Positions 1 through 64,000 of a stretch of 64,000 nucleotides of DNA are shown in pieces; positions within the stretch are counted from its first letter, which is position 1; each line of letters begins with the position of its first letter. The stretch comes from Oceanicaulis sp. (GTDB taxonomy: Bacteria; Pseudomonadota; Alphaproteobacteria; Caulobacterales; Maricaulaceae). The stretch covers positions 958,630 through 1,022,629 of the forward strand of contig CBDDJM010000001.1 of the NCBI GenBank assembly GCA_965229795.1, in the 5' to 3' direction. A program made the translations under genes and the position numbers. The notes under the pieces are model-generated. The model saw only the letters and a program-made list of their open reading frames with translations. It did no database searches and was not told the DNA's origin.

Positions 1-518
1 AGGGCTCGACCTTCTGGTTTGAGGTTCCGCTAAAAATTGCGATCGAGGCCAAGCCTGAGACCAACGCGACCACGGCTGCAAGCCCGGCTCCAGCCCAGCC
101 TGCTGCTGAGAGCCCGCGCATCCTGCTCGCTGAGGACAATGCCACCAATCAGGAGGTCATTAGTGGCTTTCTGAAATTCCGAGGCTGGACCTGCGACATC
201 GCCAATGATGGCCTGGAGGCGGTGGACGCCTTCAAGATGGGTAATTTCGACCTTGTTCTGATGGACGTACAAATGCCGGGCATGGACGGGTTTGCAGCCA
301 GCCGCGCCATCCGCCAGAGCGGTCGTGCAGGTGAAGCCACGCCCATCATCGCCCTTACCGCGAACGCTATGCGTAGCGACAAGGAGCGCTGCTTGAATGC
401 GGGCATGGATGGCTATGTTGCCAAACCTATCGACCGCAAGAAGTTTTTTGAGGAAATGGATCGTTGGCTTGAGAGCGGGCGCGAAATTGCCCAAGGCGAT
501 CAAGCCAAAACTGGCTAG
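1..518 (+). CDS. hybrid sensor histidine kinase, 3' part with canonical receiver domain (5' end outside window)
   Basis: The frame is open from the window edge. The translation starts GSTFWFEV (end of an HATPase domain) and continues into a canonical receiver with ILLAEDN, DLVLMDVQMPGMDG, IIALTANAM and YVAKPI. Stop at 516-518. Confidence 0.8.
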   Translation, partial: GSTFWFEVPLKIAIEAKPETNATTAASPAPAQPAAESPRILLAEDNATNQEVISGFLKFRGWTCDIANDGLEAVDAFKMGNFDLVLMDVQMPGMDGFAASRAIRQSGRAGEATPIIALTANAMRSDKERCLNAGMDGYVAKPIDRKKFFEEMDRWLESGREIAQGDQAKTG

Positions 519-1657
519 AGCGGTTTATACGTATCGAGCCCGGGTGGCGGGGGCAGCCCCTTGCTAGCAAAAGCGATCACCTTGAACAGCTCACCCATAT
601 CATCGGGTGACACCAATCGGTTCAGCTGGCGCTGAAGCCGGGCAGCGACATCGTCACTGCGGCCTTTGGCCAGTGCAGCAGCGCGCGTTTCAATGCCCAG
701 ACCTTTTAGAAAATCGCCCTGCGCCACCGGACCATAGACATCAAGGCCTGCTGCGACGCCCAGCTCGGCAAAGCTCTCAAAGTCGACCCACGCTGTCAGG
801 TCTGCGCCGCCCGGATCATCGAGCGGATCAACCTTCTGGTGTTTGGCTATGGCCTGCAGCGTGTCGCCCGATTCAGGTGTCGCAGACCCGTAGTCGATAA
901 ACAGCGCATAGCCAGGGGTCGCCTTCAGCCGCTCGGCCAGCGCATCCATCACCGGCGCATCGGCCGGGCGAAGTTCCACCAGACTGCCCTCCGGTTCATC
1001 GCGCAGCGATGGCGCAATCAGCCCCAGATCAGCGTCAGACAAAACTCCACCCAGGACAAAAGCGAACGTCTCAGGATCCTTCGGGTCGAGCCCAACCAGT
1101 CGCTCACGCCACTGGCCGTCAACCTTCACGGCCTGGCGAATGGGCAGGCAGTCGAGAAACTCGTTGGAGACAATCAGGCTCGGCCCATCGGGCATATCAT
1201 CAATCAGCCTGATCCAGCGCGGCTGCACCGGCGCTTTGGCAAGCGTCTGGCCCTGAACCATTTTTAGCGCAGGGCTCGCTTCTACGAGGCTAAGCTCAAT
1301 CGCCTCGACAAAGCCGGGCGCAGCCGCCCCGGCTCGCAGCGCATCGCTCATCATGCGGCCAGTGCCCGGCCCAAGCTCAGCAAGCTGTACCGGATGAGGA
1401 GCACCCATCTGGCCCCAGCACTCAGCGGCCCACAGACCAATAAACTCACCGAACATCTGGCTGATTTCCGGTGCGGTGATGAAATCCTTGTCCGCGCCCA
1501 GCGGGTCCTTTGTGGCGTAGTAGCCTGCCATCGGATCAAACAGCGCTTCAGCCATGAAGGTGGAGACCGGCATCGCCCCCTCGCTGGCAATCCGCGCCAT
1601 CAACTGCGCACGCAATTGCTCGCGCGGGCGGAAATCGTCGTCGAACTGATCGGTCAT
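515..1657 (-). CDS. SAM-dependent methyltransferase, MidA/NDUFAF7 (DUF185) family
   Basis: 380-aa ORF with FITAPEISQMFGEFIGLW and GPGTG motifs laid out as in MidA-like methyltransferases. Its start overlaps the lgt stop by 4 nt. Confidence 0.75.
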   Translation of the reverse strand: MTDQFDDDFRPREQLRAQLMARIASEGAMPVSTFMAEALFDPMAGYYATKDPLGADKDFITAPEISQMFGEFIGLWAAECWGQMGAPHPVQLAELGPGTGRMMSDALRAGAAAPGFVEAIELSLVEASPALKMVQGQTLAKAPVQPRWIRLIDDMPDGPSLIVSNEFLDCLPIRQAVKVDGQWRERLVGLDPKDPETFAFVLGGVLSDADLGLIAPSLRDEPEGSLVELRPADAPVMDALAERLKATPGYALFIDYGSATPESGDTLQAIAKHQKVDPLDDPGGADLTAWVDFESFAELGVAAGLDVYGPVAQGDFLKGLGIETRAAALAKGRSDDVAARLQRQLNRLVSPDDMGELFKVIAFASKGLPPPPGLDTYKPL

Positions 1658-2541
1658 GCAGGCTTTTTAGCTACCGGGTCTGCTTTCAGGGCTCGGTTGA
1701 TGAGATAGGCACCCAGCACGATCATTGGAATGCAGAGCAGCATGCCCATCGTCACATAGCCCTGCAGGGCTTCGGGCATGTGCAGATCCGGCTCACGCAC
1801 CAGCTCCACCAGACCGCGGAACACGCCGTAGCCCGCCAGAAACACGCCAGTGGCCAGGCCTGGGCGGGCGAGTGCCTTGAACCGGTAGACCAGGAAGGCG
1901 AGGATCACGAACAGGACGGCCCCTTCAAGAAATGCTTCGTAAAGCTGGCTGGGATGGCGCAGCTGGCAAGTGGGATCGCCGGCAAAACGCATCGCCCAGG
2001 GCACATCGCTGGCACGCCCCCAAAGCTCGCCATTGATGAAGTTGGCCAGACGCCCAAAGAACAGGCCAATGGGCGTTGCTGTCGCCACAGCATCGGCCAC
2101 ACGCATAAGCGGTGCCTTGTAAGCACGGCTTGTGAAGAAAATCGCCAGCGCCACACCAATCAGGCCGCCGTGAAAGCTCATGCCACCTTCAGTGATGCCG
2201 GTCAGGGCCCACAACGGATTGTCCCAAAGCGGGCTGCGCTCGTCCCACACCGCGTAGAACAGCACATAGCCAAGCCGTCCGCCGCCAATCACACCCAGCA
2301 TGATCCACAGAGCCAGGTCGTCGATGAAGTCTTTCGAGTAGGGTGCAACCTGCGCCTTCTTGGTCACGCCCCACAGATGGTCACGCTGAACCAGACGCTG
2401 AACCCAGTAGAGCCCAAGGAACAGACCGGCGATATAGGCGATCGCATACCATCGGATCGGAAACGGACCGATGCCGAAGAATTCCGGGATCGTCATCAGC
2501 ACCGGATCGATCAGATCGAAGCTTGGAACACACGCTTCCAT
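1654..2541 (-). CDS. lgt: prolipoprotein diacylglyceryl transferase
   Basis: 295-aa polytopic membrane ORF with N-terminal IDPVL...GPFPIRWYAIAYI, GGMSFHGGLIG and FGRLANFINGELWGR, all typical of Lgt. Confidence 0.9.
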   Translation of the reverse strand: MEACVPSFDLIDPVLMTIPEFFGIGPFPIRWYAIAYIAGLFLGLYWVQRLVQRDHLWGVTKKAQVAPYSKDFIDDLALWIMLGVIGGGRLGYVLFYAVWDERSPLWDNPLWALTGITEGGMSFHGGLIGVALAIFFTSRAYKAPLMRVADAVATATPIGLFFGRLANFINGELWGRASDVPWAMRFAGDPTCQLRHPSQLYEAFLEGAVLFVILAFLVYRFKALARPGLATGVFLAGYGVFRGLVELVREPDLHMPEALQGYVTMGMLLCIPMIVLGAYLINRALKADPVAKKPA

Positions 2542-2646
2542 GGCTTTCCTTTAAGGGTTGCGAAACCTGGCACGCAGGAGTCGCGTTGCAAAACACCGGT
2601 CTTAAGACCTATATGAAGCCTTCATAGCAGACCGGACGGTGATGTC

Positions 2647-2970
2647 ATGCAGTCGCGCAGCCCTTTATTTGCCAATATGGCAGACCTTATGACCGATGCC
2701 TTTAGCGCAGCCCAGGCGGCTGGCAATGAGGCGCGCTCGGTATTTCGCGCCCAGGCTGAGCGCATGGCCGCTGAACTGGATCTGGTCAGCCGTGACGAGT
2801 TTGAAGCTTTAAAAGCCCAGGCCGACGCGGCAACGGCAGAAGTGGATGCCCTGAAAGCGCGTCTCGACGCGCTTGAAGCTGCAACAGCGAAAAAGCCTGC
2901 GGCCAAAAAGCCCGCCGCCGCCAAGAAGCCGGCTGCCCGCAAGACTGCGGCAAAAAAGTCATCGGGCTAG
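2647..2970 (+). CDS. UbiK/BMFP (YqiC)-like coiled-coil accessory protein with lysine/alanine-rich tail
   Basis: 107-aa ORF with a short N-terminal region, then the coiled coil SRDEFEALKAQADAATAEVDALKARLDALE as in the UbiK/BMFP family. The C-terminus is KKPAAKKPAAAKKPAARKTAAKK. Confidence 0.6.
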   Translation: MQSRSPLFANMADLMTDAFSAAQAAGNEARSVFRAQAERMAAELDLVSRDEFEALKAQADAATAEVDALKARLDALEAATAKKPAAKKPAAAKKPAARKTAAKKSSG

Positions 2971-3081
2971 CCCACTTGGAATTTGTTATTTGATCACGCT
3001 TGCGCCGGGTGAACGGCGCAGCGTAGCGTTTCCCATGCGTTGCAAACTGAGTCGCAGCGTACAATCGGGGAGAGGACCACC

Positions 3082-3579
3082 ATGGAGCTCAACACCGAAC
3101 AGGTCAGCGATGTGTTTGATCCGCTCGAGGCAATCGAGCAGGCCGTCATTGCAGAGCAATACCCCTATGAGCGCGATGAGCTGGAAGTGCACATGGCTGC
3201 ACCCGGATCCTGGCGCGACCACCAGATCTGGTTCGCCTACCGCCCGGAGCTGGACGTCATCCACATCTGCTCCAGCCTTGAACTGAAGGTTCCTGACAAT
3301 CGCTACCGTGAGGTTTGCGAGCTTGTGGCGCGCCTTAATGAGCGTCTGTGGCTCGGCCATTTCGATATCTGGACCGATGATCAGTCCATCGTCTTTCGTC
3401 ACGCGCTGACGCTTACTGAAGCTGAAAACGTGTCGGTTGCTCAGGCCTCGGCGCTAATCGCAGCGGCGAAAGAAGCCGGTGAGCGACTGTACCCGGCCTT
3501 CCATTATCTTCTATGGAGCGGCAAAAGCCCGGCTGAAGCTGTCGCAGCTGCGATGTTTGATACAGCCGGCGAGGCCTGA
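3082..3579 (+). CDS. YbjN domain-containing protein
   Basis: The ORF track gives 3040-3579. The ATG at 3082 is preceded by GGAGAGGA. The acidic, about 165-aa protein has the layout seen in YbjN-like putative sensory-transduction regulators. Confidence 0.55.
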   Translation: MELNTEQVSDVFDPLEAIEQAVIAEQYPYERDELEVHMAAPGSWRDHQIWFAYRPELDVIHICSSLELKVPDNRYREVCELVARLNERLWLGHFDIWTDDQSIVFRHALTLTEAENVSVAQASALIAAAKEAGERLYPAFHYLLWSGKSPAEAVAAAMFDTAGEA

Positions 3580-3585
3580 GGCACC

Positions 3586-4173
3586 CTACTCGTAGGGCTC
3601 TACCGTGCGGACCACCATCGAGTAGGCCGACGCAGCCAGGTCTGTGTCGACCCGCTCCACATTCATAAGGCCCTCAACCCAGACCGGATGCCAAAGGCTG
3701 GTAAACTGGATCGGCTCGGCTGAACGCAGATAAACGATCTGGTTTGGCGGTGGCGGCGGGTAGTGCACGCACGCGCCATGAAACGGCAACAATAAAAACT
3801 CGCGCGCCTCTCCTTGCTCAGCAAAGTCCAGCGGCAGGATATAGCCAGGCATGCGCGCAATCATGCCATCCAGCTCTTCAACGACATTAAACGTGCCGTT
3901 CTGGTTGGCGATCGGGCTGTTGCCGACAAACTGGTTCATCAGCCCCGGGTCCGCGCGCCCCTCATTGAGCGCTTCCATCGCTTCCAGCTCTTCAGCTGGA
4001 AGCAGATCGCGCCAGACAATCAGCTCCGCCTCAGCGTTGGCATCCACCACGGGCAGGCCGGAGGACATGTCCTCACCAGCTGGATCCGAAGACGGGCCGC
4101 AGGCCGCCATCAACATAACAACACAGCCCGCAACGATTGAATGGGTGGTCGCTTTTACTGGTGACGCAATCAA
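3586..4173 (-). CDS. DUF3299-like lipoprotein
   Basis: 195-aa ORF with signal peptide and lipobox LMAAC. The motif FLLLPFHGACVHYPPPPPNQIVY is characteristic of DUF3299 proteins. Confidence 0.55.
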   Translation of the reverse strand: MIASPVKATTHSIVAGCVVMLMAACGPSSDPAGEDMSSGLPVVDANAEAELIVWRDLLPAEELEAMEALNEGRADPGLMNQFVGNSPIANQNGTFNVVEELDGMIARMPGYILPLDFAEQGEAREFLLLPFHGACVHYPPPPPNQIVYLRSAEPIQFTSLWHPVWVEGLMNVERVDTDLAASAYSMVVRTVEPYE

Positions 4174-4322
4174 TGTCTTCCCCTGAGCCAGTCAGAATTG
4201 GTTTCGAGGAAGATGCGCATTCCAGCCCGTATCTACAAGGTAAATTCTGCGTCCACCCTGTTTTAAGGAGTTTGTGGAAAACTGCCCCATAGACCGCAAA
4301 AATGCGGCACCGGAGGTGGAAT

Positions 4323-6158
4323 ATGGGGTCCGATGCGAAAGCCATCGACACGGTAGCGCGCGAGACACGCGATACGAAACGCTTGCTTGTGGCTCGAAGT
4401 GCAATTCGAGCTGTGCCGTTCAACATCATCAATGCTGTGCTGCTGAGCGTCCTGTTTATCGGGGTGGTTGACCCTTTCGCGCATGCGGGCTGGTTCACGC
4501 TAGTGTGTGGTGCCGCCTTGCTGCGCCTGGCGACCATGTGGCGCGCCAATCGGGCCGATCGCGTACCAACCACACGCGAATTGACTGCCTACACGTTGCT
4601 GTCAGGCTGTGTCGGCACAGGCTGGGGCCTGACCCCGTTCCTGCTTCCAGCTGACGCGCCTTCAATCCTTTTGCAAGCCACCTCCCTCGTCATCGCTGGC
4701 ATGGCAGCTGGTGCCGCCATGACCTCGGCATCTGAGCGGCGCGTGGTGATGGCCTATACGATACCCGCCCTGTTCTTGTGGGCCGCTTCCATTGCCATGA
4801 GTGGCAGCTGGCAGGGTGCCGTAGTTGTGGTTCTGGTGATTGGCTTCTTCTTCGCCATGAACTCGCTGACCACGACCTATGCCGGTACGCTGAATGATGC
4901 AGTGCAAGCCAGCGCTGAACTAAGGGAAGCGCGTAAGGAAACTGAAGCCCAGACCGAAGCCATGCGCCGCCTGGCCGAGCAGAATGATGCTGCCGCACGC
5001 CGCGCTGAAGAGCAGGCCCGCGCCAATGCTGCGGTTCTGGCCAATATGAGCCATGAGCTACGCACGCCATTGAACGGCATGCTTGGCATGACACAGCTGC
5101 TGCAGGAATCGGGACTGGACCATGACCAGGCGCGCCTTGCGACACGCGCGCGTGAATCCGCTGAAACGCTCAACAGCTTGCTCAGCGATGTCCTGGATGT
5201 GGCGCGGATCGAGGCGGGTCGTTTCGATTTGAATATAGGCGATATCACCGCCCGTTCGATGGCTGATCTGACTGACAAGACTCATGGCCGTAAAGCTGCG
5301 GACAAAGGCCTGACATTTGAAGTTCAGGTCACCGGGGACGCAGACCGTGCGCTTCGCGCTGACGAAGCGCGCGTCATGCAGCTGACCCGCGTGCTGGTCA
5401 CCAATGCGCTGCGCTTTACGAACGAAGGCGGCATCACTGTCAGCTTTGCGGCGACCGAGAAGAACCATGACCGCGCAGTCCTGCGTGTCAGCGTGAGCGA
5501 TACCGGAGTCGGTGTTCCCGAAAGCGCGCGCTCCAACCTGTTCGACGCCATGGCCTCACACCGAATGGACTCCAATATTCGCGAGGCCGGTACCGGTCTT
5601 GGCCTGCATCTGGTCAAACGGTTGTCGGCGCTCATGCATGGCGAGGTCGGGTACACGCCCAACGAGAACGGAAGCGGCTCCACCTTCTGGTTTGAGCTGC
5701 AGCTGAAACCTTCCCAGAAGGCTGACAAGTACGCTGACGGCGAACAGATGACCCTGGATGCGCGCCGCCTGCGTATGCTGGTCGCCGAGGAGAATGCGGC
5801 CCGCCATTCGGTGTTGCTGGGCTATCTCAACTCCTTCAATTGCGAAGTGACGGGGATCACGTCGAGCACAGACATGGTCGAAGCCCTGAGCACAGCGGCC
5901 TACGATGTGGTCGTCTTGGGCCTGTCGCTAGCTGATAGCGAGCCGGAGATGGCTGCCGCCGATATTCGCAGCCTGCCCTCGACCGCAGCCATGACCCCCA
6001 TCGTCCGGCTTGATACTACGCTGCCCGACGCGGTTGTGCCGGGCTCCATGGAAACTCTGGTGCGGGCTCCGGTGACAGCCGACGCGCTGCTGACGGCGCT
6101 ACGCTCGGCGCTGGAAGCTGATCCGGCTGCCGTTTCAAACTTGCGCAAGATTGCCTGA
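4323..6158 (+). CDS. hybrid sensor histidine kinase with degenerate C-terminal receiver
   Basis: The ORF track gives 4302-6158. The ATG at 4323 follows GGAGGTGG. Multi-TM N-terminus, H-box SHELRTPLNGMLGM, ATP-binding boxes GTGLGLHLV and GSGSTFWFEL. The C-terminal receiver-like region lacks the acidic pocket and the phospho-Asp. Confidence 0.85.
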   Translation: MGSDAKAIDTVARETRDTKRLLVARSAIRAVPFNIINAVLLSVLFIGVVDPFAHAGWFTLVCGAALLRLATMWRANRADRVPTTRELTAYTLLSGCVGTGWGLTPFLLPADAPSILLQATSLVIAGMAAGAAMTSASERRVVMAYTIPALFLWAASIAMSGSWQGAVVVVLVIGFFFAMNSLTTTYAGTLNDAVQASAELREARKETEAQTEAMRRLAEQNDAAARRAEEQARANAAVLANMSHELRTPLNGMLGMTQLLQESGLDHDQARLATRARESAETLNSLLSDVLDVARIEAGRFDLNIGDITARSMADLTDKTHGRKAADKGLTFEVQVTGDADRALRADEARVMQLTRVLVTNALRFTNEGGITVSFAATEKNHDRAVLRVSVSDTGVGVPESARSNLFDAMASHRMDSNIREAGTGLGLHLVKRLSALMHGEVGYTPNENGSGSTFWFELQLKPSQKADKYADGEQMTLDARRLRMLVAEENAARHSVLLGYLNSFNCEVTGITSSTDMVEALSTAAYDVVVLGLSLADSEPEMAAADIRSLPSTAAMTPIVRLDTTLPDAVVPGSMETLVRAPVTADALLTALRSALEADPAAVSNLRKIA

Positions 6159-6271
6159 GAGCCACAGATTCACACTCAGGATGCGGATGACGGCGCGCGG
6201 CGGGTTTGCCCGACGCGCGCCAGCTGCTATGGAGCCTCGCGTTAACGTTTGCTTGGGGCGGAGTTCCATCC

Positions 6272-7204
6272 ATGAAACTGATGTGCGGCAATGCGAACCG
6301 GCCCCTGGCCCAGGCGATCGCAGACTATCTTGATGCGCCCCTGTCCAACGTGGACATCGAGACCTTCGCCGATGGCGAGCTTTTCGTTCGCATCGATGAG
6401 AATATGCGCGGCGAGGATGTCTTCATCATCCAGTCGACCTCCAAACCGGCCAACGACAATCTGATGGAATTGCTGATCTGCATGGACGCGCTGACCCGCG
6501 CCAGCGCCCGCCGGATCACAGCCGTCATCCCCTATTTCGGTTATGCCCGGCAGGACCGCAAAACCGGTGGCCGCACACCAATCACCGCCAAACTTGTCGC
6601 CAACCTGATCGCAGGTGCTGGCGCGCACCGGGTTCTGACGCTTGATCTGCACGCAGGCCAGATTCAGGGTTTCTTCGATATTCCGACCGACAACCTGTTT
6701 GCGACGCCCGTTTTCGAACAGGACATTCGCGCCCACTACGACGTCAAAGACCTGATGATCGTGTCGCCAGACGTCGGCGGTGTGGTGCGCGCGCGGTCAC
6801 TGGCTGGCCGCCTCGGAGCAGACATCGCCATCGTCGACAAGCGCCGCCCTCGCCCCGGCATGTCCGAGGTGATGAATATCATCGGTGAGGTCGAGGGCCG
6901 CAATTGCATCATCTTCGACGACATCATTGATTCTGGTGGCACGCTGTGTAACGCAGCTGCGGCTCTCAAGGAGCGCGGCGCGAAAGAAGTGTCCGCCTAT
7001 ATCACCCATGGCGTCTTGTCCGGTGAGGCGGTCAAAAAGATCGCCAACTCAGAGATGAAAGAGCTGGTGGTGACCGACTCCATCGACTCCACAAAGAAGC
7101 TCGAAACAGCGACGAATATCCGCTCACGCTCGGTCGCCCCGCTACTGGCTGAAGCGATCCGCCGGATCGCCAACGACGAGTCGGTATCCAAGCTGTTTGA
7201 CTAA
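6272..7204 (+). CDS. prs: ribose-phosphate pyrophosphokinase
   Basis: The ORF track gives 6206-7204. The internal ATG at 6272 yields [20 protein letters not shown], the usual Prs N-terminus. Contains [10 protein letters not shown] and the PRPP loop DDIIDSGGT. Confidence 0.92.
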
Positions 7205-7363
7205 GCTGGTATTGAGTCAGCCCTGCGCTTGCACAGGTCTGGTACATCGGCTATACGCCGCAGCTCGAATTTTGCCGTTGTGCGGTTTGCGCGCTCGGCC
7301 ATTGGAGCGCCGCCCGACGAGGCGGCGCCCTTGTTAGACACGTAAGACCTAAGGACCGGCTCG

Positions 7364-8011
7364 ATGAGCGATATTGTTCTCAATGTTGAAGTGCGCGAGC
7401 GCACCGGCAAAGGCGGCGCCCGCCAGGCGCGCCGCGACGGCCTCGTGCCGGGTGTTCTCTATGGTGGCAAACTCGATCCGGTCGCGATCTCCCTGAAGCA
7501 CAACGAGCTTCTCAAGGCGATCAACTCCGGCAAGTTCCTCGCCAATATGATTGAAATTGAACACGACGGTAAGAAACAAAGCGTCTTCACCCGTGACGTT
7601 CAGTTCGATCCGGTCATGGACTTCCCGGTCCATGTCGACTTCCAGCGCGTGGACGAAGACTCCTCGCTGAACGTGGAAGTGTCGGTGAACTTCATGAACG
7701 AAGAAAAGGCTCCGGGCATCAAGCGCGGCGGCGTTCTCAACGTGGTTCGTCACACCGTGGAAGTGATCTGCCCGGCTGGCTCCATTCCTGAGTCGATCGA
7801 CGTCGACGTGGCTGGGATGGACATCGGCGACTCGGTGCACATCTCCGCAGTGACCCTGCCGGACGGTGTGACCCCGGCCATCACCGATCGCGACTTCACC
7901 ATTGCAACGATGCAGGGCTCGCGCGCTGTCATCGAAGCTGAGGGCGAAGAAGCTGAAGGCGGCGAAGAGGCCACCGAAGCTGAAACCGCTGAAGGCGACG
8001 CTGAAGAATAA
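7364..8011 (+). CDS. rplY: 50S ribosomal protein L25/general stress protein Ctc
   Basis: 215-aa ORF with RERTGKGGARQARRDGLVPGVLYG and a two-domain Ctc-type length, plus an acidic C-terminal tail. Confidence 0.9.
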   Translation: MSDIVLNVEVRERTGKGGARQARRDGLVPGVLYGGKLDPVAISLKHNELLKAINSGKFLANMIEIEHDGKKQSVFTRDVQFDPVMDFPVHVDFQRVDEDSSLNVEVSVNFMNEEKAPGIKRGGVLNVVRHTVEVICPAGSIPESIDVDVAGMDIGDSVHISAVTLPDGVTPAITDRDFTIATMQGSRAVIEAEGEEAEGGEEATEAETAEGDAEE

Positions 8012-8044
8012 GATCGTTTGCGCGAAAGCGCCGATCACGCGTTT

Positions 8045-8080
8045 AAAGGCGGCCGGACATCAGTCTGTGCCGCCTTTTTC
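8045..8080 (+). terminator. rho-independent terminator after rplY
   Basis: Stem GGCGGC (8048-8053) pairs with GCCGCC (8069-8074), followed by TTTTT. Confidence 0.55.
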
Positions 8081-8116
8081 GTATCTGGACGAGATATCAT
8101 CTGAAGGCTGAGTGCC

Positions 8117-8704
8117 ATGCAGGTCATTGTTGGACTGGGCAATCCCGGGTCGAAATACGCTGGCAACCGCCATAACGCCGGCTTCATGGCCATGGATGCC
8201 ATCGCTGAGCATTGGCGCTTTGGCCCATGGAAGAAGCGCTTTCAGGGCCAGACTGCTGAAGGGGTCATCGAGACCTTGAGCGGTCCGAAGAAGACGCTCC
8301 TGATCAAGCCTGAGACGTTTTACAATGAAAGCGGTCGCTCGGTCGGCGAAGCCTTGCGCTTCTTCAAGCTGGATGCCGCTGCGCTGACCGTCTTCCATGA
8401 CGAGCTGGACCTGGCACCGGGCAAGTTTCGTCTCAAGACCGGCGGTGGCCATGCGGGTAATAACGGTCTGCGCTCCATCAAGGCCCATGTGGAGGGCGAC
8501 TTCCAGCGCGGCCGGATTGGCATCGGCCACCCTGGCGACAAGAATCGCGTCACCGGCTACGTGCTGTCCGATTTCCCAAAGGCTGATCAGGTCTGGCTCA
8601 CCGACCTGCTGGACGCTATCGCGCGCTCGGCTGACCTTCTGGTCAACGCCGAGATCGACGCCTTCCAGACCAAAGTCACGCATCTCGCCCCGGCACCGGG
8701 CTAG
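8117..8704 (+). CDS. pth: peptidyl-tRNA hydrolase
   Basis: 195-aa ORF with N-terminal VGLGNPGSKYAGNRHNAGF and GHAGNNGLRSI motifs. Confidence 0.92.
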   Translation: MQVIVGLGNPGSKYAGNRHNAGFMAMDAIAEHWRFGPWKKRFQGQTAEGVIETLSGPKKTLLIKPETFYNESGRSVGEALRFFKLDAAALTVFHDELDLAPGKFRLKTGGGHAGNNGLRSIKAHVEGDFQRGRIGIGHPGDKNRVTGYVLSDFPKADQVWLTDLLDAIARSADLLVNAEIDAFQTKVTHLAPAPG

Positions 8705-8813
8705 CGCCCTCTCTTTTTCTATCCTCCCCCGGATCAAGTCCGGGGTGCAGGCGGCGGTTCGCCTTGCGAGCCCGAAGGGCTCGGGTCACTATCGCTACGT
8801 GTTATTTTCTTAA

Positions 8814-8924
8814 ATATCTGAATTCCCGGACGAGCGAAGCGATGATCCGGGACCTGTGTGAGACCGTGGTGCCTGACCGCGATGGAGGCCCCGGCTCTGC
8901 GGCTACGCCTTGGCCGGGGTTTCA
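8814..8924 (+). repeat. MITE/REP-like palindromic element, family 1, copy a
   Basis: Contains the hairpin TCCCGGACGAGCGAAGCGATGATCCGGGA and the second module GGAGGCCCCGG...CTTGGCCGGGGTTTCA. It aligns by eye along its length with 17381-17502 and, inverted, with 15939-16037. Confidence 0.7.
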
Positions 8925-8943
8925 AGCTTGAAGCTATTCACTC

Positions 8944-8976
8944 AAAAAACCGCCCCCTCCGGTCCGGAGGGGGCGG
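8944..8976 (-). terminator. rho-independent terminator after the metalloprotease gene
   Basis: Perfect 11-bp stem CCGCCCCCTCC/GGAGGGGGCGG. The A-run at 8944-8949 gives a T-run on the minus strand, 30 nt downstream of the stop at 9005. Confidence 0.75.
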
Positions 8977-9004
8977 CTCTTTAAAGCTCAGCGTTCGCTG
9001 AAGT

Positions 9005-11584
9005 TTAGCCTTCGAAGGCGTCGATCAGGGCGCGCAGATGCGCACGGTGCGCGCGAGCTTCGCGCGAACCACCCAGATCAGGCATCCATTCTGGACCCAG
9101 CCAGCCTTTGACGTCGTTGATCGACGCCAGAGCAGCCGAGCGGGCCACTGGAGGATAGTCCCCGGCATCGCCCACAATACCGATCAGGGTCTGCAGGTAA
9201 GCCACCTGCAGGTTCTGGCGGTACGTGTTCGGATTGCCGCGAATATCGTCCTCGTACACGATCGACGTCAGGTCAGCCATGTAGTCCGAGATCGGATACT
9301 CGTTGCCATAGCGAGCCGTATCGATCATGCGCTCAAGCACATTCGGATGGGTCAGGTGAGCCAGGACCGCACGCTGCTGGCCAAAGGCACGGGCGTGCAA
9401 GCTTGGATCCTCATCGGTCCCACCATGGTTCCAGCCACGACGCTGACGCTGCATGTGATCGGCGAACTCTTCCTCGATGGAGAAAGCATCCGGACCGAAC
9501 AGAGCCGCCTCAATCACCTCAAGGGCCTGCTCCTGCTTGTCACGCGGCACCGGGATGAACGGCGTCTGGGCACCCGGCTGACCAACGGCCGCACGGTTGT
9601 TGTAGACACCGCCAACGTGGCGCGAGGCAACATTGGCTGCACCAAAGCGCTGGCCGGAAACGATCAGATAGCTGGTGACCAGCGGCTGATAGGACTCACC
9701 TTCACGCAGGAAGCGCTCCGGCAGGCCCGCAATGGTGCGGTTGGCCAGCTCAACGCGACCCTGTGCCCAGGTCACGGGATCGTCGGACAGGTCGTTGATC
9801 ATCACGCGCGGGTCGATATGACGGCCCGGAGCGCGCATGTCATCAGCGTCGTTGCCGAAGAAGTTCTCAGGCTCGGTCGAACGCTCCAGAATGGCTGGCA
9901 GCTCTTCAGAGGCTGCAGTGTAGCCATACTCGACCGCCCAGATGTCATAGGCACCCGGAGTCTCCTGCGAATACTGAACGGTATCGCTCAGGTCATCAGG
10001 CAGGTTCAGCGCCGGATAGTCCATGATGGAATGCGTGGCCGTCGTGCCGTTTGCCAGATCTTCCAGCGAAACGTTCGAGGTTGCACCCATGTTGTGCGCC
10101 AGACCCAACGTGTGGCCGATCTCGTGGATGATGAGATAGTGCAGCGACTGGCGAACCAGCTCGTTCTGCGCGGCTTCCTCAGCACCCATCACCTGCATGG
10201 CGGCCAGGGCACCCTGGGTTTCCATCTGCAGGTGCTCAGCGAAGTTACACATTGCACCATGCTCATGCTCCAGCGGGAACGGGGCCTCGCCGGTGGCTTC
10301 GGTGATCATGTCTTCAGGCATCCAGGTCGTCAGACCAGCAACCTCAAACACGTCAGCGTTCCGAATACGGTTCGTCAGGAAGACGTATTCCAGCATGATG
10401 TCTGCGCCGATGATTTCACCGGTGCGCGGGTTAGTGAAGCTTGGGCCATAACCACCGAACGGAGGCGTCGGCGAGGAGGTCCAGCGCAGGACGTTGTAGC
10501 GAATATCGCCAGCGTCCCAGTCGGCATCGTCCGGCTGCTGACGCACTTCAATGGCGTTGGAGAAGCCAGCCGCTTCAAACGCGATATTCCAGGTCAGTGC
10601 GGCTTCACGGATGACGTCGCGATACTCGACCGGAGTGGTGTTCTCAATCCACCAGACAATCGGCTCAACCGGATCAGACACTTCAGCGTCCGGATCCTGC
10701 TTGACCAGGCGCCAGCGATTGATCAGGTCGTTATAAGGCGTGTAGTCCGGATCGGTCAGATTGGTGACCTGCTCCATGAAATAGCCCACACGGAAATCAT
10801 CAGCACGCGGCTCAAAACCGTCATCCGGCATGGCGACAAAGCTGTGCTGCACCTGAACGGCGACAGCGCGCGCGTCGGTGATTTCCGGACCACCAAAGTT
10901 CCGCGGAGTGTCGTTCTGGTAGACATATTCCACCAGCACGTCGGTGTTTTCCGGATAGGAGCGGGTCTCCAGGATCCGGGTCAGACCCGACTGCAGGCGG
11001 CCCATGTTGAAGGCCTGAGCCGCTGCCGGGCCTTGCGGGCCGGCCGGCTTGACCTGGTGAAGGTCTTCACCGCGCAGCGTGTCACCGATGTCGATGAGGT
11101 AGCGGGCTTCGGTGCCTGCCTCTTCATCTGCTTCAGTCTCAGCCACAATCGACAGGCTCGCCAGCGGCGCGCGGGTGATGTTGGCTTCGGACGCACGGGC
11201 CAGAGCATTGCCCTCATCGAAGGCGAAATTGGTGTTGATCTGGCTGATCTCGATGTCGCCGTAACGCTTGTTGAATTCAAACACAGCGTTGTCGCGATAC
11301 TGGCCCCGGAACAGGCCGACGCGCGGCGCGCCATTTTCAGCGTAGGTGAAATAGATCACCTCTTCGCCGAGCTGGCTTTCAGAGATTTCCATATACAGAT
11401 CGCCGTCTTCAGGATCGGTATACAGCGTGAAGAGGCCTTCCTGGGCCTCAAAGTCTTCGACATAGCTCTCAATGGAGTTGTCTTCTTCATCCTCGTCATC
11501 GTCGCTATCTTGAGCAAACGACGGCGAAGCAACCGCGACGGCGGCCAGGGCCGCGGCAAACCAGCGGCTTCGATACTTCATCAT
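9005..11584 (-). CDS. secreted zinc-dependent metalloprotease (HExxH; DUF4953/DUF5117-like)
   Basis: The ORF track gives 9005-11986. The likely start is the internal MMKYRSRWFAAALAAVAVASPSFA signal peptide at residue 135, which gives 11584. Zinc site LIIHEIGHTLGLAHN. An acidic DSDDDEDEED stretch follows the signal peptide. Confidence 0.8.
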   Translation of the reverse strand: MMKYRSRWFAAALAAVAVASPSFAQDSDDDEDEEDNSIESYVEDFEAQEGLFTLYTDPEDGDLYMEISESQLGEEVIYFTYAENGAPRVGLFRGQYRDNAVFEFNKRYGDIEISQINTNFAFDEGNALARASEANITRAPLASLSIVAETEADEEAGTEARYLIDIGDTLRGEDLHQVKPAGPQGPAAAQAFNMGRLQSGLTRILETRSYPENTDVLVEYVYQNDTPRNFGGPEITDARAVAVQVQHSFVAMPDDGFEPRADDFRVGYFMEQVTNLTDPDYTPYNDLINRWRLVKQDPDAEVSDPVEPIVWWIENTTPVEYRDVIREAALTWNIAFEAAGFSNAIEVRQQPDDADWDAGDIRYNVLRWTSSPTPPFGGYGPSFTNPRTGEIIGADIMLEYVFLTNRIRNADVFEVAGLTTWMPEDMITEATGEAPFPLEHEHGAMCNFAEHLQMETQGALAAMQVMGAEEAAQNELVRQSLHYLIIHEIGHTLGLAHNMGATSNVSLEDLANGTTATHSIMDYPALNLPDDLSDTVQYSQETPGAYDIWAVEYGYTAASEELPAILERSTEPENFFGNDADDMRAPGRHIDPRVMINDLSDDPVTWAQGRVELANRTIAGLPERFLREGESYQPLVTSYLIVSGQRFGAANVASRHVGGVYNNRAAVGQPGAQTPFIPVPRDKQEQALEVIEAALFGPDAFSIEEEFADHMQRQRRGWNHGGTDEDPSLHARAFGQQRAVLAHLTHPNVLERMIDTARYGNEYPISDYMADLTSIVYEDDIRGNPNTYRQNLQVAYLQTLIGIVGDAGDYPPVARSAALASINDVKGWLGPEWMPDLGGSREARAHRAHLRALIDAFEG

Positions 11585-11743
11585 AGGGCAGCTCCCCTCC
11601 CGTTGTGTGGCGCATAACCTAGGCTGTTCAATCCCAAACGTCCAAGGATTGGGTGTTACGATTCTGTAAGCTGCTGCAGCATGCTCGGGTTTTCCACGAA
11701 ATCTGGCCCAATTCGCGTTGGCAGATCGGAATATGTTCCTATT

Positions 11744-11977
11744 ATGTTCCCCATGCCGCGCCGTGATCCAGACCTGTCCGAATGCCTTGCCTATGCGCTT
11801 TGGCGCAGCCCCTGGCGCAAGCGTCTTGAGGGGCTCGATGCCTGCCGTATGGCAGCTCAGGACATTGAACGCCACCTGAAGCGATCGGGATATGAACTGG
11901 AACGCCGCCCGGCCATGGAGCCCCATGGCAGACTGGCGCAGGCACACAGCGACACCAAGTCGCCCCGGTCGGACTAA
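11744..11977 (+). CDS. small hypothetical protein (77 aa)
   Basis: This is the only plausible ORF in the roughly 500-nt gap between the metalloprotease and the MCP. The ATG at 11744 gives MFPMPRRDPDLSECLAYALWRSPW...CRMAAQDIERHLKRSGYEL. Codon usage looks gene-like. No family recognised. Confidence 0.35.
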   Translation: MFPMPRRDPDLSECLAYALWRSPWRKRLEGLDACRMAAQDIERHLKRSGYELERRPAMEPHGRLAQAHSDTKSPRSD

Positions 11978-12089
11978 ACCGGCCACCCAGGCTCTTCGGT
12001 CAGACCGTGAAACGGTTTGGAAACCATAATCATATCCATATGAACTCTAATTAAAGCCTACTCACTGAGCGTTCATAACGGAGAGTTCG

Positions 12090-13799
12090 ATGCCCGCTTT
12101 CATTCAGGCTTCCCTGTCTGCGCGCATATTCATCCTGACGGCCGCCCTCGTCGCCGCATCAGTGGTCGCGGTGGCGGTTGGCGCAAGCTGGGTAATCGGC
12201 GCGAATATCGCCAGCAACGCGACAGCGTCCCAGGACATCAATCTTCGCGTTGCCGTCTCGACGTTGGAGCGCACGATTCCCGGACTGGAGGCTGAGTATT
12301 CCAGCAATGGCGAGATCCGCCGCCTGACCGCACCGTCCATTCCTGCGTTTGAAAACCACAACACGATCGACTCCGTTGGCCAGCAGACTGGTGAAACCGC
12401 GACCGTCTTTGTCTGGGATGAGAGCCAGAGCGACTTTGTTCGCCGCACCACCAACATCACGCGTCCTGACGGCACCCGCGCGGTCGGCACAGTCCTTGGG
12501 ACTGGAGCGGTCTATGATGCCATGATGGCGGGCCAGGGCTTTCGCGGTGAAGCCGTTATTCTGGGCACGCCCTATTTTACCGCCTACCAGCCGGTCTTCT
12601 CTGATACCGGCAATGTCATCGGCATCATCTATGTGGGCGTCCAGCGCTCCAAAATTGTCGCTGTACGCAACCAGGTCATCACCGTGATGAGCATTGTCGG
12701 TCTGCTGGCCTTTCTGGCCGCAGCCGGTGCAGCATTCGCCGGGGTACGCGGCACTGTCGGCCCGCTGCGCCAGCTGGAGGACAGCGTCGAGACCATTGCC
12801 AGCGGCGATTACGGCGCACCGATTGCCGGCGAGAGCCGTGCTGACGAGATCGGCCGGATTGCCAAAGCTCTCGTGGCGCTGAAATCAAAGCTGTCTGAAG
12901 CCGAAGCGACAAGCGCTGAGGCCCGTGAAGCCACCGAAGCTCGTCTCGCCCGCTCCGAAGCCATGGCCGCAGAAGTCGAGCGCTTCCAGGAAAAAGCTGA
13001 CACCATTCTGGGCAAGGTGCGTGAGGCCGCCAACAAGGTGAGCCGCGCTGCTGAAACCACCCGCACCACTGCTGCCGATGGTCGCCAGCGCAGCGAAGCC
13101 ATGCGCACCGCCGCTCGTGAAGCAAGCGCCGGGGTTCAAACCATGGCCGCCTCCACCGAAGAGCTGAATGCCGCCATTGGTGAGATTGCTGCCTCTGCTG
13201 GCCGTGTCTCGGATTTGACCCGTCAGTCGACCAGCCGCACTGAACAGACCCAGGCCCTGATGGAGGAGATGGCGAAAGCGCTGGGCGATGTCACCGCCAT
13301 CATCACCGAGATCAATGGCGTTGCTGAACAGACCAACCTGCTGGCCCTGAACGCCACCATCGAGTCGGCGCGCGCCGGTGAAGCCGGTAAAGGATTTGCA
13401 GTCGTGGCGAGCGAAGTGAAGGAGCTCGCCAGCCAGACCCAGCGCCTGACCGAAACCATCAATGAGCGTGTGGACCGCTTTGCCGGCCGCGTGCGCGAAG
13501 CGACCGAGGCAACCCAGGCCATGGCAGACGGCATCCGCGACATCGATGCCAGCTCACAGGAAAGCGCCGCCGCCGTGGAGCAACAAACCGTTGCCGTCGG
13601 CGAAGTTGCCCGCTCAGCCCAGAATGCAGCCCAGAACACCGAAGCCGTGGAGCGGGATGCACAGGGCGTTGCGGATGGGGCGCAATCCTCCGTCAGCGCG
13701 GCTGAAGAAATCTCAACCCTCGCCAGCGAGCTTGAAATCAGCGCCGATACGCTCGCCAGCGATATCGACAGCTTCATCAAATCTGTGCGCGCCGCCTGA
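12090..13799 (+). CDS. methyl-accepting chemotaxis protein with Cache-type periplasmic sensor
   Basis: 569-aa ORF with TM1, then a periplasmic region with TATVFVWD...[10 protein letters not shown]...[12 protein letters not shown]...IGIIYVGV (Cache_3-Cache_2 pattern), TM2 and HAMP. The signalling domain contains [41 protein letters not shown]. Confidence 0.9.
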
Positions 13800-13826
13800 C
13801 CCCCCGCTTGAGCATCGCGCGCAGTG

Positions 13827-13864
13827 AACGCCCGCCTGTGATCTTTCGCAGGCGGGCGTTTTTG
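13827..13864 (+). terminator. rho-independent terminator after the MCP gene
   Basis: 12-bp stem AACGCCCGCCTG/CAGGCGGGCGTT with a 10-nt loop, followed by TTTTT. Confidence 0.75.
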
Positions 13865-13922
13865 CTTATACGGGCGCGCTAATCAGGCCAGTAAGCTGGA
13901 AACAAGAAGAAGGTATCGCGCC

Positions 13923-15020
<1,098 letters not shown>

Positions 15021-15033
15021 GGGGATCGCGCCG

Positions 15034-15927
15034 GTGAACTACCGTCACGCCTTTCACGCTGGAAACTTTGCCGATGTGCTCAAGCATGTCGTGCTGGCGC
15101 TGTGCTTTGAGCATCTTAAAGCCAAGCCCAAGCCATTTCGTTATATCGACACCCATTCCGGCATTGGTCAGTACGACCTGACCAGTGATGAGGCCCGGCG
15201 CAGCCCGGAATTTGAGGACGGGATCACGCGCGTCCTCGCTGCCGACAAGCCCGACGATGTGGCAGCGGTCCTGAAACCCTTCCTCGACGCAGTTGCGGCC
15301 AGTAATTCTGGCGAGGCGCTGACCGCTTACCCGGGAAGCCCGCAGGTCGCAGCAAGCCTGCTTCGCGATACCGACCGCATCCAGCTGTGCGAACTCCACC
15401 CGGCCGACGCCAAGACCCTCGACCAGCGCTACGCGAAAGATCGCCGGGTGAAGGTGGAGGCGCGCGACGGCTACAAGGCGCTCAGCGCCATTGTGCCGCC
15501 GGTGGAAAAGCGCGGCCTGGTCCTGATCGACCCGCCCTTTGAACATCGCGATGAGATGGCCTTCATGGCCGAAGCCGCGATGAATGGCATCAATCGCTGG
15601 CCCATCGGCACCTTCATCTTCTGGCGTCCGCTTAAAGACCTGTGGGCTCAGGAGCGCTTTGATGTGGGCCTGACTGAATGGCTGATTGCCGAAAAGCAGA
15701 TCGAGCCTGAAAAAATCCTGCGCGCCGATTTGTGGGTGCGCGAGCTGGAAAGCGAAGGCAAGCTGGCCGGGGCCGGCGTTGTCGTCGTCAATCCGCCCTA
15801 CACGCTGGAAGACAATCTGGTCACCCTTCTGCCCTGGCTATGTGAGGTCCTGAAGCAGGACGACGGCGCAGGCTGGCGTGTCGACGGCGTCATCGCCGAA
15901 GACAGCCTGCTGGTGGATGAGTTTTAA
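15034..15927 (+). CDS. rlmJ: 23S rRNA (adenine2030-N6)-methyltransferase RlmJ
   Basis: N-terminal MNYRHAFHAGNFADVLKH and the later YPGSP and LIDPPFE motifs are typical of RlmJ. Confidence 0.85.
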   Translation: MNYRHAFHAGNFADVLKHVVLALCFEHLKAKPKPFRYIDTHSGIGQYDLTSDEARRSPEFEDGITRVLAADKPDDVAAVLKPFLDAVAASNSGEALTAYPGSPQVAASLLRDTDRIQLCELHPADAKTLDQRYAKDRRVKVEARDGYKALSAIVPPVEKRGLVLIDPPFEHRDEMAFMAEAAMNGINRWPIGTFIFWRPLKDLWAQERFDVGLTEWLIAEKQIEPEKILRADLWVRELESEGKLAGAGVVVVNPPYTLEDNLVTLLPWLCEVLKQDDGAGWRVDGVIAEDSLLVDEF

Positions 15928-15938
15928 AGCTTGAGGAC

Positions 15939-16037
15939 TTGAACCCCCGTCGCATGACGGGGCCTCTATCAGAATTGAGCACCAGGGTCACAATGAGGTC
16001 CCGGATCATCGCTACGCTCGTCCGGGATTTCATATTT
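15939..16037 (-). repeat. MITE/REP-like palindromic element, family 1, copy c (inverted, shorter)
   Basis: The reverse complement reads AAATATGAAATCCCGGACGAGCGTAGCGATGATCCGGGACCT...GAGGCCCCGTCATGCGACGGGGGTTCAAG, matching copies a and b. It sits in the convergent gap between rlmJ and the MFS gene. Confidence 0.65.
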
Positions 16038-16059
16038 AGGGCCTTACTGCGCGCTGGCC

Positions 16060-17301
16060 CTAATCCTCGTCAGGAACCACCTCGCCCACGCCAAACAGCT
16101 TTCCGCGTTCGGTCCAGGCCACAACCGCCAGCGACAACGCACCAAGGATCGCGAAGCCGGCAATCAGCGGCACCACGGTGCCGTCATAGGTCTGGCCGAT
16201 GATGGAGCCGAGCGTCGCGCCGGACATGGACGTGACGCCGCCATAAAGCGCAGCGGCCGTGCCCGCACGTTCTCCGGCCGGCTCCATGACCAGCGCGGAG
16301 AAATTCGCGCCCATCCAGGCAAACATCAAAAGCGAGGCGGTCAACAGGCTGAAATAGATCCCAAAGGGTGGCTGGCCCATCAGGGCAATCGCCAGGTGGA
16401 CAATATTCAGCCCCAGAAACACCACCACGGCCGTGTGGGATATACGCCGCATCCCCAGCCGCCGCACAATGCGCGCGTTGAGAATATTCGCCGCCGCAAG
16501 CCCGACCGCGACGCCGCCAAACGCCAACGCAAAGTATTCCTCCAGCCCATAGAGCTCGGCCAGGACCTGCTCGGAGGTCGCAATGAAGGCGAACAGCGCC
16601 CCGAAGATCAGACCCGCCGCCACGATATAGCCGGCCGAAACACGTTCGGTCAGGACGAGGCGATAGTTTTTAATCGCCGACGGAATCGACAGCGCGATGC
16701 GATGCTCAGCGCGCAGGGTTTCTGGCAGGCGGACAAACATCCACACGCCAAGCCCCACAGCCATGACGAAGAGGAAGGCGAAGATCGCCTGCCACGGGCC
16801 GATAAACAGGATGCCCTGCCCGATACTGGGGGCGAGGATCGGCGCGACCATGAACACCGTCATGGCAAAGCTCATGATCTCCGCCATGCGCCGCCCGCTG
16901 ACGAGATCGCGCACGACCGCAACCGCCACCACCCGAGTGGCCGCTGCGGCCACGCCCTGCAGGGCCCGGGCCGCGATCATCCAGACGATGTCCTGTGACA
17001 TCAGGCACAACACCGTCGCGGCAAGATACCCCGCCAGCGCAAACAGCAGCGTCAGCCGACGCCCCAGCGCATCCGCCAGCGGGCCAAACCCGAGCTGCGC
17101 CAGGCCAAAGCCGAAGACGTAAGCGGTGATCACCAGCTGGCGGTTATTGCCCGGCGCACCCAGATCGCCGCCTATCTCGCCCAGCGCAGGCAGCAGGATG
17201 TCGATCGACAAGGCATTGAGCGCCATCAGCCCGCCCACCATGGCGATCAGCTCTACCGTCGTCAGCGAGGGACGACGCGGATCAGGCGATGAAATGCGCA
17301 A
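16060..17301 (-). CDS. MFS transporter, Bcr/CflA-type drug efflux
   Basis: 413-aa ORF with about 12 TM segments. Motif GPLADALGRR lies between TM2 and TM3. The N-terminal layout resembles Bcr/CflA family members. Confidence 0.8.
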   Translation of the reverse strand: MRISSPDPRRPSLTTVELIAMVGGLMALNALSIDILLPALGEIGGDLGAPGNNRQLVITAYVFGFGLAQLGFGPLADALGRRLTLLFALAGYLAATVLCLMSQDIVWMIAARALQGVAAAATRVVAVAVVRDLVSGRRMAEIMSFAMTVFMVAPILAPSIGQGILFIGPWQAIFAFLFVMAVGLGVWMFVRLPETLRAEHRIALSIPSAIKNYRLVLTERVSAGYIVAAGLIFGALFAFIATSEQVLAELYGLEEYFALAFGGVAVGLAAANILNARIVRRLGMRRISHTAVVVFLGLNIVHLAIALMGQPPFGIYFSLLTASLLMFAWMGANFSALVMEPAGERAGTAAALYGGVTSMSGATLGSIIGQTYDGTVVPLIAGFAILGALSLAVVAWTERGKLFGVGEVVPDED

Positions 17302-17380
17302 GGAAGCTCTCCGGCAAACACGGCGCGCAAGCTATGTCGCTGACAGGGCTACGTCGAGCGGCGAGCTGCTTATGTCCAAA

Positions 17381-17502
17381 ATCCTGAAATCCCGGACGAG
17401 CGTAGCGACGATCCGGGACCTGGCACAGAACAATGCTCCATAGCCGCATGGAGGCCCCGGTTCAGCGCCCCGGAACAAATCCGGGGCTTGGCCGGGGTTT
17501 CA
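17381..17502 (+). repeat. MITE/REP-like palindromic element, family 1, copy b
   Basis: ATCCTGAAATCCCGGACGAGCGTAGCGACGATCCGGGACCTG...CATGGAGGCCCCGG...CCCCGGAACAAATCCGGGG CTTGGCCGGGGTTTCA. It is colinear with copy a and carries one extra hairpin module. Confidence 0.7.
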
Positions 17503-17509
17503 TGGGCTT

Positions 17510-18379
17510 CTAATATTCCGGCTCGTCGTCCCACGGCCAGCCCGGTGGGTAGTCGCCGGGGACCTGGCCCGGGAAATTCGGCGGGCGTTTTTCAAGAAAG
17601 CTCGTCACGCCTTCAACCGCATCGGCGCTGATCCCGCGATGCAGGATGGCGCGGCTTTCAAGGCGGTGGGCGTCCATGGGATGGGGCGCACCCAGCATGC
17701 GCCAGACGAGGCGGCGGTTCATGGCGACCGAAACTGCCGCGGTGTTGGCGGTCAGTGCCCTCGCTTTCTCCATGGCGCGCTCCAGCACTGCTTTGGGCGT
17801 ATCGGCGAGCTCTGAGACGAGCTTTTTCTCCAGCGCCTCTTCAGCCATGAAGGTGCGGCCCGACAGGCCCCAGTCGAGCGCGGTTTCAATACCCACAAGG
17901 CGAGGCAGGAACCAGCTCGCCGCCCCGTCCCAGGCGATGCCGCGCTTGGTGAACGGCATCGCGAATTTCGCCCCGGCCAGCGCCACGCGCGCATCCATGG
18001 GCAGGATCACCGTCGCCCCGATGCCCACCGCCGCGCCATTAATAGCGGCCACGACCGGCTTTTCGCTGTCAAAAACGCGCAGATTCATCAGCCCGCCGGT
18101 GTCGCGCCATTTGGGGTCGGTATCGTCAAACGCGCCCGAGCCTTGCGCTTCCTGCAGCATGGCAAAGGCCTCAGCGCCCGCCGACAGGTCGGCGCCGGCG
18201 CAGAACGCCTTGCCGGCACCCGTCACGACGACCGAGCGAACCGACGGGTCGGCATCGGTTTCATCAAAACAGGCGGCCACCTCCTGACCCATCTGGGGCG
18301 TGAAGGTATTCATGGCGTTGGGCCGGTTCAGCGTGATCAGGCCAAGGCCGTCAGAAATGTCGAGCTTTACAGTGTCCAA
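17510..18379 (-). CDS. enoyl-CoA hydratase/isomerase (crotonase) family protein
   Basis: 289-aa ORF with the crotonase-fold pattern ITLNRPNAMNTF...VVVTGAGKAFCAGADL...KPVVAAINGAAVGIGAT. Confidence 0.85.
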   Translation of the reverse strand: MDTVKLDISDGLGLITLNRPNAMNTFTPQMGQEVAACFDETDADPSVRSVVVTGAGKAFCAGADLSAGAEAFAMLQEAQGSGAFDDTDPKWRDTGGLMNLRVFDSEKPVVAAINGAAVGIGATVILPMDARVALAGAKFAMPFTKRGIAWDGAASWFLPRLVGIETALDWGLSGRTFMAEEALEKKLVSELADTPKAVLERAMEKARALTANTAAVSVAMNRRLVWRMLGAPHPMDAHRLESRAILHRGISADAVEGVTSFLEKRPPNFPGQVPGDYPPGWPWDDEPEY

Positions 18380-18518
18380 GTGGAGCCTCCCCGGCGGTGT
18401 TTTGTGGTTGGGGAGAGCTTAGGGGGTGCCGGGGCCGATGCGCCAGACCCGGATATGAAAACGGCCGCCCTCACCTCGTGAGAGCGGCCGCTTCAATGTC
18501 TGGCGCTAGCCTGAACCG

Positions 18519-19154
18519 TTACTTGTTCGGCTGAGGCGTGGTGCGCAGGTAAGGCTTGATCTTGTTGTAGCCTTTCGGGAACAGCTTGTCGGCGTCTTCG
18601 TCGGACACGCTCGGCACGATGATGCAATCTTCACCGTCTTCCCAGTTCACCGGCGTGGCGACTTTATAGCCGTCAGTCAGCTGTAGGGAGTCCAGCAGGC
18701 GCAGGACTTCGTTGAAGTTCCGGCCAGCGCTCGGCGGATAGGTGAAGGTGGCGCGGATCTTCTTGTTCGGGTCGATGATGTAGACCGAGCGCACGGTGAC
18801 CTTCGGGTCGGCGTTCGGGTGGATCATCGTGTAGAGCTCAGCCACCTTGCGGTCGACGTCGGCGATGATCGGGAAATTCATCTTCACGCCCTGGGTCTCT
18901 TCAATATCGCCAACCCAGGCCTTGTGGTCTTCCACCGGATCCACTGACAGGGCGATGGCTTTCGCGCCGCGCTTGGCAAACTCGTCCTTCAGCTTGGCGG
19001 TGTAGCCAAGCTCGGTGGTGCACACCGGGGTAAAGTCGGCCGGGTGGGAGAAGAAGATCACCCAGCTATCGCCGATCCAGTCATGGAATTTGATCGGGCC
19101 ATCTGTGGTTTCGACTTCGAAATCTGGGGCGACATCGCCGAGCAGAAGGGACAT
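18519..19154 (-). CDS. 1-Cys peroxiredoxin (Prx6-like)
   Basis: The ORF track gives 18519-19226. The internal start MSLLLGDVAPDFEV gives 19154. Active site FSHPADFTPVCTTELG. Length is about 211 aa. Confidence 0.88.
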   Translation of the reverse strand: MSLLLGDVAPDFEVETTDGPIKFHDWIGDSWVIFFSHPADFTPVCTTELGYTAKLKDEFAKRGAKAIALSVDPVEDHKAWVGDIEETQGVKMNFPIIADVDRKVAELYTMIHPNADPKVTVRSVYIIDPNKKIRATFTYPPSAGRNFNEVLRLLDSLQLTDGYKVATPVNWEDGEDCIIVPSVSDEDADKLFPKGYNKIKPYLRTTPQPNK

Positions 19155-19286
19155 TTTGAACTCCGTTGTTTTCGGCCTATTTGCCGAGGGGGTCGAACGC
19201 GCGTTTACTTGGGACCCAGACCGCACGGGTGCAACCCCCTCGCGGCGAAGCTAACGCAAGTGTGACGAAATCTGGAGCCGCCGCCC

Positions 19287-19781
19287 ATGCCGATCCTGAC
19301 CATCATGCGCCACGCCAAGTCCGTTGACCGCATGGAAGCCGAAGATGATTTTGAGCGCGGCCTGACCGAACGGGGGCGCGCCGATGCGACTGAAGCCGGT
19401 GCGGCGATGAAAGAAGCGGGGCTCAAAGCAGACATAGCTCTGGTCAGCCCGGCGAGGCGCACGCGGGAGACCTACAAACATATTGCAGAGGTGATGGGCA
19501 CGCCGCCGGTGGATGACCCGATGGTGCTGTATCACGCCACCCACGCCATGCTGATCCGGGCGATCAACAAGGCGATTGAGGATGGCGCCAGCGATATCGT
19601 TCTGGTCGGACACAATCCCGGCATAGGCGCGCTCGTCCATAGCCTCGCCGGTCAGAGCGGTCGCGCGGTGGACCTTCCCATGGGCTGGCCAACCAGTGCT
19701 GTCGCCGCCTTCAAGGTCAGCGTTGAGGACGGCGAGCTGGTCGCATCCGAGCGCCTGATGGTGTTCAATCCCAAGGGCTGA
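19287..19781 (+). CDS. histidine phosphatase family protein (SixA-like)
   Basis: 164-aa ORF with the N-terminal catalytic motif LTIMRHAKS (RHG-type) and a later GHNPG. Confidence 0.75.
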   Translation: MPILTIMRHAKSVDRMEAEDDFERGLTERGRADATEAGAAMKEAGLKADIALVSPARRTRETYKHIAEVMGTPPVDDPMVLYHATHAMLIRAINKAIEDGASDIVLVGHNPGIGALVHSLAGQSGRAVDLPMGWPTSAVAAFKVSVEDGELVASERLMVFNPKG

Positions 19782-19829
19782 TTCGCCTAAAACGAGAATT
19801 TATGCTTTCATCTTCCCCTATCGCGACCG

Positions 19830-21356
19830 ATGGGGACGCAAATGGCAGAATTCAGCCTGCATGGCCTTTCCGGCGACGATACGCTCAAGCCTGACAATCT
19901 TGATGCCTATCTGGCGGCCTATCAGCTTCTGGATAACCAGCCACAGGCCAGCGCCGGGCATCGCCTCTTGCCGCCCCTGGCCCTGGTTGCAGGGCCGAGT
20001 GTTTTTGCAACTGGACTGATCTTCCTTGCACCGCAGCTCACGATCGCTGCTGCGCTGTGTGCGCTTTATATTTACATTGCCAGCCTGGTGGTTTTGCGGT
20101 TAGCCGCTGCGCTACTTCCACGTCGCGACACGCCCGCGGTTCAGCTGACGCCGGCCCGGCTTTCAACAATGAGCGTGATCGTTGCGATGTATCGCGAGAG
20201 CGAAGTGGTCGCTGGATTGTGCACCAGCCTCAGCCGCCTCAATTACCCGCGTGACAAGCTGGAAATCCTGCTGGTGCTTGAGGCTGGCGATGATGAAACC
20301 ATCAAGGCGGCACGCGCCGCGGCCCGCCGCCACGGCTTTCAGGTCCTCATCGCTCCGCCGTGCGGGCCCCAGACCAAGCCACGTGCGCTCAATTACGCCC
20401 TGCGCTTTGCCAGCGGCGACTTTGTCGCCGTCTATGACGCTGAAGACTCCCCTAGCCGCAATCAGCTCTGGCAGGCCGCGGAATGCTTTGCTGCCAACCC
20501 TCGGCTAGGCGTCGTTCAGGCACCGCTTGGATGGTATAACGCCCGCGACTGCTGGCTGACGCGTCAGTTTGCGCTGGAATATGCAGCCCAGTTTCACGGC
20601 ATCCTGCCGCTCTTCTCCCGACTGGGCACGCCGCTACCGCTCGGTGGGACCAGCAATGTGTTTCGTATGGACGCCCTGCAGGGCAGCGGTGGATGGGATC
20701 CGTTCAACGTGACCGAAGACGCCGATCTGGGCTTTCGCCTGGCGGTGCATGGCTGGCAGGCCGGTCTGGTTCCGGCAGGAACAGCTGAGGAAGCCCCCAC
20801 CACGCTGAAAGCGTGGACCGGACAACGCAGCCGCTGGCTGAAAGGTCATCTGATCACATGGCTTGTGCAGATGCGCCAACCCCGCGCCCTGATTGAAGCG
20901 GCTGGCTGGCGGGCATTCTGGGCGCTACAGGTCAGCTTGCTCGCCAATGTGTTCAGTGCGCTGGCACAGGTGCCAGGGCTAATCCTGATCACCGCCGGGC
21001 TCGTCATGGCGCTTGTCGGCACGGCCAATGCGCTGACCTGGGTCGGGCTTGGCTTCGGGTTGACGGGCTGGGCCGCGTCCATCCTGTGCCTATGGCGCAG
21101 CGCCCGGCGCGCTGGCGTTGGCACTGCGCTTGGCGACCTGCTGACCGCACCCGCCTACTGGCTGTGCCAGGTCCCTGCTGCCATGCGTGCCTTGAAGGAG
21201 ATGGGGTCTCAGCCCTATGTCTGGGTCAAGACCCGTCACGGGGTCTCCACGACCCGGCGCGAGGCCCCCGATGACATTGACGGTCACTCTCATCCTGATG
21301 GCGATTACGGCTGGGCTGTTTGCCCTGTGCGCCTGGCGGTCGAACCTGCCCACTGA
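19830..21356 (+). CDS. membrane-embedded processive family-2 glycosyltransferase
   Basis: 508-aa ORF with N-terminal TM segments, a GT-A core (VIVAMYRE, YDAEDSP, VTEDADLGFRL) and the Q-x-x-R-W motif GQRSRWLKG, followed by about 4 C-terminal TM segments. Confidence 0.8.
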   Translation: MGTQMAEFSLHGLSGDDTLKPDNLDAYLAAYQLLDNQPQASAGHRLLPPLALVAGPSVFATGLIFLAPQLTIAAALCALYIYIASLVVLRLAAALLPRRDTPAVQLTPARLSTMSVIVAMYRESEVVAGLCTSLSRLNYPRDKLEILLVLEAGDDETIKAARAAARRHGFQVLIAPPCGPQTKPRALNYALRFASGDFVAVYDAEDSPSRNQLWQAAECFAANPRLGVVQAPLGWYNARDCWLTRQFALEYAAQFHGILPLFSRLGTPLPLGGTSNVFRMDALQGSGGWDPFNVTEDADLGFRLAVHGWQAGLVPAGTAEEAPTTLKAWTGQRSRWLKGHLITWLVQMRQPRALIEAAGWRAFWALQVSLLANVFSALAQVPGLILITAGLVMALVGTANALTWVGLGFGLTGWAASILCLWRSARRAGVGTALGDLLTAPAYWLCQVPAAMRALKEMGSQPYVWVKTRHGVSTTRREAPDDIDGHSHPDGDYGWAVCPVRLAVEPAH

Positions 21357-21486
21357 ACCGCCCAAAGTTCGCATGGTGCCGTGGACGACACTGTGCATCC
21401 TCCTGGGCGCGCTCTTCCTGTTTCTGCTGGCGCACGTCTTCACGTTGTTCGGCTTTGAAACCGGGCAGATGTTCAACCGCTTCTAG
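21271..21486 (+). CDS. small two-TM membrane protein (about 72 aa), overlapping the 3' end of the GT2 gene
   Basis: The ORF track gives 21217-21486. The internal start MTLTVTLILMAITAGLFALCAW leads to a second hydrophobic span WTTLCILLGALFLFLLAHVFTLFGF. It overlaps the GT2 ORF in another frame. The start is uncertain. Confidence 0.4.
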   Translation: MTLTVTLILMAITAGLFALCAWRSNLPTEPPKVRMVPWTTLCILLGALFLFLLAHVFTLFGFETGQMFNRF

Positions 21487-22133
21487 GTGCCCGCCGGAAT
21501 TCGGAAAATCTGGAAGAGCGTCCAGGCGAACAGGCCCGTGAACGCCAGCACCAGCCCCAGACTGCCCCACAGACGCAACCGCTTTGGCAATCGCCGCCAG
21601 GTTTCAATGATGGTCGGCCCGAAGAAGAACACCAGCAGCCCCATCGCCAGATAGCGCACCGAGCGTCCTGCTAGCGCAGCGACAAGAAAAATCGCCGGGT
21701 TCATCTGGACAATCCCGGCCGCGAAGGACGCCACCTGCACCGGCGTCGGGGCCAGCATGGCCAACGCAACCGCCCATCCGCCGATGGAGTCGATGCGGTC
21801 CTGTGACGTATCAAGCGCAGCCGACATGGCCGGTCTGGCGGCGATAAAGCCTTCCAGGATACCAAACGCGGCCCGCCCCACCGCATAGCAGATCAGGCAG
21901 CCCACGACGCTGCCCAGCGTCACGACCAGCGTAACGACAAGCGTCTGTGTCCGCCCGCGCAGCATGTAGGCGAGCATCGGAAACTCGATGGGCCAGGGCA
22001 GGATGGAGGATTCCAGGATAGACCCGAAATAAAGCGCTGGCAGCGCCATCTTTCCGCGCAAAAGCAGCCGGGCTCGCGCTTTCAGGCGGAACCCGGAGCG
22101 GCGATTGGCGGCTTTAGACACAGGCCGGTCCAT
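21483..22133 (-). CDS. YqaA/DedA-superfamily membrane protein
   Basis: 216-aa polytopic ORF. The pattern FGSILESSILPWPIEFPMLAYML near the N-terminus resembles YqaA-type DedA proteins. Confidence 0.6.
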   Translation of the reverse strand: MDRPVSKAANRRSGFRLKARARLLLRGKMALPALYFGSILESSILPWPIEFPMLAYMLRGRTQTLVVTLVVTLGSVVGCLICYAVGRAAFGILEGFIAARPAMSAALDTSQDRIDSIGGWAVALAMLAPTPVQVASFAAGIVQMNPAIFLVAALAGRSVRYLAMGLLVFFFGPTIIETWRRLPKRLRLWGSLGLVLAFTGLFAWTLFQIFRIPAGT

Positions 22134-22156
22134 GCGATTTCGTGGTCCTTAAGTGA

Positions 22157-24610
<2,454 letters not shown>

Positions 24611-24633
24611 TCGACGCGTTCAGCCCATCAACG

Positions 24634-24671
24634 CAGCGGCGCTCTGGCAACGGAGCGCCGCTGTTTTTTTT
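24634..24671 (+). terminator. rho-independent terminator after katG
   Basis: Perfect 11-bp stem CAGCGGCGCTC/GAGCGCCGCTG with an 8-nt loop, followed by eight T residues. Confidence 0.85.
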
Positions 24672-24731
24672 GGCTAACGCCAAAATAACCAATTGATAGA
24701 ATTTGTCGCAGGCTTCGCATAAAAGTTGCGC

Positions 24732-24836
24732 CCCTGTCCGACCCTGCCTAGGCTTTGATCCAAATGCGTCTCTAGATCGTTCGTCCGCTCCGGATGTCAG
24801 CTCTTCTGATGCTTAAGATATTGATCAGGGACAGGG
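24732..24836. repeat. inverted-repeat element, possible degenerate family-2 MITE copy, abutting the ORF1 start
   Basis: CCCTGTCC at 24732-24739 and GGACAGGG at 24829-24836 form an 8-bp perfect inverted repeat 89 nt apart. The termini have the same core (CCTGTCC) as the elements at 33492-33614 and 62390-62507. Internal similarity is weak. Confidence 0.4.
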
Positions 24837-24842
24837 TTTTAT

Positions 24843-25535
24843 ATGTCGAACATTGCGGGGAAGGCGTATGCGATGAATGTCGTGACGCCGAGCAACCGGA
24901 AGATCAGCTGGATCAACCGGACCATATTCATGTTTTTCCGCTGTCTACCCACTGCCCTCCAGGGCCTGCTGGGGTTGCAGCTGATCCACTTTGCACGCTG
25001 GGTCTTTATCAAGCCGGACCAATGGCCGGACCTGGGTCAGGGCAAACAGACTGTGCAGAATGACTATGTGCTGTTCTGCTCCAACTTTAACGGCACCTGG
25101 GACCAGTATATCGACGCCTTCTCCGATGGCATTCCATTGGGGCTGGACCTGTTTTGGTATTCCTCGATCAAATACCCCCGGTCGATCCCCATCACGCCCT
25201 TCAAAAACTACATTACTTTCAACCAGATAAATACTGATTACTACTATAATGCGACCCCGGGCTCGGCCCAGCGCGACATCAAGACCAGCCTGTCCATCTA
25301 TAATCAGGTGGAAAAGCTGACCGAGCTGCACCGCACAGCTACGCCCGATGAGTTCGCAGCCGCCTACGCCAAGGTCGCCAGCCTGATCCAGAACGGTTTG
25401 GGCGATCCCGGCTTTGGTCCGGTGGCCAGCCTTGATACCGAACGGGCCCAGGTCAATCGCTATGCCTATGCCGAGCACAATCACGGCCATGCCTCTTCAC
25501 CCGCCACCGATGCCGCCACACCGAAGGGGGCCTGA
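24843..25535 (+). CDS. uncharacterized protein (operon ORF1, 230 aa)
   Basis: This is the longest ORF in the region, and its stop lies 3 nt before the ORF2 start. Motifs: LIHFARWVFI (48-57), DYVLFCSNFNGTWDQYIDAF (74-93), TDYYYNA (131-137). No family recognised. An alternative start is the ATG at 24873. Confidence 0.7.
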   Translation: MSNIAGKAYAMNVVTPSNRKISWINRTIFMFFRCLPTALQGLLGLQLIHFARWVFIKPDQWPDLGQGKQTVQNDYVLFCSNFNGTWDQYIDAFSDGIPLGLDLFWYSSIKYPRSIPITPFKNYITFNQINTDYYYNATPGSAQRDIKTSLSIYNQVEKLTELHRTATPDEFAAAYAKVASLIQNGLGDPGFGPVASLDTERAQVNRYAYAEHNHGHASSPATDAATPKGA

Positions 25536-25538
25536 ACC

Positions 25539-26603
25539 ATGCCGGATTTTGATAACGGACATATCTTCCTGACCACGCTGGCCCCCATCAAGCCGGGCGC
25601 ACCAGCTGATGACCCCCAGGTTTCCCATGGCCAGCGGATCCGCACGGGTCTGTCGCTGATGCCGGTTGCACGCCAGTCACCCGCCACCGCGAACGCGCAC
25701 GCGATCAGCCCCTTTGCCCGCAACACGCGCAACCATCTGGCGCGCATGTTTGTGCTCAATGACACGGTCTATAATGGCCGCAATACGATGAACCCGCTCG
25801 CGGCCATCTTTCGCAGCATCCCTGTCATTCGAAACTTCTTTGGCGGCGGCGTACCGGCCAACGTCCTGAAGCCGCAGAAGATGGACCATCTGAACGCGTC
25901 CTATCTGGTGTTCTGCGCCGATATCGATGCGATCACGGACGATGGCGATCCGCTTCCCGCCAGCCTGAATGCGGACCAGCAGCGCGAGGTGCGCCATTCC
26001 TATGCGCGCAAGCTGTGGGAGACGATGAGCGAGGAGCTAACGGCGCTCTACTCCAATTGCTACGGGTTTGAAGGCGTTGATTCAGCTGAGAAGTTTGCCG
26101 CCTATCTGGATCGCTGCCACGTGGAAACGACCATGCCGTTCCACGATTATTACTTCCAGAATCCGGGCTTCAAGAACTCCAGGTTGATGATCGCGCTGGG
26201 CGCGGTGACGGCCCTGACCTTCGCCGCAGCGATTGTGGGCTTCGCGCTGCACATGTTTGGCCTTGCGACTATCCCCTTCATTAGCTGGCCCACCAATCTG
26301 TTCTGGCCTGGCGCGACCCTGCTCGGTCTTGTGCTGGGTTTCATCACCGTGAAATTCATCAATTCACGCGGTCAGAAGCCCTTCCCGCTGGGCAGGTTTG
26401 ATGATCTGCCGTCGGTGCTCAAAGCGATCTACATCCAGCAGAAGCTGGCCGATTTCTACATCGACAATCAGGGTGCCGATCCTGACGCGCTGCATGCCGC
26501 CTTTGGCAAATTCATCGCCGAGCACGACCCACAGAACACGCATTCGAAAACGCAGAAGCCGGGCGTTATTTCCTTGGCCGATCCGCAAAACGTAACCCCC
26601 TAA
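25539..26603 (+). CDS. uncharacterized membrane protein (operon ORF2, 354 aa)
   Basis: The soluble N-terminal roughly 210 aa carry NHLARMFVL (65-73), SYLVFCADID (121-130) and HDYYFQN (202-208), colinear with the ORF1 motifs. Two predicted TM helices (about 216-241 and 256-274) and a 75-aa tail follow. Confidence 0.7.
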   Translation: MPDFDNGHIFLTTLAPIKPGAPADDPQVSHGQRIRTGLSLMPVARQSPATANAHAISPFARNTRNHLARMFVLNDTVYNGRNTMNPLAAIFRSIPVIRNFFGGGVPANVLKPQKMDHLNASYLVFCADIDAITDDGDPLPASLNADQQREVRHSYARKLWETMSEELTALYSNCYGFEGVDSAEKFAAYLDRCHVETTMPFHDYYFQNPGFKNSRLMIALGAVTALTFAAAIVGFALHMFGLATIPFISWPTNLFWPGATLLGLVLGFITVKFINSRGQKPFPLGRFDDLPSVLKAIYIQQKLADFYIDNQGADPDALHAAFGKFIAEHDPQNTHSKTQKPGVISLADPQNVTP

Positions 26604-26620
26604 AGAGTTGAGCCAAATCC

Positions 26621-28327
26621 ATGACACGTGAGCTGAATCTCAACGATATTCAGGGCAATATCACCCGCGCCTACGGTCGCTATTCCTTCCCGTTTGCGCG
26701 CTATTATTTCTTCCACTTCCCCGACCCGGCCTGCGGTCGAAAATTCATCGACAAGGTGCGTGAAAAGGTCACCACCGCCGCGCGCTGGCCGACCATGCAG
26801 GACAAACCCGACTGCACGACCAATTGCGCGTTCACCTTCCCGGGCCTGCTGGCACTGCAGCTGTCGATCCGGGCGCTCAAGGAGATGCCGTTCGAGTTTA
26901 TTGAAGGCATGAAGGCGCGCGCCTTCATCCTGGGTGACCGCGACCAGACCCAGACTGAAGCCGAGGCCTTTAAAGCCAACTGGAACGATCACTGGGATCC
27001 GATCTGGAAGCATAATCGGGAACTTGGCTCCGACGGCTCCAACGACGTGCACATGCTGGTCACGCTCAACGCCCAGATCAAGCCGGGCACCACCGACCAG
27101 CCGCACCCGGCGCTGGAAGAGCGCGCCGACTGGCTCATCAAACAGGCCGAAGCCTGTGGCGTACGTGTCATGGATGGCGTGGGTCCGGACGGCAAAGACA
27201 CCTACCAGTCCGCCTCGGCGGTGTTTGACAAGGTGGGCGCGCTCACCCTGCCCACCGCAAAGGAGCATTTCGGCTTTACCGACGGCATCGGTGACCCGGT
27301 GTTTGAAGGCCAGTTTGAACCCGAAGACGAAGCCAGGAATGTCATTGGCCGCGGCAAGCTGATGGGCAATGGCTGGGAGCCTCTGGCCACCGGGGAGTTT
27401 CTGCTAGGCCATCCCGACGAAAGCCAGGAACTGCCCCCAGCGGCCAAACCTCCGGAATTCATGCACAATTCCAGCTTCTTCGCGTTTCGCAAGCTGCACG
27501 AGAATGTCGCCAGCTTTGATGAGGTCGTCGATACCGAGGCTGAAAAATTCGCCAAGGTCATGAATGTCGACATCGAAGAGGCGCGCGAGACCATTCGGGC
27601 AAAGATGTGCGGGCGCTGGTCAGATGGCGTGCCGCTGATGAAATACCCGACCTACGATGAGTGGCAGGCCTTTCGCAAAGCCAGTGGCTTTATCCCGGAC
27701 ATTCAGCCCGATGATACGCCGGAGGAAAAGCAGAAGAAGGCGCTTGATGCCTATGGCAGGCACATCGCCTATATCCGCTCGCCAGAGGCGCGGGACTTCA
27801 GATATGCCGATGACATGCAGGGCTATAAATGCCCGCTCGGGTCGCATATGCGCCGGGTCAACACGCGCGATTATCTTGATCCGCTCAACGATGTCGGGAC
27901 AGACCCCAAGACCGGCAAGCCAGCAGAAAACCCCAACGCCACCAGCACGCTGAACAAGCGTCGCCGCATCCTGCGCCGGGGCCTGCCCTACGGTCCGTCC
28001 AACCTGGAGCACAAGGACGATGACACCGAACAGGGCGTCATCATGATGATCATGGGCGCAAACCTGTTCAGGCAGTTCGAGTTCGTCCAGCAGCAGTGGA
28101 TCCAGTACGGCCTCGATTTCCATCAGGGCAACAACACCTGTCCGATGCTGGGCGATCACAGCCACCACAAGCGGCACACGATTGAGTCAGACCCCGCGTC
28201 CGGCAAACCGCCCTACGTGATGAGCACGCTGAAAACCTTCGTGGAGTGCCGTGGCGGTGACTATTTCTTCGCGCCGTCGATGACGGGTCTTCGCATGCTC
28301 GCCATGGGTACAATTGACCCGACCTAA
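26621..28327 (+). CDS. DyP-type (dye-decolorizing) haem peroxidase, large form
   Basis: 568-aa ORF with N-terminal LNDIQGNITRAY, GFTDGIGDP (GXXDG), the proximal-His region CPLGSHMRRVNTRD, RRGLPYG, FEFVQQQW and C-terminal CRGGDYFFAPS. No twin-arginine signal is present. Confidence 0.88.
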   Translation: MTRELNLNDIQGNITRAYGRYSFPFARYYFFHFPDPACGRKFIDKVREKVTTAARWPTMQDKPDCTTNCAFTFPGLLALQLSIRALKEMPFEFIEGMKARAFILGDRDQTQTEAEAFKANWNDHWDPIWKHNRELGSDGSNDVHMLVTLNAQIKPGTTDQPHPALEERADWLIKQAEACGVRVMDGVGPDGKDTYQSASAVFDKVGALTLPTAKEHFGFTDGIGDPVFEGQFEPEDEARNVIGRGKLMGNGWEPLATGEFLLGHPDESQELPPAAKPPEFMHNSSFFAFRKLHENVASFDEVVDTEAEKFAKVMNVDIEEARETIRAKMCGRWSDGVPLMKYPTYDEWQAFRKASGFIPDIQPDDTPEEKQKKALDAYGRHIAYIRSPEARDFRYADDMQGYKCPLGSHMRRVNTRDYLDPLNDVGTDPKTGKPAENPNATSTLNKRRRILRRGLPYGPSNLEHKDDDTEQGVIMMIMGANLFRQFEFVQQQWIQYGLDFHQGNNTCPMLGDHSHHKRHTIESDPASGKPPYVMSTLKTFVECRGGDYFFAPSMTGLRMLAMGTIDPT

Positions 28328-28345
28328 CGCCAAAGGCGCACCGAT

Positions 28346-29689
28346 ATGTTTACGAAATTTGCCAATATTTTCATCTCGCTCTTCACCCTGCTGAGGGTCA
28401 TCGTGGCGGGACTGGTCTCGCTGCTTCACCTGATTGTGATGGGCGCTGTGTCGCTGGTCTCCGGCGGGATTGGGCCGTTCCTGCTCAAACCCGCAACCCA
28501 GCAGAAGGTCTTCAACGTGTTGCGCGCCTTCTGGCCGAACATAGCGTTGAACACCGTGATCATTAAGTCCTATGAGAATACCGGCACGGTCATTGTCACA
28601 CGCCGCGAGGACGTTCTGGACGTGCTCAGCCGCGATGCGGACTTTGAGGTCGTCTACGGCAGCCGCATGAAGAAGCTGACCAATGGCGACAACTTCTTCC
28701 TCGGCATGCAGCCGGGCTGGGACTACCAGCGCGATGTCTCGGCCATGCGGCTTGCGGCGCGGATTGATGATGTGCCCAACATTGTTCTTCCCAACGCCCA
28801 AACGCGCTCCGCCGAGATTGTCAAAGCCGCCGATGGCAAGATCGACATGGTTCAGGACCTGACCTTGCAGATCCCGTGGGAAATGACGTCCACCTATTTC
28901 GGGGCCGGCGGTGAACGCGACGCCATGGCCGAGTGGACCACCAATCTGTTCTGGTATCTGTTCGCCGATCTGGGCGCTGATGAACAGCTGGATGATATCG
29001 CGATGAGCGATGCCGCCGCTCTGCGCAGCTATCTTGATGACCAAATCGCCGCGCGCAAAGCCAAGCCGACCCAGGGCGACGGTGTTCTCAACCGCTGTCT
29101 TGCGCTTCAAAAGGCCGACACCCCGGGCATGAGTGACCTGGGCATCCGCAACAATCTGCTGGGTCTGCTGATCGGGGCTATCCCGACTATTTCCAAGGCC
29201 AGCTGTTTTGCCATTGATGAGTTGCTGAACCGCCCGGAGCAACTGGCCGGTGCCCAGGCCGCGGCGCGCGAAGGCAAGGACGATCTGATGGCGAACTTTG
29301 TGTGGGAGGCGCTGCGCTTTAACCCGTTCAGTCCGCTGCTCTATCGCCGCGCCACACGCGACGCGACCATCGCGCCATCTACCTTGCGCCGGGTTCGGGT
29401 CAAGAAAGGCCAGATGGTTTTTGCCACAACCGCGGCGGCCTGTTTCGACCCCTATGATTTGGATGCCCCCGGTGCCTTTAAAACTGACCGCCCGTGGGAA
29501 ACCTATATCCCGTGGGGCTATGGCATGCACAAATGCTTTGGCAGCGCGATCAACAAGGCGGTCATTCCGGCGATTTTGAAGCCTGTCCTGATCCAGAAAA
29601 ATCTGCGCCGTGCGCCCGGTGACGCCGGCCAGATCAATAACGGCACGTCCGCCTTCCCTCAGCATTTCCATCTGGAATGGGATGCGTGA
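28346..29689 (+). CDS. cytochrome P450 with N-terminal membrane anchor
   Basis: 447-aa ORF with ExxR (EALRFNP) and the Cys-ligand loop WGYGMHKCFGSAIN. The first roughly 45 residues are hydrophobic (FISLFTLLRVIVAGLVSLLHLIVMGAVSLV). Confidence 0.88.
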   Translation: MFTKFANIFISLFTLLRVIVAGLVSLLHLIVMGAVSLVSGGIGPFLLKPATQQKVFNVLRAFWPNIALNTVIIKSYENTGTVIVTRREDVLDVLSRDADFEVVYGSRMKKLTNGDNFFLGMQPGWDYQRDVSAMRLAARIDDVPNIVLPNAQTRSAEIVKAADGKIDMVQDLTLQIPWEMTSTYFGAGGERDAMAEWTTNLFWYLFADLGADEQLDDIAMSDAAALRSYLDDQIAARKAKPTQGDGVLNRCLALQKADTPGMSDLGIRNNLLGLLIGAIPTISKASCFAIDELLNRPEQLAGAQAAAREGKDDLMANFVWEALRFNPFSPLLYRRATRDATIAPSTLRRVRVKKGQMVFATTAAACFDPYDLDAPGAFKTDRPWETYIPWGYGMHKCFGSAINKAVIPAILKPVLIQKNLRRAPGDAGQINNGTSAFPQHFHLEWDA

Positions 29690-29730
29690 GCCGAGCCTGG
29701 CTCGCCCGTGAATTAAAATTGCGAAGAAAT

Positions 29731-29804
29731 TGGAGCGGGTAGCGAGAATCGAACTCGCACGTTCAGCTTGGGAAGCTGACAGGCTACCATTACATCATAC
29801 CCGC
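29731..29804 (-). tRNA. tRNA-Gly (anticodon CCC)
   Basis: The reverse complement is GCGGGTATGATGTAATGGTAGCCTGTCAGCTTCCCAAGCTGAACGTGCGAGTTCGATTCTCGCTACCCGCTCCA. Acceptor stem GCGGGTA/TACCCGC, anticodon stem TCAGC/GCTGA with loop TTCCCAA, T-arm GCGAG-TTCGATT-CTCGC, and an encoded CCA. The D-stem pairs imperfectly in my reading. Confidence 0.85.
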
Positions 29805-29997
29805 GCGCACTCACGTGCTGAGCCGGTTATCGGTCGAAGTGCGTTTGAGCGCAAGCCTCGGATGCGAAGACACCAGAGGCACCAGCACACTGCACAATCC
29901 AGCGCGGTTGCAGCATCAAGAAGCGCTCAACCTCTATGAAAGAATTTAACACGCCATAGATTGCAAGCCGTGACAATTCAGCTTACCAAAATTGTCC

Positions 29998-31878
29998 ATG
30001 GCTTCGAATTCTTTCATCTCGCTTCTCAACCGGATCAACGGCCTTGAAAACACCAAAGCGGTGGCCGAGGCTCAGGCTATGTTCACCGCCAAACTTCACG
30101 GCGTCGTGCGTGAAGGCGGTTTGAGCCTGGAGCGCGAACTTCATGACTGGTTCGGTGAGGCCCGCTTCAACGAATTGCTGGACGGGGCAGCCCCCAGCCT
30201 GGAAGAAGCCACCACGCTGACCCAGCTCATCAGCCAGCATGAAATGATCCTGGCTAGTGAGCGCCGCTCTGACTTTGAGCCCATTGCCGAGCCATCCAAA
30301 ACGTCGACAGATGCAACCCAAGCCCTGCCATTGCGCCTTTCGCCGAGCCAAATCGTAGCTTCCATCGCTGGGATCATCACCGCTGGATCGCTGGGCCTTG
30401 CCATCACCAGCATGAATGCCGCCGATGAATGGCAGGACGACGCCGCCCGTGCCGAGGCCTTCTCAGCGCGCCTGGTGATGATGCTGGCTCGGGAACTTCC
30501 GCATGACGCGCCTACGCCGGTCATTGAAAATGTGGCGAGCGACGCCATTGAGTATTTCGAGGCCCATGGCGAGTTTGCCGACCCCAGCACTCTAAGTGAC
30601 TGGTCGCGCATCTTTACGATTGTTGGGCGTCAGCGCTGGAATTCCGGCAATACGGCAGGGGCCCGTCAAGCCTTTGAAACGTCGGTTGCAGCCACGCTGA
30701 AGCAACTGGATGCCTCGCCCAACAGCCTCGATGCGCTGTTTGATCACTCCCAGGCCGTATTCTGGTTAGCAGATTTCAATTTTCGGAACGCGGACTTTGA
30801 TGCTGCTGAAGCCGGTTTTAATACATATGCGACTTTAACAACTGAATTGTACGAAACGAACCCACAAAGCCCACTCTACCAGGCTGAATACGCTTATGGC
30901 TTTTTAAATCGTGCCATTATCGACTGGGAGCGAGGGCGCATAGAAGACGCGCTCGGCGGATTCACCGCCGCGCTGAACGATCTTTCTGATGTTGCGGAAA
31001 ATTCAGATGTTGTCAGTGCACTGGATATCGCAAACGCAAGGGCATGGCGCGCGAGCGCGCTATTTACGTCCGGGCAGTTTGGTGAGGCCAGCGCTGAGCG
31101 TGGCCGTGAACTCGCCATTTATGAAAGCGTAGAAGATTCTGCGTATGTCGAGCATCGCCGCTTGGCTGCCATGTCTCAAAGAGCGGCGGCACGTCTTGCG
31201 CTTGGCGACTTGGCAGGTGCCATCCCGCTTATCGAAGATGGTTCGGAGCTTGCTGGTCAAAATCTTAGTCAGCAGCCCGGCAACATAGAAGCGCTGCGCC
31301 GATATCTCAGCTTCATGCTTCAACGGGTTGAAGTGGCACTGGCTGAAGATCGCCTGATTGCTGCCAAGCTGATAGTTGACCACGCACGCTCCGCGCTCGC
31401 GACATATCTGGACGGCGCGGATCGGATTGTTCCTGCACGTGAGACGGCCCAGTTTTCAGTCGCTGCAGCTGAGGTCGCGATTGCATCAGGCGCGTATGAA
31501 ACCGCAAGCGAGGAAGCCGCTTCTGCAATTCGAGTACTTGGAGCCGAAAATGCCAACGAAATCCGGAGCCTGGTTCTGCATGCTTTTGCCTACCAACTGG
31601 CAGGTGAGGCAGAAGAGGCGGCCGGAAATGACGATGTAGCTCGGCGCTACTACCTTCAAGGGATTGACCTATTGCGCACCGAACCTGGAACCATTGAAGA
31701 GAATATCGTCAAAGCACGCTTGAATATCTTGCTGGGCAATGTTGCAGAAGCAAATAGCTTGCGCGATGAAATTGCAGTGTCAGGTTACTCGCATCCCCGC
31801 GATATCGCCTTCTGGCGGAGAATCAATCAATCTGGTGTCGTCCAAACTGACACCGGAGAAAATTTAAATGGCGGGTAA
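29998..31878 (+). CDS. single-pass membrane protein with long TPR-like helical-repeat C-terminal domain
   Basis: The ORF track gives 29992 (TTG); the first ATG is at 29998. An N-terminal roughly 115 aa precede one TM (IVASIAGIITAGSLGLAITS) and about 490 aa of alanine-rich helical repeats. Composition is visibly AT-richer than the flanks. No named family recognised. Confidence 0.7.
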   Translation: MASNSFISLLNRINGLENTKAVAEAQAMFTAKLHGVVREGGLSLERELHDWFGEARFNELLDGAAPSLEEATTLTQLISQHEMILASERRSDFEPIAEPSKTSTDATQALPLRLSPSQIVASIAGIITAGSLGLAITSMNAADEWQDDAARAEAFSARLVMMLARELPHDAPTPVIENVASDAIEYFEAHGEFADPSTLSDWSRIFTIVGRQRWNSGNTAGARQAFETSVAATLKQLDASPNSLDALFDHSQAVFWLADFNFRNADFDAAEAGFNTYATLTTELYETNPQSPLYQAEYAYGFLNRAIIDWERGRIEDALGGFTAALNDLSDVAENSDVVSALDIANARAWRASALFTSGQFGEASAERGRELAIYESVEDSAYVEHRRLAAMSQRAAARLALGDLAGAIPLIEDGSELAGQNLSQQPGNIEALRRYLSFMLQRVEVALAEDRLIAAKLIVDHARSALATYLDGADRIVPARETAQFSVAAAEVAIASGAYETASEEAASAIRVLGAENANEIRSLVLHAFAYQLAGEAEEAAGNDDVARRYYLQGIDLLRTEPGTIEENIVKARLNILLGNVAEANSLRDEIAVSGYSHPRDIAFWRRINQSGVVQTDTGENLNGG

Positions 31879-32317
31879 TGCACTTACCGAACTCGGCCTG
31901 ACAGGCCGCGATATCAGACATATTCCACTTTTGGTGTTTCCAAAGCCAAAGCTTGAAGGCGGCGCGTGGGTCGACACAGTTGGGATCGCCTTTGTTCATG
32001 GAACTGGCGAACTGCACACATCCCATCCTGTGGATTACATTTTTTACCTCGTTGATCAGAACGGAAATGTTCCCACCAACGTCGAATTCGTTGACATCGA
32101 ACTCGGTGGCAGTTCCTGGCCCGGCATATATGTCTACCCGGCTCATGGGGTTAGCGTACAATATGGCGAAAGCCGCAAAGTCGTGGTCATGAAAAACGAG
32201 CTGACCCAGGACTGGTACCGACACCCATTCTCCATCGCCATCCGCAATACGGATACCGGCGAGCTCTACAAGCTTGATCCGGGCTCAGACAATGACGGCA
32301 CTCCTGGCCTCCCCTAA
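31868..32317 (+). CDS. small beta-rich hypothetical protein (149 aa)
   Basis: The start overlaps the preceding stop by 11 nt. No signal peptide or TM. No family recognised with confidence. Confidence 0.6.
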   Translation: MAGNALTELGLTGRDIRHIPLLVFPKPKLEGGAWVDTVGIAFVHGTGELHTSHPVDYIFYLVDQNGNVPTNVEFVDIELGGSSWPGIYVYPAHGVSVQYGESRKVVVMKNELTQDWYRHPFSIAIRNTDTGELYKLDPGSDNDGTPGLP

Positions 32318-32341
32318 GGCCTTTGCAACTCCAACAACACC

Positions 32342-32377
32342 AAGCGCCGGAGCACCTTGCTCAGGCGCTTTTTCTTT
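32342..32377 (+). terminator. rho-independent terminator after the two-gene unit
   Basis: Stem AAGCGCC (32342-32348) pairs with GGCGCTT (32364-32370), followed by TTTTTCTTT. Confidence 0.6.
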
Positions 32378-32474
32378 GCGCGAACACAGGGCAAACACGG
32401 TTGCGTTAGCTGTGTTGCCGTGACCTGCGGCGCAGCCTAGCTTCATTGTGCAGACCGCATGACAGGGGTAAGAC

Positions 32475-33431
32475 ATGCCTGACGCCGCCGCACCACAAAA
32501 CATTGAAACTGAAAAGTTTTCAGACCTTGATGTCACCGCCAAGGGTGAGGCGCGCGCGCATGTGGCCTTCGACCAGCTCAAGACGCTGTGGTTCAATACC
32601 GGCACGCTGTGCAATATCGAATGCGCCAATTGCTATATTGAAAGCTCGCCGACCAATGACCGCCTCGTCTACCTGACCGAGGCCGATGTCGCGCCCTATC
32701 TTGATGAGATTGACGCCATGGGCACCGGCCCGGTGGAGATCGGCTTTACCGGCGGCGAGCCCTTCATGAACCCCGACATGGTGCGCCTGACCGAGATGGC
32801 ACTGGAGCGCGGTCACGAAGTCCTGATCCTGACCAACGCCATGAAGCCCATGATGCGCCCCTGGGTGCAGCAGGGCTTGCGGGATCTAAACCAGCGCTAT
32901 GGATCAAAACTGACCCTGCGCATCAGCCTGGATCACTACACCGCCCAGAACCATGACGCAGAGCGCGGCAAGGGCGGCTTTGCCTCCACGCTGGAGGGGA
33001 TGCGCTGGCTGATCGAGCACGGCTTCACGCTGTCTGCAGCCGGGCGCGCGCTCTGGCATGAAAGTGAGGCTGTCGCGCGCGCTAGATTCCAGGGCCTGTT
33101 TGATGAACTCGGTGCCGATATTCCGGCTGATGACCCAGCCCGCCTCGTGATCTTTCCAGAGATGGAAGAGGACGGCGATCCGCCTGAAATCACGACCGCC
33201 TGCTGGGATATTCTGGGCATTGATCCCAGCACGGTCATGTGCGCCTCCAGCCGCATGGTGGTGAAGCGCAAGGGGGCATCAAAGCCAGCCGTGCTGTCGT
33301 GCACCCTCCTGCCCTACGACGAAGCGTTCGAGCTTGCCGATACGCTCGAAGCCAGCCTCACACCGGTGAAACTCAAGCATAAATTCTGTGCGCAATTCTG
33401 CGTGCTGGGCGGAGCGAGCTGTTCGGCCTAG
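32475..33431 (+). CDS. radical SAM protein with Cys-rich C-terminus (ArsS/TIGR04167-like pattern)
   Basis: CNIECANCY gives the CxxxCxxC cluster motif and GFTGGEPF the SAM-binding motif. The C-terminus HKFCAQFCVLGGASCSA resembles the Cys-rich tail of the radical SAM/Cys-rich domain family. The subfamily assignment is tentative. Confidence 0.75.
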   Translation: MPDAAAPQNIETEKFSDLDVTAKGEARAHVAFDQLKTLWFNTGTLCNIECANCYIESSPTNDRLVYLTEADVAPYLDEIDAMGTGPVEIGFTGGEPFMNPDMVRLTEMALERGHEVLILTNAMKPMMRPWVQQGLRDLNQRYGSKLTLRISLDHYTAQNHDAERGKGGFASTLEGMRWLIEHGFTLSAAGRALWHESEAVARARFQGLFDELGADIPADDPARLVIFPEMEEDGDPPEITTACWDILGIDPSTVMCASSRMVVKRKGASKPAVLSCTLLPYDEAFELADTLEASLTPVKLKHKFCAQFCVLGGASCSA

Positions 33432-33491
33432 AGGCGTGCGCATCCGCCTCTAGGGGAGAGGAAGGCAAGTCCTCAGCAACGCATCGAAGCC

Positions 33492-33614
33492 CCTGTCCCG
33501 GACAAGCCCGGATCTGATCCGGGCGCAGAGCCGGGATCCACGTTTTGTGGCTTGGACCAACGTGTTTGTGCCGACAATCGATCCCGGATCGCCGCTTCGC
33601 GGGTCCGGGACAGG
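33492..33614. repeat. MITE-like element, family 2, copy a
   Basis: Terminal inverted repeats CCTGTCCCGGAC and GTCCGGGACAGG. The interior holds nested hairpins (CCCGGATCTGATCCGGG) and GATCCCGGATCGCC, which is shared with 62390-62507. Confidence 0.65.
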
Positions 33615-33639
33615 CCCTCAGGTTGGAAGCTGAAACGCC

Positions 33640-34659
33640 CTACCCCGGCACCGCAAAATGCTTGCTCAGCTTCAGGCCCTGCGCCTGATAGTTTGAGCCA
33701 GCGGTGCCGTAGGGCGTATCCACCGCGCCCGCCATTGGCTCGTAGACCAGCTTGGCGACGGCCTGTCCGTGATCGAGGATGAAAGGCACGTCGCGGCCCC
33801 TCACCTCAAGCACCGCGCGAGAGCCTTTGCCGCCAGCACTATCGACGCCGAAACCGGGATCGAAAAAGCCCGCATAGTGGGCGCGAAACTCGCCAATCTC
33901 AGGCGCGATGGGGGCCATCTCGGCGGCCTGGCTTAACGGCACGCTCACCGCTTCGCGGCTGGCGAGGATGTAAAACTCGTCTGGATCCAGCACGATACGC
34001 CCCTGCGGCGCGTAGACCGCCTCCCAGAACTGCTCTGGCGCGTGGCCGCCCACCCTGATGAGATCGACCAGCGGTGCGTGGCGCTTGGCGCGCCAGCCCG
34101 CGGGAGCCCCCGGTTGCATGTCCACCGACAGAGTGATCGACTGCAAAGGCTGGTGCGTGCCACGGCGCAGGCGGATCTGAACCAGCCGGTCTCCGGGGCG
34201 CGCCAAGACCGAATAGGTGCGCGGCGCGATCTCCACATAGAGCTTGCCGGAGTAACCGGCCGGGATCTGGTCAAAGGCTGTACAGCCATCGCAGATCACA
34301 CGGGTAAACACGTCCAGCCGTCCGGTGGAGCTTTTCGGATTGGCCGCAGCGGCCAGATCGCCGGGCAGGGCCAGCGCTTCATCGAGCTCGGCCAGATAGA
34401 CGCAGCCGGTTTCCAGCACTGTGCCGCCCTCAAGGTCGAGCTCGTGCATCACCACGTCGTCATCAAGGCGGTCAGCGACGCTCCGGCCCGTGCCTGGCAG
34501 GAAGCTGGCCCGCAACCGCCACACCCGGCGCGCCAGACGCAGATCAAGGCTGGCTGGCTGGACCTGACCGTCTGCCAACGGCGTGCGCGGTGTGATCCAT
34601 CCAGCGTCCACACCGGCATTGAGCGCGCTATCGGGCAGGATTCCAGTCGGTTCAGTCAT
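33640..34659 (-). CDS. 2'-deoxycytidine 5'-triphosphate deaminase, long form (DCD family)
   Basis: 339-aa ORF with two tandem dUTPase-like barrel halves. The length and pattern match the roughly 340-360-aa dCTP deaminase common in alphaproteobacteria. Confidence 0.7.
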   Translation of the reverse strand: MTEPTGILPDSALNAGVDAGWITPRTPLADGQVQPASLDLRLARRVWRLRASFLPGTGRSVADRLDDDVVMHELDLEGGTVLETGCVYLAELDEALALPGDLAAAANPKSSTGRLDVFTRVICDGCTAFDQIPAGYSGKLYVEIAPRTYSVLARPGDRLVQIRLRRGTHQPLQSITLSVDMQPGAPAGWRAKRHAPLVDLIRVGGHAPEQFWEAVYAPQGRIVLDPDEFYILASREAVSVPLSQAAEMAPIAPEIGEFRAHYAGFFDPGFGVDSAGGKGSRAVLEVRGRDVPFILDHGQAVAKLVYEPMAGAVDTPYGTAGSNYQAQGLKLSKHFAVPG

Positions 34660-34814
34660 GCAGGGCTCGCGCTTTCATTGGATAGAATCGCAGGGCTTTT
34701 GAGCGGCCGAGTGTCAGGCCCTCGCCGCGCCCTGTCCAGCATTGCTGCTTGAGCAAAGCGAATTTCAGGTGTCAGATACACACCGCCCTTCCCACCGGTA
34801 GAGGAGATCGGGCC

Positions 34815-35207
34815 ATGTATGCGCAGGAAACCAAAGGCGTCGTCGTGCGCGTGGAGCCTCATTTCCTTGATGAGGAGTCCGAGCCGGAGGACAATCGCTT
34901 CTTCTGGACCTACTCGGTGGAGATCGAAAACACCGGCGCGGAGCCTATCCAGCTGGTGGGCCGCGAGTGGCGCATCACCGACGCGAAGAACCGCACCGAG
35001 ATTGTGCGCGGCCGCGGTGTGGTCGGTGAAGAGCCGGTCATAGAACCAGGCCAGTCTTTCCGCTATACCTCCGCTGCGCCTCTGGCCACAGCCTCCGGCT
35101 TCATGGCCGGGGCCTACACCATGGTGAGCCAGGGCGGAGACCATTTTGAAGCGCTTATCCCGTCCTTCGCGCTTGATAGCCCCTATGGAGCGGCGACGCG
35201 CCACTAA
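34815..35207 (+). CDS. apaG: ApaG (DUF525) protein
   Basis: The ORF track gives 34749-35207. The internal start MYAQETKGVVVRVEPHFLDEES gives a protein of about 130 aa. The motifs FFWTYSVEIEN and GVVGEEPVIEPG are typical of ApaG. Confidence 0.88.
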   Translation: MYAQETKGVVVRVEPHFLDEESEPEDNRFFWTYSVEIENTGAEPIQLVGREWRITDAKNRTEIVRGRGVVGEEPVIEPGQSFRYTSAAPLATASGFMAGAYTMVSQGGDHFEALIPSFALDSPYGAATRH

Positions 35208-35227
35208 AAGCGTTCCGGTAAAGTCAG

Positions 35228-36685
35228 TTGAGTGAATCTGCCCGCACAGTCCTGTTCGTGCTCGGCGTGCTGTTAGCCACGCTGTCGGTTGCGATGTTCG
35301 CGCCGGGCTGGGTGGATCTGCAGATCGGCGGCGCGGCGGCCTATGCCTTCTTTGGCGCTGGCGTGGTCGGAGCTGTCATTGGCGGCATCATGGCGCTCAT
35401 GGGCAGTGGCGGCGACAAGAGTCTCTCCGCGCGCGGGGCCATCATCCTGACCGGCGGCAGCTGGTTCATGCTGGCCTTTGCCGCTGCGGTACCGCTAAAG
35501 CTCTCCGGCCTTGAGATGAGCTGGACCGACGCCCTGTTTGAGGCCACCTCCGGCATCACCACCACGGGTGCCACGATCATGACTGACCTGCAGGAGACCG
35601 CGCCGGGCATCCTCTTGTGGCGCTCCATCCTTCAGTGGATTGGCGGGGTCGGGATTATTGTGACCGCCATGGCGATCTGGCCGCTTTTGGGCATTGGCGG
35701 CATGCAGCTGTTTCGCCTTGAAAGCTCCGACGCGTCTGAAAAAGCGCTGCCGCGCGCAGGCGAAATCGCAAAGGCGGTGGGGTCGGTCTACCTGGTCCTG
35801 ACCTTTGCCTGCATGAGCGCCTACATGCTCACAGGCATGAGCGCGTTTGATGCCATCAATCATGCCATGACGACAGTGGCCACCGGCGGCTTCTCCACCC
35901 ATGACGGCTCCATTGGTCACTTTGCTGAGGGCGGCGCAGACCTGGTGGCGCTTGTCTTCATGGTGCTGGCCGGGCTGCCCTTCATTCTTTATGTGCGCGC
36001 CGCGGCGGGGCGTCCTGACGTTCTAATCAGCGATCCCCAGGCGCGTACCTTTCTGATTGTGGCCTTTGTGGCAGTCATGCTTCTAACGCTGTGGCTCGCT
36101 GGCAATCCGCCCCCTGCCGATGAGGAGCTGCCCGGCTGGCGCATGGCGGCGGTGAATGCCGTCTCCATCCTGACCGGGACGGGCTATGCCTCAGTTGACT
36201 TTGGCCTGTGGGGCGGCGCGGCTGTGGCGATCTTCTTTGTGCTGATGTTCATCGGCGGATGCGCAGGCTCCACCACCTGCTCGGTGAAGATTTTCCGCTA
36301 CCAGATCGCAGCCTCGGCGATCAAAGCCTATGTGGCCCAGTACGCCCGCCCCCACGCGGTGGTGCCCATTCGCTATCGCGGCCAGATCGTGCCGGACGCC
36401 ACCATCCGCTCGGTGCTCGGCTTCTTCTTCCTGTTCTTTTCCACCTTCGCCGTTTCAGCCGCGCTCCTGTCCCTGCTGGGCCTTGATACCGTCACGGCGG
36501 TCTCCGGCGCGGCCACGACACTGGCCAATGTGGGCCCAGGCCTCGGCGATATCATCGGCCCGACCGGCACGTTTCAGCCCCTTCCAGACCCGGCCAAATG
36601 GGTCATGATCGCCACCATGCTGATCGGCCGGCTGGAGATCATGGTCGTCATGGTGATGTTCGCGCCGGGCTTCTGGCAGCGCTAG
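35228..36685 (+). CDS. trkH: TrkH-family potassium uptake protein
   Basis: 485-aa polytopic ORF with repeated selectivity-filter-like motifs TTTGAT, TVATGGFST, TGTGYAS and NVGPGLG. Confidence 0.9.
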   Translation: MSESARTVLFVLGVLLATLSVAMFAPGWVDLQIGGAAAYAFFGAGVVGAVIGGIMALMGSGGDKSLSARGAIILTGGSWFMLAFAAAVPLKLSGLEMSWTDALFEATSGITTTGATIMTDLQETAPGILLWRSILQWIGGVGIIVTAMAIWPLLGIGGMQLFRLESSDASEKALPRAGEIAKAVGSVYLVLTFACMSAYMLTGMSAFDAINHAMTTVATGGFSTHDGSIGHFAEGGADLVALVFMVLAGLPFILYVRAAAGRPDVLISDPQARTFLIVAFVAVMLLTLWLAGNPPPADEELPGWRMAAVNAVSILTGTGYASVDFGLWGGAAVAIFFVLMFIGGCAGSTTCSVKIFRYQIAASAIKAYVAQYARPHAVVPIRYRGQIVPDATIRSVLGFFFLFFSTFAVSAALLSLLGLDTVTAVSGAATTLANVGPGLGDIIGPTGTFQPLPDPAKWVMIATMLIGRLEIMVVMVMFAPGFWQR

Positions 36686-37218
36686 AGCCGCAGCTGCTCG
36701 GTGATGAAGCGGGATTTGGCCGCGCGATACTCATCCATGGGCAAACCATCAAAGCGCTGTTTGAGATCATTGTAGGCGGCAAGCAGGACCGGATTGTCGA
36801 TCAGCATGCGCCGGTAGGTTTCAAACACATCATGCCTTGAGCCCTTCACCACTAGCTGAACACCCACCGGACAGGCAAAGCCCTCCGCCTGATAGGCCGC
36901 AAAGCGCTCATTGCGGAGCGATTTCAGGTTCTGGGTGTGGGTCTGATCCAGGCTCTCGCGGGCTGAAGCAAAGACCTGTTCGGGCACGCGCACCGCGATA
37001 TCGAGATCGCCCTTGGTCAGGGCACCGGGCACTGAGGTCGCGCCGACATGATCGCACTGGGCCGCAACGGGCAGCGTATTGCCAAAGCGCTCCAGCCAGA
37101 TTTCGAACGCATCGGCGGCCCGGCGATGGGCCACTTCTGTGTTGGCCAGCCGAAAGCGCTCTTCGATCAATCGTTTGCCTTGCCGGCCACGTCGATTTCT
37201 GCCGCGGAGAATTTCCAT
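36682..37218 (-). CDS. GrpB-family protein
   Basis: HVGATSVPGALTKGDLDIAV and the C-terminal LIDNPVLLAAYNDLK...YRAAKSRFI match the GrpB pattern. The annotated start overlaps the hslO 3' end by 52 nt, so the true start may be further downstream. Confidence 0.65.
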   Translation of the reverse strand: MEILRGRNRRGRQGKRLIEERFRLANTEVAHRRAADAFEIWLERFGNTLPVAAQCDHVGATSVPGALTKGDLDIAVRVPEQVFASARESLDQTHTQNLKSLRNERFAAYQAEGFACPVGVQLVVKGSRHDVFETYRRMLIDNPVLLAAYNDLKQRFDGLPMDEYRAAKSRFITEQLRL

Positions 37219-38144
37219 TCCTTGTTGCAGTATTCGCAGGTCATGGCGACGGTTCCGTCTTCACGGGCCATGTGGGCGCGGTCGTCTGAGGGAAAGCGTG
37301 CCAGCAGCTTGGCGAGCCGGTCATGCTCACACGCACAGCGGCGCACGATCGGCGTTTCGGTTTCAACACGCACGCCCTCTTCATGGAAGAGACGGAAGAG
37401 CACGCGGCCCGAGGTCAGACCGGGATCGAGCAGCTCGTCATCGCCAACGGTATCAAACAGGGCGCGCGCGTGATCGAAATCACCATCGGTATCCCCGCGC
37501 GTCTCATCACCAGCGATGCGCTGGATCAGCATGCCCCCGGCGCGCCAGATCTGGCGACCGCCATCGACCACCTGACGGCCCACAGCGAGCTTTAGACGCG
37601 TCGGCACCTGTTCTGACTGGCTGAAATAATGCTCGGCGCTATGGGCCAGGCTTTCGCCCGTCACCTCGGTCACACCCTGATAGCGCTCCATTCCGGCCCC
37701 GGGATCAATGGTCATGGCGAAGTTCCCGCCACCGAGCAGGCGGTCAGCGCCCACCGGCCCGCCTTCGACCTTTTCCAGCATTTTGACCCGGTCGGCGTCG
37801 TATTTGGCATAGCCGCGCACGCCTTCACCGGGCACAAAATCGGCCACGACAAAAGCCACCGCGCCTTCACCCTCGACATTGCGGCCCTGAGCGGCCGGGC
37901 CACTGGCCTGGACAATCAGCTTGCCCTCGATCTTCAGGCTATCGCCGACCAGTGCGGCAATCATCGCCGCTTCGCCGACAAGCCGCGCGACACTTTCGGG
38001 GTAGTCATGCGACCCCAGGATGGCGTCCGCGACCGCGCCCAAGCGCACAATTCGCCCACGTACCGGCCGCCCCTCCAACTGGAAGATGGAGATGGTGTCG
38101 TCGGTTGCGCCCAGCGTGTCTGGTATTTGAGTTGCGTCACTCAT
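37167..38144 (-). CDS. hslO: Hsp33-family redox-regulated chaperone
   Basis: 325-aa ORF with the C-terminal zinc centre CACEHD...CEYCNKEW (CxC...CxxC) and Hsp33-like N-terminal domain motifs. Confidence 0.88.
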   Translation of the reverse strand: MSDATQIPDTLGATDDTISIFQLEGRPVRGRIVRLGAVADAILGSHDYPESVARLVGEAAMIAALVGDSLKIEGKLIVQASGPAAQGRNVEGEGAVAFVVADFVPGEGVRGYAKYDADRVKMLEKVEGGPVGADRLLGGGNFAMTIDPGAGMERYQGVTEVTGESLAHSAEHYFSQSEQVPTRLKLAVGRQVVDGGRQIWRAGGMLIQRIAGDETRGDTDGDFDHARALFDTVGDDELLDPGLTSGRVLFRLFHEEGVRVETETPIVRRCACEHDRLAKLLARFPSDDRAHMAREDGTVAMTCEYCNKEWKFSAAEIDVAGKAND

Positions 38145-38184
38145 ACTCGGTCCCGTGTCCCCGGCCGGGCCGAAAGCCGTGTGA

Positions 38185-39387
38185 TCAGGCCTCCGGCGTT
38201 AATTCGTTCAGCGCCTTGTCCAGTGCGCCAACAGCTTCGCGCACGTGATCTTCGGCAATGATCAGCGGCGGTGCCATGCGCGCCACGTTGTCCCCGGCTG
38301 CGCCCATCAACAGATGGTGTCCACGCGCCTTGGCGGCCAGCGATTTGTTCACATAGCCGTCCTTCAGTTTCAGTCCGACCAGAAGGCCTCGGCCGCGGAT
38401 TTCTTCAATCTTGTCACCATGGGCGTCGGCCAGGCTCGCCAATTGCTGGCGCAGCGTGTTGGAAATATCCACCACATGCTGGAGGAAGCCGTCGCTGGTC
38501 AGCTCGTCATAGACCACATTGCCCACCGCCATCGCCAGCGGATTGCCGCCAAAGGTGGAGCCATGGGTGCCCACCACCATGTGATCGCCCGCTTTTTCGG
38601 TCGCCAGACAGGCCCCCATCGGGAAGCCACCGCCAACACCCTTGGCCACGGCCATGATGTCCGGTTGGGCAGTTTCAGCCCACTCATGGGCCCACAGCTT
38701 GCCGGTCCGGCCAGCCCCAGCCTGAACCTCGTCATAGATCAGGAGGAGGCCGTGCTCGTCACACAGCTCACGCAGGCCGCGCAGGCACACATCAGGAATG
38801 GCGCGCACACCGCCCTCGCCCTGAACCGGCTCGACGATGACCGCTGCGGTTTCCTCGGTGATGGCGTTTTTCAGCGCCTCGTGGTCGCCGAACTCGACCT
38901 GGTCAAAGCCCTCCATCGCCGGGCCGAAGCCTTCAAGATATTTCGGGTTACCGCCGGCATTGATCGCGCCATAGGTGCGGCCGTGAAAGGCACCCGTGAA
39001 GGTGATCACGCGATAGCGGTCCGGGCGGCCATTGGCGAAGTGGTAATGGCGCGCCGTCTTGATTGCGCACTCGACGGCCTCGGTGCCGGAATTGGTGAAA
39101 AAGACGCGATCAGCAAAGCTGTCACGGCAATACTTCTCCGCCAGTTCATGCTGGCCTGGCACGCGAAACATGTTCGACGTGTGCCACAGCTTTTCGGCTT
39201 GCTCTTTTAGCGCTGCCACCGCCTTGGGGTGGGCATGGCCCAGACCGTTCACCGCAATCCCGGAGATAAAGTCCAGATAGCGATCCCCACCCTTTTCAAT
39301 CAGGTAGACGCCCTCACCGCGCTCAAAATTCAGGTTCGGCGGGCTGTAGGTATCCATCAATGGCGCGGGCATAAGCATCCCCTTCAA
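38185..39387 (-). CDS. argD: acetylornithine/succinyl-diaminopimelate aminotransferase (class III PLP)
   Basis: 400-aa ORF with [31 protein letters not shown] and the PLP lysine in AVAKGVGGG. The start could be M1 or M6 (39372). Confidence 0.88.
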
Positions 39388-39433
39388 GGTAAAGCGGTGA
39401 AAAATCTTCAGGCGTGATCTAGAACCAGACCGG

Positions 39434-40261
39434 TCAGCTCTTCAAGCGCCAGCCGGAGCGCAAAAGCACAAGACAGGCAACCAGAAGCGCAGCATTGATC
39501 GCGAGACAGACCAGCGCGCCCACCAGAAGATTGCTGTCATGGGCCCCGATAAAGCCATAGCGGAAGCCATCAATCAGGAAGAAGACCGGATTGACGTGGC
39601 TGATCGAATAGAAGGGCTCAGGCAGGCGTTCCACCGAGTAGAAAGTGCCTGACAGGAAGGCCAGCGGCATGATGATGAAGTTGGTTATCACCGCCAGGTG
39701 GTCAAACTTCTCCGCCCAGAGCCCGGCAATCACACCGACCATCGCCATCATCGCAGCGGCCGACAGACCGAAATACAATAGCGCCCAAGGATGCGCGATC
39801 GACATTTCGACAAAGGGAAACAGCACAAAGGCCACACTGGTTGCCACCGCCACCAGAACACCGCGCGTGATCGCGCCACCAATGAAGGCCGCTGCAAGTT
39901 CGGCTGGAGAGATGGGCGGCATCATCCAGTCGACGGTATTACCCATCATTTTCGCCGAGATCAGCGAGCTGGAAGAGTTTGCAAACGCATTGTTCAGAAC
40001 ACCCAGCATCACAAGCCCGGGGGCCAGGAAGCTGGTGAAGGCCACGCCGCCAATCGCTTCACGATCAGGTCCGATCGCCAGCGTAAACACCATCATGAAC
40101 AACAGGTTGGTCGCCACAGGTGCCAGCACCGTCTGGAAGTGAACCTTTAAAAAGCGGCGGACTTCCTTGTGATACAGCGTCCAGAGACCCAGCCAGTTTA
40201 CAGCGCCGATGGCGCGCGGCTTGGGCGGGGTAGCGACCGTGGCATTTTTCAAGTCTGACAA
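39434..40261 (-). CDS. ABC-2 type transporter permease
   Basis: 275-aa ORF with 6 TM segments. The N-terminus [23 protein letters not shown] is typical of YadH/NodJ-type ABC-2 permeases. No ATPase gene is adjacent. Confidence 0.75.
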
Positions 40262-40517
40262 GGCTTGATCCCTTTTAGAGACTCACGTGACTGAACTGTT
40301 CGTGCTCGCTTTAGCACGCTTTTCCCCAGCATTTCGAATCAGCTTTCCACAGGCAGTGTCACCGCAAGGCTTGTGCGCGGCTGCGCCTTGGGTACTGTAT
40401 CTTGTGTCGGGCCCAATATGTTGAGCCAACGCCCCGATAGAGGGCCACCTGTAGTAGGTGCGGTCAGCGGATCCGACTCGGATGTGAACAAGCGTAGCAG
40501 GCGAGGAGCGCACCGCC

Positions 40518-41081
40518 ATGGCATGGACTGAAGACCGTGTGGAAACCCTGAAGAAACTTTGGGCTGATGGCTTGAGCGCCAGTCAGATCGCCAAGCAGCT
40601 GGGTGGCGTCACCCGCAATGCGGTGATCGGCAAAGTCCACCGCCTTGGCCTTTCCGGTCGAGCCACCCCGTCGCGCCCTGCGCGTCGTCCAGCACCGCGC
40701 CCGGCCCAGCCAAGAACGGCCAAATCGGCAGCGCCCAAGACGGCCAAGCCTTCCGTTGCCGCCAGCGCCAAGACCGCTCAGACACCGGCCCGGACTGCTC
40801 CAGAGCCGTCAATGCCCGCGCCCCAGGAAGCCCAGAAACTGCCCAGCGGTGAATACGCCACCGTGCTGACCCTGCGCGAAGGCATGTGCAAGTGGCCGAT
40901 CGGCGACCCGGCCTCGACCGAGTTCCGCTTCTGTGGTCGCAAGTCGGGATCGGGCACCGCCTATTGCGAAGCGCACTCGCAGGTGGCCTACCAGCCCCAG
41001 GCGAAACGCCGCCGCAAGCCGAGCGACGATGCCAAGGCGGTTCTCGATAGCATCCAGGCCGCCCGCCGAGTGAATTTCTAA
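40518..41081 (+). CDS. gcrA: cell-cycle transcriptional regulator GcrA
   Basis: MAWTEDRVETLKKLWADGLSASQIAKQLGGVTRNAVIGKVHRLGLSGR, then a proline/alanine-rich linker and the conserved C-terminus CKWPIGDP...FCG...YCEAH. Confidence 0.93.
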   Translation: MAWTEDRVETLKKLWADGLSASQIAKQLGGVTRNAVIGKVHRLGLSGRATPSRPARRPAPRPAQPRTAKSAAPKTAKPSVAASAKTAQTPARTAPEPSMPAPQEAQKLPSGEYATVLTLREGMCKWPIGDPASTEFRFCGRKSGSGTAYCEAHSQVAYQPQAKRRRKPSDDAKAVLDSIQAARRVNF

Positions 41082-41104
41082 TTTACGTCAAAGCTTTAGA
41101 CATG

Positions 41105-41137
41105 AAAAACCCCGCACCATCCGGTGCGGGGTTTTTT
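41105..41137. terminator. bidirectional rho-independent terminator between gcrA and phoB
   Basis: AAAAACCCCGCACC-ATCC-GGTGCGGGGTTTTT. The perfect stem is flanked by an A-run and a T-run. Confidence 0.85.
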
Positions 41138-41181
41138 GACGGGTCAGGTTTCACCCGATCCTGAGTCAGGTTCACACCATC

Positions 41182-41868
41182 CTAGTTGGGATTTAAGGCG
41201 TATCCGGCCGAGCGAACCGTACGGATCGGATCGCCGTCGCCGACCTTGTTCAGAGCCTTCCGAAGCCGTCCAATATGGACGTCCACTGTGCGCGCTTCCA
41301 CGTAGACGTCCGAGCCCCAGACAGCGTCAAGTAATTGTTCTCGCGAGAAAACCCGGCCTGGGTGCTGGATGAGATAGTCCAGAAGCCGGAACTCGGTCGG
41401 GCCCAGATGCACCTCGGTGCCGGACCGGGTGACCCGGTGCGCCACGCGGTCAATCGTGATGTCGCCCACGACGACATTATCCTCGGCCAGGCCGGGACGT
41501 ATCCGCCGTAAAACGGCGCGAACCCGGGCGAATAACTCCTGCATCAGGAAGGGCTTGACCACATAGTCGTCCGCCCCGGTATCCAGCCCCCGGATGCGGT
41601 CGGCTTCCTCACCGCGCGCGGTCAGCATGATGATCGGCAGATTGCGGCTTTCCTGGCGGCCGCGAAGCCGGCGGCACACCTCGATCCCGGAGACTTTGGG
41701 CAGCATCCAGTCCAGGATCACCACGTCGGGCTGGCGCTCTTCCACCAGCATCAGAGCCTCTTCGCCATCGGCGGCCATGGAAACCCTAAAGCCTTCTTTT
41801 TTCAGATTATACTGGAGGAGTTCGGACAGAGCGTCTTCATCCTCAACGACCAGAATATGCGGTTGCAT
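41182..41868 (-). CDS. phoB: phosphate regulon response regulator PhoB
   Basis: 228-aa OmpR-family ORF with ILVVEDE, DVVILDWMLP, LTARGEE and a winged-helix C-terminus. It lies directly downstream of phoU in the pst operon. Confidence 0.9.
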   Translation of the reverse strand: MQPHILVVEDEDALSELLQYNLKKEGFRVSMAADGEEALMLVEERQPDVVILDWMLPKVSGIEVCRRLRGRQESRNLPIIMLTARGEEADRIRGLDTGADDYVVKPFLMQELFARVRAVLRRIRPGLAEDNVVVGDITIDRVAHRVTRSGTEVHLGPTEFRLLDYLIQHPGRVFSREQLLDAVWGSDVYVEARTVDVHIGRLRKALNKVGDGDPIRTVRSAGYALNPN

Positions 41869-41870
41869 GT

Positions 41871-42587
41871 CTATTCCCCATCGAAGGCAGTCGGCCGGGT
41901 GCCCCGCGGCCTGGTTGCGGCGATGTCCGCCCCGGTTACGAGATAGTGGACGACCTCTGCGATGTTGGTCGCATGGTCGCCGATACGCTCAAGATTCTTC
42001 GCGATGAAGAGCAGGTGTGCGCCCGGCTCAATCATCGACTTTTCATCCGCCATCGCCGTCACCAGCTCGCGGAAAAGCGCGTTGTAATGCTCGTCCACAT
42101 CATCATCGCGCTCCCACACGGCAATCGCCTTCTCCGCGTTACCGGTGGCATAGGCATCCAGCACCTCATTGAGGTGGCCCTGAACGACTTTACCCATGCG
42201 ATCCACCGCCACAGCAAAGCTGGTCGGTTCGCTCTCAATCAGGGTTGGAACGCGCCGGGAAATGGACTTGGCCAGATCGCCTACACGCTCGAGATCATTG
42301 ACGATTTTCAGCGCCGAGATACAGGTGCGCAGGTCCTGGGCAATGGGCTGGCGCAGCGCCAGAAGGCGGATGATCTGCTTCTCAATCGCCCGCTCACGGT
42401 CATCCACATCCCGGTCACGCAGCACCACCGCCGCGGCACGCTCAGCATCGCGAGTGCTTGCAGATTCAAGGGCATCGGCAACCATGCTCTCGGCCATGCC
42501 GCCCATGGCCGACACGTCAGCCGACAGCTGTTCGAGCTCTTCAGAAAACGCCTTCACAATGTGAGGCGCGTTTACCGGGGCAACCAT
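41871..42587 (-). CDS. phoU: phosphate signalling complex protein PhoU
   Basis: 238-aa ORF with two PhoU repeats ending in the motifs LERVGDLAKSI and LERIGDHATNIAE. Confidence 0.92.
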   Translation of the reverse strand: MVAPVNAPHIVKAFSEELEQLSADVSAMGGMAESMVADALESASTRDAERAAAVVLRDRDVDDRERAIEKQIIRLLALRQPIAQDLRTCISALKIVNDLERVGDLAKSISRRVPTLIESEPTSFAVAVDRMGKVVQGHLNEVLDAYATGNAEKAIAVWERDDDVDEHYNALFRELVTAMADEKSMIEPGAHLLFIAKNLERIGDHATNIAEVVHYLVTGADIAATRPRGTRPTAFDGE

Positions 42588-42633
42588 TCCTGGGCCCTTT
42601 CGTTATTGGAATGATAGGCGTATTTGCGAGCCA

Positions 42634-43467
42634 TTAGCCGAACCGCCCTGTGATGTAATCCTGCGTACGTTGGTCGCGGGGATTGGTGAAAATTTCTTCG
42701 GTTGGCCCATACTCCACCAGGCTTCCCAGGTGGAAAAAGGCCGTCATCTGCGACACCCGCGCAGCCTGGGCCATGGAGTGGGTGACAATGATGAGCGTGT
42801 AATTTTCTCGAAGCTCATCAATGAGTTCCTCGATCCGCGCGGTGGCAATCGGGTCCAGCGCCGAGCAGGGTTCGTCCATCAGGATGACTTCCGGATTGAC
42901 CGCAATCGCGCGGGCAATCACGAGACGCTGCTGCTGCCCGCCAGACAGGGATGTCCCCGGCTGATCCAACCGATCCGCCACTTCATCCCACAGGCCCGCT
43001 TTGCGCAGGCTGCTTTCAACGATCGCGTCGAGCTGGTCTTTATCCGCAGCCAGACCGTGGATGCGCGGTCCATAGGCAACATTCTCATAGATCGTTTTGG
43101 GAAAGGGGTTTGGCTTCTGGAAAACCATCCCGACCCGGGCGCGCAAGATCACGGGGTCAACGCTACGATCATTGACCTCTTCGCCATCAATCAGGATGGA
43201 ACCTGACACGCGGGCATTATCGATCGTGTCATTCATCCTGTTGATGGAACGCAGGAAAGTCGACTTGCCACATCCTGATGGACCAATGAAAGCCGTCACC
43301 GCGCGCTCGGGGATCTCAATGCTCACACTGTTCAGCGCAGGCTTGTCGCCATAGCGCACACTCACGTCTTTGGTCGCGACCTTGGTCGTGTAGCTGGCCT
43401 CAACCGGATGGTAGAGCGTGTCCTGGCGAACCGCTGCGCCAGCTTGAAGCTTCTCATTCGCTGTCAC
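42634..43467 (-). CDS. pstB: phosphate ABC transporter ATP-binding protein PstB
   Basis: The ORF track gives 42634-43515. The likely GTG start at 43467 lies just after the pstA stop. Walker [10 protein letters not shown], signature LSGGQQQR, Walker B ILMDEP. Confidence 0.92.
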
Positions 43468-43468
43468 G

Positions 43469-45205
43469 TTACCATCTCCGCTCGTACTTGCGCCGCAGAT
43501 AAATCGCGACCGCATTGAACAGGACCATCAAGACCAGCAGCACCAGAATGGCGGCTGCGGTACGCGCTTCGAAGGCGCGCTCTGCACTTGTGGACCAGAT
43601 AAAAATCTGCACCGGCATAACCGTCGAGGGGTCTGTGAAGCCTGTAAATCCGAAGCTTGGGGCATCGGCTACGAAGGCCACCATGCCGATCATCAAGAGC
43701 GGTGCTGTCTCGCCCAAGGCCTGCGCCAGGCCAATGATGGAGCCTGTGAGCATACCCGGCATTGCCAGCGGAAGCACGTGGTGGAAGACCGCCTGCGTCC
43801 TTGAAGCCCCAACCCCAAGCGCCGCCTCACGAATCGATGGGGGCACAGCCTTCAACGCGGCACGCGATGAAATGATCACCGTCGGCAAGGTCATCAGCGC
43901 CAGCACCATTCCGCCGAGCAAGGGAGTCGAACGCGGCAGTCCAAAGGCGTTGATAAAGACGGCAAGTCCCAACAATCCAAAGACGATTGAGGGCACGGCG
44001 GCCAGGTTGTTGATGTTCACTTCGATAAAGCTGGTGATGCGATTTTTCGGCGCGAATTCTTCAAGATAGATCGCTGCGCCCACTCCGACCGGAATGGCCA
44101 GAATTATCGTGATAATCATGGTCAGCACGGTACCAACAAAAGCACCGCGGACACCTGCAAGCTCCGGCTCGCGGCTGTCGGCATTGGTAAAGAGGAGCGT
44201 GTTAAACGCATTGCGAACCAGGCCGCGCTCCTCCAGAAGACGCACAAAGACCATTTGCCGGTCGGTAACCAGCCTTGTCGCCGCGGGCGTTTCAATCTCC
44301 CAGAGTGTCCAGCTGGCAACCGTATGCGCAGTGGCCTCAGTGTACAGGAGCACCTCCCCCGTCGCAGCTCGCCCGCCCGGCTCAATGGAGCTCAGCCGCA
44401 CCACCGTGTCGCCTGCGCGCACCAAAAGGCTCGGTTCGCGAGGGCCAAGCTGCAGGGCTGCGCCCGGACGTGCGCGCTCACGTAGCCTTAGCGATCTGGC
44501 CTCGGCGCGCTGGGCTTCGGCCTCAAGGATCTGGCGCTCATCAGCGTCAATGGTCTGAGACGCAGCCGCTCGCGCAGCTGCCGCTGCCACCTCATCACGG
44601 TTTGCGCTCTCAGCCATCGCCTGGCGCAGGCGATCTGAGACCGGCGCAAATACCGGCTCGGCCGCTTCAAGCCGGGCCACACCATCGCCAAAGCTGAACG
44701 AGAGCGGTGCGTTCATCTCAGTCACGCGTTCGCTGACCGAAGCGCCTTTCAGATACCGATCCGCGTCATCGGAGATCGGGAATTCGAACTCGATGGTCTG
44801 ACCCACAAGGTCGGGGTTTTCCACCACGTCGTTCAACAGGCGTGAGGCGTTAATGGCGCTGTAGAGCCCGAACAACTCACGACGCTCGCCAAGACCGACA
44901 ACCGTTGGAAACTGCGCCTGCAGAGCGGCTTGAAGGGCTATGTTATAGCTACCGCGGCGCAGGCTCGCCTCGCTGCCATCAGCGCGCGGGTCGACAAGCT
45001 CGCGCTCCAGCGTGACCGGTAAGGTAAGGCGGTGGGCGGTAAAAGCAGACAGCGACTGGGTGAAGATGGATCCAACAAGCACAGCCAGGAACAGCACCGC
45101 AAGGGTGATCGCCGCCAGGCCATAGGCCTGGAAGCGTTGTTCAGCCCGGTGACGTTGCGGCAGTCGCTCCGTCACGGCATCGCGGATCCGGACCGGGCTA
45201 CTCAT
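43469..45205 (-). CDS. pstA: phosphate ABC transporter permease PstA (long form)
   Basis: 578-aa ORF. One N-terminal TM is followed by a roughly 300-aa non-membrane insert and then the canonical PstA core with the EAA-like loop [13 protein letters not shown]. Confidence 0.88.
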
Positions 45206-46889
45206 AGCGTTCCCGGAATCGATCGACGACGCGTAGCGCAGCGATATTCAAGAACAGCGTCAGCCCAAACAGCACCAGGGCCAGCGCAAAGGCGGACAGC
45301 GTCTTGGCGCTTTCAAACTCCTGGTCACCGGTGATCAGCATGACGATCTGAACGGTGATGGTCGTCACTGACTCTAGCGGGTTTGCTGTCAGATTGGCTC
45401 CCTGCCCGGCAGCCATGACGACGATCATCGTTTCACCAATCGCCCGGCTCACCGCCAGAAGGATTGCGCCCACAATGCCGGGCAAGGCAGCGGGCAGCAC
45501 CACATGGCGCACCGCTTCAGACTTGGTAGCCCCCATGGCATAGGCACCATCCCGTAACGATTGAGGCACCGCGTTAATGACGTCATCAGATAGCGAGGAC
45601 ACGAAGGGAATGATCATGATGCCCATGACCAGACCGGCCGACAGAGCGCTCTGCGTGACGGCGTCTTCATAGCCGAGGAAAATCGCTGCCTCACGAATGA
45701 ACGGGCCAACAGTTAACAAGGCAAAGAAGCCGTAGACGACGGTCGGTACGCCAGCGAGAATTTCAAGAACTGGTTTGGCAATCGCACGAAAACGAGGGCT
45801 CGCGTATTCCGACAGATAGATCGCCGCAAACAGGCCCACCGGAACGGCCACACACATGGCCAGTAGCGTGATCAGGGCTGTTCCGGCAAACAGCGGCACC
45901 GCACCGAAGGCACCGGTTTGGCCGATCTGATCGGCGCGAATGGCGATCTGCGGGCTCCACTGCAGGCCAAAAAGAAATTCGTGGATGCGCCAGTCAATCG
46001 CAGCAAAAAAGCGGATCGATTCAAACAGAAGCGATAGGACGATGCCCAGGGTCGTCAGGATGGCGATCGCCGATGCACAGAACAGCACAAAGGAAACAGC
46101 CCCTTCCACACAGTCGCGGGCGCGAAAGCTGACTGTGATCCGGCGGCTCATCCAGGTCAGCCCGCCTAGCGCCAAAGCCATCGCAAGCCCGGCTGACGAC
46201 CATCGAAACATCTCATCCCAGGGGCGCATCGCGTCGCCCGCAGCCACCAAGGCAGCGGTCGAACGACTGGCAAAGCCCTCATCAAAGGCGAGCGCGCGGG
46301 CATCGGATAGGAAAAGAGCCCGGCGGTCCGGTGAAGCCCGCCAGTACTCAAAGCCCGCACGGGCACGATCACCGGCCAGATTATCCGGGGCGCGCACAGC
46401 AATGGATCGCGCAATCCGGTCCTGGACTTGGGCCATTTCACCCTGCAACCGGTTCAGCTCGACCGTCAGATCTCCCAGACTGCGCTGGTACACGGCAACC
46501 TCGCCGCCATCGCGCCGAGCCATGTCCAGCTCATTGCTGGCTGACTGAGCTTCGGCTTCAAGCTGCGCGACGGCTTCACTGAGACCGATTAAGTCGGGAT
46601 CTTGCGCCACCTGGGCCTCGTAAGCCCGGATCAGCGGAGCGGCTTCACGCTCCAGCTCGCCCATCGCAAGCGTGTTGACCAGGCTTGTTCCCGCAACGCC
46701 ATAGATTGCCAACAATATCAACGCCGGAACCCCGGTCCACAGCGCCAGATAATACCCGTAATAGCTGGGCAATGAATGCAGCGCACTCGGCTGGTCAGCC
46801 GCAGCCACAATGGCTCTGCGACGACCGACCAAATAGCCAATCGCCGTCAGCACCAGCAAGGCAAGCGCGACGTAAACCGAGATCTGCAT
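45198..46889 (-). CDS. pstC: phosphate ABC transporter permease PstC (long form)
   Basis: 563-aa ORF. Two N-terminal TM segments are followed by a roughly 180-aa coiled-coil-like insert and then the canonical PstC core with RDGAYAMGATKSE. It overlaps pstA by 8 nt. Confidence 0.88.
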   Translation of the reverse strand: MQISVYVALALLVLTAIGYLVGRRRAIVAAADQPSALHSLPSYYGYYLALWTGVPALILLAIYGVAGTSLVNTLAMGELEREAAPLIRAYEAQVAQDPDLIGLSEAVAQLEAEAQSASNELDMARRDGGEVAVYQRSLGDLTVELNRLQGEMAQVQDRIARSIAVRAPDNLAGDRARAGFEYWRASPDRRALFLSDARALAFDEGFASRSTAALVAAGDAMRPWDEMFRWSSAGLAMALALGGLTWMSRRITVSFRARDCVEGAVSFVLFCASAIAILTTLGIVLSLLFESIRFFAAIDWRIHEFLFGLQWSPQIAIRADQIGQTGAFGAVPLFAGTALITLLAMCVAVPVGLFAAIYLSEYASPRFRAIAKPVLEILAGVPTVVYGFFALLTVGPFIREAAIFLGYEDAVTQSALSAGLVMGIMIIPFVSSLSDDVINAVPQSLRDGAYAMGATKSEAVRHVVLPAALPGIVGAILLAVSRAIGETMIVVMAAGQGANLTANPLESVTTITVQIVMLITGDQEFESAKTLSAFALALVLFGLTLFLNIAALRVVDRFRERYE

Positions 46890-46982
46890 GTCTGCTCCAG
46901 ATCACGGGGGAAGCTGTTCCACCCAAGCTTGGGGGTCCCCGCGTTAGAAGCCGGGAAACTGCTCCGCATCAGTCACTTGGAT

Positions 46983-47000
46983 ATGACAGGTTTGCGACAG
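46983..47000 (-). promoter_or_regulatory. Pho box (PhoB-binding site) upstream of pstC
   Basis: The minus strand reads CTGTCGC-AAAC-CTGTCAT: two 7-nt direct repeats with a 4-nt spacer (11-bp periodicity), about 95 nt upstream of the pstC start. This matches the consensus CTGTCAT-N4-CTGTCAT. Confidence 0.7.
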
Positions 47001-47044
47001 TTTTGTAACATCGCCGAATGTCGTCAGGAAAAGGGCGAACCGGA

Positions 47045-48487
<1,443 letters not shown>

Positions 48488-48760
48488 GACAGTGTGACAG
48501 TGCTGTTGCCAGCGGCGTCATCAAGCCCGGCCTGTGCGAAGTCAAGCGAGAGCTTTCTTCAGAGCCATGCATCCGGTTGCCCTCCGCCATGCATCCTTAT
48601 GGGTATACGCACCCATGAGCGGGCCGTAGTGGAATATTACAGGGACCCAAACGCTATATGAATTTTCTGTAATTCGAGAAAAATTTGTCGTTTTTCGATA
48701 AGTTTTGATTGACTTTCAAGAAGCCCCTAGTAGTTTGCGGTCAATTGTTGAACCATCCGA

Positions 48761-50158
48761 TTGGAGCGTAAGAACGTGCTTCGCCGAGTTTCGCCTTTCA
48801 TTGCCGTTATTTGTGTTGCGGCCTGCACCCCGAACCCGTCGCTGGACGCGACGGCACCGCTGGCAACGCCAGCCGGGTTCACCGCTCTGACTGCAGAGAC
48901 CGGCCCGTCAGCCTCCGACTGGGTTGTCGGCTTTGGTGACCCGCGCCTGTCGCTCCTTGTTGCTGAAGCACTGGACGCCAATCCATCGGTTCTGGCCACC
49001 CGCGCCAGCCTGGATGCGGCAGAGGCGAGTGCCCGCTCTTCCAACGCCAACCGCTTGCCGACCCTGGACGCGGGCTTCGGCGTGAGTGAGCGCGACGGTG
49101 GCCCCCAGTCTGGAACGTCCTACTCGCTCGGCCTTGAAGCCTCCTGGCAGGCTGACATCTGGGGCCGGCTTCGCGATAATGCCCGGGCTGGCTCTCTCAG
49201 CGCAGAAGCGGCCCGCGCAGACTGGTATGGAGCCCGTCTTTCGATTGCAGCAGCCACGGCGCGCGCCTGGTATGCTCTCAATGAAGCCGCCCTCCAGACA
49301 GAGCTTGCCCGTCAGGACGTGGACACCCGCAGCCGCCAGCTCGATATCGTTGTGCGCCGCTTTAATCGCGGTGTTTCGCGCTCGTCTGATGTACGAACCG
49401 CCCGTTCGGCGCTCGCTTCCAGCCAAGCTGGCCTGGCATCGCGTGAACTCAGCGAAGCCGCCGCGGCCCGTACGCTCGAAACCCTTCTGGGCAATTATCC
49501 CGCCGGCACCATCACCGGCGATGCAGGCCTGCCTGATCTGGCTGCGGTGCCAAACCCAGGGTCTCCTGAAGCCCTGTTTGAGCGCCGCCCCGATCTGATT
49601 GCCGCCTCCGCGCGTCTGGCGTCGGCTGGCTTCTCAGCTGAGGCCGCGCGCAAGGCGCTTTACCCGAACCTCTCCTTGAGCGGTTCGACCAGCGATGGCG
49701 GTATCAATCTTGAAGACGCCTTTGATCTTGATGGTCTGGTCAGCACGATCGCAGCCAACCTGACCGCTCCGATTTTCCGTGGCGGTGCCTTGCGCGCCGA
49801 ACGGGATCGGGCGGCAGCCAATGCTGAGAGACTGGCAGCCCTTTATGTGGACGCTGCGCTGACCGCGCTGCGTGAAACCGAGAACGCCATCGACGCTGAT
49901 GCCCGCCTGGCGGTTCGTGTGGAGGCGCTGACGCGCGCCGTCACCGAAGCCGAAGAAGCGCTGGCGCTGGTGGAACGCCAGTACGCATCAGGCGTCGCAA
50001 CCATTTTTGAACTGATCGACGCCCAGTCGCGTCTGATCAATGCAAACGCACAGCTGATCACGGCGCGTGCAGATCGTGTTGACAACCGGGTCGCCCTGCA
50101 TCTGGCGATTGCCGGGGATTTCGCAGCAGGCGGCGGCATCGCGCCGGACGCTCAATAA
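48761..50158 (+). CDS. efflux transporter outer membrane factor lipoprotein (NodT family)
   Basis: 465-aa ORF with lipobox VAAC and two OEP repeats. The pattern WWxxFGDPxL is represented by DWVVGFGDPRLSLLV. Confidence 0.88.
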   Translation: MERKNVLRRVSPFIAVICVAACTPNPSLDATAPLATPAGFTALTAETGPSASDWVVGFGDPRLSLLVAEALDANPSVLATRASLDAAEASARSSNANRLPTLDAGFGVSERDGGPQSGTSYSLGLEASWQADIWGRLRDNARAGSLSAEAARADWYGARLSIAAATARAWYALNEAALQTELARQDVDTRSRQLDIVVRRFNRGVSRSSDVRTARSALASSQAGLASRELSEAAAARTLETLLGNYPAGTITGDAGLPDLAAVPNPGSPEALFERRPDLIAASARLASAGFSAEAARKALYPNLSLSGSTSDGGINLEDAFDLDGLVSTIAANLTAPIFRGGALRAERDRAAANAERLAALYVDAALTALRETENAIDADARLAVRVEALTRAVTEAEEALALVERQYASGVATIFELIDAQSRLINANAQLITARADRVDNRVALHLAIAGDFAAGGGIAPDAQ

Positions 50159-50206
50159 ACGTAGCAAAGAGCCGGTTGAACCGGCCAAGGGACAGAAAAA
50201 TAGAGG

Positions 50207-51481
50207 TTGGTCATGAATATTGGTCGGATAATCTTAAGCAGCGTTCTGGTGGTTGGCGTCGTTGCCGTCATCGGCGGTGTCGTGGTTGGGCTTGCTGCAA
50301 CGGCAGCGCAGCCAGAACGTCAGGAAGTGGTGCCTCGCCCCACGGCCGTTTTTGTTACAGAAGCTGAGCCCACCCCCATTCAGCTTGCTGTTCGCACGCA
50401 GGGCGAAGTCACCCCGCTTACCGAGATCGACCTGGTTGCCCAGGTGTCCGGCCGGATCACTTTTGTGAACCCGAGCTTCGTAAACGGTGGCTTCTTTGAA
50501 GCCGGTGAGACGCTGGTGCAGCTGGAAGACGCAGATTATCGCCTGGCCGTGACCCGCGCCTCGGCTCTGGTTGCCCAGCGCCGTCAGCAGCTCATCCGCG
50601 AGCAGGCTGAAGCAGAACTGGCGCGTGAAGAGTGGGAAGCCCTGGGTGATGGTGAAGCCAGCGCCCTGACCCTGCGTCAGCCGCAAATGGCAGAAGCCGA
50701 GGCCCAACTGGCTGCCGCTCAGGCAAGCCTTGATGAAGCCCGGTTGAACCTCGCTCGCACTCGCATCTCAGCACCGTTCGATGGTCGCGTACGCACCAAA
50801 GGTGCCGATGTTGGTCAGTTTGTTGGCCCGGGCGCGCGTTTGGGCCGCGTCTTCTCCACCGACCGTGTTGAGGTTCGCCTGCCGCTGACCAACAGCGAGC
50901 TGGCGACCCTGGCCATGCCACTGGCCTACCAGGCCAATGCCAATGATCGCGGTCCGCTGGTGCAGCTGAGTGCTTCGCTGGCTGGCGAGACGCGCGTCTG
51001 GGAAGGCCGCGTGGTCCGCACCGACAGCGCCATCGATCCGCAGACCCGAACCATGAGCGCCATTGTTGAAGTGGCTGACCCTTATGGTGCAGCAGCTGAG
51101 GCCGCCGGCGCACCGCTGGCAGTGGGCCTGTTCGTTAATGCCGAGATCGAAGGTCGCTCTATTGAGTACGCGTACTCGCTGCCGCGCAGTGCTCTGCGAG
51201 GCTCCTCGCAGATGTTCGTAGCCGAGCTTGATGGCACCCTGTCGATCCGCAACGTCACCGTGGCTGACTCCAGCGCTGAACGCGTGATCGTCACCTCCGG
51301 TATCGAAGCCGGTGAGCGTGTGGTGACCTCACCCCTGCGCGGTGCTGCGAATGGCATGCTGATCCGGGCCCTGGGCCCCGACGGTGAGCCCCTCGATCCT
51401 GAGCCCGAAGCTGAAGAAGAGGCCGATGCCGAAGCCGAGGTTGAAGCCGTCGCTTCGCAGGCCGGGGCGCGCACTCGCTAA
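50207..51481 (+). CDS. efflux RND periplasmic adaptor (MFP/HlyD family)
   Basis: 424-aa ORF with an N-terminal TM anchor, a lipoyl/alpha-hairpin region (LDEARLNLARTRISAPFDGRV) and beta-barrel motifs. Confidence 0.88.
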   Translation: MVMNIGRIILSSVLVVGVVAVIGGVVVGLAATAAQPERQEVVPRPTAVFVTEAEPTPIQLAVRTQGEVTPLTEIDLVAQVSGRITFVNPSFVNGGFFEAGETLVQLEDADYRLAVTRASALVAQRRQQLIREQAEAELAREEWEALGDGEASALTLRQPQMAEAEAQLAAAQASLDEARLNLARTRISAPFDGRVRTKGADVGQFVGPGARLGRVFSTDRVEVRLPLTNSELATLAMPLAYQANANDRGPLVQLSASLAGETRVWEGRVVRTDSAIDPQTRTMSAIVEVADPYGAAAEAAGAPLAVGLFVNAEIEGRSIEYAYSLPRSALRGSSQMFVAELDGTLSIRNVTVADSSAERVIVTSGIEAGERVVTSPLRGAANGMLIRALGPDGEPLDPEPEAEEEADAEAEVEAVASQAGARTR

Positions 51482-51512
51482 GAGTGCGACCTGAGACACA
51501 GGAGAGACCAAA

Positions 51513-54500
51513 ATGGTCCAACGTCCAGACGAACAAGAACATCGCGGCATCCTGGCCTGGTGGGCCAAGAATTCGGTCGCGGCGAACCTTCTGATGATCA
51601 TCGCCCTGATTGGCGGCGTCGTCGGCTTCTTCTCCTTGCAGCGAGAAAACAACCCTGGTGCCGTCTTCCCCGGCGCGTCGATCAACGTGGCCTGGCCGGG
51701 CGCTTCGCCTCAAGAGATCGAAGAGCAGATCATCGTGCGCATCGAGGAGGCTCTGTCCGACCTTGATGGCGTCGATGAGCTCACCGCTGCAGCCCGCGAA
51801 GGCAGTGGCTCGGTGTGGGTCTCTGGCGAGCCAGTGCTGGATGCCAATGAGTTCGTGAACGAGATCAAGCTGCGCGTTGACTCAATCAACAACCTGCCGC
51901 GTGAAGCCTTCCGGCCTCAGGTCAATCGCTGGCAGAATTCTGACCAGATCGCTGGCTTTGCCCTGCATGGCGAAATCCCTCGCCGTGACCTGCAGCGTAT
52001 CGCTCGTGAGATCCGCAACGAGATCGCAGCCACCATCCCGGACGTGTCTCTCGTGGACATGATGGGAACGCTGTCTGAAGAGGTCTCGATCGAGGTGTCT
52101 GAAGAGGCCATGCGTCGCTATGGCGTGACCTTTACCGACATTTCGCGCGCCATCTCTACCTCTTCGATGAACACCTCGGCAGGTTCGGTTCGCTCAGCTG
52201 TCGGCGATGTTCGCATCAACGCTCGTGAGCTGGCCGATACCGCCCAGGACTTTGAGAACATCATCATTCGCCAGACCCCGGGCGGAGGTGCTGTGCGGGT
52301 CGGCGATGTGGCAACGGTCAATGACGGCCTGTCCGACTTCAATCTGAACGCCACGTTTAATGGCGAGCAGATGGTGATCATCGCTGTACGCTCGACGGGC
52401 AACTCGGACATCATTGATGTCTCCAACGCGCTGAAAGCCTACGCCGCTGAGAAGAACGAGGAACTCCCCTCCACGGTACGCCTGTCTGAATGGTGGGACG
52501 GGGCTGACCAGTTTAACTCCCAGCTGACCGTCATCGGCAGCTCGGCGCTTCTGGGTCTGGCTCTGGTGCTGGGCATCCTGGTGCTCTTCCTGCGCCCGAT
52601 CGTGGCCTTCTGGGTGACCATCGGTATCGCCACGGCCTTTGCCGGTGCCTTCATGATCCTGCCCATGATGGGTGTGACACTGAACTTCCTGTCGCTGTTT
52701 GCCTTCCTGATCGTGATCGGGGTGGTCGTGGACGACGCCATCATCGTGGGTGAGAATATTCACGCCCGTGTTGAACGCGGCGAGCACGGCATCACCGCCG
52801 CTGTGGTGGGCACTCAGATGGTGGCCAAGCCGGTCATCTTCGCCGTGATCACCACCATGATGGCCTTTGCCCCATGGATGCTGCTAACCGGTCCGACGGT
52901 GCAGTTTACGGCCCAGATTTCGCTGGTCGTGATTGCCGCCCTCATCTTCTCACTGATTGAAGCCCTGCTGATCCTGCCGGCTCACCTGGCCCATATCGGT
53001 CCGCAGAAGACGACGGGCATCTTCGGTCCCTTCGTGCGCTTCCAGAACATGCTGGCTGGCAGCCTGCTGACCTTTGCCCGCGTGGTGTACGCACCAATCC
53101 TCGCCTTTGCGATCCGCCAGCGCTACGCCACCTTCCTGTCCTTCATCGGCATGTTCGTGATTGCCGTAGCCCTGATGGCAACAGGCCGGGTTGGCTTCTC
53201 CTTCATGCCGCAGATTGAAAGCGATCTGATCCGCGTGAACATCCAGCTGGCTGAAGGCACGCCCTGGTCTCGTACCGACGAGATCCGCGCCCGCCTTGAT
53301 GAAGCCGAGCTGGAAGTCCAGCAGGCCTATCGTGAGGAATTCCCCGGCGAGATCGACATGATCCGCAGCCGCTCGACCCTGGCCACTGATGGTTCGGTTC
53401 GCGCCTGGATCAATATCGCTCCGCCAGAGAACCGTCCTGGTCGTACGCCGACGGCAGACGTGGCACAGCGCATCCGTGATGCTCTGGGTCCGATCCCGGA
53501 CGCTGAGGAAATCCGCTTCGATGCCACGATCAACGACAATGGCCCCGCCATCCAGTTCGCGATCAACCACCCGGATCTGGACGTGCTGCGTGCCGCTTCG
53601 GCTGAACTGCAGGACTATCTGCGCCAGTACGAGACCGCCTACGACATCGTGGACAATCTGCAGTCTTCGGCTGACGAGCTTCAGCTGACCCTGCGTCCTG
53701 ATGCTCAGGCTTTGGGTCTGACCCTGGCTGACGTCACCACCCAGCTGCGCCAGGCCTTCTATGGCCAGGAAGTCCAGCGCCTGCCGCGCGGCGGCGAGGA
53801 TGTGCGGGTGATGGTGCGGTATCCGCGCGAAGCCCGGAACAGCCTGGATGCGGTGAACAATATCCGCATCCGCACCGCCGACGGCCGTGAAGTGCCGCTG
53901 GCCTCCGTGGCTGAGACGCGCTTTGCCCCGGGTATCAACCGGATCAACCGCCGCGAACGCCAGCGCACCGTGACCGTCAGTGCTGAGTTGACCGATCGGG
54001 ACGTGGCACCGACCATCCGTCAGGACCTGGAAGAGAACTTCTTCCCGCAATGGCGCGAGCGTTACCCCGGCATTTCCACCGGTGCCATTGGCGAAGCTGA
54101 AGGCCAGGCTGAGTTCATGCAGGAGATTGTCGGTCTGCAGCTGATCATGTTCGGCATGATGTATGTGCTGCTTGCGATTGCCTTCCGCTCATACTTTCAG
54201 CCGATCGCGATCATGTCGGCCATCTGGTTCGCCTTTGCCGGTGCCGTCTTTGGTCACGCTCTTCTGGGTATTCCGCTGGCCCTGTTCTCCTTCTTCGGAA
54301 TGGGTGCAGCCGCCGGTATTGTGATCAACGACAACCTGGTGCTGGTAGACTTTGTGAACCGGCTGCGTGAACGCGGCGTGGGGGCCTTCCAGGCTCTGGT
54401 GGACGCCGGTGTCCAGCGTTTCCGTCCGATCCTTCTGACGACGGTCACGACGTTCATCGGGGTTCTGCCAATGATCACGGAGCGCTCCACCTCGGCTCAG

Positions 54501-54779
54501 TTCCTGAAGCCCATGGTGGTGTCACTGGGCTTTGCGGTGATCTTCGCCCTATTCCTGACCTTGCTACTGGTTCCGGCGCTCTACGCCATCGGTGTGGATA
54601 TCCGTCGCCTGATCCTGTCCATGTGGACTGGTCAGTGGCAGCCCATGATAGGGTCCACCTATTCAGGCCATGAAAGTGGTGACGATGCCGTGGACGTGGG
54701 TCACCCTGAAGACTGGACGCCACCGCTGGACGGTGGAGACTCTCCGAAAGGAGGCCCTCGCCCGGCACCGGCCGAATAA
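51513..54779 (+). CDS. efflux RND transporter permease (AcrB/AcrD/AcrF family)
   Basis: 1088-aa ORF with 12 TM segments and two large periplasmic loops. Contains GVVVDDAIIVGENI and GIVINDNLVLVDF, typical of RND pumps. Confidence 0.92.
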   Translation: MVQRPDEQEHRGILAWWAKNSVAANLLMIIALIGGVVGFFSLQRENNPGAVFPGASINVAWPGASPQEIEEQIIVRIEEALSDLDGVDELTAAAREGSGSVWVSGEPVLDANEFVNEIKLRVDSINNLPREAFRPQVNRWQNSDQIAGFALHGEIPRRDLQRIAREIRNEIAATIPDVSLVDMMGTLSEEVSIEVSEEAMRRYGVTFTDISRAISTSSMNTSAGSVRSAVGDVRINARELADTAQDFENIIIRQTPGGGAVRVGDVATVNDGLSDFNLNATFNGEQMVIIAVRSTGNSDIIDVSNALKAYAAEKNEELPSTVRLSEWWDGADQFNSQLTVIGSSALLGLALVLGILVLFLRPIVAFWVTIGIATAFAGAFMILPMMGVTLNFLSLFAFLIVIGVVVDDAIIVGENIHARVERGEHGITAAVVGTQMVAKPVIFAVITTMMAFAPWMLLTGPTVQFTAQISLVVIAALIFSLIEALLILPAHLAHIGPQKTTGIFGPFVRFQNMLAGSLLTFARVVYAPILAFAIRQRYATFLSFIGMFVIAVALMATGRVGFSFMPQIESDLIRVNIQLAEGTPWSRTDEIRARLDEAELEVQQAYREEFPGEIDMIRSRSTLATDGSVRAWINIAPPENRPGRTPTADVAQRIRDALGPIPDAEEIRFDATINDNGPAIQFAINHPDLDVLRAASAELQDYLRQYETAYDIVDNLQSSADELQLTLRPDAQALGLTLADVTTQLRQAFYGQEVQRLPRGGEDVRVMVRYPREARNSLDAVNNIRIRTADGREVPLASVAETRFAPGINRINRRERQRTVTVSAELTDRDVAPTIRQDLEENFFPQWRERYPGISTGAIGEAEGQAEFMQEIVGLQLIMFGMMYVLLAIAFRSYFQPIAIMSAIWFAFAGAVFGHALLGIPLALFSFFGMGAAAGIVINDNLVLVDFVNRLRERGVGAFQALVDAGVQRFRPILLTTVTTFIGVLPMITERSTSAQFLKPMVVSLGFAVIFALFLTLLLVPALYAIGVDIRRLILSMWTGQWQPMIGSTYSGHESGDDAVDVGHPEDWTPPLDGGDSPKGGPRPAPAE

Positions 54780-54794
54780 CCTCAACCTCTAATG

Positions 54795-54831
54795 CGGCGC
54801 AGGTCATGGATTGGCCTGCGCCGTTCTTTTT
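54795..54831 (+). terminator. rho-independent terminator after the RND operon
   Basis: Stem CGGCGCAGG/CCTGCGCCG with an 11-nt loop, followed by TTCTTTTT. Confidence 0.65.
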
Positions 54832-54956
54832 CACTGCAGGACTGCTGCCAAGCAGGCTTGCCAAATCATGGGGCCAGCGGCGACCGTCGCGGCCATACCA
54901 GTCCCGAGATACCGGACAAACCGGGTCGGGACTTTTACTGTTGATGGGGAGATCAC

Positions 54957-57047
54957 ATGAAACAGTTTTTGATGTCCTGCGCGGGTCTGGCCGCGCTGAC
55001 CCTGGCGTCCTGTGCGCCGCCTGCCGACGGCCCGTCTGAAGGTGCCGACGCCAGCACCGAAATGGCTCAGGCCGAAGCCGCCAACGAAGCGCCGCGCTAC
55101 GGCACTTTCGGCATGGACGTGGCAGGCATGGATACCAGTGTCCACCCGGGCAACAACTTCAACCATTACGCCAACGGCACCTGGCTGGCTGAAACCGAGC
55201 TGCCGGGCGACCGCTCGCGCTATGGCACCTTCTCCATTCTGGCAGAAGAAGCCGAAGAGCATGTCCAGGCGATCATTTCCGATGCCATGGCTGAGGGCGG
55301 TGAGCCGGGCTCCAACGCCCAGCTCGTCGGCGCGCTATACTCCAGCTGGATGAATGCGGACGCGATTGAAGCGGCCGGCACTGCAGGCCTTGATCCTTTC
55401 CTGGCCGAAATCGCCGCCATCGAAACCCATGATGATGCAGCCGCGCTGTTTGCCACGGTTCATCACCAGGCCCCGTACAGCGTCGCCATCTGGGCGGACC
55501 CGGACAATCCGAACGTCAATGCCCTGCGCGTGTTCCAGAGCGGTCTGGGCATGGGCAACCGCGATTACTATCTCGGCGACTCCGAGCGCTTTGCGGAGTA
55601 TCGCGACGCCTATCGGGCCTACATCGCCCAGATCCACGATCTGGCCGGCATCGACGGTGGTGAAGCCAACGCACAAGCGATTCTAGACTTTGAGACCCAG
55701 CTGGCTGAAATCCACTGGACCCGCGAAGACAGCCGCGATGTGACCCAGACCTACAACCCCATGAGCCCAGCGGAGCTCGATGAGCTGGCCCCGGCGCTGA
55801 ACATGTCTCAAGGCATGGAAGCCATGGGTATCAATATCGAGCGCCTGATCCTGGTCCAGCCGACCGCGATCTCTGGTACCTCGGAGCTGTTTGCCAACAC
55901 CGACATCGACACCATCAAGGCGTGGATGACCTTCCACTTCATCTCCGATCGCGCCAGCTGGCTGCCGGCCGCTTTTGATGAGGCAAGCTTTGACTTCTTC
56001 GGCCGTACGCTTAACGGCCAGGAAGAGCAGCGCCCACGCGATCGTCGCGGTGTGAACCTGGTTGGCGGAGCCCTTGGCCATGCTGTGGGTCAGATCTATG
56101 TGGATCGCCACTTCCCACCGTCTTCAAAGGACCAGATGGACGATCTGGTGCAGCGCCTGACGGTGGCCTTCCGTGGCCGTCTGGAAAACCTGGAATGGAT
56201 GGACAACGAGACGCGTGCTGAAGCGCTGACAAAGCTGTCCACCTTTGAGCCGCGCATCGGCTATCCGGAAATCTGGGACGAGTATGACGGTCTGGAGCTG
56301 GTCGAGGACGACTATTTCGGCAACCGCATCCACATGGCCGAGTTCAGCTGGGCTGAGCAGCTGGAAGACCTCTATTCAGAAGTTGACCCGCGCGAGTGGG
56401 GCTGGCCTCCGCAGATCGTGAACGCCAGCTACAACCCGCTGCAAAACCAGATCACCTTCCCGGCCGGCATCCTGCAGGCCCCGTTCTTTGACCCGAATGC
56501 CGACCCGGCCATGAATTTCGGTGCCATTGGCGGTGTGATCGGTCACGAGATCGGCCACGGCTTTGACGACAACGGCCGTCGCTACGACGCCGAAGGTCGC
56601 CTGCGCATGTGGTGGACCGACGAGACCAATGAGCGCTTCATGGAGCGGGCCTCCATGCTGGGTGCCCAGTACGATACCTATTGCCCGATTGATGATCAGT
56701 GCGTCTCCGGCCGCCTGTCCATGGGCGAGAATATCGGTGATCTGGGTGGCCTGCAGATGGCCTATAGCGCATGGCGTGAATATGTGGACGAAGTCTATGG
56801 CGGCGAAGCCCCGGTGATCGACGGCTTTACCGGCGACCAGCGCTTCTTCCTCGCCTGGGCTCAGGTCTGGCGCAACCTGTACTCCGACGACGCCCTGCGC
56901 GGTCAGTTGGTGCGGGGTCCGCACTCGCCGCCTCGCTATCGCATCAACGGTGTCGTGCGCAATCTCGACGCCTGGTACGACGCCTTCGGCATTACCGAAG
57001 AGCACGAGCTTTACCTGCCACCAGAGCAGCGCGTGCGCATCTGGTAA
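54957..57047 (+). CDS. M13-family zinc metallopeptidase (PepO/endothelin-converting-enzyme-like) lipoprotein
   Basis: 696-aa ORF with lipobox LASC, zinc site VIGHEIGHGFDD, the downstream ENIGDLGG, and C-terminal RVRIW. Confidence 0.9.
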   Translation: MKQFLMSCAGLAALTLASCAPPADGPSEGADASTEMAQAEAANEAPRYGTFGMDVAGMDTSVHPGNNFNHYANGTWLAETELPGDRSRYGTFSILAEEAEEHVQAIISDAMAEGGEPGSNAQLVGALYSSWMNADAIEAAGTAGLDPFLAEIAAIETHDDAAALFATVHHQAPYSVAIWADPDNPNVNALRVFQSGLGMGNRDYYLGDSERFAEYRDAYRAYIAQIHDLAGIDGGEANAQAILDFETQLAEIHWTREDSRDVTQTYNPMSPAELDELAPALNMSQGMEAMGINIERLILVQPTAISGTSELFANTDIDTIKAWMTFHFISDRASWLPAAFDEASFDFFGRTLNGQEEQRPRDRRGVNLVGGALGHAVGQIYVDRHFPPSSKDQMDDLVQRLTVAFRGRLENLEWMDNETRAEALTKLSTFEPRIGYPEIWDEYDGLELVEDDYFGNRIHMAEFSWAEQLEDLYSEVDPREWGWPPQIVNASYNPLQNQITFPAGILQAPFFDPNADPAMNFGAIGGVIGHEIGHGFDDNGRRYDAEGRLRMWWTDETNERFMERASMLGAQYDTYCPIDDQCVSGRLSMGENIGDLGGLQMAYSAWREYVDEVYGGEAPVIDGFTGDQRFFLAWAQVWRNLYSDDALRGQLVRGPHSPPRYRINGVVRNLDAWYDAFGITEEHELYLPPEQRVRIW

Positions 57048-57075
57048 GCACGGTCGAGTTTGACTGACTGACAAG

Positions 57076-57109
57076 GCCCCGGGCGTCTATCGCCCGGGGC
57101 TTTTTCTTT
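57076..57109 (+). terminator. rho-independent terminator after the M13 peptidase gene
   Basis: Perfect 10-bp stem GCCCCGGGCG/CGCCCGGGGC with a 5-nt loop, followed by TTTTTCTTT. Confidence 0.8.
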
Positions 57110-57268
57110 GCGCGCGCAAGCGAACCAACAGGTGGAGATCGCCTGACGGAAGGTTCACTTGCACCCGCCGTGAAACCGATTGAGGTTCAGGCCGCATCAT
57201 TAAGACAGAACCAGGGTGTGCCAGGGGAGCGGCAGGCCGCAAGCAAACTGAAGACAAGGACCATTACC

Positions 57269-58965
57269 ATGCCCAAAACCATTGCCCGCCCCCTGTTGAC
57301 CGGCCTTTCAGCCGTCGCCCTTTCATCGGTTGCCCTAACTGGCGCTTTTGCCCAGACCCCGGACTGGGCCGATGACGCCGATGCTCTGCTGGATAGCCAC
57401 TGGAACGAGGCAACGTCGAGTGTTTCGGTCATCGTGACGCGTAATGGCGAGGTCGTTTACGGGCGTGGTGCTGGCATGGCCGATCTTGATGCAGGCAGAC
57501 CTGCCGACACCGATACGGTTTACCGCCTGGCTTCCATCACCAAGCAATTTACGTCCGCGATCATCCTGCAGCTTGTGGAAGAGGGCCAGGTTGCCCTTGA
57601 TGATCCGCTTTCAGCCTATCTGCCGGACTATCCAGAGCCCGGTGCCAGCGCAACGGTGCGCCAGCTTCTGAACCACACCTCCGGCATTCGCTCCTATACC
57701 AATCTGCCAAGCTTTACAGAGAATGCAGGGGCGACCGCAGACAGCGGGCTGACGACCTCAGAGCTGATCGCGGTCTTTGACGATGAGCCGCTTGAGTTCG
57801 AACCGGTTGAGAGCTGGAACTACAACAATTCCGGCTATGTGCTGCTGGGGGCCATTATCGAGGCCGTGACGGGACAGGACTGGTACGCAGCGGTTGAGGA
57901 GCGGATCAGCGAGCCACTGGGACTTGAAACCCTGCGCTATGGCGGATTTGAAGACCAGATGCCGACCATGGCGTCTGGCTATTCAACCGATGAAAACGGC
58001 GATGTTGGACCAGCTCGTCGCATTCATATGAGCCTGCCCCATGCGGCCGGTGCGCTGATTTCTGATGCCGAGGACCTCGCTGAGTGGGCCGAGGCGCTAC
58101 ACAGCGGCGAGGTCGTCTCAGATGCGCTGTATGCCGAGATGATTGCGCCGACAATGCTGCCAGACGGAACCGAAGTCCCCTACGGCTACGGGCTGACACC
58201 CGGCGACGTGCGCGGGCGTCCGACCATCGGACATAGCGGCGGCATTTTCGGCTTCTCAACCGAAAGCCTTTACCTGCCGGGTGAAGACCTGTTCGTCGCG
58301 GTTCTGGGAACTCCGATCGGGGGCCGCTGTCCTCCGGCCTCGTCGCGCGCCGTCTGGTCAGCTACGCCATTGGCGACCCCTACCCCAGCTTCAGCCCGGT
58401 TGAGATTGATCTGACCGGGCTTGAGCCGCTTTACGGCGTCTATGCGATTGAGGGCACGGAAGATTCCCGTCAATTCTTTGCCCGCGACGGCCAGCTTTAC
58501 ACGCTGCGCTCCGGTGGCAGCGCCAGCGAAGTCTACCCCGTGGGCGATAATCGCTTTTACTATGGCCCGGACAGCCTGACCTGGTTTGAGATCGTGGTGT
58601 CGGAAGACGGTACGCCCGTCATGAATATGCACCAGCAAGGCGCGAGCGAGGCTGAACCGGCTCTGTGGTCGGGTCCGATCCCAGAAGGTCCGGCGACGAT
58701 CGACCTGCCTGCAGATACGCTGGCGAGCTATGTGGGTAGCTATGCGCTCGGCGGCGCATCGCTTGACATCCGGATGGCCGATACCGGCGCGCTTGAAGCC
58801 CAGCTCACCGGCCAGGCGCCAATTGCCATCGCGCCCATCAGCGAGACCGAGTTTCTGGTCACAGGCGTTGATGCCCGCCTCGTCTTTACCACGGGCCAAC
58901 CGGCCCCATCGGTGACCCTGCATCAGGGCGGACAGGAAATCGTGGCTGAGCGCACTTCGGACTAA
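57269..58965 (+). pseudogene. serine hydrolase (beta-lactamase/PBP4*-type), interrupted by a 1-nt frameshift near 58307-58311
   Basis: Signal peptide MPKTIARPLLTGLSAVALSSVALTGAFAQ and active site ASITKQF (S-x-x-K). The first frame reads ...EDLFVAVLG and then runs into non-homologous sequence, stopping at 58414. The frame of ORF 58540-58965 is open from 58285 and continues NSDRGPLSSGLVARRLVSYAIG...GDNRFYYGPDSL..., the expected continuation of the protein. Confidence 0.7.
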
Positions 58966-58999
58966 CCCGCCGCCTCTGGCATTGTCAGAAACAGACCAG

Positions 59000-59028
59000 A
59001 CCCCGGGCGCTCAGCGCTCGGGGTTTTT
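59000..59028 (+). terminator. rho-independent terminator after the serine hydrolase
   Basis: Stem CCCCGGGCGC/GCGCTCGGGG (one G-T pair) followed by TTTTT. It abuts the stop of the convergent metallophosphoesterase gene. Confidence 0.6.
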
Positions 59029-59815
59029 ACCGACTGAAGAGCCCCTCGAGCAGCCGGGTTTCTGCGCACTCGAACACACCGCGCTCGCCGGCGGCCATTA
59101 CCGATAGCGCCCCATGGTCGCCGTCGCGCTCGATTACGTTAAAGCTTGCAGGCTCGCCCCGGGTGCGGCGCGATAGCGCCGTGCCAGCCCCCACAAACCA
59201 ACAGGTCGAGCCATCTTCATTGGTCAGGGGCTCAGCGAACACCTGGTGCAGGTGGCCGCTCAGATAAAGATCAACACCGGCGTCAGCCAAAAGATCAGCT
59301 GCCCTCGCCCCTCCGGTGGTCCTGGCCCGGCCCCGCAATCCGCCAGGAGCCACAATGGGATGGTGCCCGGCCACCAGGCGAAGTCCATCATGTCCGGCGA
59401 CCGATTGGGCGACCTTAAGCGCATCTTTAAGCCGAACCTTGCCCAGCGACCAGTCAAGCCGGGACTGTGCCCCGCGGGCTGTATCCAGCATGATCGCGTG
59501 AACACGTGCATCCTTGTGCTGGGTTGGCAGGTGCCCGCCCAGCGCCCGGCGGTAGCGCGCCCACGGTGTGGCAATGCGCGCGGCGATATTCAGATAGGGC
59601 GTATCGTGATTGCCCGGCGCGCCGACAAGCGGTGCCCTGAGGCGTTCAAAAAAGCGCGCGGCTGCATCAAATTCCCGGCGACGTCCAAACTGGGTCAGGT
59701 CGCCGGTGACGACGATCAGGTCCGGCGCAACATGGTCCAGGCTATCAGCCAGCGCATCGACCAATTCTGACTCTTCTGCGCCGAAATGAAGATCGGAAAT
59801 CTGGGCTAGCTTCAT
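59027..59815 (-). CDS. metallophosphoesterase (calcineurin-like)
   Basis: 262-aa ORF with ISDLHFG (DxH), VVTGDLT (GD), PGNHD (GNHD/E), AGHHP and SGHLH motifs in canonical order. Confidence 0.85.
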   Translation of the reverse strand: MKLAQISDLHFGAEESELVDALADSLDHVAPDLIVVTGDLTQFGRRREFDAAARFFERLRAPLVGAPGNHDTPYLNIAARIATPWARYRRALGGHLPTQHKDARVHAIMLDTARGAQSRLDWSLGKVRLKDALKVAQSVAGHDGLRLVAGHHPIVAPGGLRGRARTTGGARAADLLADAGVDLYLSGHLHQVFAEPLTNEDGSTCWFVGAGTALSRRTRGEPASFNVIERDGDHGALSVMAAGERGVFECAETRLLEGLFSR

Positions 59816-60690
59816 GACGAAACCGGAGCGGCAAACCGCCCCCCTTCTTCAACATAGGACAGTATCACGGCGCCTCTGGCGCGCACGAGCTCTCCATCAA
59901 GCAGAAGGCGTATCCATTTTGGCCCCTCAAGGCGGGCGGGGTCGCTGGATGTTTCTGAGATACCATCAAGCGCCGGGCCAACCGAAAGAAGCGACGCTGA
60001 CTGCAGCGCCAGGCCTGCCAGGTCCCCCTCGCCCATCAGACGGTGTTCCAGGCCTTGCTCAATATCCGCCTCGCGGCGCAGCGCCTTAAGCCCGCCTGGA
60101 ATAGTGATGATCGCGCTCCGTCGAGTGAGCCGGGTTTCAGTCCCGTTGACGCAGAGCCGCAGGCGCGGCTGGGTCATCTGGCGCAGGCCCTGCCACATGC
60201 GACCCGCGGCAAGGCCTGGCCGGCGCCCCTTCTGGTTCGGGCGCATGGCTTCTCTCGCCTGACCAAAGCGGACAGGCGCTCCGGCCATCATCGCGACAAA
60301 GAAATAGCGCCCTGCCACCTCACCAGCCGGTAGCGTAAGCAATTGATAGTCCTCAAGCTCTGACAGTATGGTCTGGAAACTTCGGTCACCATAGAGGCGG
60401 CGCGGTAGCAGGTTTGCCGTTCCAAGCGGAAGCGGGATCATGGCCGCCATGACACCCGCCTGACGGGCCTGCTGCAAGACGCTCACAGCGGTTCCATCAC
60501 CGCCGGCAATCGCCACGAAGTCGCACCCGCTGGTCAGCGCGCCTTGAACCGCACCTTGAAAATCCTTGGTAACATCAAAGACATCCACATGGCGTTGGCC
60601 GCCCTGTTTTGCAGATTCAATCACCGCACCGGCATCGACGGACCGCATCTGTCCGGCATCCCGGTTTATGATCAGTGCCAGCTTGGCCAT
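59812..60690 (-). CDS. diacylglycerol-kinase-family lipid kinase (YegS/BmrU-like)
   Basis: 292-aa ORF with LIINRDAG at the N-terminus and the nucleotide-binding motif IAGGDGTAVSVL. Its stop overlaps the metallophosphoesterase start by 4 nt. Confidence 0.8.
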   Translation of the reverse strand: MAKLALIINRDAGQMRSVDAGAVIESAKQGGQRHVDVFDVTKDFQGAVQGALTSGCDFVAIAGGDGTAVSVLQQARQAGVMAAMIPLPLGTANLLPRRLYGDRSFQTILSELEDYQLLTLPAGEVAGRYFFVAMMAGAPVRFGQAREAMRPNQKGRRPGLAAGRMWQGLRQMTQPRLRLCVNGTETRLTRRSAIITIPGGLKALRREADIEQGLEHRLMGEGDLAGLALQSASLLSVGPALDGISETSSDPARLEGPKWIRLLLDGELVRARGAVILSYVEEGGRFAAPVSS

Positions 60691-60822
60691 GGCTATAGAC
60701 CTAGTCAGGCCCGCGACGAATGTAAGCCCCTGCCGCTAAATATCGCGCCCAGGCATTGAACCGTCACACCATCGGTTTAAACCTCTGCGCTGACAGTTGA
60801 CCTCCCCTTAAAGGATTTTGCC

Positions 60823-62376
60823 ATGGCTCGCCGTTTCCTAACTGCCCTGACTGCCAGCGTGGCCAGCATCGCGCTGTCCGGCTGCCTGATCGTTGATGTC
60901 GAAACGCGAGAGCGCGCGCCGGCTGCGACCGCAAGCCCGGCTGCGGCGACCTACTCGCCCGGCAGCTTTAACGGCCCCGGCGCGGACTGGCGCACACTGG
61001 CAGAAAGCGAGCTGGCCGATCGGCTTAACCGCCCACGCCGTGAGGGCCGGGCGCACAATGTGATCCTGTTTGTTGCCGACGGCATGAATGTCTCCACCAT
61101 CACCGCAGCGCGCATCCTTGATGCCCAGAACCGGGGCAATCCGGGCGAGGAAAACTACCTGCCGTTTGAGACCTGGGGTCATTCAGCGCTGATCAAGACC
61201 TATAACGAGAACGCTCAAGTCCCTGACAGCGCCGGAACCGCAACCGCGCTCCACACCGGCGTCAAAACCGATATTGGTGCGATTTCCACCTATGCCGGCC
61301 AGGGAGTGGCCGCTTGTGGTGAGGCCGCTGAGGTGCCAGCCACCACGCTGGAGCGCGCCCATGCGCGCGGCATGTCCACCGGCCTGGTGACCACCACCCG
61401 CCTTACCCACGCCACGCCAGCCTCTGCCTATGCCCACCTGCCCAGCCGGGACTGGGAGAGCGATACCGCCCTGCCGCCTTATGCGGTCGAAGCGGGCTGC
61501 CGCGACCTGGCTGAACAGCTGATCGATACCTGGTTTGTCGAAGGCGGTCCTGTGGACGTGGCGCTTGGCGGTGGCCGCGGAGCGTTTGTGGGCGAAGACC
61601 GGGGCGGTCAGCGCCAGGACGGACGCGATCTGGCTGAAGAATGGGACATCCTCGGTGGCTCCTATGTGGAGAATGCCGCTGAGTTCCGCGCTCTGGACCC
61701 CAATGGCGAGGAGCCGGTGCTTGGCCTCTTTTCGCGCTCGCACATGTCCTACACGCTCGATCGCGATGATGCAGAGCAGCCCTCGCTGGCCGAGATGACC
61801 GCGTTTGCCATTGAGCGCCTGTCGCAAAACGAAGAGGGCTACTACCTGCTGGTGGAAGCAGGCCGCGTTGACCACGCCCACCATGGCACCAATGCCGCGC
61901 GCGCCCTGACCGATGCCATCGCCTTTGCCGAAGCGGTCGCTCGCGCTGACGAGATGACCGACGCGGATGAAACCCTGATCATCGTGACGGCCGACCACGG
62001 CCACGTGTTCAACATCGCCGGCTATCCGCGTCGCGGAAACCCGATCCTGGGCCTCGTCCATCCGCCAGCCCCCGATGGCAGCGATGATCCGACCCCGCCG
62101 TCACCGGCGCAAGATGGCCGCCCCTACACCACGCTTGGCTACTACACCGGCGGCGTGCAGCGCGGCGATGAAACCCTGACGCAGGAGCAGGTTCTGGACC
62201 CGAATTACCGCCAGCAGTCAGCCGTTCCCATGGGTTCTGAAACCCACTCAGGCGAAGATGTGGCGGCGTTCGCTCGCGGCCCGTGGGCGCATCTGGTCGA
62301 TGGCACCATGGAGCAGCACACCCTCAACCGTATCATCACCTGGGCCTATGGCTGGGACGCGGAAGACGACGAGTAA
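60823..62376 (+). CDS. alkaline phosphatase (PhoA family) lipoprotein
   Basis: 517-aa ORF with lipobox LSGC, FVADGMNVST (metal-binding Asp), the active-site serine in PDSAGTATALHTG, and the later VEAGRVDHAHH and TADHGH metal ligands. Confidence 0.88.
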   Translation: MARRFLTALTASVASIALSGCLIVDVETRERAPAATASPAAATYSPGSFNGPGADWRTLAESELADRLNRPRREGRAHNVILFVADGMNVSTITAARILDAQNRGNPGEENYLPFETWGHSALIKTYNENAQVPDSAGTATALHTGVKTDIGAISTYAGQGVAACGEAAEVPATTLERAHARGMSTGLVTTTRLTHATPASAYAHLPSRDWESDTALPPYAVEAGCRDLAEQLIDTWFVEGGPVDVALGGGRGAFVGEDRGGQRQDGRDLAEEWDILGGSYVENAAEFRALDPNGEEPVLGLFSRSHMSYTLDRDDAEQPSLAEMTAFAIERLSQNEEGYYLLVEAGRVDHAHHGTNAARALTDAIAFAEAVARADEMTDADETLIIVTADHGHVFNIAGYPRRGNPILGLVHPPAPDGSDDPTPPSPAQDGRPYTTLGYYTGGVQRGDETLTQEQVLDPNYRQQSAVPMGSETHSGEDVAAFARGPWAHLVDGTMEQHTLNRIITWAYGWDAEDDE

Positions 62377-62389
62377 CGCGCTCTGCTTG

Positions 62390-62507
62390 CACCTGTCCCG
62401 GCCAAGGCCCTGGGTCGCAGAGCTAAGGATCACCTGAGTGCGCCACGGTGATCATCACTATGCACGAGCCGTTGATCCCGGATCGCCTGCGGCGTCTGGG
62501 ACAGGTG
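62390..62507. repeat. MITE-like element, family 2, copy b
   Basis: Terminal inverted repeats CACCTGTCCCGG and TCTGGGACAGGTG. The right arm TTGATCCCGGATCGCCTGCGGCGTCTGGGACAGG parallels CGATCCCGGATCGCCGCTTCGCGGGTCCGGGACAGG in copy a. Confidence 0.65.
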
Positions 62508-62530
62508 GAAGCAGCCCTGTCCTCACAAAC

Positions 62531-62564
62531 AAAAACCCCGGCCGTTTGGCCGGGGTTTTCTTTT
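62531..62564. terminator. bidirectional rho-independent terminator between the alkaline phosphatase and thiolase genes
   Basis: AAAAACCCCGGCC-GTTT-GGCCGGGGTTTTCTTTT. The perfect stem has A-rich and T-rich flanks. Confidence 0.85.
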
Positions 62565-62588
62565 ACAGAGCTTGTCTAGCGGGCTCTC

Positions 62589-63791
62589 TTAAAGCACCTC
62601 AAACAGACCCGCTGCGCCCATACCGCCGCCGACGCACATGGTGCAGACGACGTATTTGGCACCGCGGCGCTTACCTTCGATGAGGGCGTGGCCCACCATG
62701 CGGGCACCCGACATGCCATAGGGGTGACCGACCGAGATCGCGCCGCCATTGACGTTGAGATTCTCGTTCGGGATGCCCAGCTTGTCGCGGCAGTAGAGCA
62801 CCTGCACGGCGAAGGCCTCGTTGAGCTCCCACAGGCCGATATCGTCCATAGTCAGGCCGTTGGCCTTGAGAAGCTTTGGCACGGCGTGTATCGGGCCAAT
62901 CCCCATCTCATCGGGATCAAGACCGGCCACGGCAATGCCGCGATAGGCCCCCAGCGGCTCCAGCCCGCGCTTTTCAGCTTCCTTGCCTTCCATCAGTACC
63001 GAGGCCGACGCACCATCTGACAGCTGGGAGGCATTGCCGGCTGTAATGAACTTGCCCTGCTTGACGGTCATGCCGTTGGCAAAGACCGGGTTGAGCGCTT
63101 CAAGATTCTCAAGCGTGGTGGAAGGGCGGTTGCCCTCGTCCTTGTCCAGCGTGACGTCCTGTTTGGAGATTTCGCCGGTGGCCTTGTCCTTGACCAGCAT
63201 GGTGCTCGGCATCGGCACGATCTCGTCGTCAAACTTGCCCGCAGCCTGCGCCGCCGCTGTGCGCTGCTGGGATTGCAGAGCGTATTCGTCCTGCGCCTCG
63301 CGGCTGACGCCATAGCGTTCGGCCACGATTTCAGCGGTTTCCAACATGGACATGTACAGGTCCGGGCGATGCTCGTTAATCCACGGATCAAAGGCCTTGT
63401 GGATATTCATGTGCTCGTTTTGAACCAGCGAAATCGACTCAAGGCCGCCGCCGACCGTGACCGACATGCCGTCAGAAATGATCTGCTTGGCCGCAGTCGC
63501 AATAGCCATCATGCCCGAGGCACACTGGCGGTCGATGCTCATTCCGGACACCGAAGTGGGCAGACCTGCGCGGATGGCGGCCTGGCGACCCACATTCTGA
63601 AAGGTTGAGCCCTGCTGCATGGCTGCGCCAATGACGACGTCATCAATCTCGGCCGGGTCGATCTTGGCCCGCTGGACCGCATGCTCAATGGCATGGCCGC
63701 CCAGCGCCTGGGCCTGAGTGTCGTTGAACGCACCGCGATAAGCCTTGCCAATCGGGGTACGCGCGGTGGAGACGATCAGTGCTTCACGCAT
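62589..63791 (-). CDS. acetyl-CoA C-acyltransferase (thiolase)
   Basis: 400-aa ORF with the active-site Cys in [29 protein letters not shown] and CVGGGMG at the C-terminus. Confidence 0.92.
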
Positions 63792-63831
63792 GGGAAGCTC
63801 CTTTTAAAACTGAAGGGGTCTTGTGAGGGTT

Positions 63832-64000
63832 AGCCGAGCGAAAGATCGAAATGCTTGGCCGCATACTGGAGGAATTTGAAGGTCTGGCTGGAGCCTTCTT
63901 CATAGGGTTCCTGGCCGTCAGGCGACGTGATTTTGTCAAGATTAGCCAGAACATTTTCCGCTGTCTGCTCTTCTGGTGGCAGATAGACGCCTGGCGTTTC
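63832..64000 (-). CDS. 3' end of an unidentified CDS (5' part outside window)
   Basis: The minus-strand frame is open to the window edge and ends ...PDGQEPYEEGSSQTFKFLQYAAKHFDLSLG-stop, 40 nt upstream of the thiolase start. A fatty-acid-oxidation partner is possible but not supported by motifs. Confidence 0.4.

Follow-up and report, generated by a model that had tools for sequence, protein, structure and literature searches.

What could a DyP-type haem peroxidase, a cytochrome P450, and two proteins without a family name be doing together in one gene unit beside a catalase-peroxidase gene? The question is raised by a 64,000-nucleotide stretch of an Oceanicaulis sp. genome (GCA_965229795.1, CBDDJM010000001.1:958630-1022629), here called the window, in which the following features were delineated, with positions counted from its first letter.

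22205-24610, + strand: katG (catalase-peroxidase), a neighbour outside the conserved module; NF011635 1244.6 bits, TIGR00198 1126.2 bits
24633-24671, + strand: intrinsic-terminator-like hairpin plus T run, insulating the module from katG; stem and TTTTTTT tail
24672-24842, + strand: intergenic leader, presumed promoter region of the module
24843-25535, + strand: ORF1, subunit A, 230 aa; A/B-family first-domain type
25539-26603, + strand: ORF2, subunit B, 354 aa; second-domain-type paralogue of A
26169-26372, + strand: predicted two-helix membrane hairpin within the B domain, residues ~211-278; AF2 and hydropathy
26621-28327, + strand: ORF3, class-V (C/D-type) DyP haem peroxidase, 568 aa; PDB matches and motifs
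28346-29689, + strand: ORF4, cytochrome P450, 447 aa; PF00067, EALR, WGYGMHKCFG
28349-28489, + strand: predicted N-terminal hydrophobic anchor of the P450, residues 2-48; hydropathy peak
29731-29804, - strand: tRNA-Gly(CCC), downstream boundary of the module in this genome; ARAGORN

The four ORFs are separated by gaps of 3, 17, and 18 nt, and the P450 stop codon lies 41 nt from the tRNA gene. The hairpin 3' of katG has a 14-bp stem with 10 G-C pairs, a 4-nt loop, and a T7 tail. A simple scan finds no sigma-70 site in the leader, and no shared operator was identified, the orthologous loci being heterogeneous upstream. The katG ORF is 801 aa long and the family models begin at about residue 70; translation probably starts 3' of the GTG at 22205. 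A first-pass annotation of this DNA had described the same layout, and its coordinates, gaps, terminator, and tRNA spacing were all re-derived from the sequence, while each motif that it listed (DIQGN, GFTDGIGDP, GSHMRRVNTRD, RRGLPYG, RGGDYFFAPS, EALR, and WGYGMHKCFG) was found in the translations. An ORF scan likewise upheld its report that the four-gene unit is free of genes for a ferredoxin, reductase, regulator, transporter, or encapsulin, and 20 further Pfam-scanned ORFs, at ~7.3 to 42 kb of the window, include no ferredoxin and no reductase. Genes for a 1-Cys peroxiredoxin and Hsp33 are also present in the window.

The gene order recurs in 79 other species at 37 to 81% protein identity, with roseobacters as the main carriers. 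Co-occurrence of the families in the same order elsewhere was a check proposed at first pass, and it is borne out: among 80 loci from 80 species, A-B-DyP is syntenic in all 79 that can be judged, the contig of the 80th ending after B. The P450 gene is immediately downstream of DyP in 51 of 75 loci and is missing from the remaining 24, so the core is independent of the P450; a gene for a GST-like protein follows the P450 in 33 loci, with none in this window. The idea of a self-contained four-gene module therefore stands as regards co-conservation but needs redrawing as an A-B-DyP core with the P450 as an accessory and the GST-like protein as a fifth member. Across the 80 loci, encapsulin is not a conserved neighbour of the module, genes for aromatic catabolism, NRPS, PKS, CDPS, or precursor peptides are not conserved around it, and no conserved stress regulator was seen adjoining the module. 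Judged by this synteny, the four genes are one co-functional, widely conserved bacterial unit, and the A/B pair is the obligate partner of one clade of class-V DyPs.

No Pfam, NCBIfam, PADLOC, or PDB-sequence entry matches ORF1 or ORF2, in agreement with the earlier view that neither belongs to a named family; 22 diverse members of the A/B family likewise have no counterpart in these four collections, and no description of the module was found in the literature searched. ORF1 and ORF2 had been taken for two separate unknowns, but profile comparisons show that they are paralogues, corresponding to the halves of one tandem protein. The family is defined by a ~180- to 230-aa domain with the motifs (F)IHFARW, LF.SNFNG.W..YIDAF, and YY..AYP, and occurs either as neighbouring genes, A then B, or as a tandem fusion; a direct A+B fusion also exists (P0241). 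The ORF1 profile matches 1218 clusters (50% identity), as well as both halves of ~400-aa tandem proteins found elsewhere. ORF1 corresponds to the first domain of these proteins. An HMM built solely from their second domains gives 79 bits for ORF1 and 81.5 bits (E 4.6e-25) for ORF2, the latter with a match collinear in three pieces (residues 11-82, 111-204, and 291-327). In other bacteria, the counterparts of A and B make up one two-domain protein, and a heterodimer is therefore the most likely form of the pair here. A is the most conserved protein of the module (63 to 81% identity across the 79 other species). Invariant polar residues are few across the broad A family (K7, Y89, N81, N83, and D145), and no metal or cofactor motif is obvious, so a purely structural or regulatory role is possible.

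The AF2 model of ORF2 (pLDDT 77.6) has a beta-alpha-beta-beta-alpha order, which would suit a candidate dimeric alpha+beta-barrel/ferredoxin-like fold (beta-alpha-beta-beta-alpha-beta, as in the CDE superfamily and ABM). Its predicted hairpin (helices 211-239 and 252-278, pLDDT >90; hydropathy peaks at residues 214-274) sits between the HMM-aligned segments, that is, inserted into the domain, and the soluble ~180- to 210-aa B proteins of distant modules are without it. The ORF1 model is poor (pLDDT 53.5). Foldseek searches with the ORF2 model and this low-quality ORF1 model returned nothing significant, the best ORF2 E-value being 0.73 with a weak ABM/SchA-like match (probability 0.2), and an hhalign comparison of the A/B and DyP profiles was negative.

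The best phmmer match of ORF3 in the PDB is 8re3 (E 8.5e-28), with further matches to 7anv, 4au9, 5c2i, and 4g2c; the best matches comprise DrDyP (class C), an ancestral D-type, fungal D-types, AnaPX, and DyP2, with the class assignments of these structures taken from PMC10820274. The distal GXXDG motif with its catalytic Asp is present (EHFGFTDGIGDP) and aligns to the 8re3 motif, as do the proximal-His segment (GSHMRRVNTRD, with GSHIRRMNPRD of 8re3) and the distal-Arg segment (RRGLPYG, with RRATAYG). EHFGFtDG, the GXXDG Asp, the proximal His, the distal Arg, and the C-terminal RGGdYFF are conserved in 72 DyP orthologues. ORF3 is below the curated cut-offs of PF21105 (21.8 versus 27.5) and TIGR01413 (71.4 versus 100.5), and the clade is divergent, so its DyP membership rests on the PDB homology together with the motifs. 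The N-terminus opens directly with the DyP fold (MTRELNLNDIQGN), with no signal peptide and no Tat signal. By homology, ORF3 is a cytoplasmic class-V (C/D-type) DyP.

ORF4 is, on profile and motif evidence, a cytochrome P450: it scores 47.1 bits against PF00067 (cut-off 22.8), and EALRFNP and WGYGxHxCFG are conserved in 51 P450 orthologues, with the Cys loop intact. The canonical I-helix acid-alcohol pair (D/E-T) is absent from ORF4, which reads GAIPT, with Pro in place of the acid and the Thr kept. GAIPT(I/T)SK is invariant in the 51 orthologues, GAIPT is also found in a distant orthologue (L086), and the DyP-fused form of the P450 has V-S at the two positions. The missing acid does not by itself mark a P450 as self-sufficient: known P450s of that kind share no single signature at the distal axial (SRS4) site of the I-helix, where the residue may be Asn, Thr, or nonpolar (PMC13049297), and ORF4 has Pro-Thr. 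The closest PDB matches are ordinary class-I bacterial P450s (CYP105/107-like), and they include NascB, NzeB, and CYP121; in NCBIfam, coupling P450s associated with cyclodipeptides and RiPPs come nearest, far under cut-off. The 60 best PDB matches include no CYP152 structure, and the CYP152 I-helix Arg is absent, Ile-Pro standing instead. Bacterial P450s are often served by unlinked redox partners, and the lack of a partner gene, from which the first-pass annotation had argued for a peroxide shunt, was therefore rejected as evidence for such chemistry.

The components are also found physically joined. A-B is fused to DyP in P0290, P0311, P0470, P0471, P0481, and P0497, and to a mini-catalase in P0363, P0373, P0379, and P0383 (best PDB match 3e4w, E 1.1e-6), with at least 17 DyP+catalase fusions and three DyP+alpha/beta-hydrolase fusions in addition. 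Fusions of DyP and P450, without a reductase domain, make up 13 clusters among the 120 nearest DyPs, and these natural fusions, along with an I-helix acid that is invariably missing, lend weight to the earlier proposal of a functional tie between the two haem enzymes. Starting from A-like proteins leads to DyP at L083/84, L086/87, L088, L090/91, and L095, and starting from DyP fusions leads to A and B directly upstream, at >170 bits (L092, L093, and L094). The module order extends to three or more further lineages at phylum level, again with tiny or overlapping junctions, and the P450 subfamily is 43% identical in a distant soluble module; such distant soluble versions lack both the B hairpin and the P450 anchor.

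In Actinobacteria-like contigs, the core lies in operons with patatin, LIP lipases, and an animal-type haem peroxidase. The order at L094 is LIP lipase, A, B, DyP-P450, and patatin; L093 has A, B, DyP-alpha/beta-hydrolase, an animal haem peroxidase (E 1e-105; an extra gene in this one distant operon only), and a mini-catalase-like gene, with a patatin and an alpha/beta-hydrolase beside the module; and L092 has a GMC oxidoreductase, an alpha/beta-hydrolase-like gene, A, B, and DyP-catalase. A sulfotransferase gene is beside the tandem A-B gene at L082. The fusions and lipase neighbours in these other phyla suggest an uncharacterised peroxide-using lipid pathway. This lipid context was sampled at only three long contigs of distant relatives, from which the lipid link is an extrapolation: neither the window nor any of the 80 proteobacterial loci encodes a lipase, a lipoxygenase, or an animal-type peroxidase. 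A mini-catalase is present in one of the 80 loci of the window's own clade.

Our preferred reading, which we hold tentatively, is a DyP-centred, peroxide- or hydroperoxide-driven pathway that transforms lipids and is membrane-anchored in this lineage. The proteobacterial complex would sit on the cytoplasmic face of the inner membrane, held by the two-helix hairpin of B, with the P450 tethered beside it by its own N-terminal anchor. The network of fusions and neighbours points to a hydrophobic, probably lipid-derived substrate, oxidised via peroxide or hydroperoxide. The peroxide link draws on partner enzymes that have peroxides among their reactants and on the katG genes that lie near some of the modules, and the reading also accords with the suggestion that partner proteins govern DrDyP activity (PMC10820274). 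A and B may bind, generate, or isomerise a lipid or hydroperoxide intermediate beside the haem enzyme; DyP would consume H2O2 or an organic hydroperoxide; the P450, reductase-free, would use shunt or rearrangement chemistry to convert either the DyP product or a hydroperoxide; and the GST-like protein, where encoded, would process the product. The membrane anchors of this lineage and the lipases that accompany the soluble actinobacterial modules would then be two routes to a similar substrate.

The module might alternatively serve general peroxide-stress defence, in which DyP detoxifies H2O2 or organic peroxides with an unspecified reductant, A and B are maturation, haem-delivery, stabilising, or regulatory subunits, and the P450 and GST are loosely associated detoxification enzymes. 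The peroxiredoxin and Hsp33 genes in the window would fit, as would subunits that have no obvious catalytic motif and that pair with unrelated haem enzymes (DyP and mini-catalase) as a haem-handling factor might, and DrDyP alone is inactive at neutral pH (PMC10820274). However, His49 of HFARW is not invariant in the A/B family and no conserved haem-ligand pattern was seen. The position of katG, which the first-pass annotation had read as a peroxide link, counts on both sides: katG is within 10 kb of the module in 4 of 80 loci (binomial P about 7e-4 at p=0.005), and a Granulicella module has katG and a Fur-family regulator 4 kb away, but direct adjacency is confined to this genome among the 80 loci, linkage is missing in 76, and no stress regulator consistently adjoins. 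This is a modest enrichment, not a conserved linkage. The lipases, the animal-type peroxidase, and a dedicated P450 and GST subfamily look more like a pathway than simple scavenging, and we regard stress defence as a doubtful explanation.

It is also conceivable, if unlikely, that the P450 works as a conventional monooxygenase, dependent on O2 and NAD(P)H and with ferredoxin and reductase encoded elsewhere, sharing with A-B-DyP only a substrate or pathway and neither oxidant nor complex. The nearest solved relatives of ORF4 are of just this ordinary class-I kind, ORF4 itself keeps the I-helix Thr along with a canonical Cys loop and EXXR, unlinked partners are common in bacteria, and about a third of loci (24/75) do without the P450. 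Against this, a reductase domain is lacking from the DyP-P450 fusions, which number at least 13 clusters, every orthologue has Pro where the I-helix acid would stand (Val in the fused form), and the P450 is never found in loci without the core and keeps 43% identity even in the distant soluble module.

Oxidation of aromatic or phenolic compounds or secondary metabolites (lignin or algal aromatics, radical coupling) appears improbable. In that reading, DyP would be a dye or phenol peroxidase, coupling or demethylation would fall to the P450, and the GST would be of the etherase or isomerase type. Known DyP substrates are mostly aromatic (PMC10820274), and the roseobacters as main carriers, the resemblance of the P450 to coupling enzymes (sub-cut-off NCBIfam similarities and the NascB, NzeB, and CYP121 structures), and the L082 sulfotransferase all agree with such a role. 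However, the catabolic or biosynthetic neighbours that it would lead one to expect are not conserved across the 80 loci, the distant partners are lipases and hydroperoxide-type haem enzymes rather than ring-cleavage enzymes, and the components are all cytoplasmic or membrane-anchored and highly conserved, with A ~70% identical across genera, which is atypical of peripheral catabolism. Chance juxtaposition or an annotation artefact, with no operon at all, is effectively refuted by multiple fusions that join the parts and by an order shared with 79 other species and with three or more further phyla-level lineages.

Several known systems share parts of this arrangement. In DyP-encapsulin and EfeUOB systems, DyP is likewise encoded with obligate co-transcribed partners that localise or enable it; in contrast to the former, the module has no encapsulin shell gene or targeting peptide, and in contrast to the latter, it has no Tat signal and no EfeU or EfeO homologue, and ORF3 does not match TIGR01412. 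The DyP partners here are instead two paralogues, cytoplasmic and membrane-anchored.

The nearest solved structure to ORF3 is Deinococcus radiodurans DrDyP (DR_A0145; PDB 8RE2/8RE3), a cytoplasmic class C/V enzyme of 445 aa, at only ~30% identity to the 568-aa ORF3. Its gene adjoins that of the catalase-like DR_A0146, which has no catalase activity (PMC6300522), and the authors who found DrDyP inactive by itself at neutral pH suggested that partner proteins govern its activity (PMC10820274). The mini-catalases fused or adjacent to A-B and to the DyP clade recall the coral fusions of catalase-related allene oxide synthase/hydroperoxide lyase with lipoxygenase (PMC5617202) and the 33-kDa catalase-related peroxidase of M. 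avium paratuberculosis (PDB 3E4W); known small haem proteins of this type act on organic or fatty-acid hydroperoxides from the fused partner. The module differs from the coral fusions in having no lipoxygenase, an A/B-family partner domain, and a mini-catalase in so few loci of the window's clade.

Like the peroxide-using or self-sufficient P450s (CYP152, CYP74, CYP5A, and CYP8A), ORF4 has no linked redox partner and a non-canonical I-helix acid-alcohol position, whereas its closest sequences are class-I bacterial P450s. The I-helix Arg-Pro pair of CYP152 peroxygenases binds the fatty-acid carboxylate; ORF4 has Ile-Pro-Thr and no such Arg, and its Cys loop is of the canonical length from which that of CYP74 differs. 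Its lack of a linked partner, together with the reductase-free DyP-P450 fusions, is indirect evidence that ORF4 may work without an electron-transfer chain.

A further likeness is to the fungal dioxygenase-P450 fusion oxylipin synthases (Ppo; linoleate diol, epoxy-alcohol, and allene-oxide synthases; Oliw 2026, PMC13049297). The partner in the fungal DOX-CYP proteins is a dioxygenase of the peroxidase-cyclooxygenase superfamily, whereas that of the module is a DyP (CDE superfamily), and the module is bacterial, has an obligatory A/B pair without a fungal counterpart, and has a core that exists without the P450. Both nonetheless combine a peroxidase-type haem enzyme with a reductase-free P450, sometimes in one polypeptide, both have a P450 I-helix without the usual proton-relay acid (PMC13049297), and the lipid context of the fungal enzymes is shared with the distant versions of the module. 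The first-pass annotation had drawn this analogy from the window, and the patatin, LIP-type lipase, alpha/beta-hydrolase, animal-type haem peroxidase, and mini-catalase neighbours of those distant versions lend it indirect support.

The four genes in the window are part of a module that is deeply conserved and has A-B-DyP (ORF1 to ORF3) as its invariant core; the P450 (ORF4) and a GST-like protein are dedicated accessory members. They lie on one strand with gaps of 3, 17, and 18 nt, as the first-pass annotation had described, and Shine-Dalgarno-like purine-rich stretches are present at the junctions. The motifs quoted for DyP and P450 are all present in the ORF translations, and the terminator proposed to insulate the unit from katG and the tRNA placed just beyond it are both found.

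Features of the module and its borders (window positions)
22205-24610, forward strand: katG (NF011635, 1244.6 bits)
24633-24671: terminator-like hairpin 3' of katG, 14-bp stem (10 GC) and T7 run
24843-25535, forward strand: ORF1 (A), 230 aa
25539-26603, forward strand: ORF2 (B), 354 aa
26621-28327, forward strand: ORF3 (DyP), 568 aa
28346-29689, forward strand: ORF4 (P450), 447 aa
29731-29804, reverse strand: tRNA-Gly(CCC), 41 nt past the ORF4 stop codon

Several features of the surroundings are worth recording. Read from the GTG at 22205, the katG ORF encodes 801 aa, but alignment to family models begins only at about residue 70; the true start codon is thus probably downstream of 22205, which makes the upstream intergenic region longer than the ORF suggests. 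Together with a 1-Cys peroxiredoxin gene (AhpC-TSA plus 1-cysPrx_C; 18519-19226, reverse strand) 5.6 kb upstream of the module and the gene for the redox-regulated chaperone Hsp33 (37167-38144, reverse strand) 7.5 kb downstream, katG forms a loose local cluster of oxidative-stress genes. Right after the tRNA is a 628-aa ORF with a TTG start (29992-31878, forward strand) that matches nothing in Pfam, NCBIfam, or PADLOC, followed by a 149-aa ORF (31868-32317, forward strand) with no match in Pfam, the sole library scanned, and a radical-SAM protein gene (32475-33431). Antisense ORFs overlie P450 (28187-29671, reverse strand, 494 aa) and DyP (26600-27268, reverse strand, 222 aa), and equivalent shadow ORFs recur in orthologous loci; they are most simply explained by high GC and conserved coding sequence. 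The nearest genome, 'Maricaulaceae bacterium EIL42A08', has 96 to 98% protein identity. The genome is labelled Maricaulaceae, yet the nearest module homologues are all from Rhodobacterales (A, 78 to 81%; DyP, ∼70%; P450, ∼66%) and in this genome katG and a tRNA gene closely flank the module, a pattern that may reflect horizontal acquisition.

In a pattern scan with each GTDB species represented by one genome, 539 species encode a close A homologue, and we examined the best 80 loci, which are mostly from Rhodobacterales but also from Nisaea, Roseibium, Beijerinckiaceae, and several gammaproteobacterial MAGs. B directly follows A in all 80, and DyP follows B in 79, the exception being a 1.9-kb contig. 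The orthologous P450 gene is right after DyP in 51 of the 75 loci with enough flank and absent from 24, such that the predicted same-order co-occurrence holds for A-B-DyP and only in part for all four genes. A GST-like gene (PF13410) is right after the P450 gene in 33 loci and never occurs without it, although it is missing from the window; its product has only weak generic GST matches, which do not assign it to a class. The 80 loci have no other conserved neighbours, and no lipase was found in the proteobacterial loci. The position next to katG, offered earlier as support for a peroxide-linked role, is peculiar to this genome among the loci examined. katG lies within 10 kb in 4 of the 80 loci, in differing arrangements (binomial P, ∼7e-4 at p = 0.005), a modest enrichment, and conserved katG linkage as a rule is rejected.

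The upstream regions of 78 loci are heterogeneous, with no common motif to indicate a regulator or operator, and LysR genes are near the module in only seven loci. One sub-group (L002, L003, L006, and L045) shares a palindrome, GTTG-N9-CAAC (e.g., GGTTGAAATTTCTACAAC), ∼90 to 110 nt upstream of the A start, a possible operator; in other sub-groups the shared upstream blocks differ, and no such block or palindrome was recognised in the window. A P450-less locus, L064, has a different P450 gene (35% identical; 8532-9836, forward strand) immediately upstream of A, and L022 has a mini-catalase-like gene (15886-16647, forward strand; mini-catalases are small catalase-related haem proteins) after the GST-like gene, showing that the shuffling of accessory genes extends even to the proteobacterial clade. 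The A-B-DyP operon is also present on plasmid pACIX901 of the acidobacterium Granulicella tundricola (L095), where RefSeq labels the products hypothetical, hypothetical, and dyp-type peroxidase. There (L095 15379-18112), a Fur-family regulator gene and katG are 4 kb downstream of the operon and precede an alpha/beta hydrolase gene; directly after DyP is a TonB-dependent receptor gene. This is the only one of 72 plasmids with class-V-like DyPs to carry A, and the A/B pair is thus specific to one DyP subclade.

The placement of ORF1 and ORF2 outside named families was borne out. Neither matches Pfam, NCBIfam, PADLOC, or PDB sequences (by phmmer), a PDB profile search with 22 diverse A/B members returned nothing, and homologues are labelled 'hypothetical protein' in public annotation; a named-family identity is therefore rejected. 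The ORF1 profile, run as an exhaustive HMM search, matches 1,218 clusters (50% identity), including many proteins of ∼400 aa in which both halves match. An HMM built from only the second halves of 24 such tandem proteins matches ORF2 (81.5 bits; E, 4.6e-25) and ORF1 (79 bits); A and B are therefore paralogues, the equivalents of the first and second domains of the tandem protein. The paralogy is seen only by bridging through tandem proteins from the exhaustive representative search, and hhalign detected none when the shallow ORF1 and ORF2 alignments were compared directly. The ORF2 alignment to the second-half HMM is collinear but in pieces (residues 11-82, 111-204, and 291-327), so the helices at ∼211-278, hydrophobic by hydropathy and modelled at AF2 pLDDT >90, are an insertion inside the domain, a predicted two-helix membrane hairpin. 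One cluster, P0241, is a direct A+B fusion with the hairpin included.

Conservation within the module is highest for A (∼70% identity across genera, ∼80 invariant positions), and the A/B family has few invariant polar residues. The ORF2 AF2 model (pLDDT 77.6) predicts a beta-alpha-beta-beta-alpha order compatible with a ferredoxin-like half-barrel, and that of ORF1 is poor (pLDDT 53.5). Foldseek, a check proposed at the outset, gives no significant PDB match for either model, the ORF1 query being this poor one. Alignments of the A and B domains have no similarity by hhalign to a 72-sequence DyP alignment, which leaves A/B as cryptic DyP-like domains unsupported, though likeness at the fold level is possible. 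Just before the hairpin, ORF2 residues 193-205 (window 26115-26153) read C-H-V-E-T-T-M-P-F-H-D-Y-Y; its Cys, Glu, Asp, and both His residues are kept in all of 36 proteobacterial B proteins, though not in soluble or fused forms, and may constitute a lineage-specific metal or haem site. In P0295 (719 aa, no PADLOC hit) and P0332 (350 aa), an A-like domain is at the C-terminus of an nSTAND1 NTPase, the usual position of the sensor domain, which hints that the A domain can serve as a ligand-binding module.

ORF3 is a divergent but clear DyP, with a phmmer E of 8.5e-28 to PDB 8re3, then matches to class C/D DyPs, although it scores under the curated Pfam and TIGRFAM cut-offs. The GXXDG Asp, proximal His, distal Arg, and C-terminal RGGdYFF are kept in 72 orthologues, and ORF3 has no signal peptide. 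Structures 8RE2/8RE3 are of Deinococcus radiodurans DrDyP (DR_A0145), a class C/V enzyme with six-coordinate low-spin haem that is inactive at neutral pH and that its authors suspect is controlled by partner proteins (PMC10820274). The D. radiodurans gene adjoins a catalase-like gene whose product lacks catalase activity (PMC6300522); the PLSDB plasmid search gave no Deinococcus match.

ORF4 is a P450 (PF00067, 47.1 bits) with canonical Cys loop and EXXR, and residues 2-48 are strongly hydrophobic. The I-helix segment, GAIPT, has Pro in place of the acid of the acid-alcohol pair and is invariant in 51 orthologues; an acid-less I-helix fits self-sufficient P450s without being diagnostic of them (PMC13049297). 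Membership among CYP74- or CYP152-like P450s fails. It is possible that an ordinary, unlinked redox partner serves ORF4, and the lack of ferredoxin or reductase genes among 20 further Pfam-scanned ORFs (∼7.3 to 42 kb of the window) speaks only weakly against this.

Distant versions were reached from two starting points, distant A-like proteins and DyP fusions with A and B verified at >170 bits.

Gene order in distant versions of the module
L086/87 (GC 55%): GST-like (reverse strand), A (198 aa) - B (207 aa, no hairpin) - DyP (462 aa) - P450 (428 aa)
L083/84 (GC 41%): mini-catalase - A - B - DyP
L088: mini-catalase - A-B-DyP fusion of 937 aa
L090/91: tandem A-B, 4-nt overlap, then 885-aa DyP-P450 fusion
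L092: GMC oxidoreductase - a/b-hydrolase-like - A - B - DyP-catalase
L093: patatin and a/b-hydrolase beside A - B - DyP-a/b-hydrolase - animal-type haem peroxidase (PF03098, E 1e-105) - mini-catalase-like
L094: LIP lipase - A - B - DyP-P450 - patatin, with overlapping stops and starts

The L086/87 P450 is 43% identical to ORF4, lacks the N-terminal anchor, and keeps GAIPT. The 120 nearest relatives of the fused DyP include 13 DyP-P450, at least 17 DyP-catalase, three DyP-a/b-hydrolase, and four A-B-DyP fusions. A further fusion joins tandem A-B to a domain closest in the PDB (E, 1.1e-6) to 3E4W, a catalase-related peroxidase of M. avium paratuberculosis. A dense Rosetta-stone network links the module parts. 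In the literature searched by full text, neither the A/B family nor the A-B-DyP operon is described, and no natural DyP-P450 fusions are reported.

The module is real and more general than could be seen from one sequence, and its four genes very probably function together. We envisage that A and B would form a heterodimer bound to DyP, held in this proteobacterial clade at the cytoplasmic membrane face by the B hairpin, with the P450 anchored alongside. Peroxide or hydroperoxide would drive the chemistry, which we consider somewhat likely because the recurrent partners all react with peroxides and the DyP-P450 fusions lack a reductase. A lipid-derived substrate is a more tentative proposal, prompted by the lipases and animal-type peroxidase of the soluble versions, a link drawn from three long actinobacterial-type contigs, and by the membrane anchoring here. 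The peroxide-driven, oxylipin-like role suggested initially is thus a reasonable hypothesis, partly supported by fusions and lipase contexts, although its katG argument is weak. A/B could bind or extract the substrate, form a hydroperoxide, isomerise an unstable product, or activate DyP. A bolder and rather improbable reading is that A/B is a new lipid or hydroperoxide handler (e.g., an oxygenase that needs no cofactor, or an enzyme that isomerises or cyclises an unstable intermediate derived from peroxide), forming with its dedicated DyP clade the core of a widespread, unrecognised bacterial oxylipin-type pathway into which P450, mini-catalase, GST, and lipase modules would plug.

What is chiefly new is a protein family, A/B, that is obligately paired with a DyP clade. 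Which substrates DyPs act on in the cell, and to what end, has long been an open question, and the nearest solved DyP is inactive alone at neutral pH; the module gives one large clade defined obligate partners, two paralogous proteins of an undescribed family that comprises >1,200 clusters (50% identity) and whose close clade by itself is found in at least 539 bacterial species, together with a recurring toolkit of reductase-less P450, mini-catalase, GST, and lipases. A role for cytoplasmic DyPs in membrane-lipid or hydroperoxide transformation becomes testable in abundant marine roseobacters, for which oxidised lipids matter in algal-bacterial interactions and photo-oxidative stress. The natural DyP-P450 and DyP-catalase fusions documented here are of interest for peroxide-driven biocatalysis.

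Among known systems, the module is neither an encapsulin-DyP nor an EfeUOB system. Its closest counterparts in logic are the fungal dioxygenase-P450 fusion oxylipin synthases (PMC13049297) and the catalase-related AOS-lipoxygenase fusions (PMC5617202), although it is a member of neither, since its peroxidase is a DyP rather than a peroxidase-cyclooxygenase enzyme and it has no lipoxygenase. Should A/B-DyP prove to be an oxylipin-type core, it would represent the DyP-based equivalent in prokaryotes of the eukaryotic COX/LOX-P450 cascades.

Follow-up and report, generated by a model that had tools for sequence, protein, structure and literature searches.

DyP-type peroxidases belong to the CDE superfamily, named for chlorite dismutase, DyP and EfeB, whose members are built of two ferredoxin-like alpha+beta domains. 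The known systems in which a DyP works with partners are the EfeU-EfeO-EfeB iron-uptake system and the encapsulins, which package a DyP as cargo; outside these two contexts we know of no established physiological substrates or partners for most bacterial DyP-type peroxidases. Peroxide relays created by fusion are also familiar, as in the joining of a lipoxygenase to a catalase-related allene oxide synthase and in the fungal Ppo enzymes, where a haem dioxygenase/peroxidase is joined to a P450.

The locus analysed here lies within a stretch of 64,000 nucleotides (the window) and carries a DyP gene and a P450 gene behind two genes for hypothetical proteins, ORF1 and ORF2. The best explanation of the whole is that these two are an accessory module of haem peroxidases, so far undescribed, in a form that is split and tethered to the membrane, and we consider this probable. 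Both reading frames lie exactly where the original prediction had placed them. The genes, and the hairpin that precedes them, are as follows.

24633-24674, forward strand: terminator-like hairpin after katG, with a 14-bp stem (10 G-C pairs) followed by seven T
24843-25535, forward strand: ORF1, 230 aa, soluble, a D1-type copy of the undescribed domain
25539-26603, forward strand: ORF2, 354 aa, a D2-type copy of the domain, with a membrane hairpin of two helices breaking it
26621-28327, forward strand: ORF3, a DyP-type haem peroxidase (C/D-type, class V-like), 568 aa
28346-29689, forward strand: cytochrome P450 with an N-terminal membrane anchor, 447 aa (PF00067, E=1.9e-12)

Gene spacing in the ORF1-ORF2 operon is tight, the two being in the same frame with a TGA and one codon between them (a spacing of 3 nt). 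The terminator-like hairpin lies upstream of ORF1 and marks it as the start of its own transcription unit. KatG was considered as a part of the module and rejected, given the strong terminator after its gene and its presence next to the pair in merely 2 of 80 related loci, which are alphaproteobacterial and gammaproteobacterial. Clustering of the flanking ORFs of these 80 loci, as called by a crude ORF caller, yielded no conserved upstream gene; clusters of antisense shadow ORFs, which the caller gave as well, were disregarded. Downstream, ORF1, ORF2 and the DyP gene are contiguous in 79 of the 79 loci whose contig reaches far enough (80 genomes), and the P450 gene comes directly after that of the DyP in 51 of the 74 loci with room for it.

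The gene after ORF2 encodes a genuine DyP peroxidase, a link not seen in the original prediction. ORF3 matches TIGR01413 (E=8e-20) and, weakly, DyP_N and Dyp_perox_C, all under the curated cut-offs, and it matches the DyPs of PDB entries 8re3, 7anv, 5c2i and 4g2c, down to E=8.5e-28. The Asp of its GXXDG motif (Asp221) and the proximal His (His409) are present in 80/80 sequences, and the distal Arg pair (452/453) in 79/80. The P450 has a transmembrane segment at residues 2-48 by hydropathy; its Cys397 is found in 54/54 sequences and the I-helix G-A-I-P-T in 53/54, where Pro in place of the acid suggests that the enzyme may run on peroxide alone. As far as can be read from sequence, the catalytic residues of both enzymes are intact.

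ORF1 belongs to a family of 3352 homologues (1212 representatives at 50% identity), and relatives occur in the genomes of at least 554 species, strains of Ruegeria, Phaeobacter and Salipiger among them. Among the 150 representatives listed, 24 contain two tandem copies of the domain, D1 and D2, and other bacteria have such fused proteins of 370-460 aa; against the ORF1 profile the first copy scores 60-188 bits and the second 15-67 bits. The ORF2 family is much nearer to D2 than to the D1-type alignment (hhalign scores of 180 and 31, respectively). By these scores D1 is the counterpart of ORF1 and D2 that of ORF2, and the pair is the split form of a two-domain protein that is a single chain elsewhere. 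A soluble and a membrane-tethered subunit of one fold, as had been proposed, is the natural reading of a pair whose counterparts are fused as D1-D2 in other lineages.

Some of the fusions extend further. Two single polypeptides have the arrangement D1-D2-DyP (P0288, 937 aa, and P0312, 964 aa), and in four others (P0363, P0370, P0377 and P0384) D1-D2 is followed by a catalase-related domain, the profile of which matches PDB 3e4w best (E=4.9e-8) and catalases at about 1e-6; we take 3e4w/3e4y, labelled just 'putative uncharacterized protein', to be the small haemoprotein related to catalases from Mycobacterium avium subsp. paratuberculosis. Fused D1-D2 genes also sit in sigma-D1D2-DyP-P450 operons on unrelated actinobacteria-like contigs (L081, L085, L087 and L093), and distant two-domain members have a divergent DyP-like gene next downstream. 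The domain is not exclusively a peroxidase accessory, since one family member (L091) has no adjacent peroxidase and in another protein (P0296) the domain is the C-terminal domain of an nSTAND1 NTPase.

The case that ORF1 and ORF2 are homologous was made originally from short motifs shared in the same order, all of which are found in the two translations. These and the other parts of the two proteins are located as follows.

24870-24890, forward strand: ORF1 motif 1, AMNVVTP (aa 10-16), the predicted first beta strand, with Pro at its end
24984-25007, forward strand: ORF1 motif 2, IHFARWVF (aa 48-55), which holds the conserved His49 and Arg52
25065-25121, forward strand: ORF1 motif 3 and the following helix, YVLFCSNFNGTWDQYIDAF (aa 75-93), an invariant block in orthologues
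25233-25253, forward strand: ORF1 motif 4, TDYYYNA (aa 131-137)
25266-25397, forward strand: ORF1 C-terminal helical pair (aa ~142-185)
25560-26162, forward strand: N-terminal part of the ORF2 domain (aa 8-208), with IFLTTLAP (9-16), NHLARMFV (65-72), YLVFCADID (122-130), YARKLW... (YARKLWETMSEEL, 155-167) and HDYYFQN (202-208)
26178-26360, forward strand: ORF2 transmembrane hairpin (aa ~214-274), an insertion relative to ORF1 and the fused D2 domains
26394-26531, forward strand: C-terminal helical pair of ORF2 (aa ~286-331), which matches ORF1 ~142-185

Direct comparisons of the two proteins gave little. BLASTP of ORF1 against ORF2 found nothing significant (E=0.47), a cross-hmmsearch between their profiles returned zero matches, and hhalign, the check that had been suggested, gave a probability of 1.4% with shallow alignments of each; with a diverse alignment of the ORF1 family against the ORF2 family the result was marginal (score 31, E=1.3e-3, 121 colinear columns), the score standing above those of all reversed controls (at most 17.8) and of 20 column shuffles (at most 18.5). 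Taken alone, the pairwise and shallow-profile tests would have led to homology being wrongly rejected. The homology rests on intermediates, and the direct comparison by itself would not convince. The bridge is D2, the second domain of the 24 fused two-domain proteins, whose profile matches the ORF1 family with an hhalign probability of 99.96% (E=8.8e-39, ~180 colinear columns) and the ORF2 family with 99.7% (E=1.9e-26, 187 columns); reversed and shuffled controls of the D2 comparisons score 12-20, as against 180 for the real one. Since the D2 sequences were picked by their match to the ORF1 profile, the match of D2 to ORF2 is the sole independent test. Merging ORF2 and D2 into one profile gives a probability of 97.8% (E=7e-13, hhalign) against ORF1 orthologues alone, and E=7e-13 to 9e-24 against the ORF1 families. 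Through these bridging profiles ORF1 and ORF2 are recognisable, as predicted, as diverged paralogues of one undescribed domain of ~190 residues.

The pairing of the motifs holds residue for residue through motifs 1-3 and the next helix. In the profile alignment, motif 1 of ORF1 pairs with ORF2 10-16 and motif 2 with N65-L73, and residues 75-93 pair with ORF2 Y122-A131 and then, past an insertion in ORF2, with Y155 onward. For motif 4 the region is matched and the register is uncertain: the bridged alignment sets ORF1 T131-DYYY opposite ORF2 T197-TMPF (ORF2 197-204), and the direct alignment sets DYY opposite DYY (ORF2 203-205) across a 5-residue gap. The motifs are kept in both sets of orthologues, as a true domain family had been expected to show; ORF1 orthologues, ORF2 orthologues and D2 all carry a strand that ends with Pro, then the blocks H-[FL]-[AG]-R-[WFM] and Y-x-[LV]-F-x-[SA]-[ND], followed by an aromatic block near T-x-x-[YF]-[YF] and the C-terminal helical pair.

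Hydropathy finds no transmembrane segment in ORF1 and two in ORF2 (214-250 and 253-274; helices 212-239 and 252-278 in the AF2 model). This hairpin is present in 116 of 121 ORF2 orthologues, is missing from D2 in each of the 24 fused proteins analysed and forms a gap in the hhalign alignments. ORF2 had been described as adding two transmembrane helices and a 75-aa tail, which needs correction: the hairpin lies inside the domain, and within the supposed tail residues ~286-331 align with ORF1 ~142-185. The AF2 helices of this pair are 290-310 and 315-329 in ORF2 and 139-165 and 168-186 in ORF1, the latter being the sole confidently predicted part of the ORF1 model. ORF2 looked like a domain with membrane helices and an unrelated tail because the hairpin was inserted mid-domain. 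Basic residues at both ends of the hairpin suggest an N-in/C-in topology and, the number of transmembrane helices being even, the two halves of the ORF2 domain lie on the same membrane side.

In the H-x-A-R motif, both His and Arg are found in 121/121 ORF1 orthologues, 121/121 ORF2 orthologues and 24/24 D2 domains. In ORF1, H49, F50 and R52 are each conserved in 121/121 orthologues and W53 in 120/121, P16 is present in 121/121 orthologues and 52/64 diverse relatives, and Y134 and Y135 are nearly invariant. In ORF2, H8, P16, H66, R69, C174, H194, H202, D203, Y204 and Y205 are each conserved in 121/121 orthologues, with C193 in 120/121, Y122 in 119/121 and F125 in 116/121, and D288, D289, L290, K295 and Y298 are invariant. 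The expected conservation of the His/Arg motif is thus complete in the orthologues and in D2, but it is not universal: among the diverse relatives that make up the wider D1-type family, His is present in 53/64, Arg in 49/64 and the neighbouring Trp in 57/64, which weakens the case for a strictly catalytic or haem-ligand role.

That this is a new domain family was borne out by searches of several kinds. No family in Pfam or NCBIfam covers the D1/D2 region of ORF1, ORF2, 31 diverse members or the fused proteins, and sequence searches of the PDB with ORF1, ORF2 and diverse family profiles gave nothing credible, the best matches being augmin and glutathione transferase at E values of at least 0.2. 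We found neither the family nor the module described in the literature on DyP and P450 operons, on ECF/anti-sigma links or on roseobacter DyPs. AF2 monomer models gave a pLDDT of 50 for ORF1, which is unusable and was built on a 29-sequence alignment of 74% identity, and 77 for ORF2; a search of the PDB by Foldseek with these models, that of ORF2 comprising its transmembrane helices and a medium-confidence core, found nothing below E=1, an outcome that is uninformative and does not count as a negative.

ORF1 and ORF2 are most likely the DyP's obligate partner, because the pair precedes the DyP in hundreds of species and is fused to DyP elsewhere. ORF1 would pair with the cytoplasmic domain of ORF2 and so restore a D1-D2 unit on the inner side of the membrane, and we infer that this unit would work physically with the DyP encoded by the next gene and, in most genomes, also with the membrane-anchored P450 that follows. 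D1-D2 would then be a module dedicated to serving a haem enzyme that uses peroxide, for which it would bind a ligand, cofactor or substrate; the strongest candidate for the site of binding is the conserved His/Arg pair that each copy has.

More tentatively, D1/D2 could be a new fold, or a cofactor- or substrate-binding module, belonging to an unrecognised multi-component haem system; we regard this as possible and somewhat doubtful. The system may consist of D1-D2, the class V-like DyP and the redox-partner-less P450, and may be membrane-anchored in Proteobacteria. In the way that lipoxygenase serves catalase-related allene oxide synthase, D1-D2 may supply the P450 and its companion, DyP or catalase-related enzyme, with an organic (lipid) hydroperoxide or some other hydrophobic substrate that it either makes or passes on; in another version it may be a new haem-binding electron-relay domain. 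Either version, if true, would for the first time open the physiological role of the long bacterial DyPs to genetics.

It is unlikely that each copy is instead a ferredoxin-like half of the DyP, chlorite dismutase or EfeB kind, with ORF1 and ORF2 joined in a pseudo-dimeric barrel around a His/Arg haem site, a relationship on which the original prediction had speculated. Such a barrel would make the pair a second, cryptic haem protein beside the real DyP. The beta-alpha-beta-beta-alpha order that AF2 predicts for ORF1 (with a strand at 11-17 in its low-confidence model) and for ORF2, followed by helices, is compatible with a ferredoxin-like domain, the ~190 + 190 aa layout resembles the N and C halves of a DyP, and a few of the non-significant Foldseek matches of the ORF1 model, such as CutA1 and 2op5 at E=2-6, are small ferredoxin-like proteins, but Pfam shows no match to DyP_N, Dyp_perox_C, chlorite dismutase or ABM in ORF1, ORF2, the 31 diverse members or the fused proteins, and the ORF1, D2 and ORF2 profiles, when compared by hhalign with the family of the adjacent DyP (80 aligned sequences), reach a probability of 0.1%. 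The PDB profile searches were equally without a match. GXXDG is absent from both proteins, and His and Arg at positions i and i+3 on a strand would face opposite sides, even though all the recurrent partners are haem proteins (DyP, P450, the catalase-related domain and a nearby animal-type peroxidase). At the level of sequence the idea of a cryptic DyP half is rejected.

A regulatory role, with D1/D2 as a sensor of a peroxide, haem or lipid signal (for example an unconventional anti-sigma factor) that controls the expression or activity of the DyP and P450, seems to us quite improbable. In its favour are four independent actinobacteria-like loci, where the gene just ahead of fused D1-D2 is an ECF-type sigma70_r2 gene that, in three of the four, overlaps the D1-D2 start. 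The position directly downstream of an ECF sigma gene is the classic one for an anti-sigma factor, and many anti-sigma factors are membrane-anchored, as is ORF2. In the window operon, however, no sigma gene is adjacent, the upstream gene being katG, followed by the terminator; sigma genes adjoin only the fused actinobacteria-like versions, and the 80 proteobacterial loci share no upstream gene. The nSTAND1 NTPase that ends in a domain of this family is a signalling protein, but an anti-sigma Pfam domain (zf-HC2 or RskA-type) was not found, and the covalent fusions to DyP and to catalase-related domains fit an enzyme accessory better. Lastly, the notion that the shared motifs reflect chance or composition in two unrelated hypothetical proteins, with which the empty or near-empty direct comparisons would agree, is effectively refuted by the bridging profiles and their flat controls, by the colinear fit of one second domain in individual fused proteins to both profiles and by the retention of the motifs in both sets of orthologues.

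The accessory-module reading turns two hypothetical proteins into something that can be tested, and the family would merit a Pfam or InterPro entry. It is tied to haem peroxidases by gene order, with a long DyP and usually a P450, and by fusion to two unrelated peroxide-using haem scaffolds, that of the DyPs and the catalase-related one. ORF1 and ORF2 also illustrate clearly how gene fission can go together with the insertion of a membrane hairpin mid-domain, which simple pairwise searches miss.

Set beside the DyPs and their CDE relatives, D1/D2 shares a two-copy architecture and has a conserved His and Arg; its predicted beta-alpha-beta-beta-alpha order is compatible with theirs, and its linkage to a real DyP is both physical and genetic. 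It differs in having no detected sequence or profile similarity to them and no GXXDG, in the extra C-terminal helical pair of each copy and in the membrane hairpin of one. Like the EfeUOB and encapsulin systems, the locus has a DyP in a conserved operon with dedicated non-enzymatic partners, one of them membrane-bound. However, no EfeU, EfeO or encapsulin homologue occurs among the neighbours scanned with Pfam (KatG, ORF1, ORF2, P450, a TPR-like ORF and a VTT-domain protein), and ORF3, as we read its sequence, has neither a Tat or signal sequence nor an obvious encapsulin-targeting tail; the DyP of the window is a long one, of C/D (class V-like) type, the family of its partners is undescribed and the operon usually has a P450 as well. 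Likeness to the catalase-related haemoprotein 3e4w is limited to the C-terminal domain of D1-D2 fusions elsewhere, the window having a DyP in its place.

D1/D2 is unlike the lipoxygenases and haem dioxygenases of the fusion relays, and comparison with those concerns a putative mode of working, not membership of a family. The analogy lies in the arrangement: both link a module that is not itself a peroxidase, by fusion or coupling, with a P450 and a haem domain of the catalase-related or peroxidase kind, and the P450 of the window, with G-A-I-P-T in its I-helix, is without the usual acid-alcohol pair.

ORF1 and ORF2, which encode a soluble protein of 230 aa and a membrane-anchored one of 354 aa, lie at exactly the coordinates given in the original prediction, and every motif quoted there is found at the expected residues. 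The local order of features is as follows:

22205-24674, upstream of ORF1: KatG catalase-peroxidase (PF00141, E=2e-71) together with the hairpin that follows it
24633-24664, 3' of katG: terminator-like hairpin, 14-bp stem with a run of seven T
24843-25535, + strand: ORF1, 230 aa, stop TGA at 25533-25535
25539-26603, + strand: ORF2, 354 aa, start ATG at 25539
17 nt downstream of ORF2: ORF3, DyP-type peroxidase, 568 aa (TIGR01413, E=8e-20; weak DyP_N and Dyp_perox_C matches)
28346-29689, next after the DyP: cytochrome P450, 447 aa (PF00067)

ORF1 and ORF2 share a reading frame, with the TGA and one codon between them (window 25533-25541), and a purine-rich stretch precedes the ORF2 ATG. Because of the strong terminator-like hairpin that follows it, katG is regarded as a separate transcription unit despite the common peroxide theme. 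The KatG ORF as listed has a GTG start and 801 aa; an alternative ATG at 22355, used for the scans without homologue comparison, gives 751 aa, which match the peroxidase family. The P450 is followed by a 628-aa ORF (29992-31878) with faint TPR-like matches only.

Profile-profile comparison settles, at the level of sequence, that ORF1 and ORF2 belong to one domain family, as had been proposed from their motifs. Compared directly, the two proteins give a BLASTP E of 0.47, reciprocal hmmsearch between their families finds no match, and hhalign of the shallow orthologue alignments (Neff 1.6) reaches a probability of 1.4%; with a diverse ORF1-type alignment set against the ORF2 family the match is marginal (E=1.3e-3, 121 columns). 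The bridge is supplied by fused relatives. Run against 1.84 billion representative proteins, the ORF1 profile brings up 1212 relatives at E<=0.001, and 24 of the 150 listed contain two tandem domain matches, here called D1 and D2. In individual fused proteins D2 matches the ORF1 and ORF2 profiles alike and at colinear positions (2e-20 and 5e-6, respectively, for the protein P0249). The D2 alignment matches the ORF2 family with a probability of 99.7% (E=1.9e-26, 187 columns) and the diverse ORF1-type alignment with one of 99.96% (E=8.8e-39), only the former being an independent test, because the D2 sequences were selected by their match to the ORF1 profile. The ORF1 orthologues alone, against a merged ORF2 and D2 profile, give 97.8% and E=7e-13. 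Chance likeness is excluded, with reversed alignments and 20 column shuffles scoring 10-20 against 180 for D2-ORF2 and 31 for the direct comparison. Judged by these scores ORF2 corresponds to D2 (180, vs. 31 against the D1-type alignment), and ORF1 corresponds to D1 by the bit scores of the fused proteins against the ORF1 profile (60-188 for first copies vs. 15-67 for second copies).

The bridged alignment pairs the first three motifs as originally predicted: ORF1 A10-P16 with ORF2 F10-P16, I48-H-F-A-R-W-V-F-I with N65-H-L-A-R-M-F-V-L, and Y75-VLFCSNFNG with Y122-LVFCADIDA, as well as the block that follows (Y89-IDAF... with Y155-ARKLW..., past an insertion in ORF2). For the fourth the region agrees and the register is uncertain, since T131-DYYY of ORF1 falls opposite T197-TMPF of ORF2 in the bridged alignment, while the direct one puts DYY opposite DYY by means of a 5-residue gap. 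The view of ORF2 as a domain followed by TM helices and a new 75-aa tail has to be revised: residues ~286-331 align with the helical pair of ORF1 (~142-185), a pairing that BLASTP had already made, and the hydrophobic segment ~214-274 stands opposite a gap in ORF1, so that the TM hairpin is an insertion inside the domain and not an appendage. The hairpin is present in 116 of 121 ORF2 orthologues and in none of the 24 D2 regions of the fused proteins analysed; its even helix count and the basic residues on both flanks would keep both parts of the ORF2 domain cytoplasmic.

Both His and Arg of the H-x-A-R motif, whose conservation was part of the original prediction, are invariant in the ORF1 orthologues (121/121 each), the ORF2 orthologues (121/121 each) and the D2 domains (24/24 each), but this does not extend to the wider D1-type family (His 53/64, Arg 49/64), where the adjoining Trp/Phe and several other aromatics are better kept. 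ORF2 orthologues also retain H8, C174, H194, H202 and D203 (121/121 each), C193 (120/121) and E196 (119/121).

With one genome scanned for each species, relatives turned up in 554 genomes, the closest being a Maricaulaceae bacterium (98% identity) and most others Rhodobacterales. In the best 80 loci, where gene order was read, ORF1 is followed every time by an ORF2 homologue (80/80). After ORF2 comes a DyP in 79 of the 79 loci with room for it, and after the DyP a P450 in 51 of the 74 with room; KatG adjoins in only 2. Linkage of the ORF1-ORF2 pair to DyP is obligate, and to P450 frequent. In about 30 of these loci a GST-like gene follows the P450 (for example locus L002 14757-15542, ~260 aa, GST_C_2 E=1.7e-8), the place taken in the window by the 628-aa ORF. 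The DyP has its catalytic residues intact: among aligned relatives 80/80 keep the Asp of GXXDG as well as the proximal His, and 79/80 keep the pair of distal Arg residues, and the window protein matches C/D-type DyPs in the PDB down to E=8.5e-28. The P450 has a hydrophobic N-terminus with a TM segment at aa 2-48, an anchor unusual among bacterial P450s, and an I-helix of sequence G-A-I-P-T, where Pro occupies the position of the usual acid in 53/54 orthologues; its Cys ligand is intact and conserved, and its annotated neighbours include neither a ferredoxin nor a reductase gene. These features would fit a P450 that is driven by peroxide or acts as an isomerase. Beyond the Alphaproteobacteria, the split ORF1-ORF2-DyP(-P450) arrangement occurs in Gammaproteobacteria MAGs (L035, L055, L058, L075, L076) and on one contig (L071) placed in the MAG of an uncultured member of the Mycobacteriaceae, which suggests horizontal transfer or mis-binning.

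Fused D1-D2 genes encode proteins of 370-460 aa without a TM segment, and on unrelated, actinobacteria-like contigs they stand in the operon order ECF-like sigma, D1-D2, DyP, P450. An ECF-type sigma gene (Sigma70_r2) lies directly upstream of D1-D2 at L081 7319-9099, L085 5375-7269, L087 5393-7239 and L093 3210-4999, its stop overlapping the D1-D2 start in the first three and a 5-nt gap separating them in L093; two of these operons have BTAD-type regulators nearby. Anti-sigma factors are usually encoded in the position that D1-D2 has here, and D1/D2 might accordingly be read as a regulatory or anti-sigma-like unit, to which P0296, a 719-aa metagenome protein joining an nSTAND1 NTPase (PF20703, E=1e-34) to a C-terminal ORF1-type domain (aa 518-714, E=4e-47 vs. 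the ORF1 profile), would also lend itself. However, neither the window nor any of the 80 proteobacterial loci contains a sigma gene. P0296 does indicate that the domain is used outside peroxidase operons too.

Other fusions lead back to peroxidases. P0288 and P0312 are single D1-D2-DyP chains, with DyP_N and Dyp_perox_C above Pfam cut-offs and scores of 314-423 bits to the profile of the local DyP, and in the metagenome proteins P0363, P0370, P0377 and P0384 D1-D2 precedes a C-terminal catalase-related domain of ~300 aa whose profile finds PDB 3e4w at 4.9e-8 and several true catalases at ~1e-6; one module is therefore carried on two unrelated haem peroxidase scaffolds. The distant two-domain members P0437 and P0434 (L089 2777-7987; L092 5909-12517) are each followed by an overlapping ORF of 475-503 aa, of which the L089 one was scanned and has faint DyP matches (Dyp_perox_C, E=0.002). 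Upstream in L089 is a GMC oxidoreductase, and enzymes of this class typically generate H2O2; L092 has an animal-type haem peroxidase close by. A 562-aa ORF1-ORF2 fusion that keeps the TM hairpin, P0241, comes from one metagenome contig of 4.2 kb; it may reflect a genuine fusion, mutation of the stop codon or a mistake in sequencing.

The original prediction further speculated that the fold may be an alpha+beta barrel related to DyP/chlorite-dismutase halves, with a possible haem site, which would make ORF1 and ORF2 a cryptic DyP-like haem barrel. The AF2 model of ORF2 (pLDDT 77) has strands at 8-17, 65-73 and 122-130, helices at 30-40, 145-171, 183-193, 290-310 and 315-329 and TM helices at 212-239 and 252-278; that of ORF1 (pLDDT 50) has the same element order, beta-alpha-beta-beta-alpha, which would fit a ferredoxin-like domain. 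For neither model, however, does Foldseek find a PDB structure with E below 1. It is at the level of sequence that the result is negative: Pfam and NCBIfam have no match over the D1/D2 region of ORF1, ORF2, 31 diverse relatives or the fused proteins, profile searches of PDB sequences yield nothing credible, and when the three family profiles are compared by hhalign with the neighbouring DyP family (80 aligned sequences), the probability is 0.1%. With the genuine DyP encoded by the next gene, the idea was aimed at the wrong protein.

The split and fused forms suggest that ORF1 would bind ORF2 through the latter's cytoplasmic domain, rebuilding the D1-D2 unit at the cytoplasmic side of the membrane, where it would associate with the DyP in the cytoplasm and with the P450 anchored in the membrane. 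D1-D2 would then be an accessory module for binding a ligand, cofactor or substrate, with the His/Arg pair in each copy as candidate site. More speculatively, and purely by analogy, it may make a hydrophobic or organic-peroxide substrate or hand one over, or it may pass on electrons or haem, because its recurrent partners are all haem enzymes reacting with peroxides, and because the acid-alcohol pair of the P450 is missing its acid and no redox partner gene was seen among the annotated neighbours.

Conserved hypothetical families are common, which tempers the weight of the find; the module is nonetheless a solid, widespread and testable lead on DyP physiology, and ORF1 and ORF2 make a neat case of gene fission with intradomain TM insertion. 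No description of the family or of its DyP module was found in the literature. DyP peroxidase systems themselves are known; what is new here is a pair of undescribed, probable accessory subunits, built from a domain that belongs to no described family.
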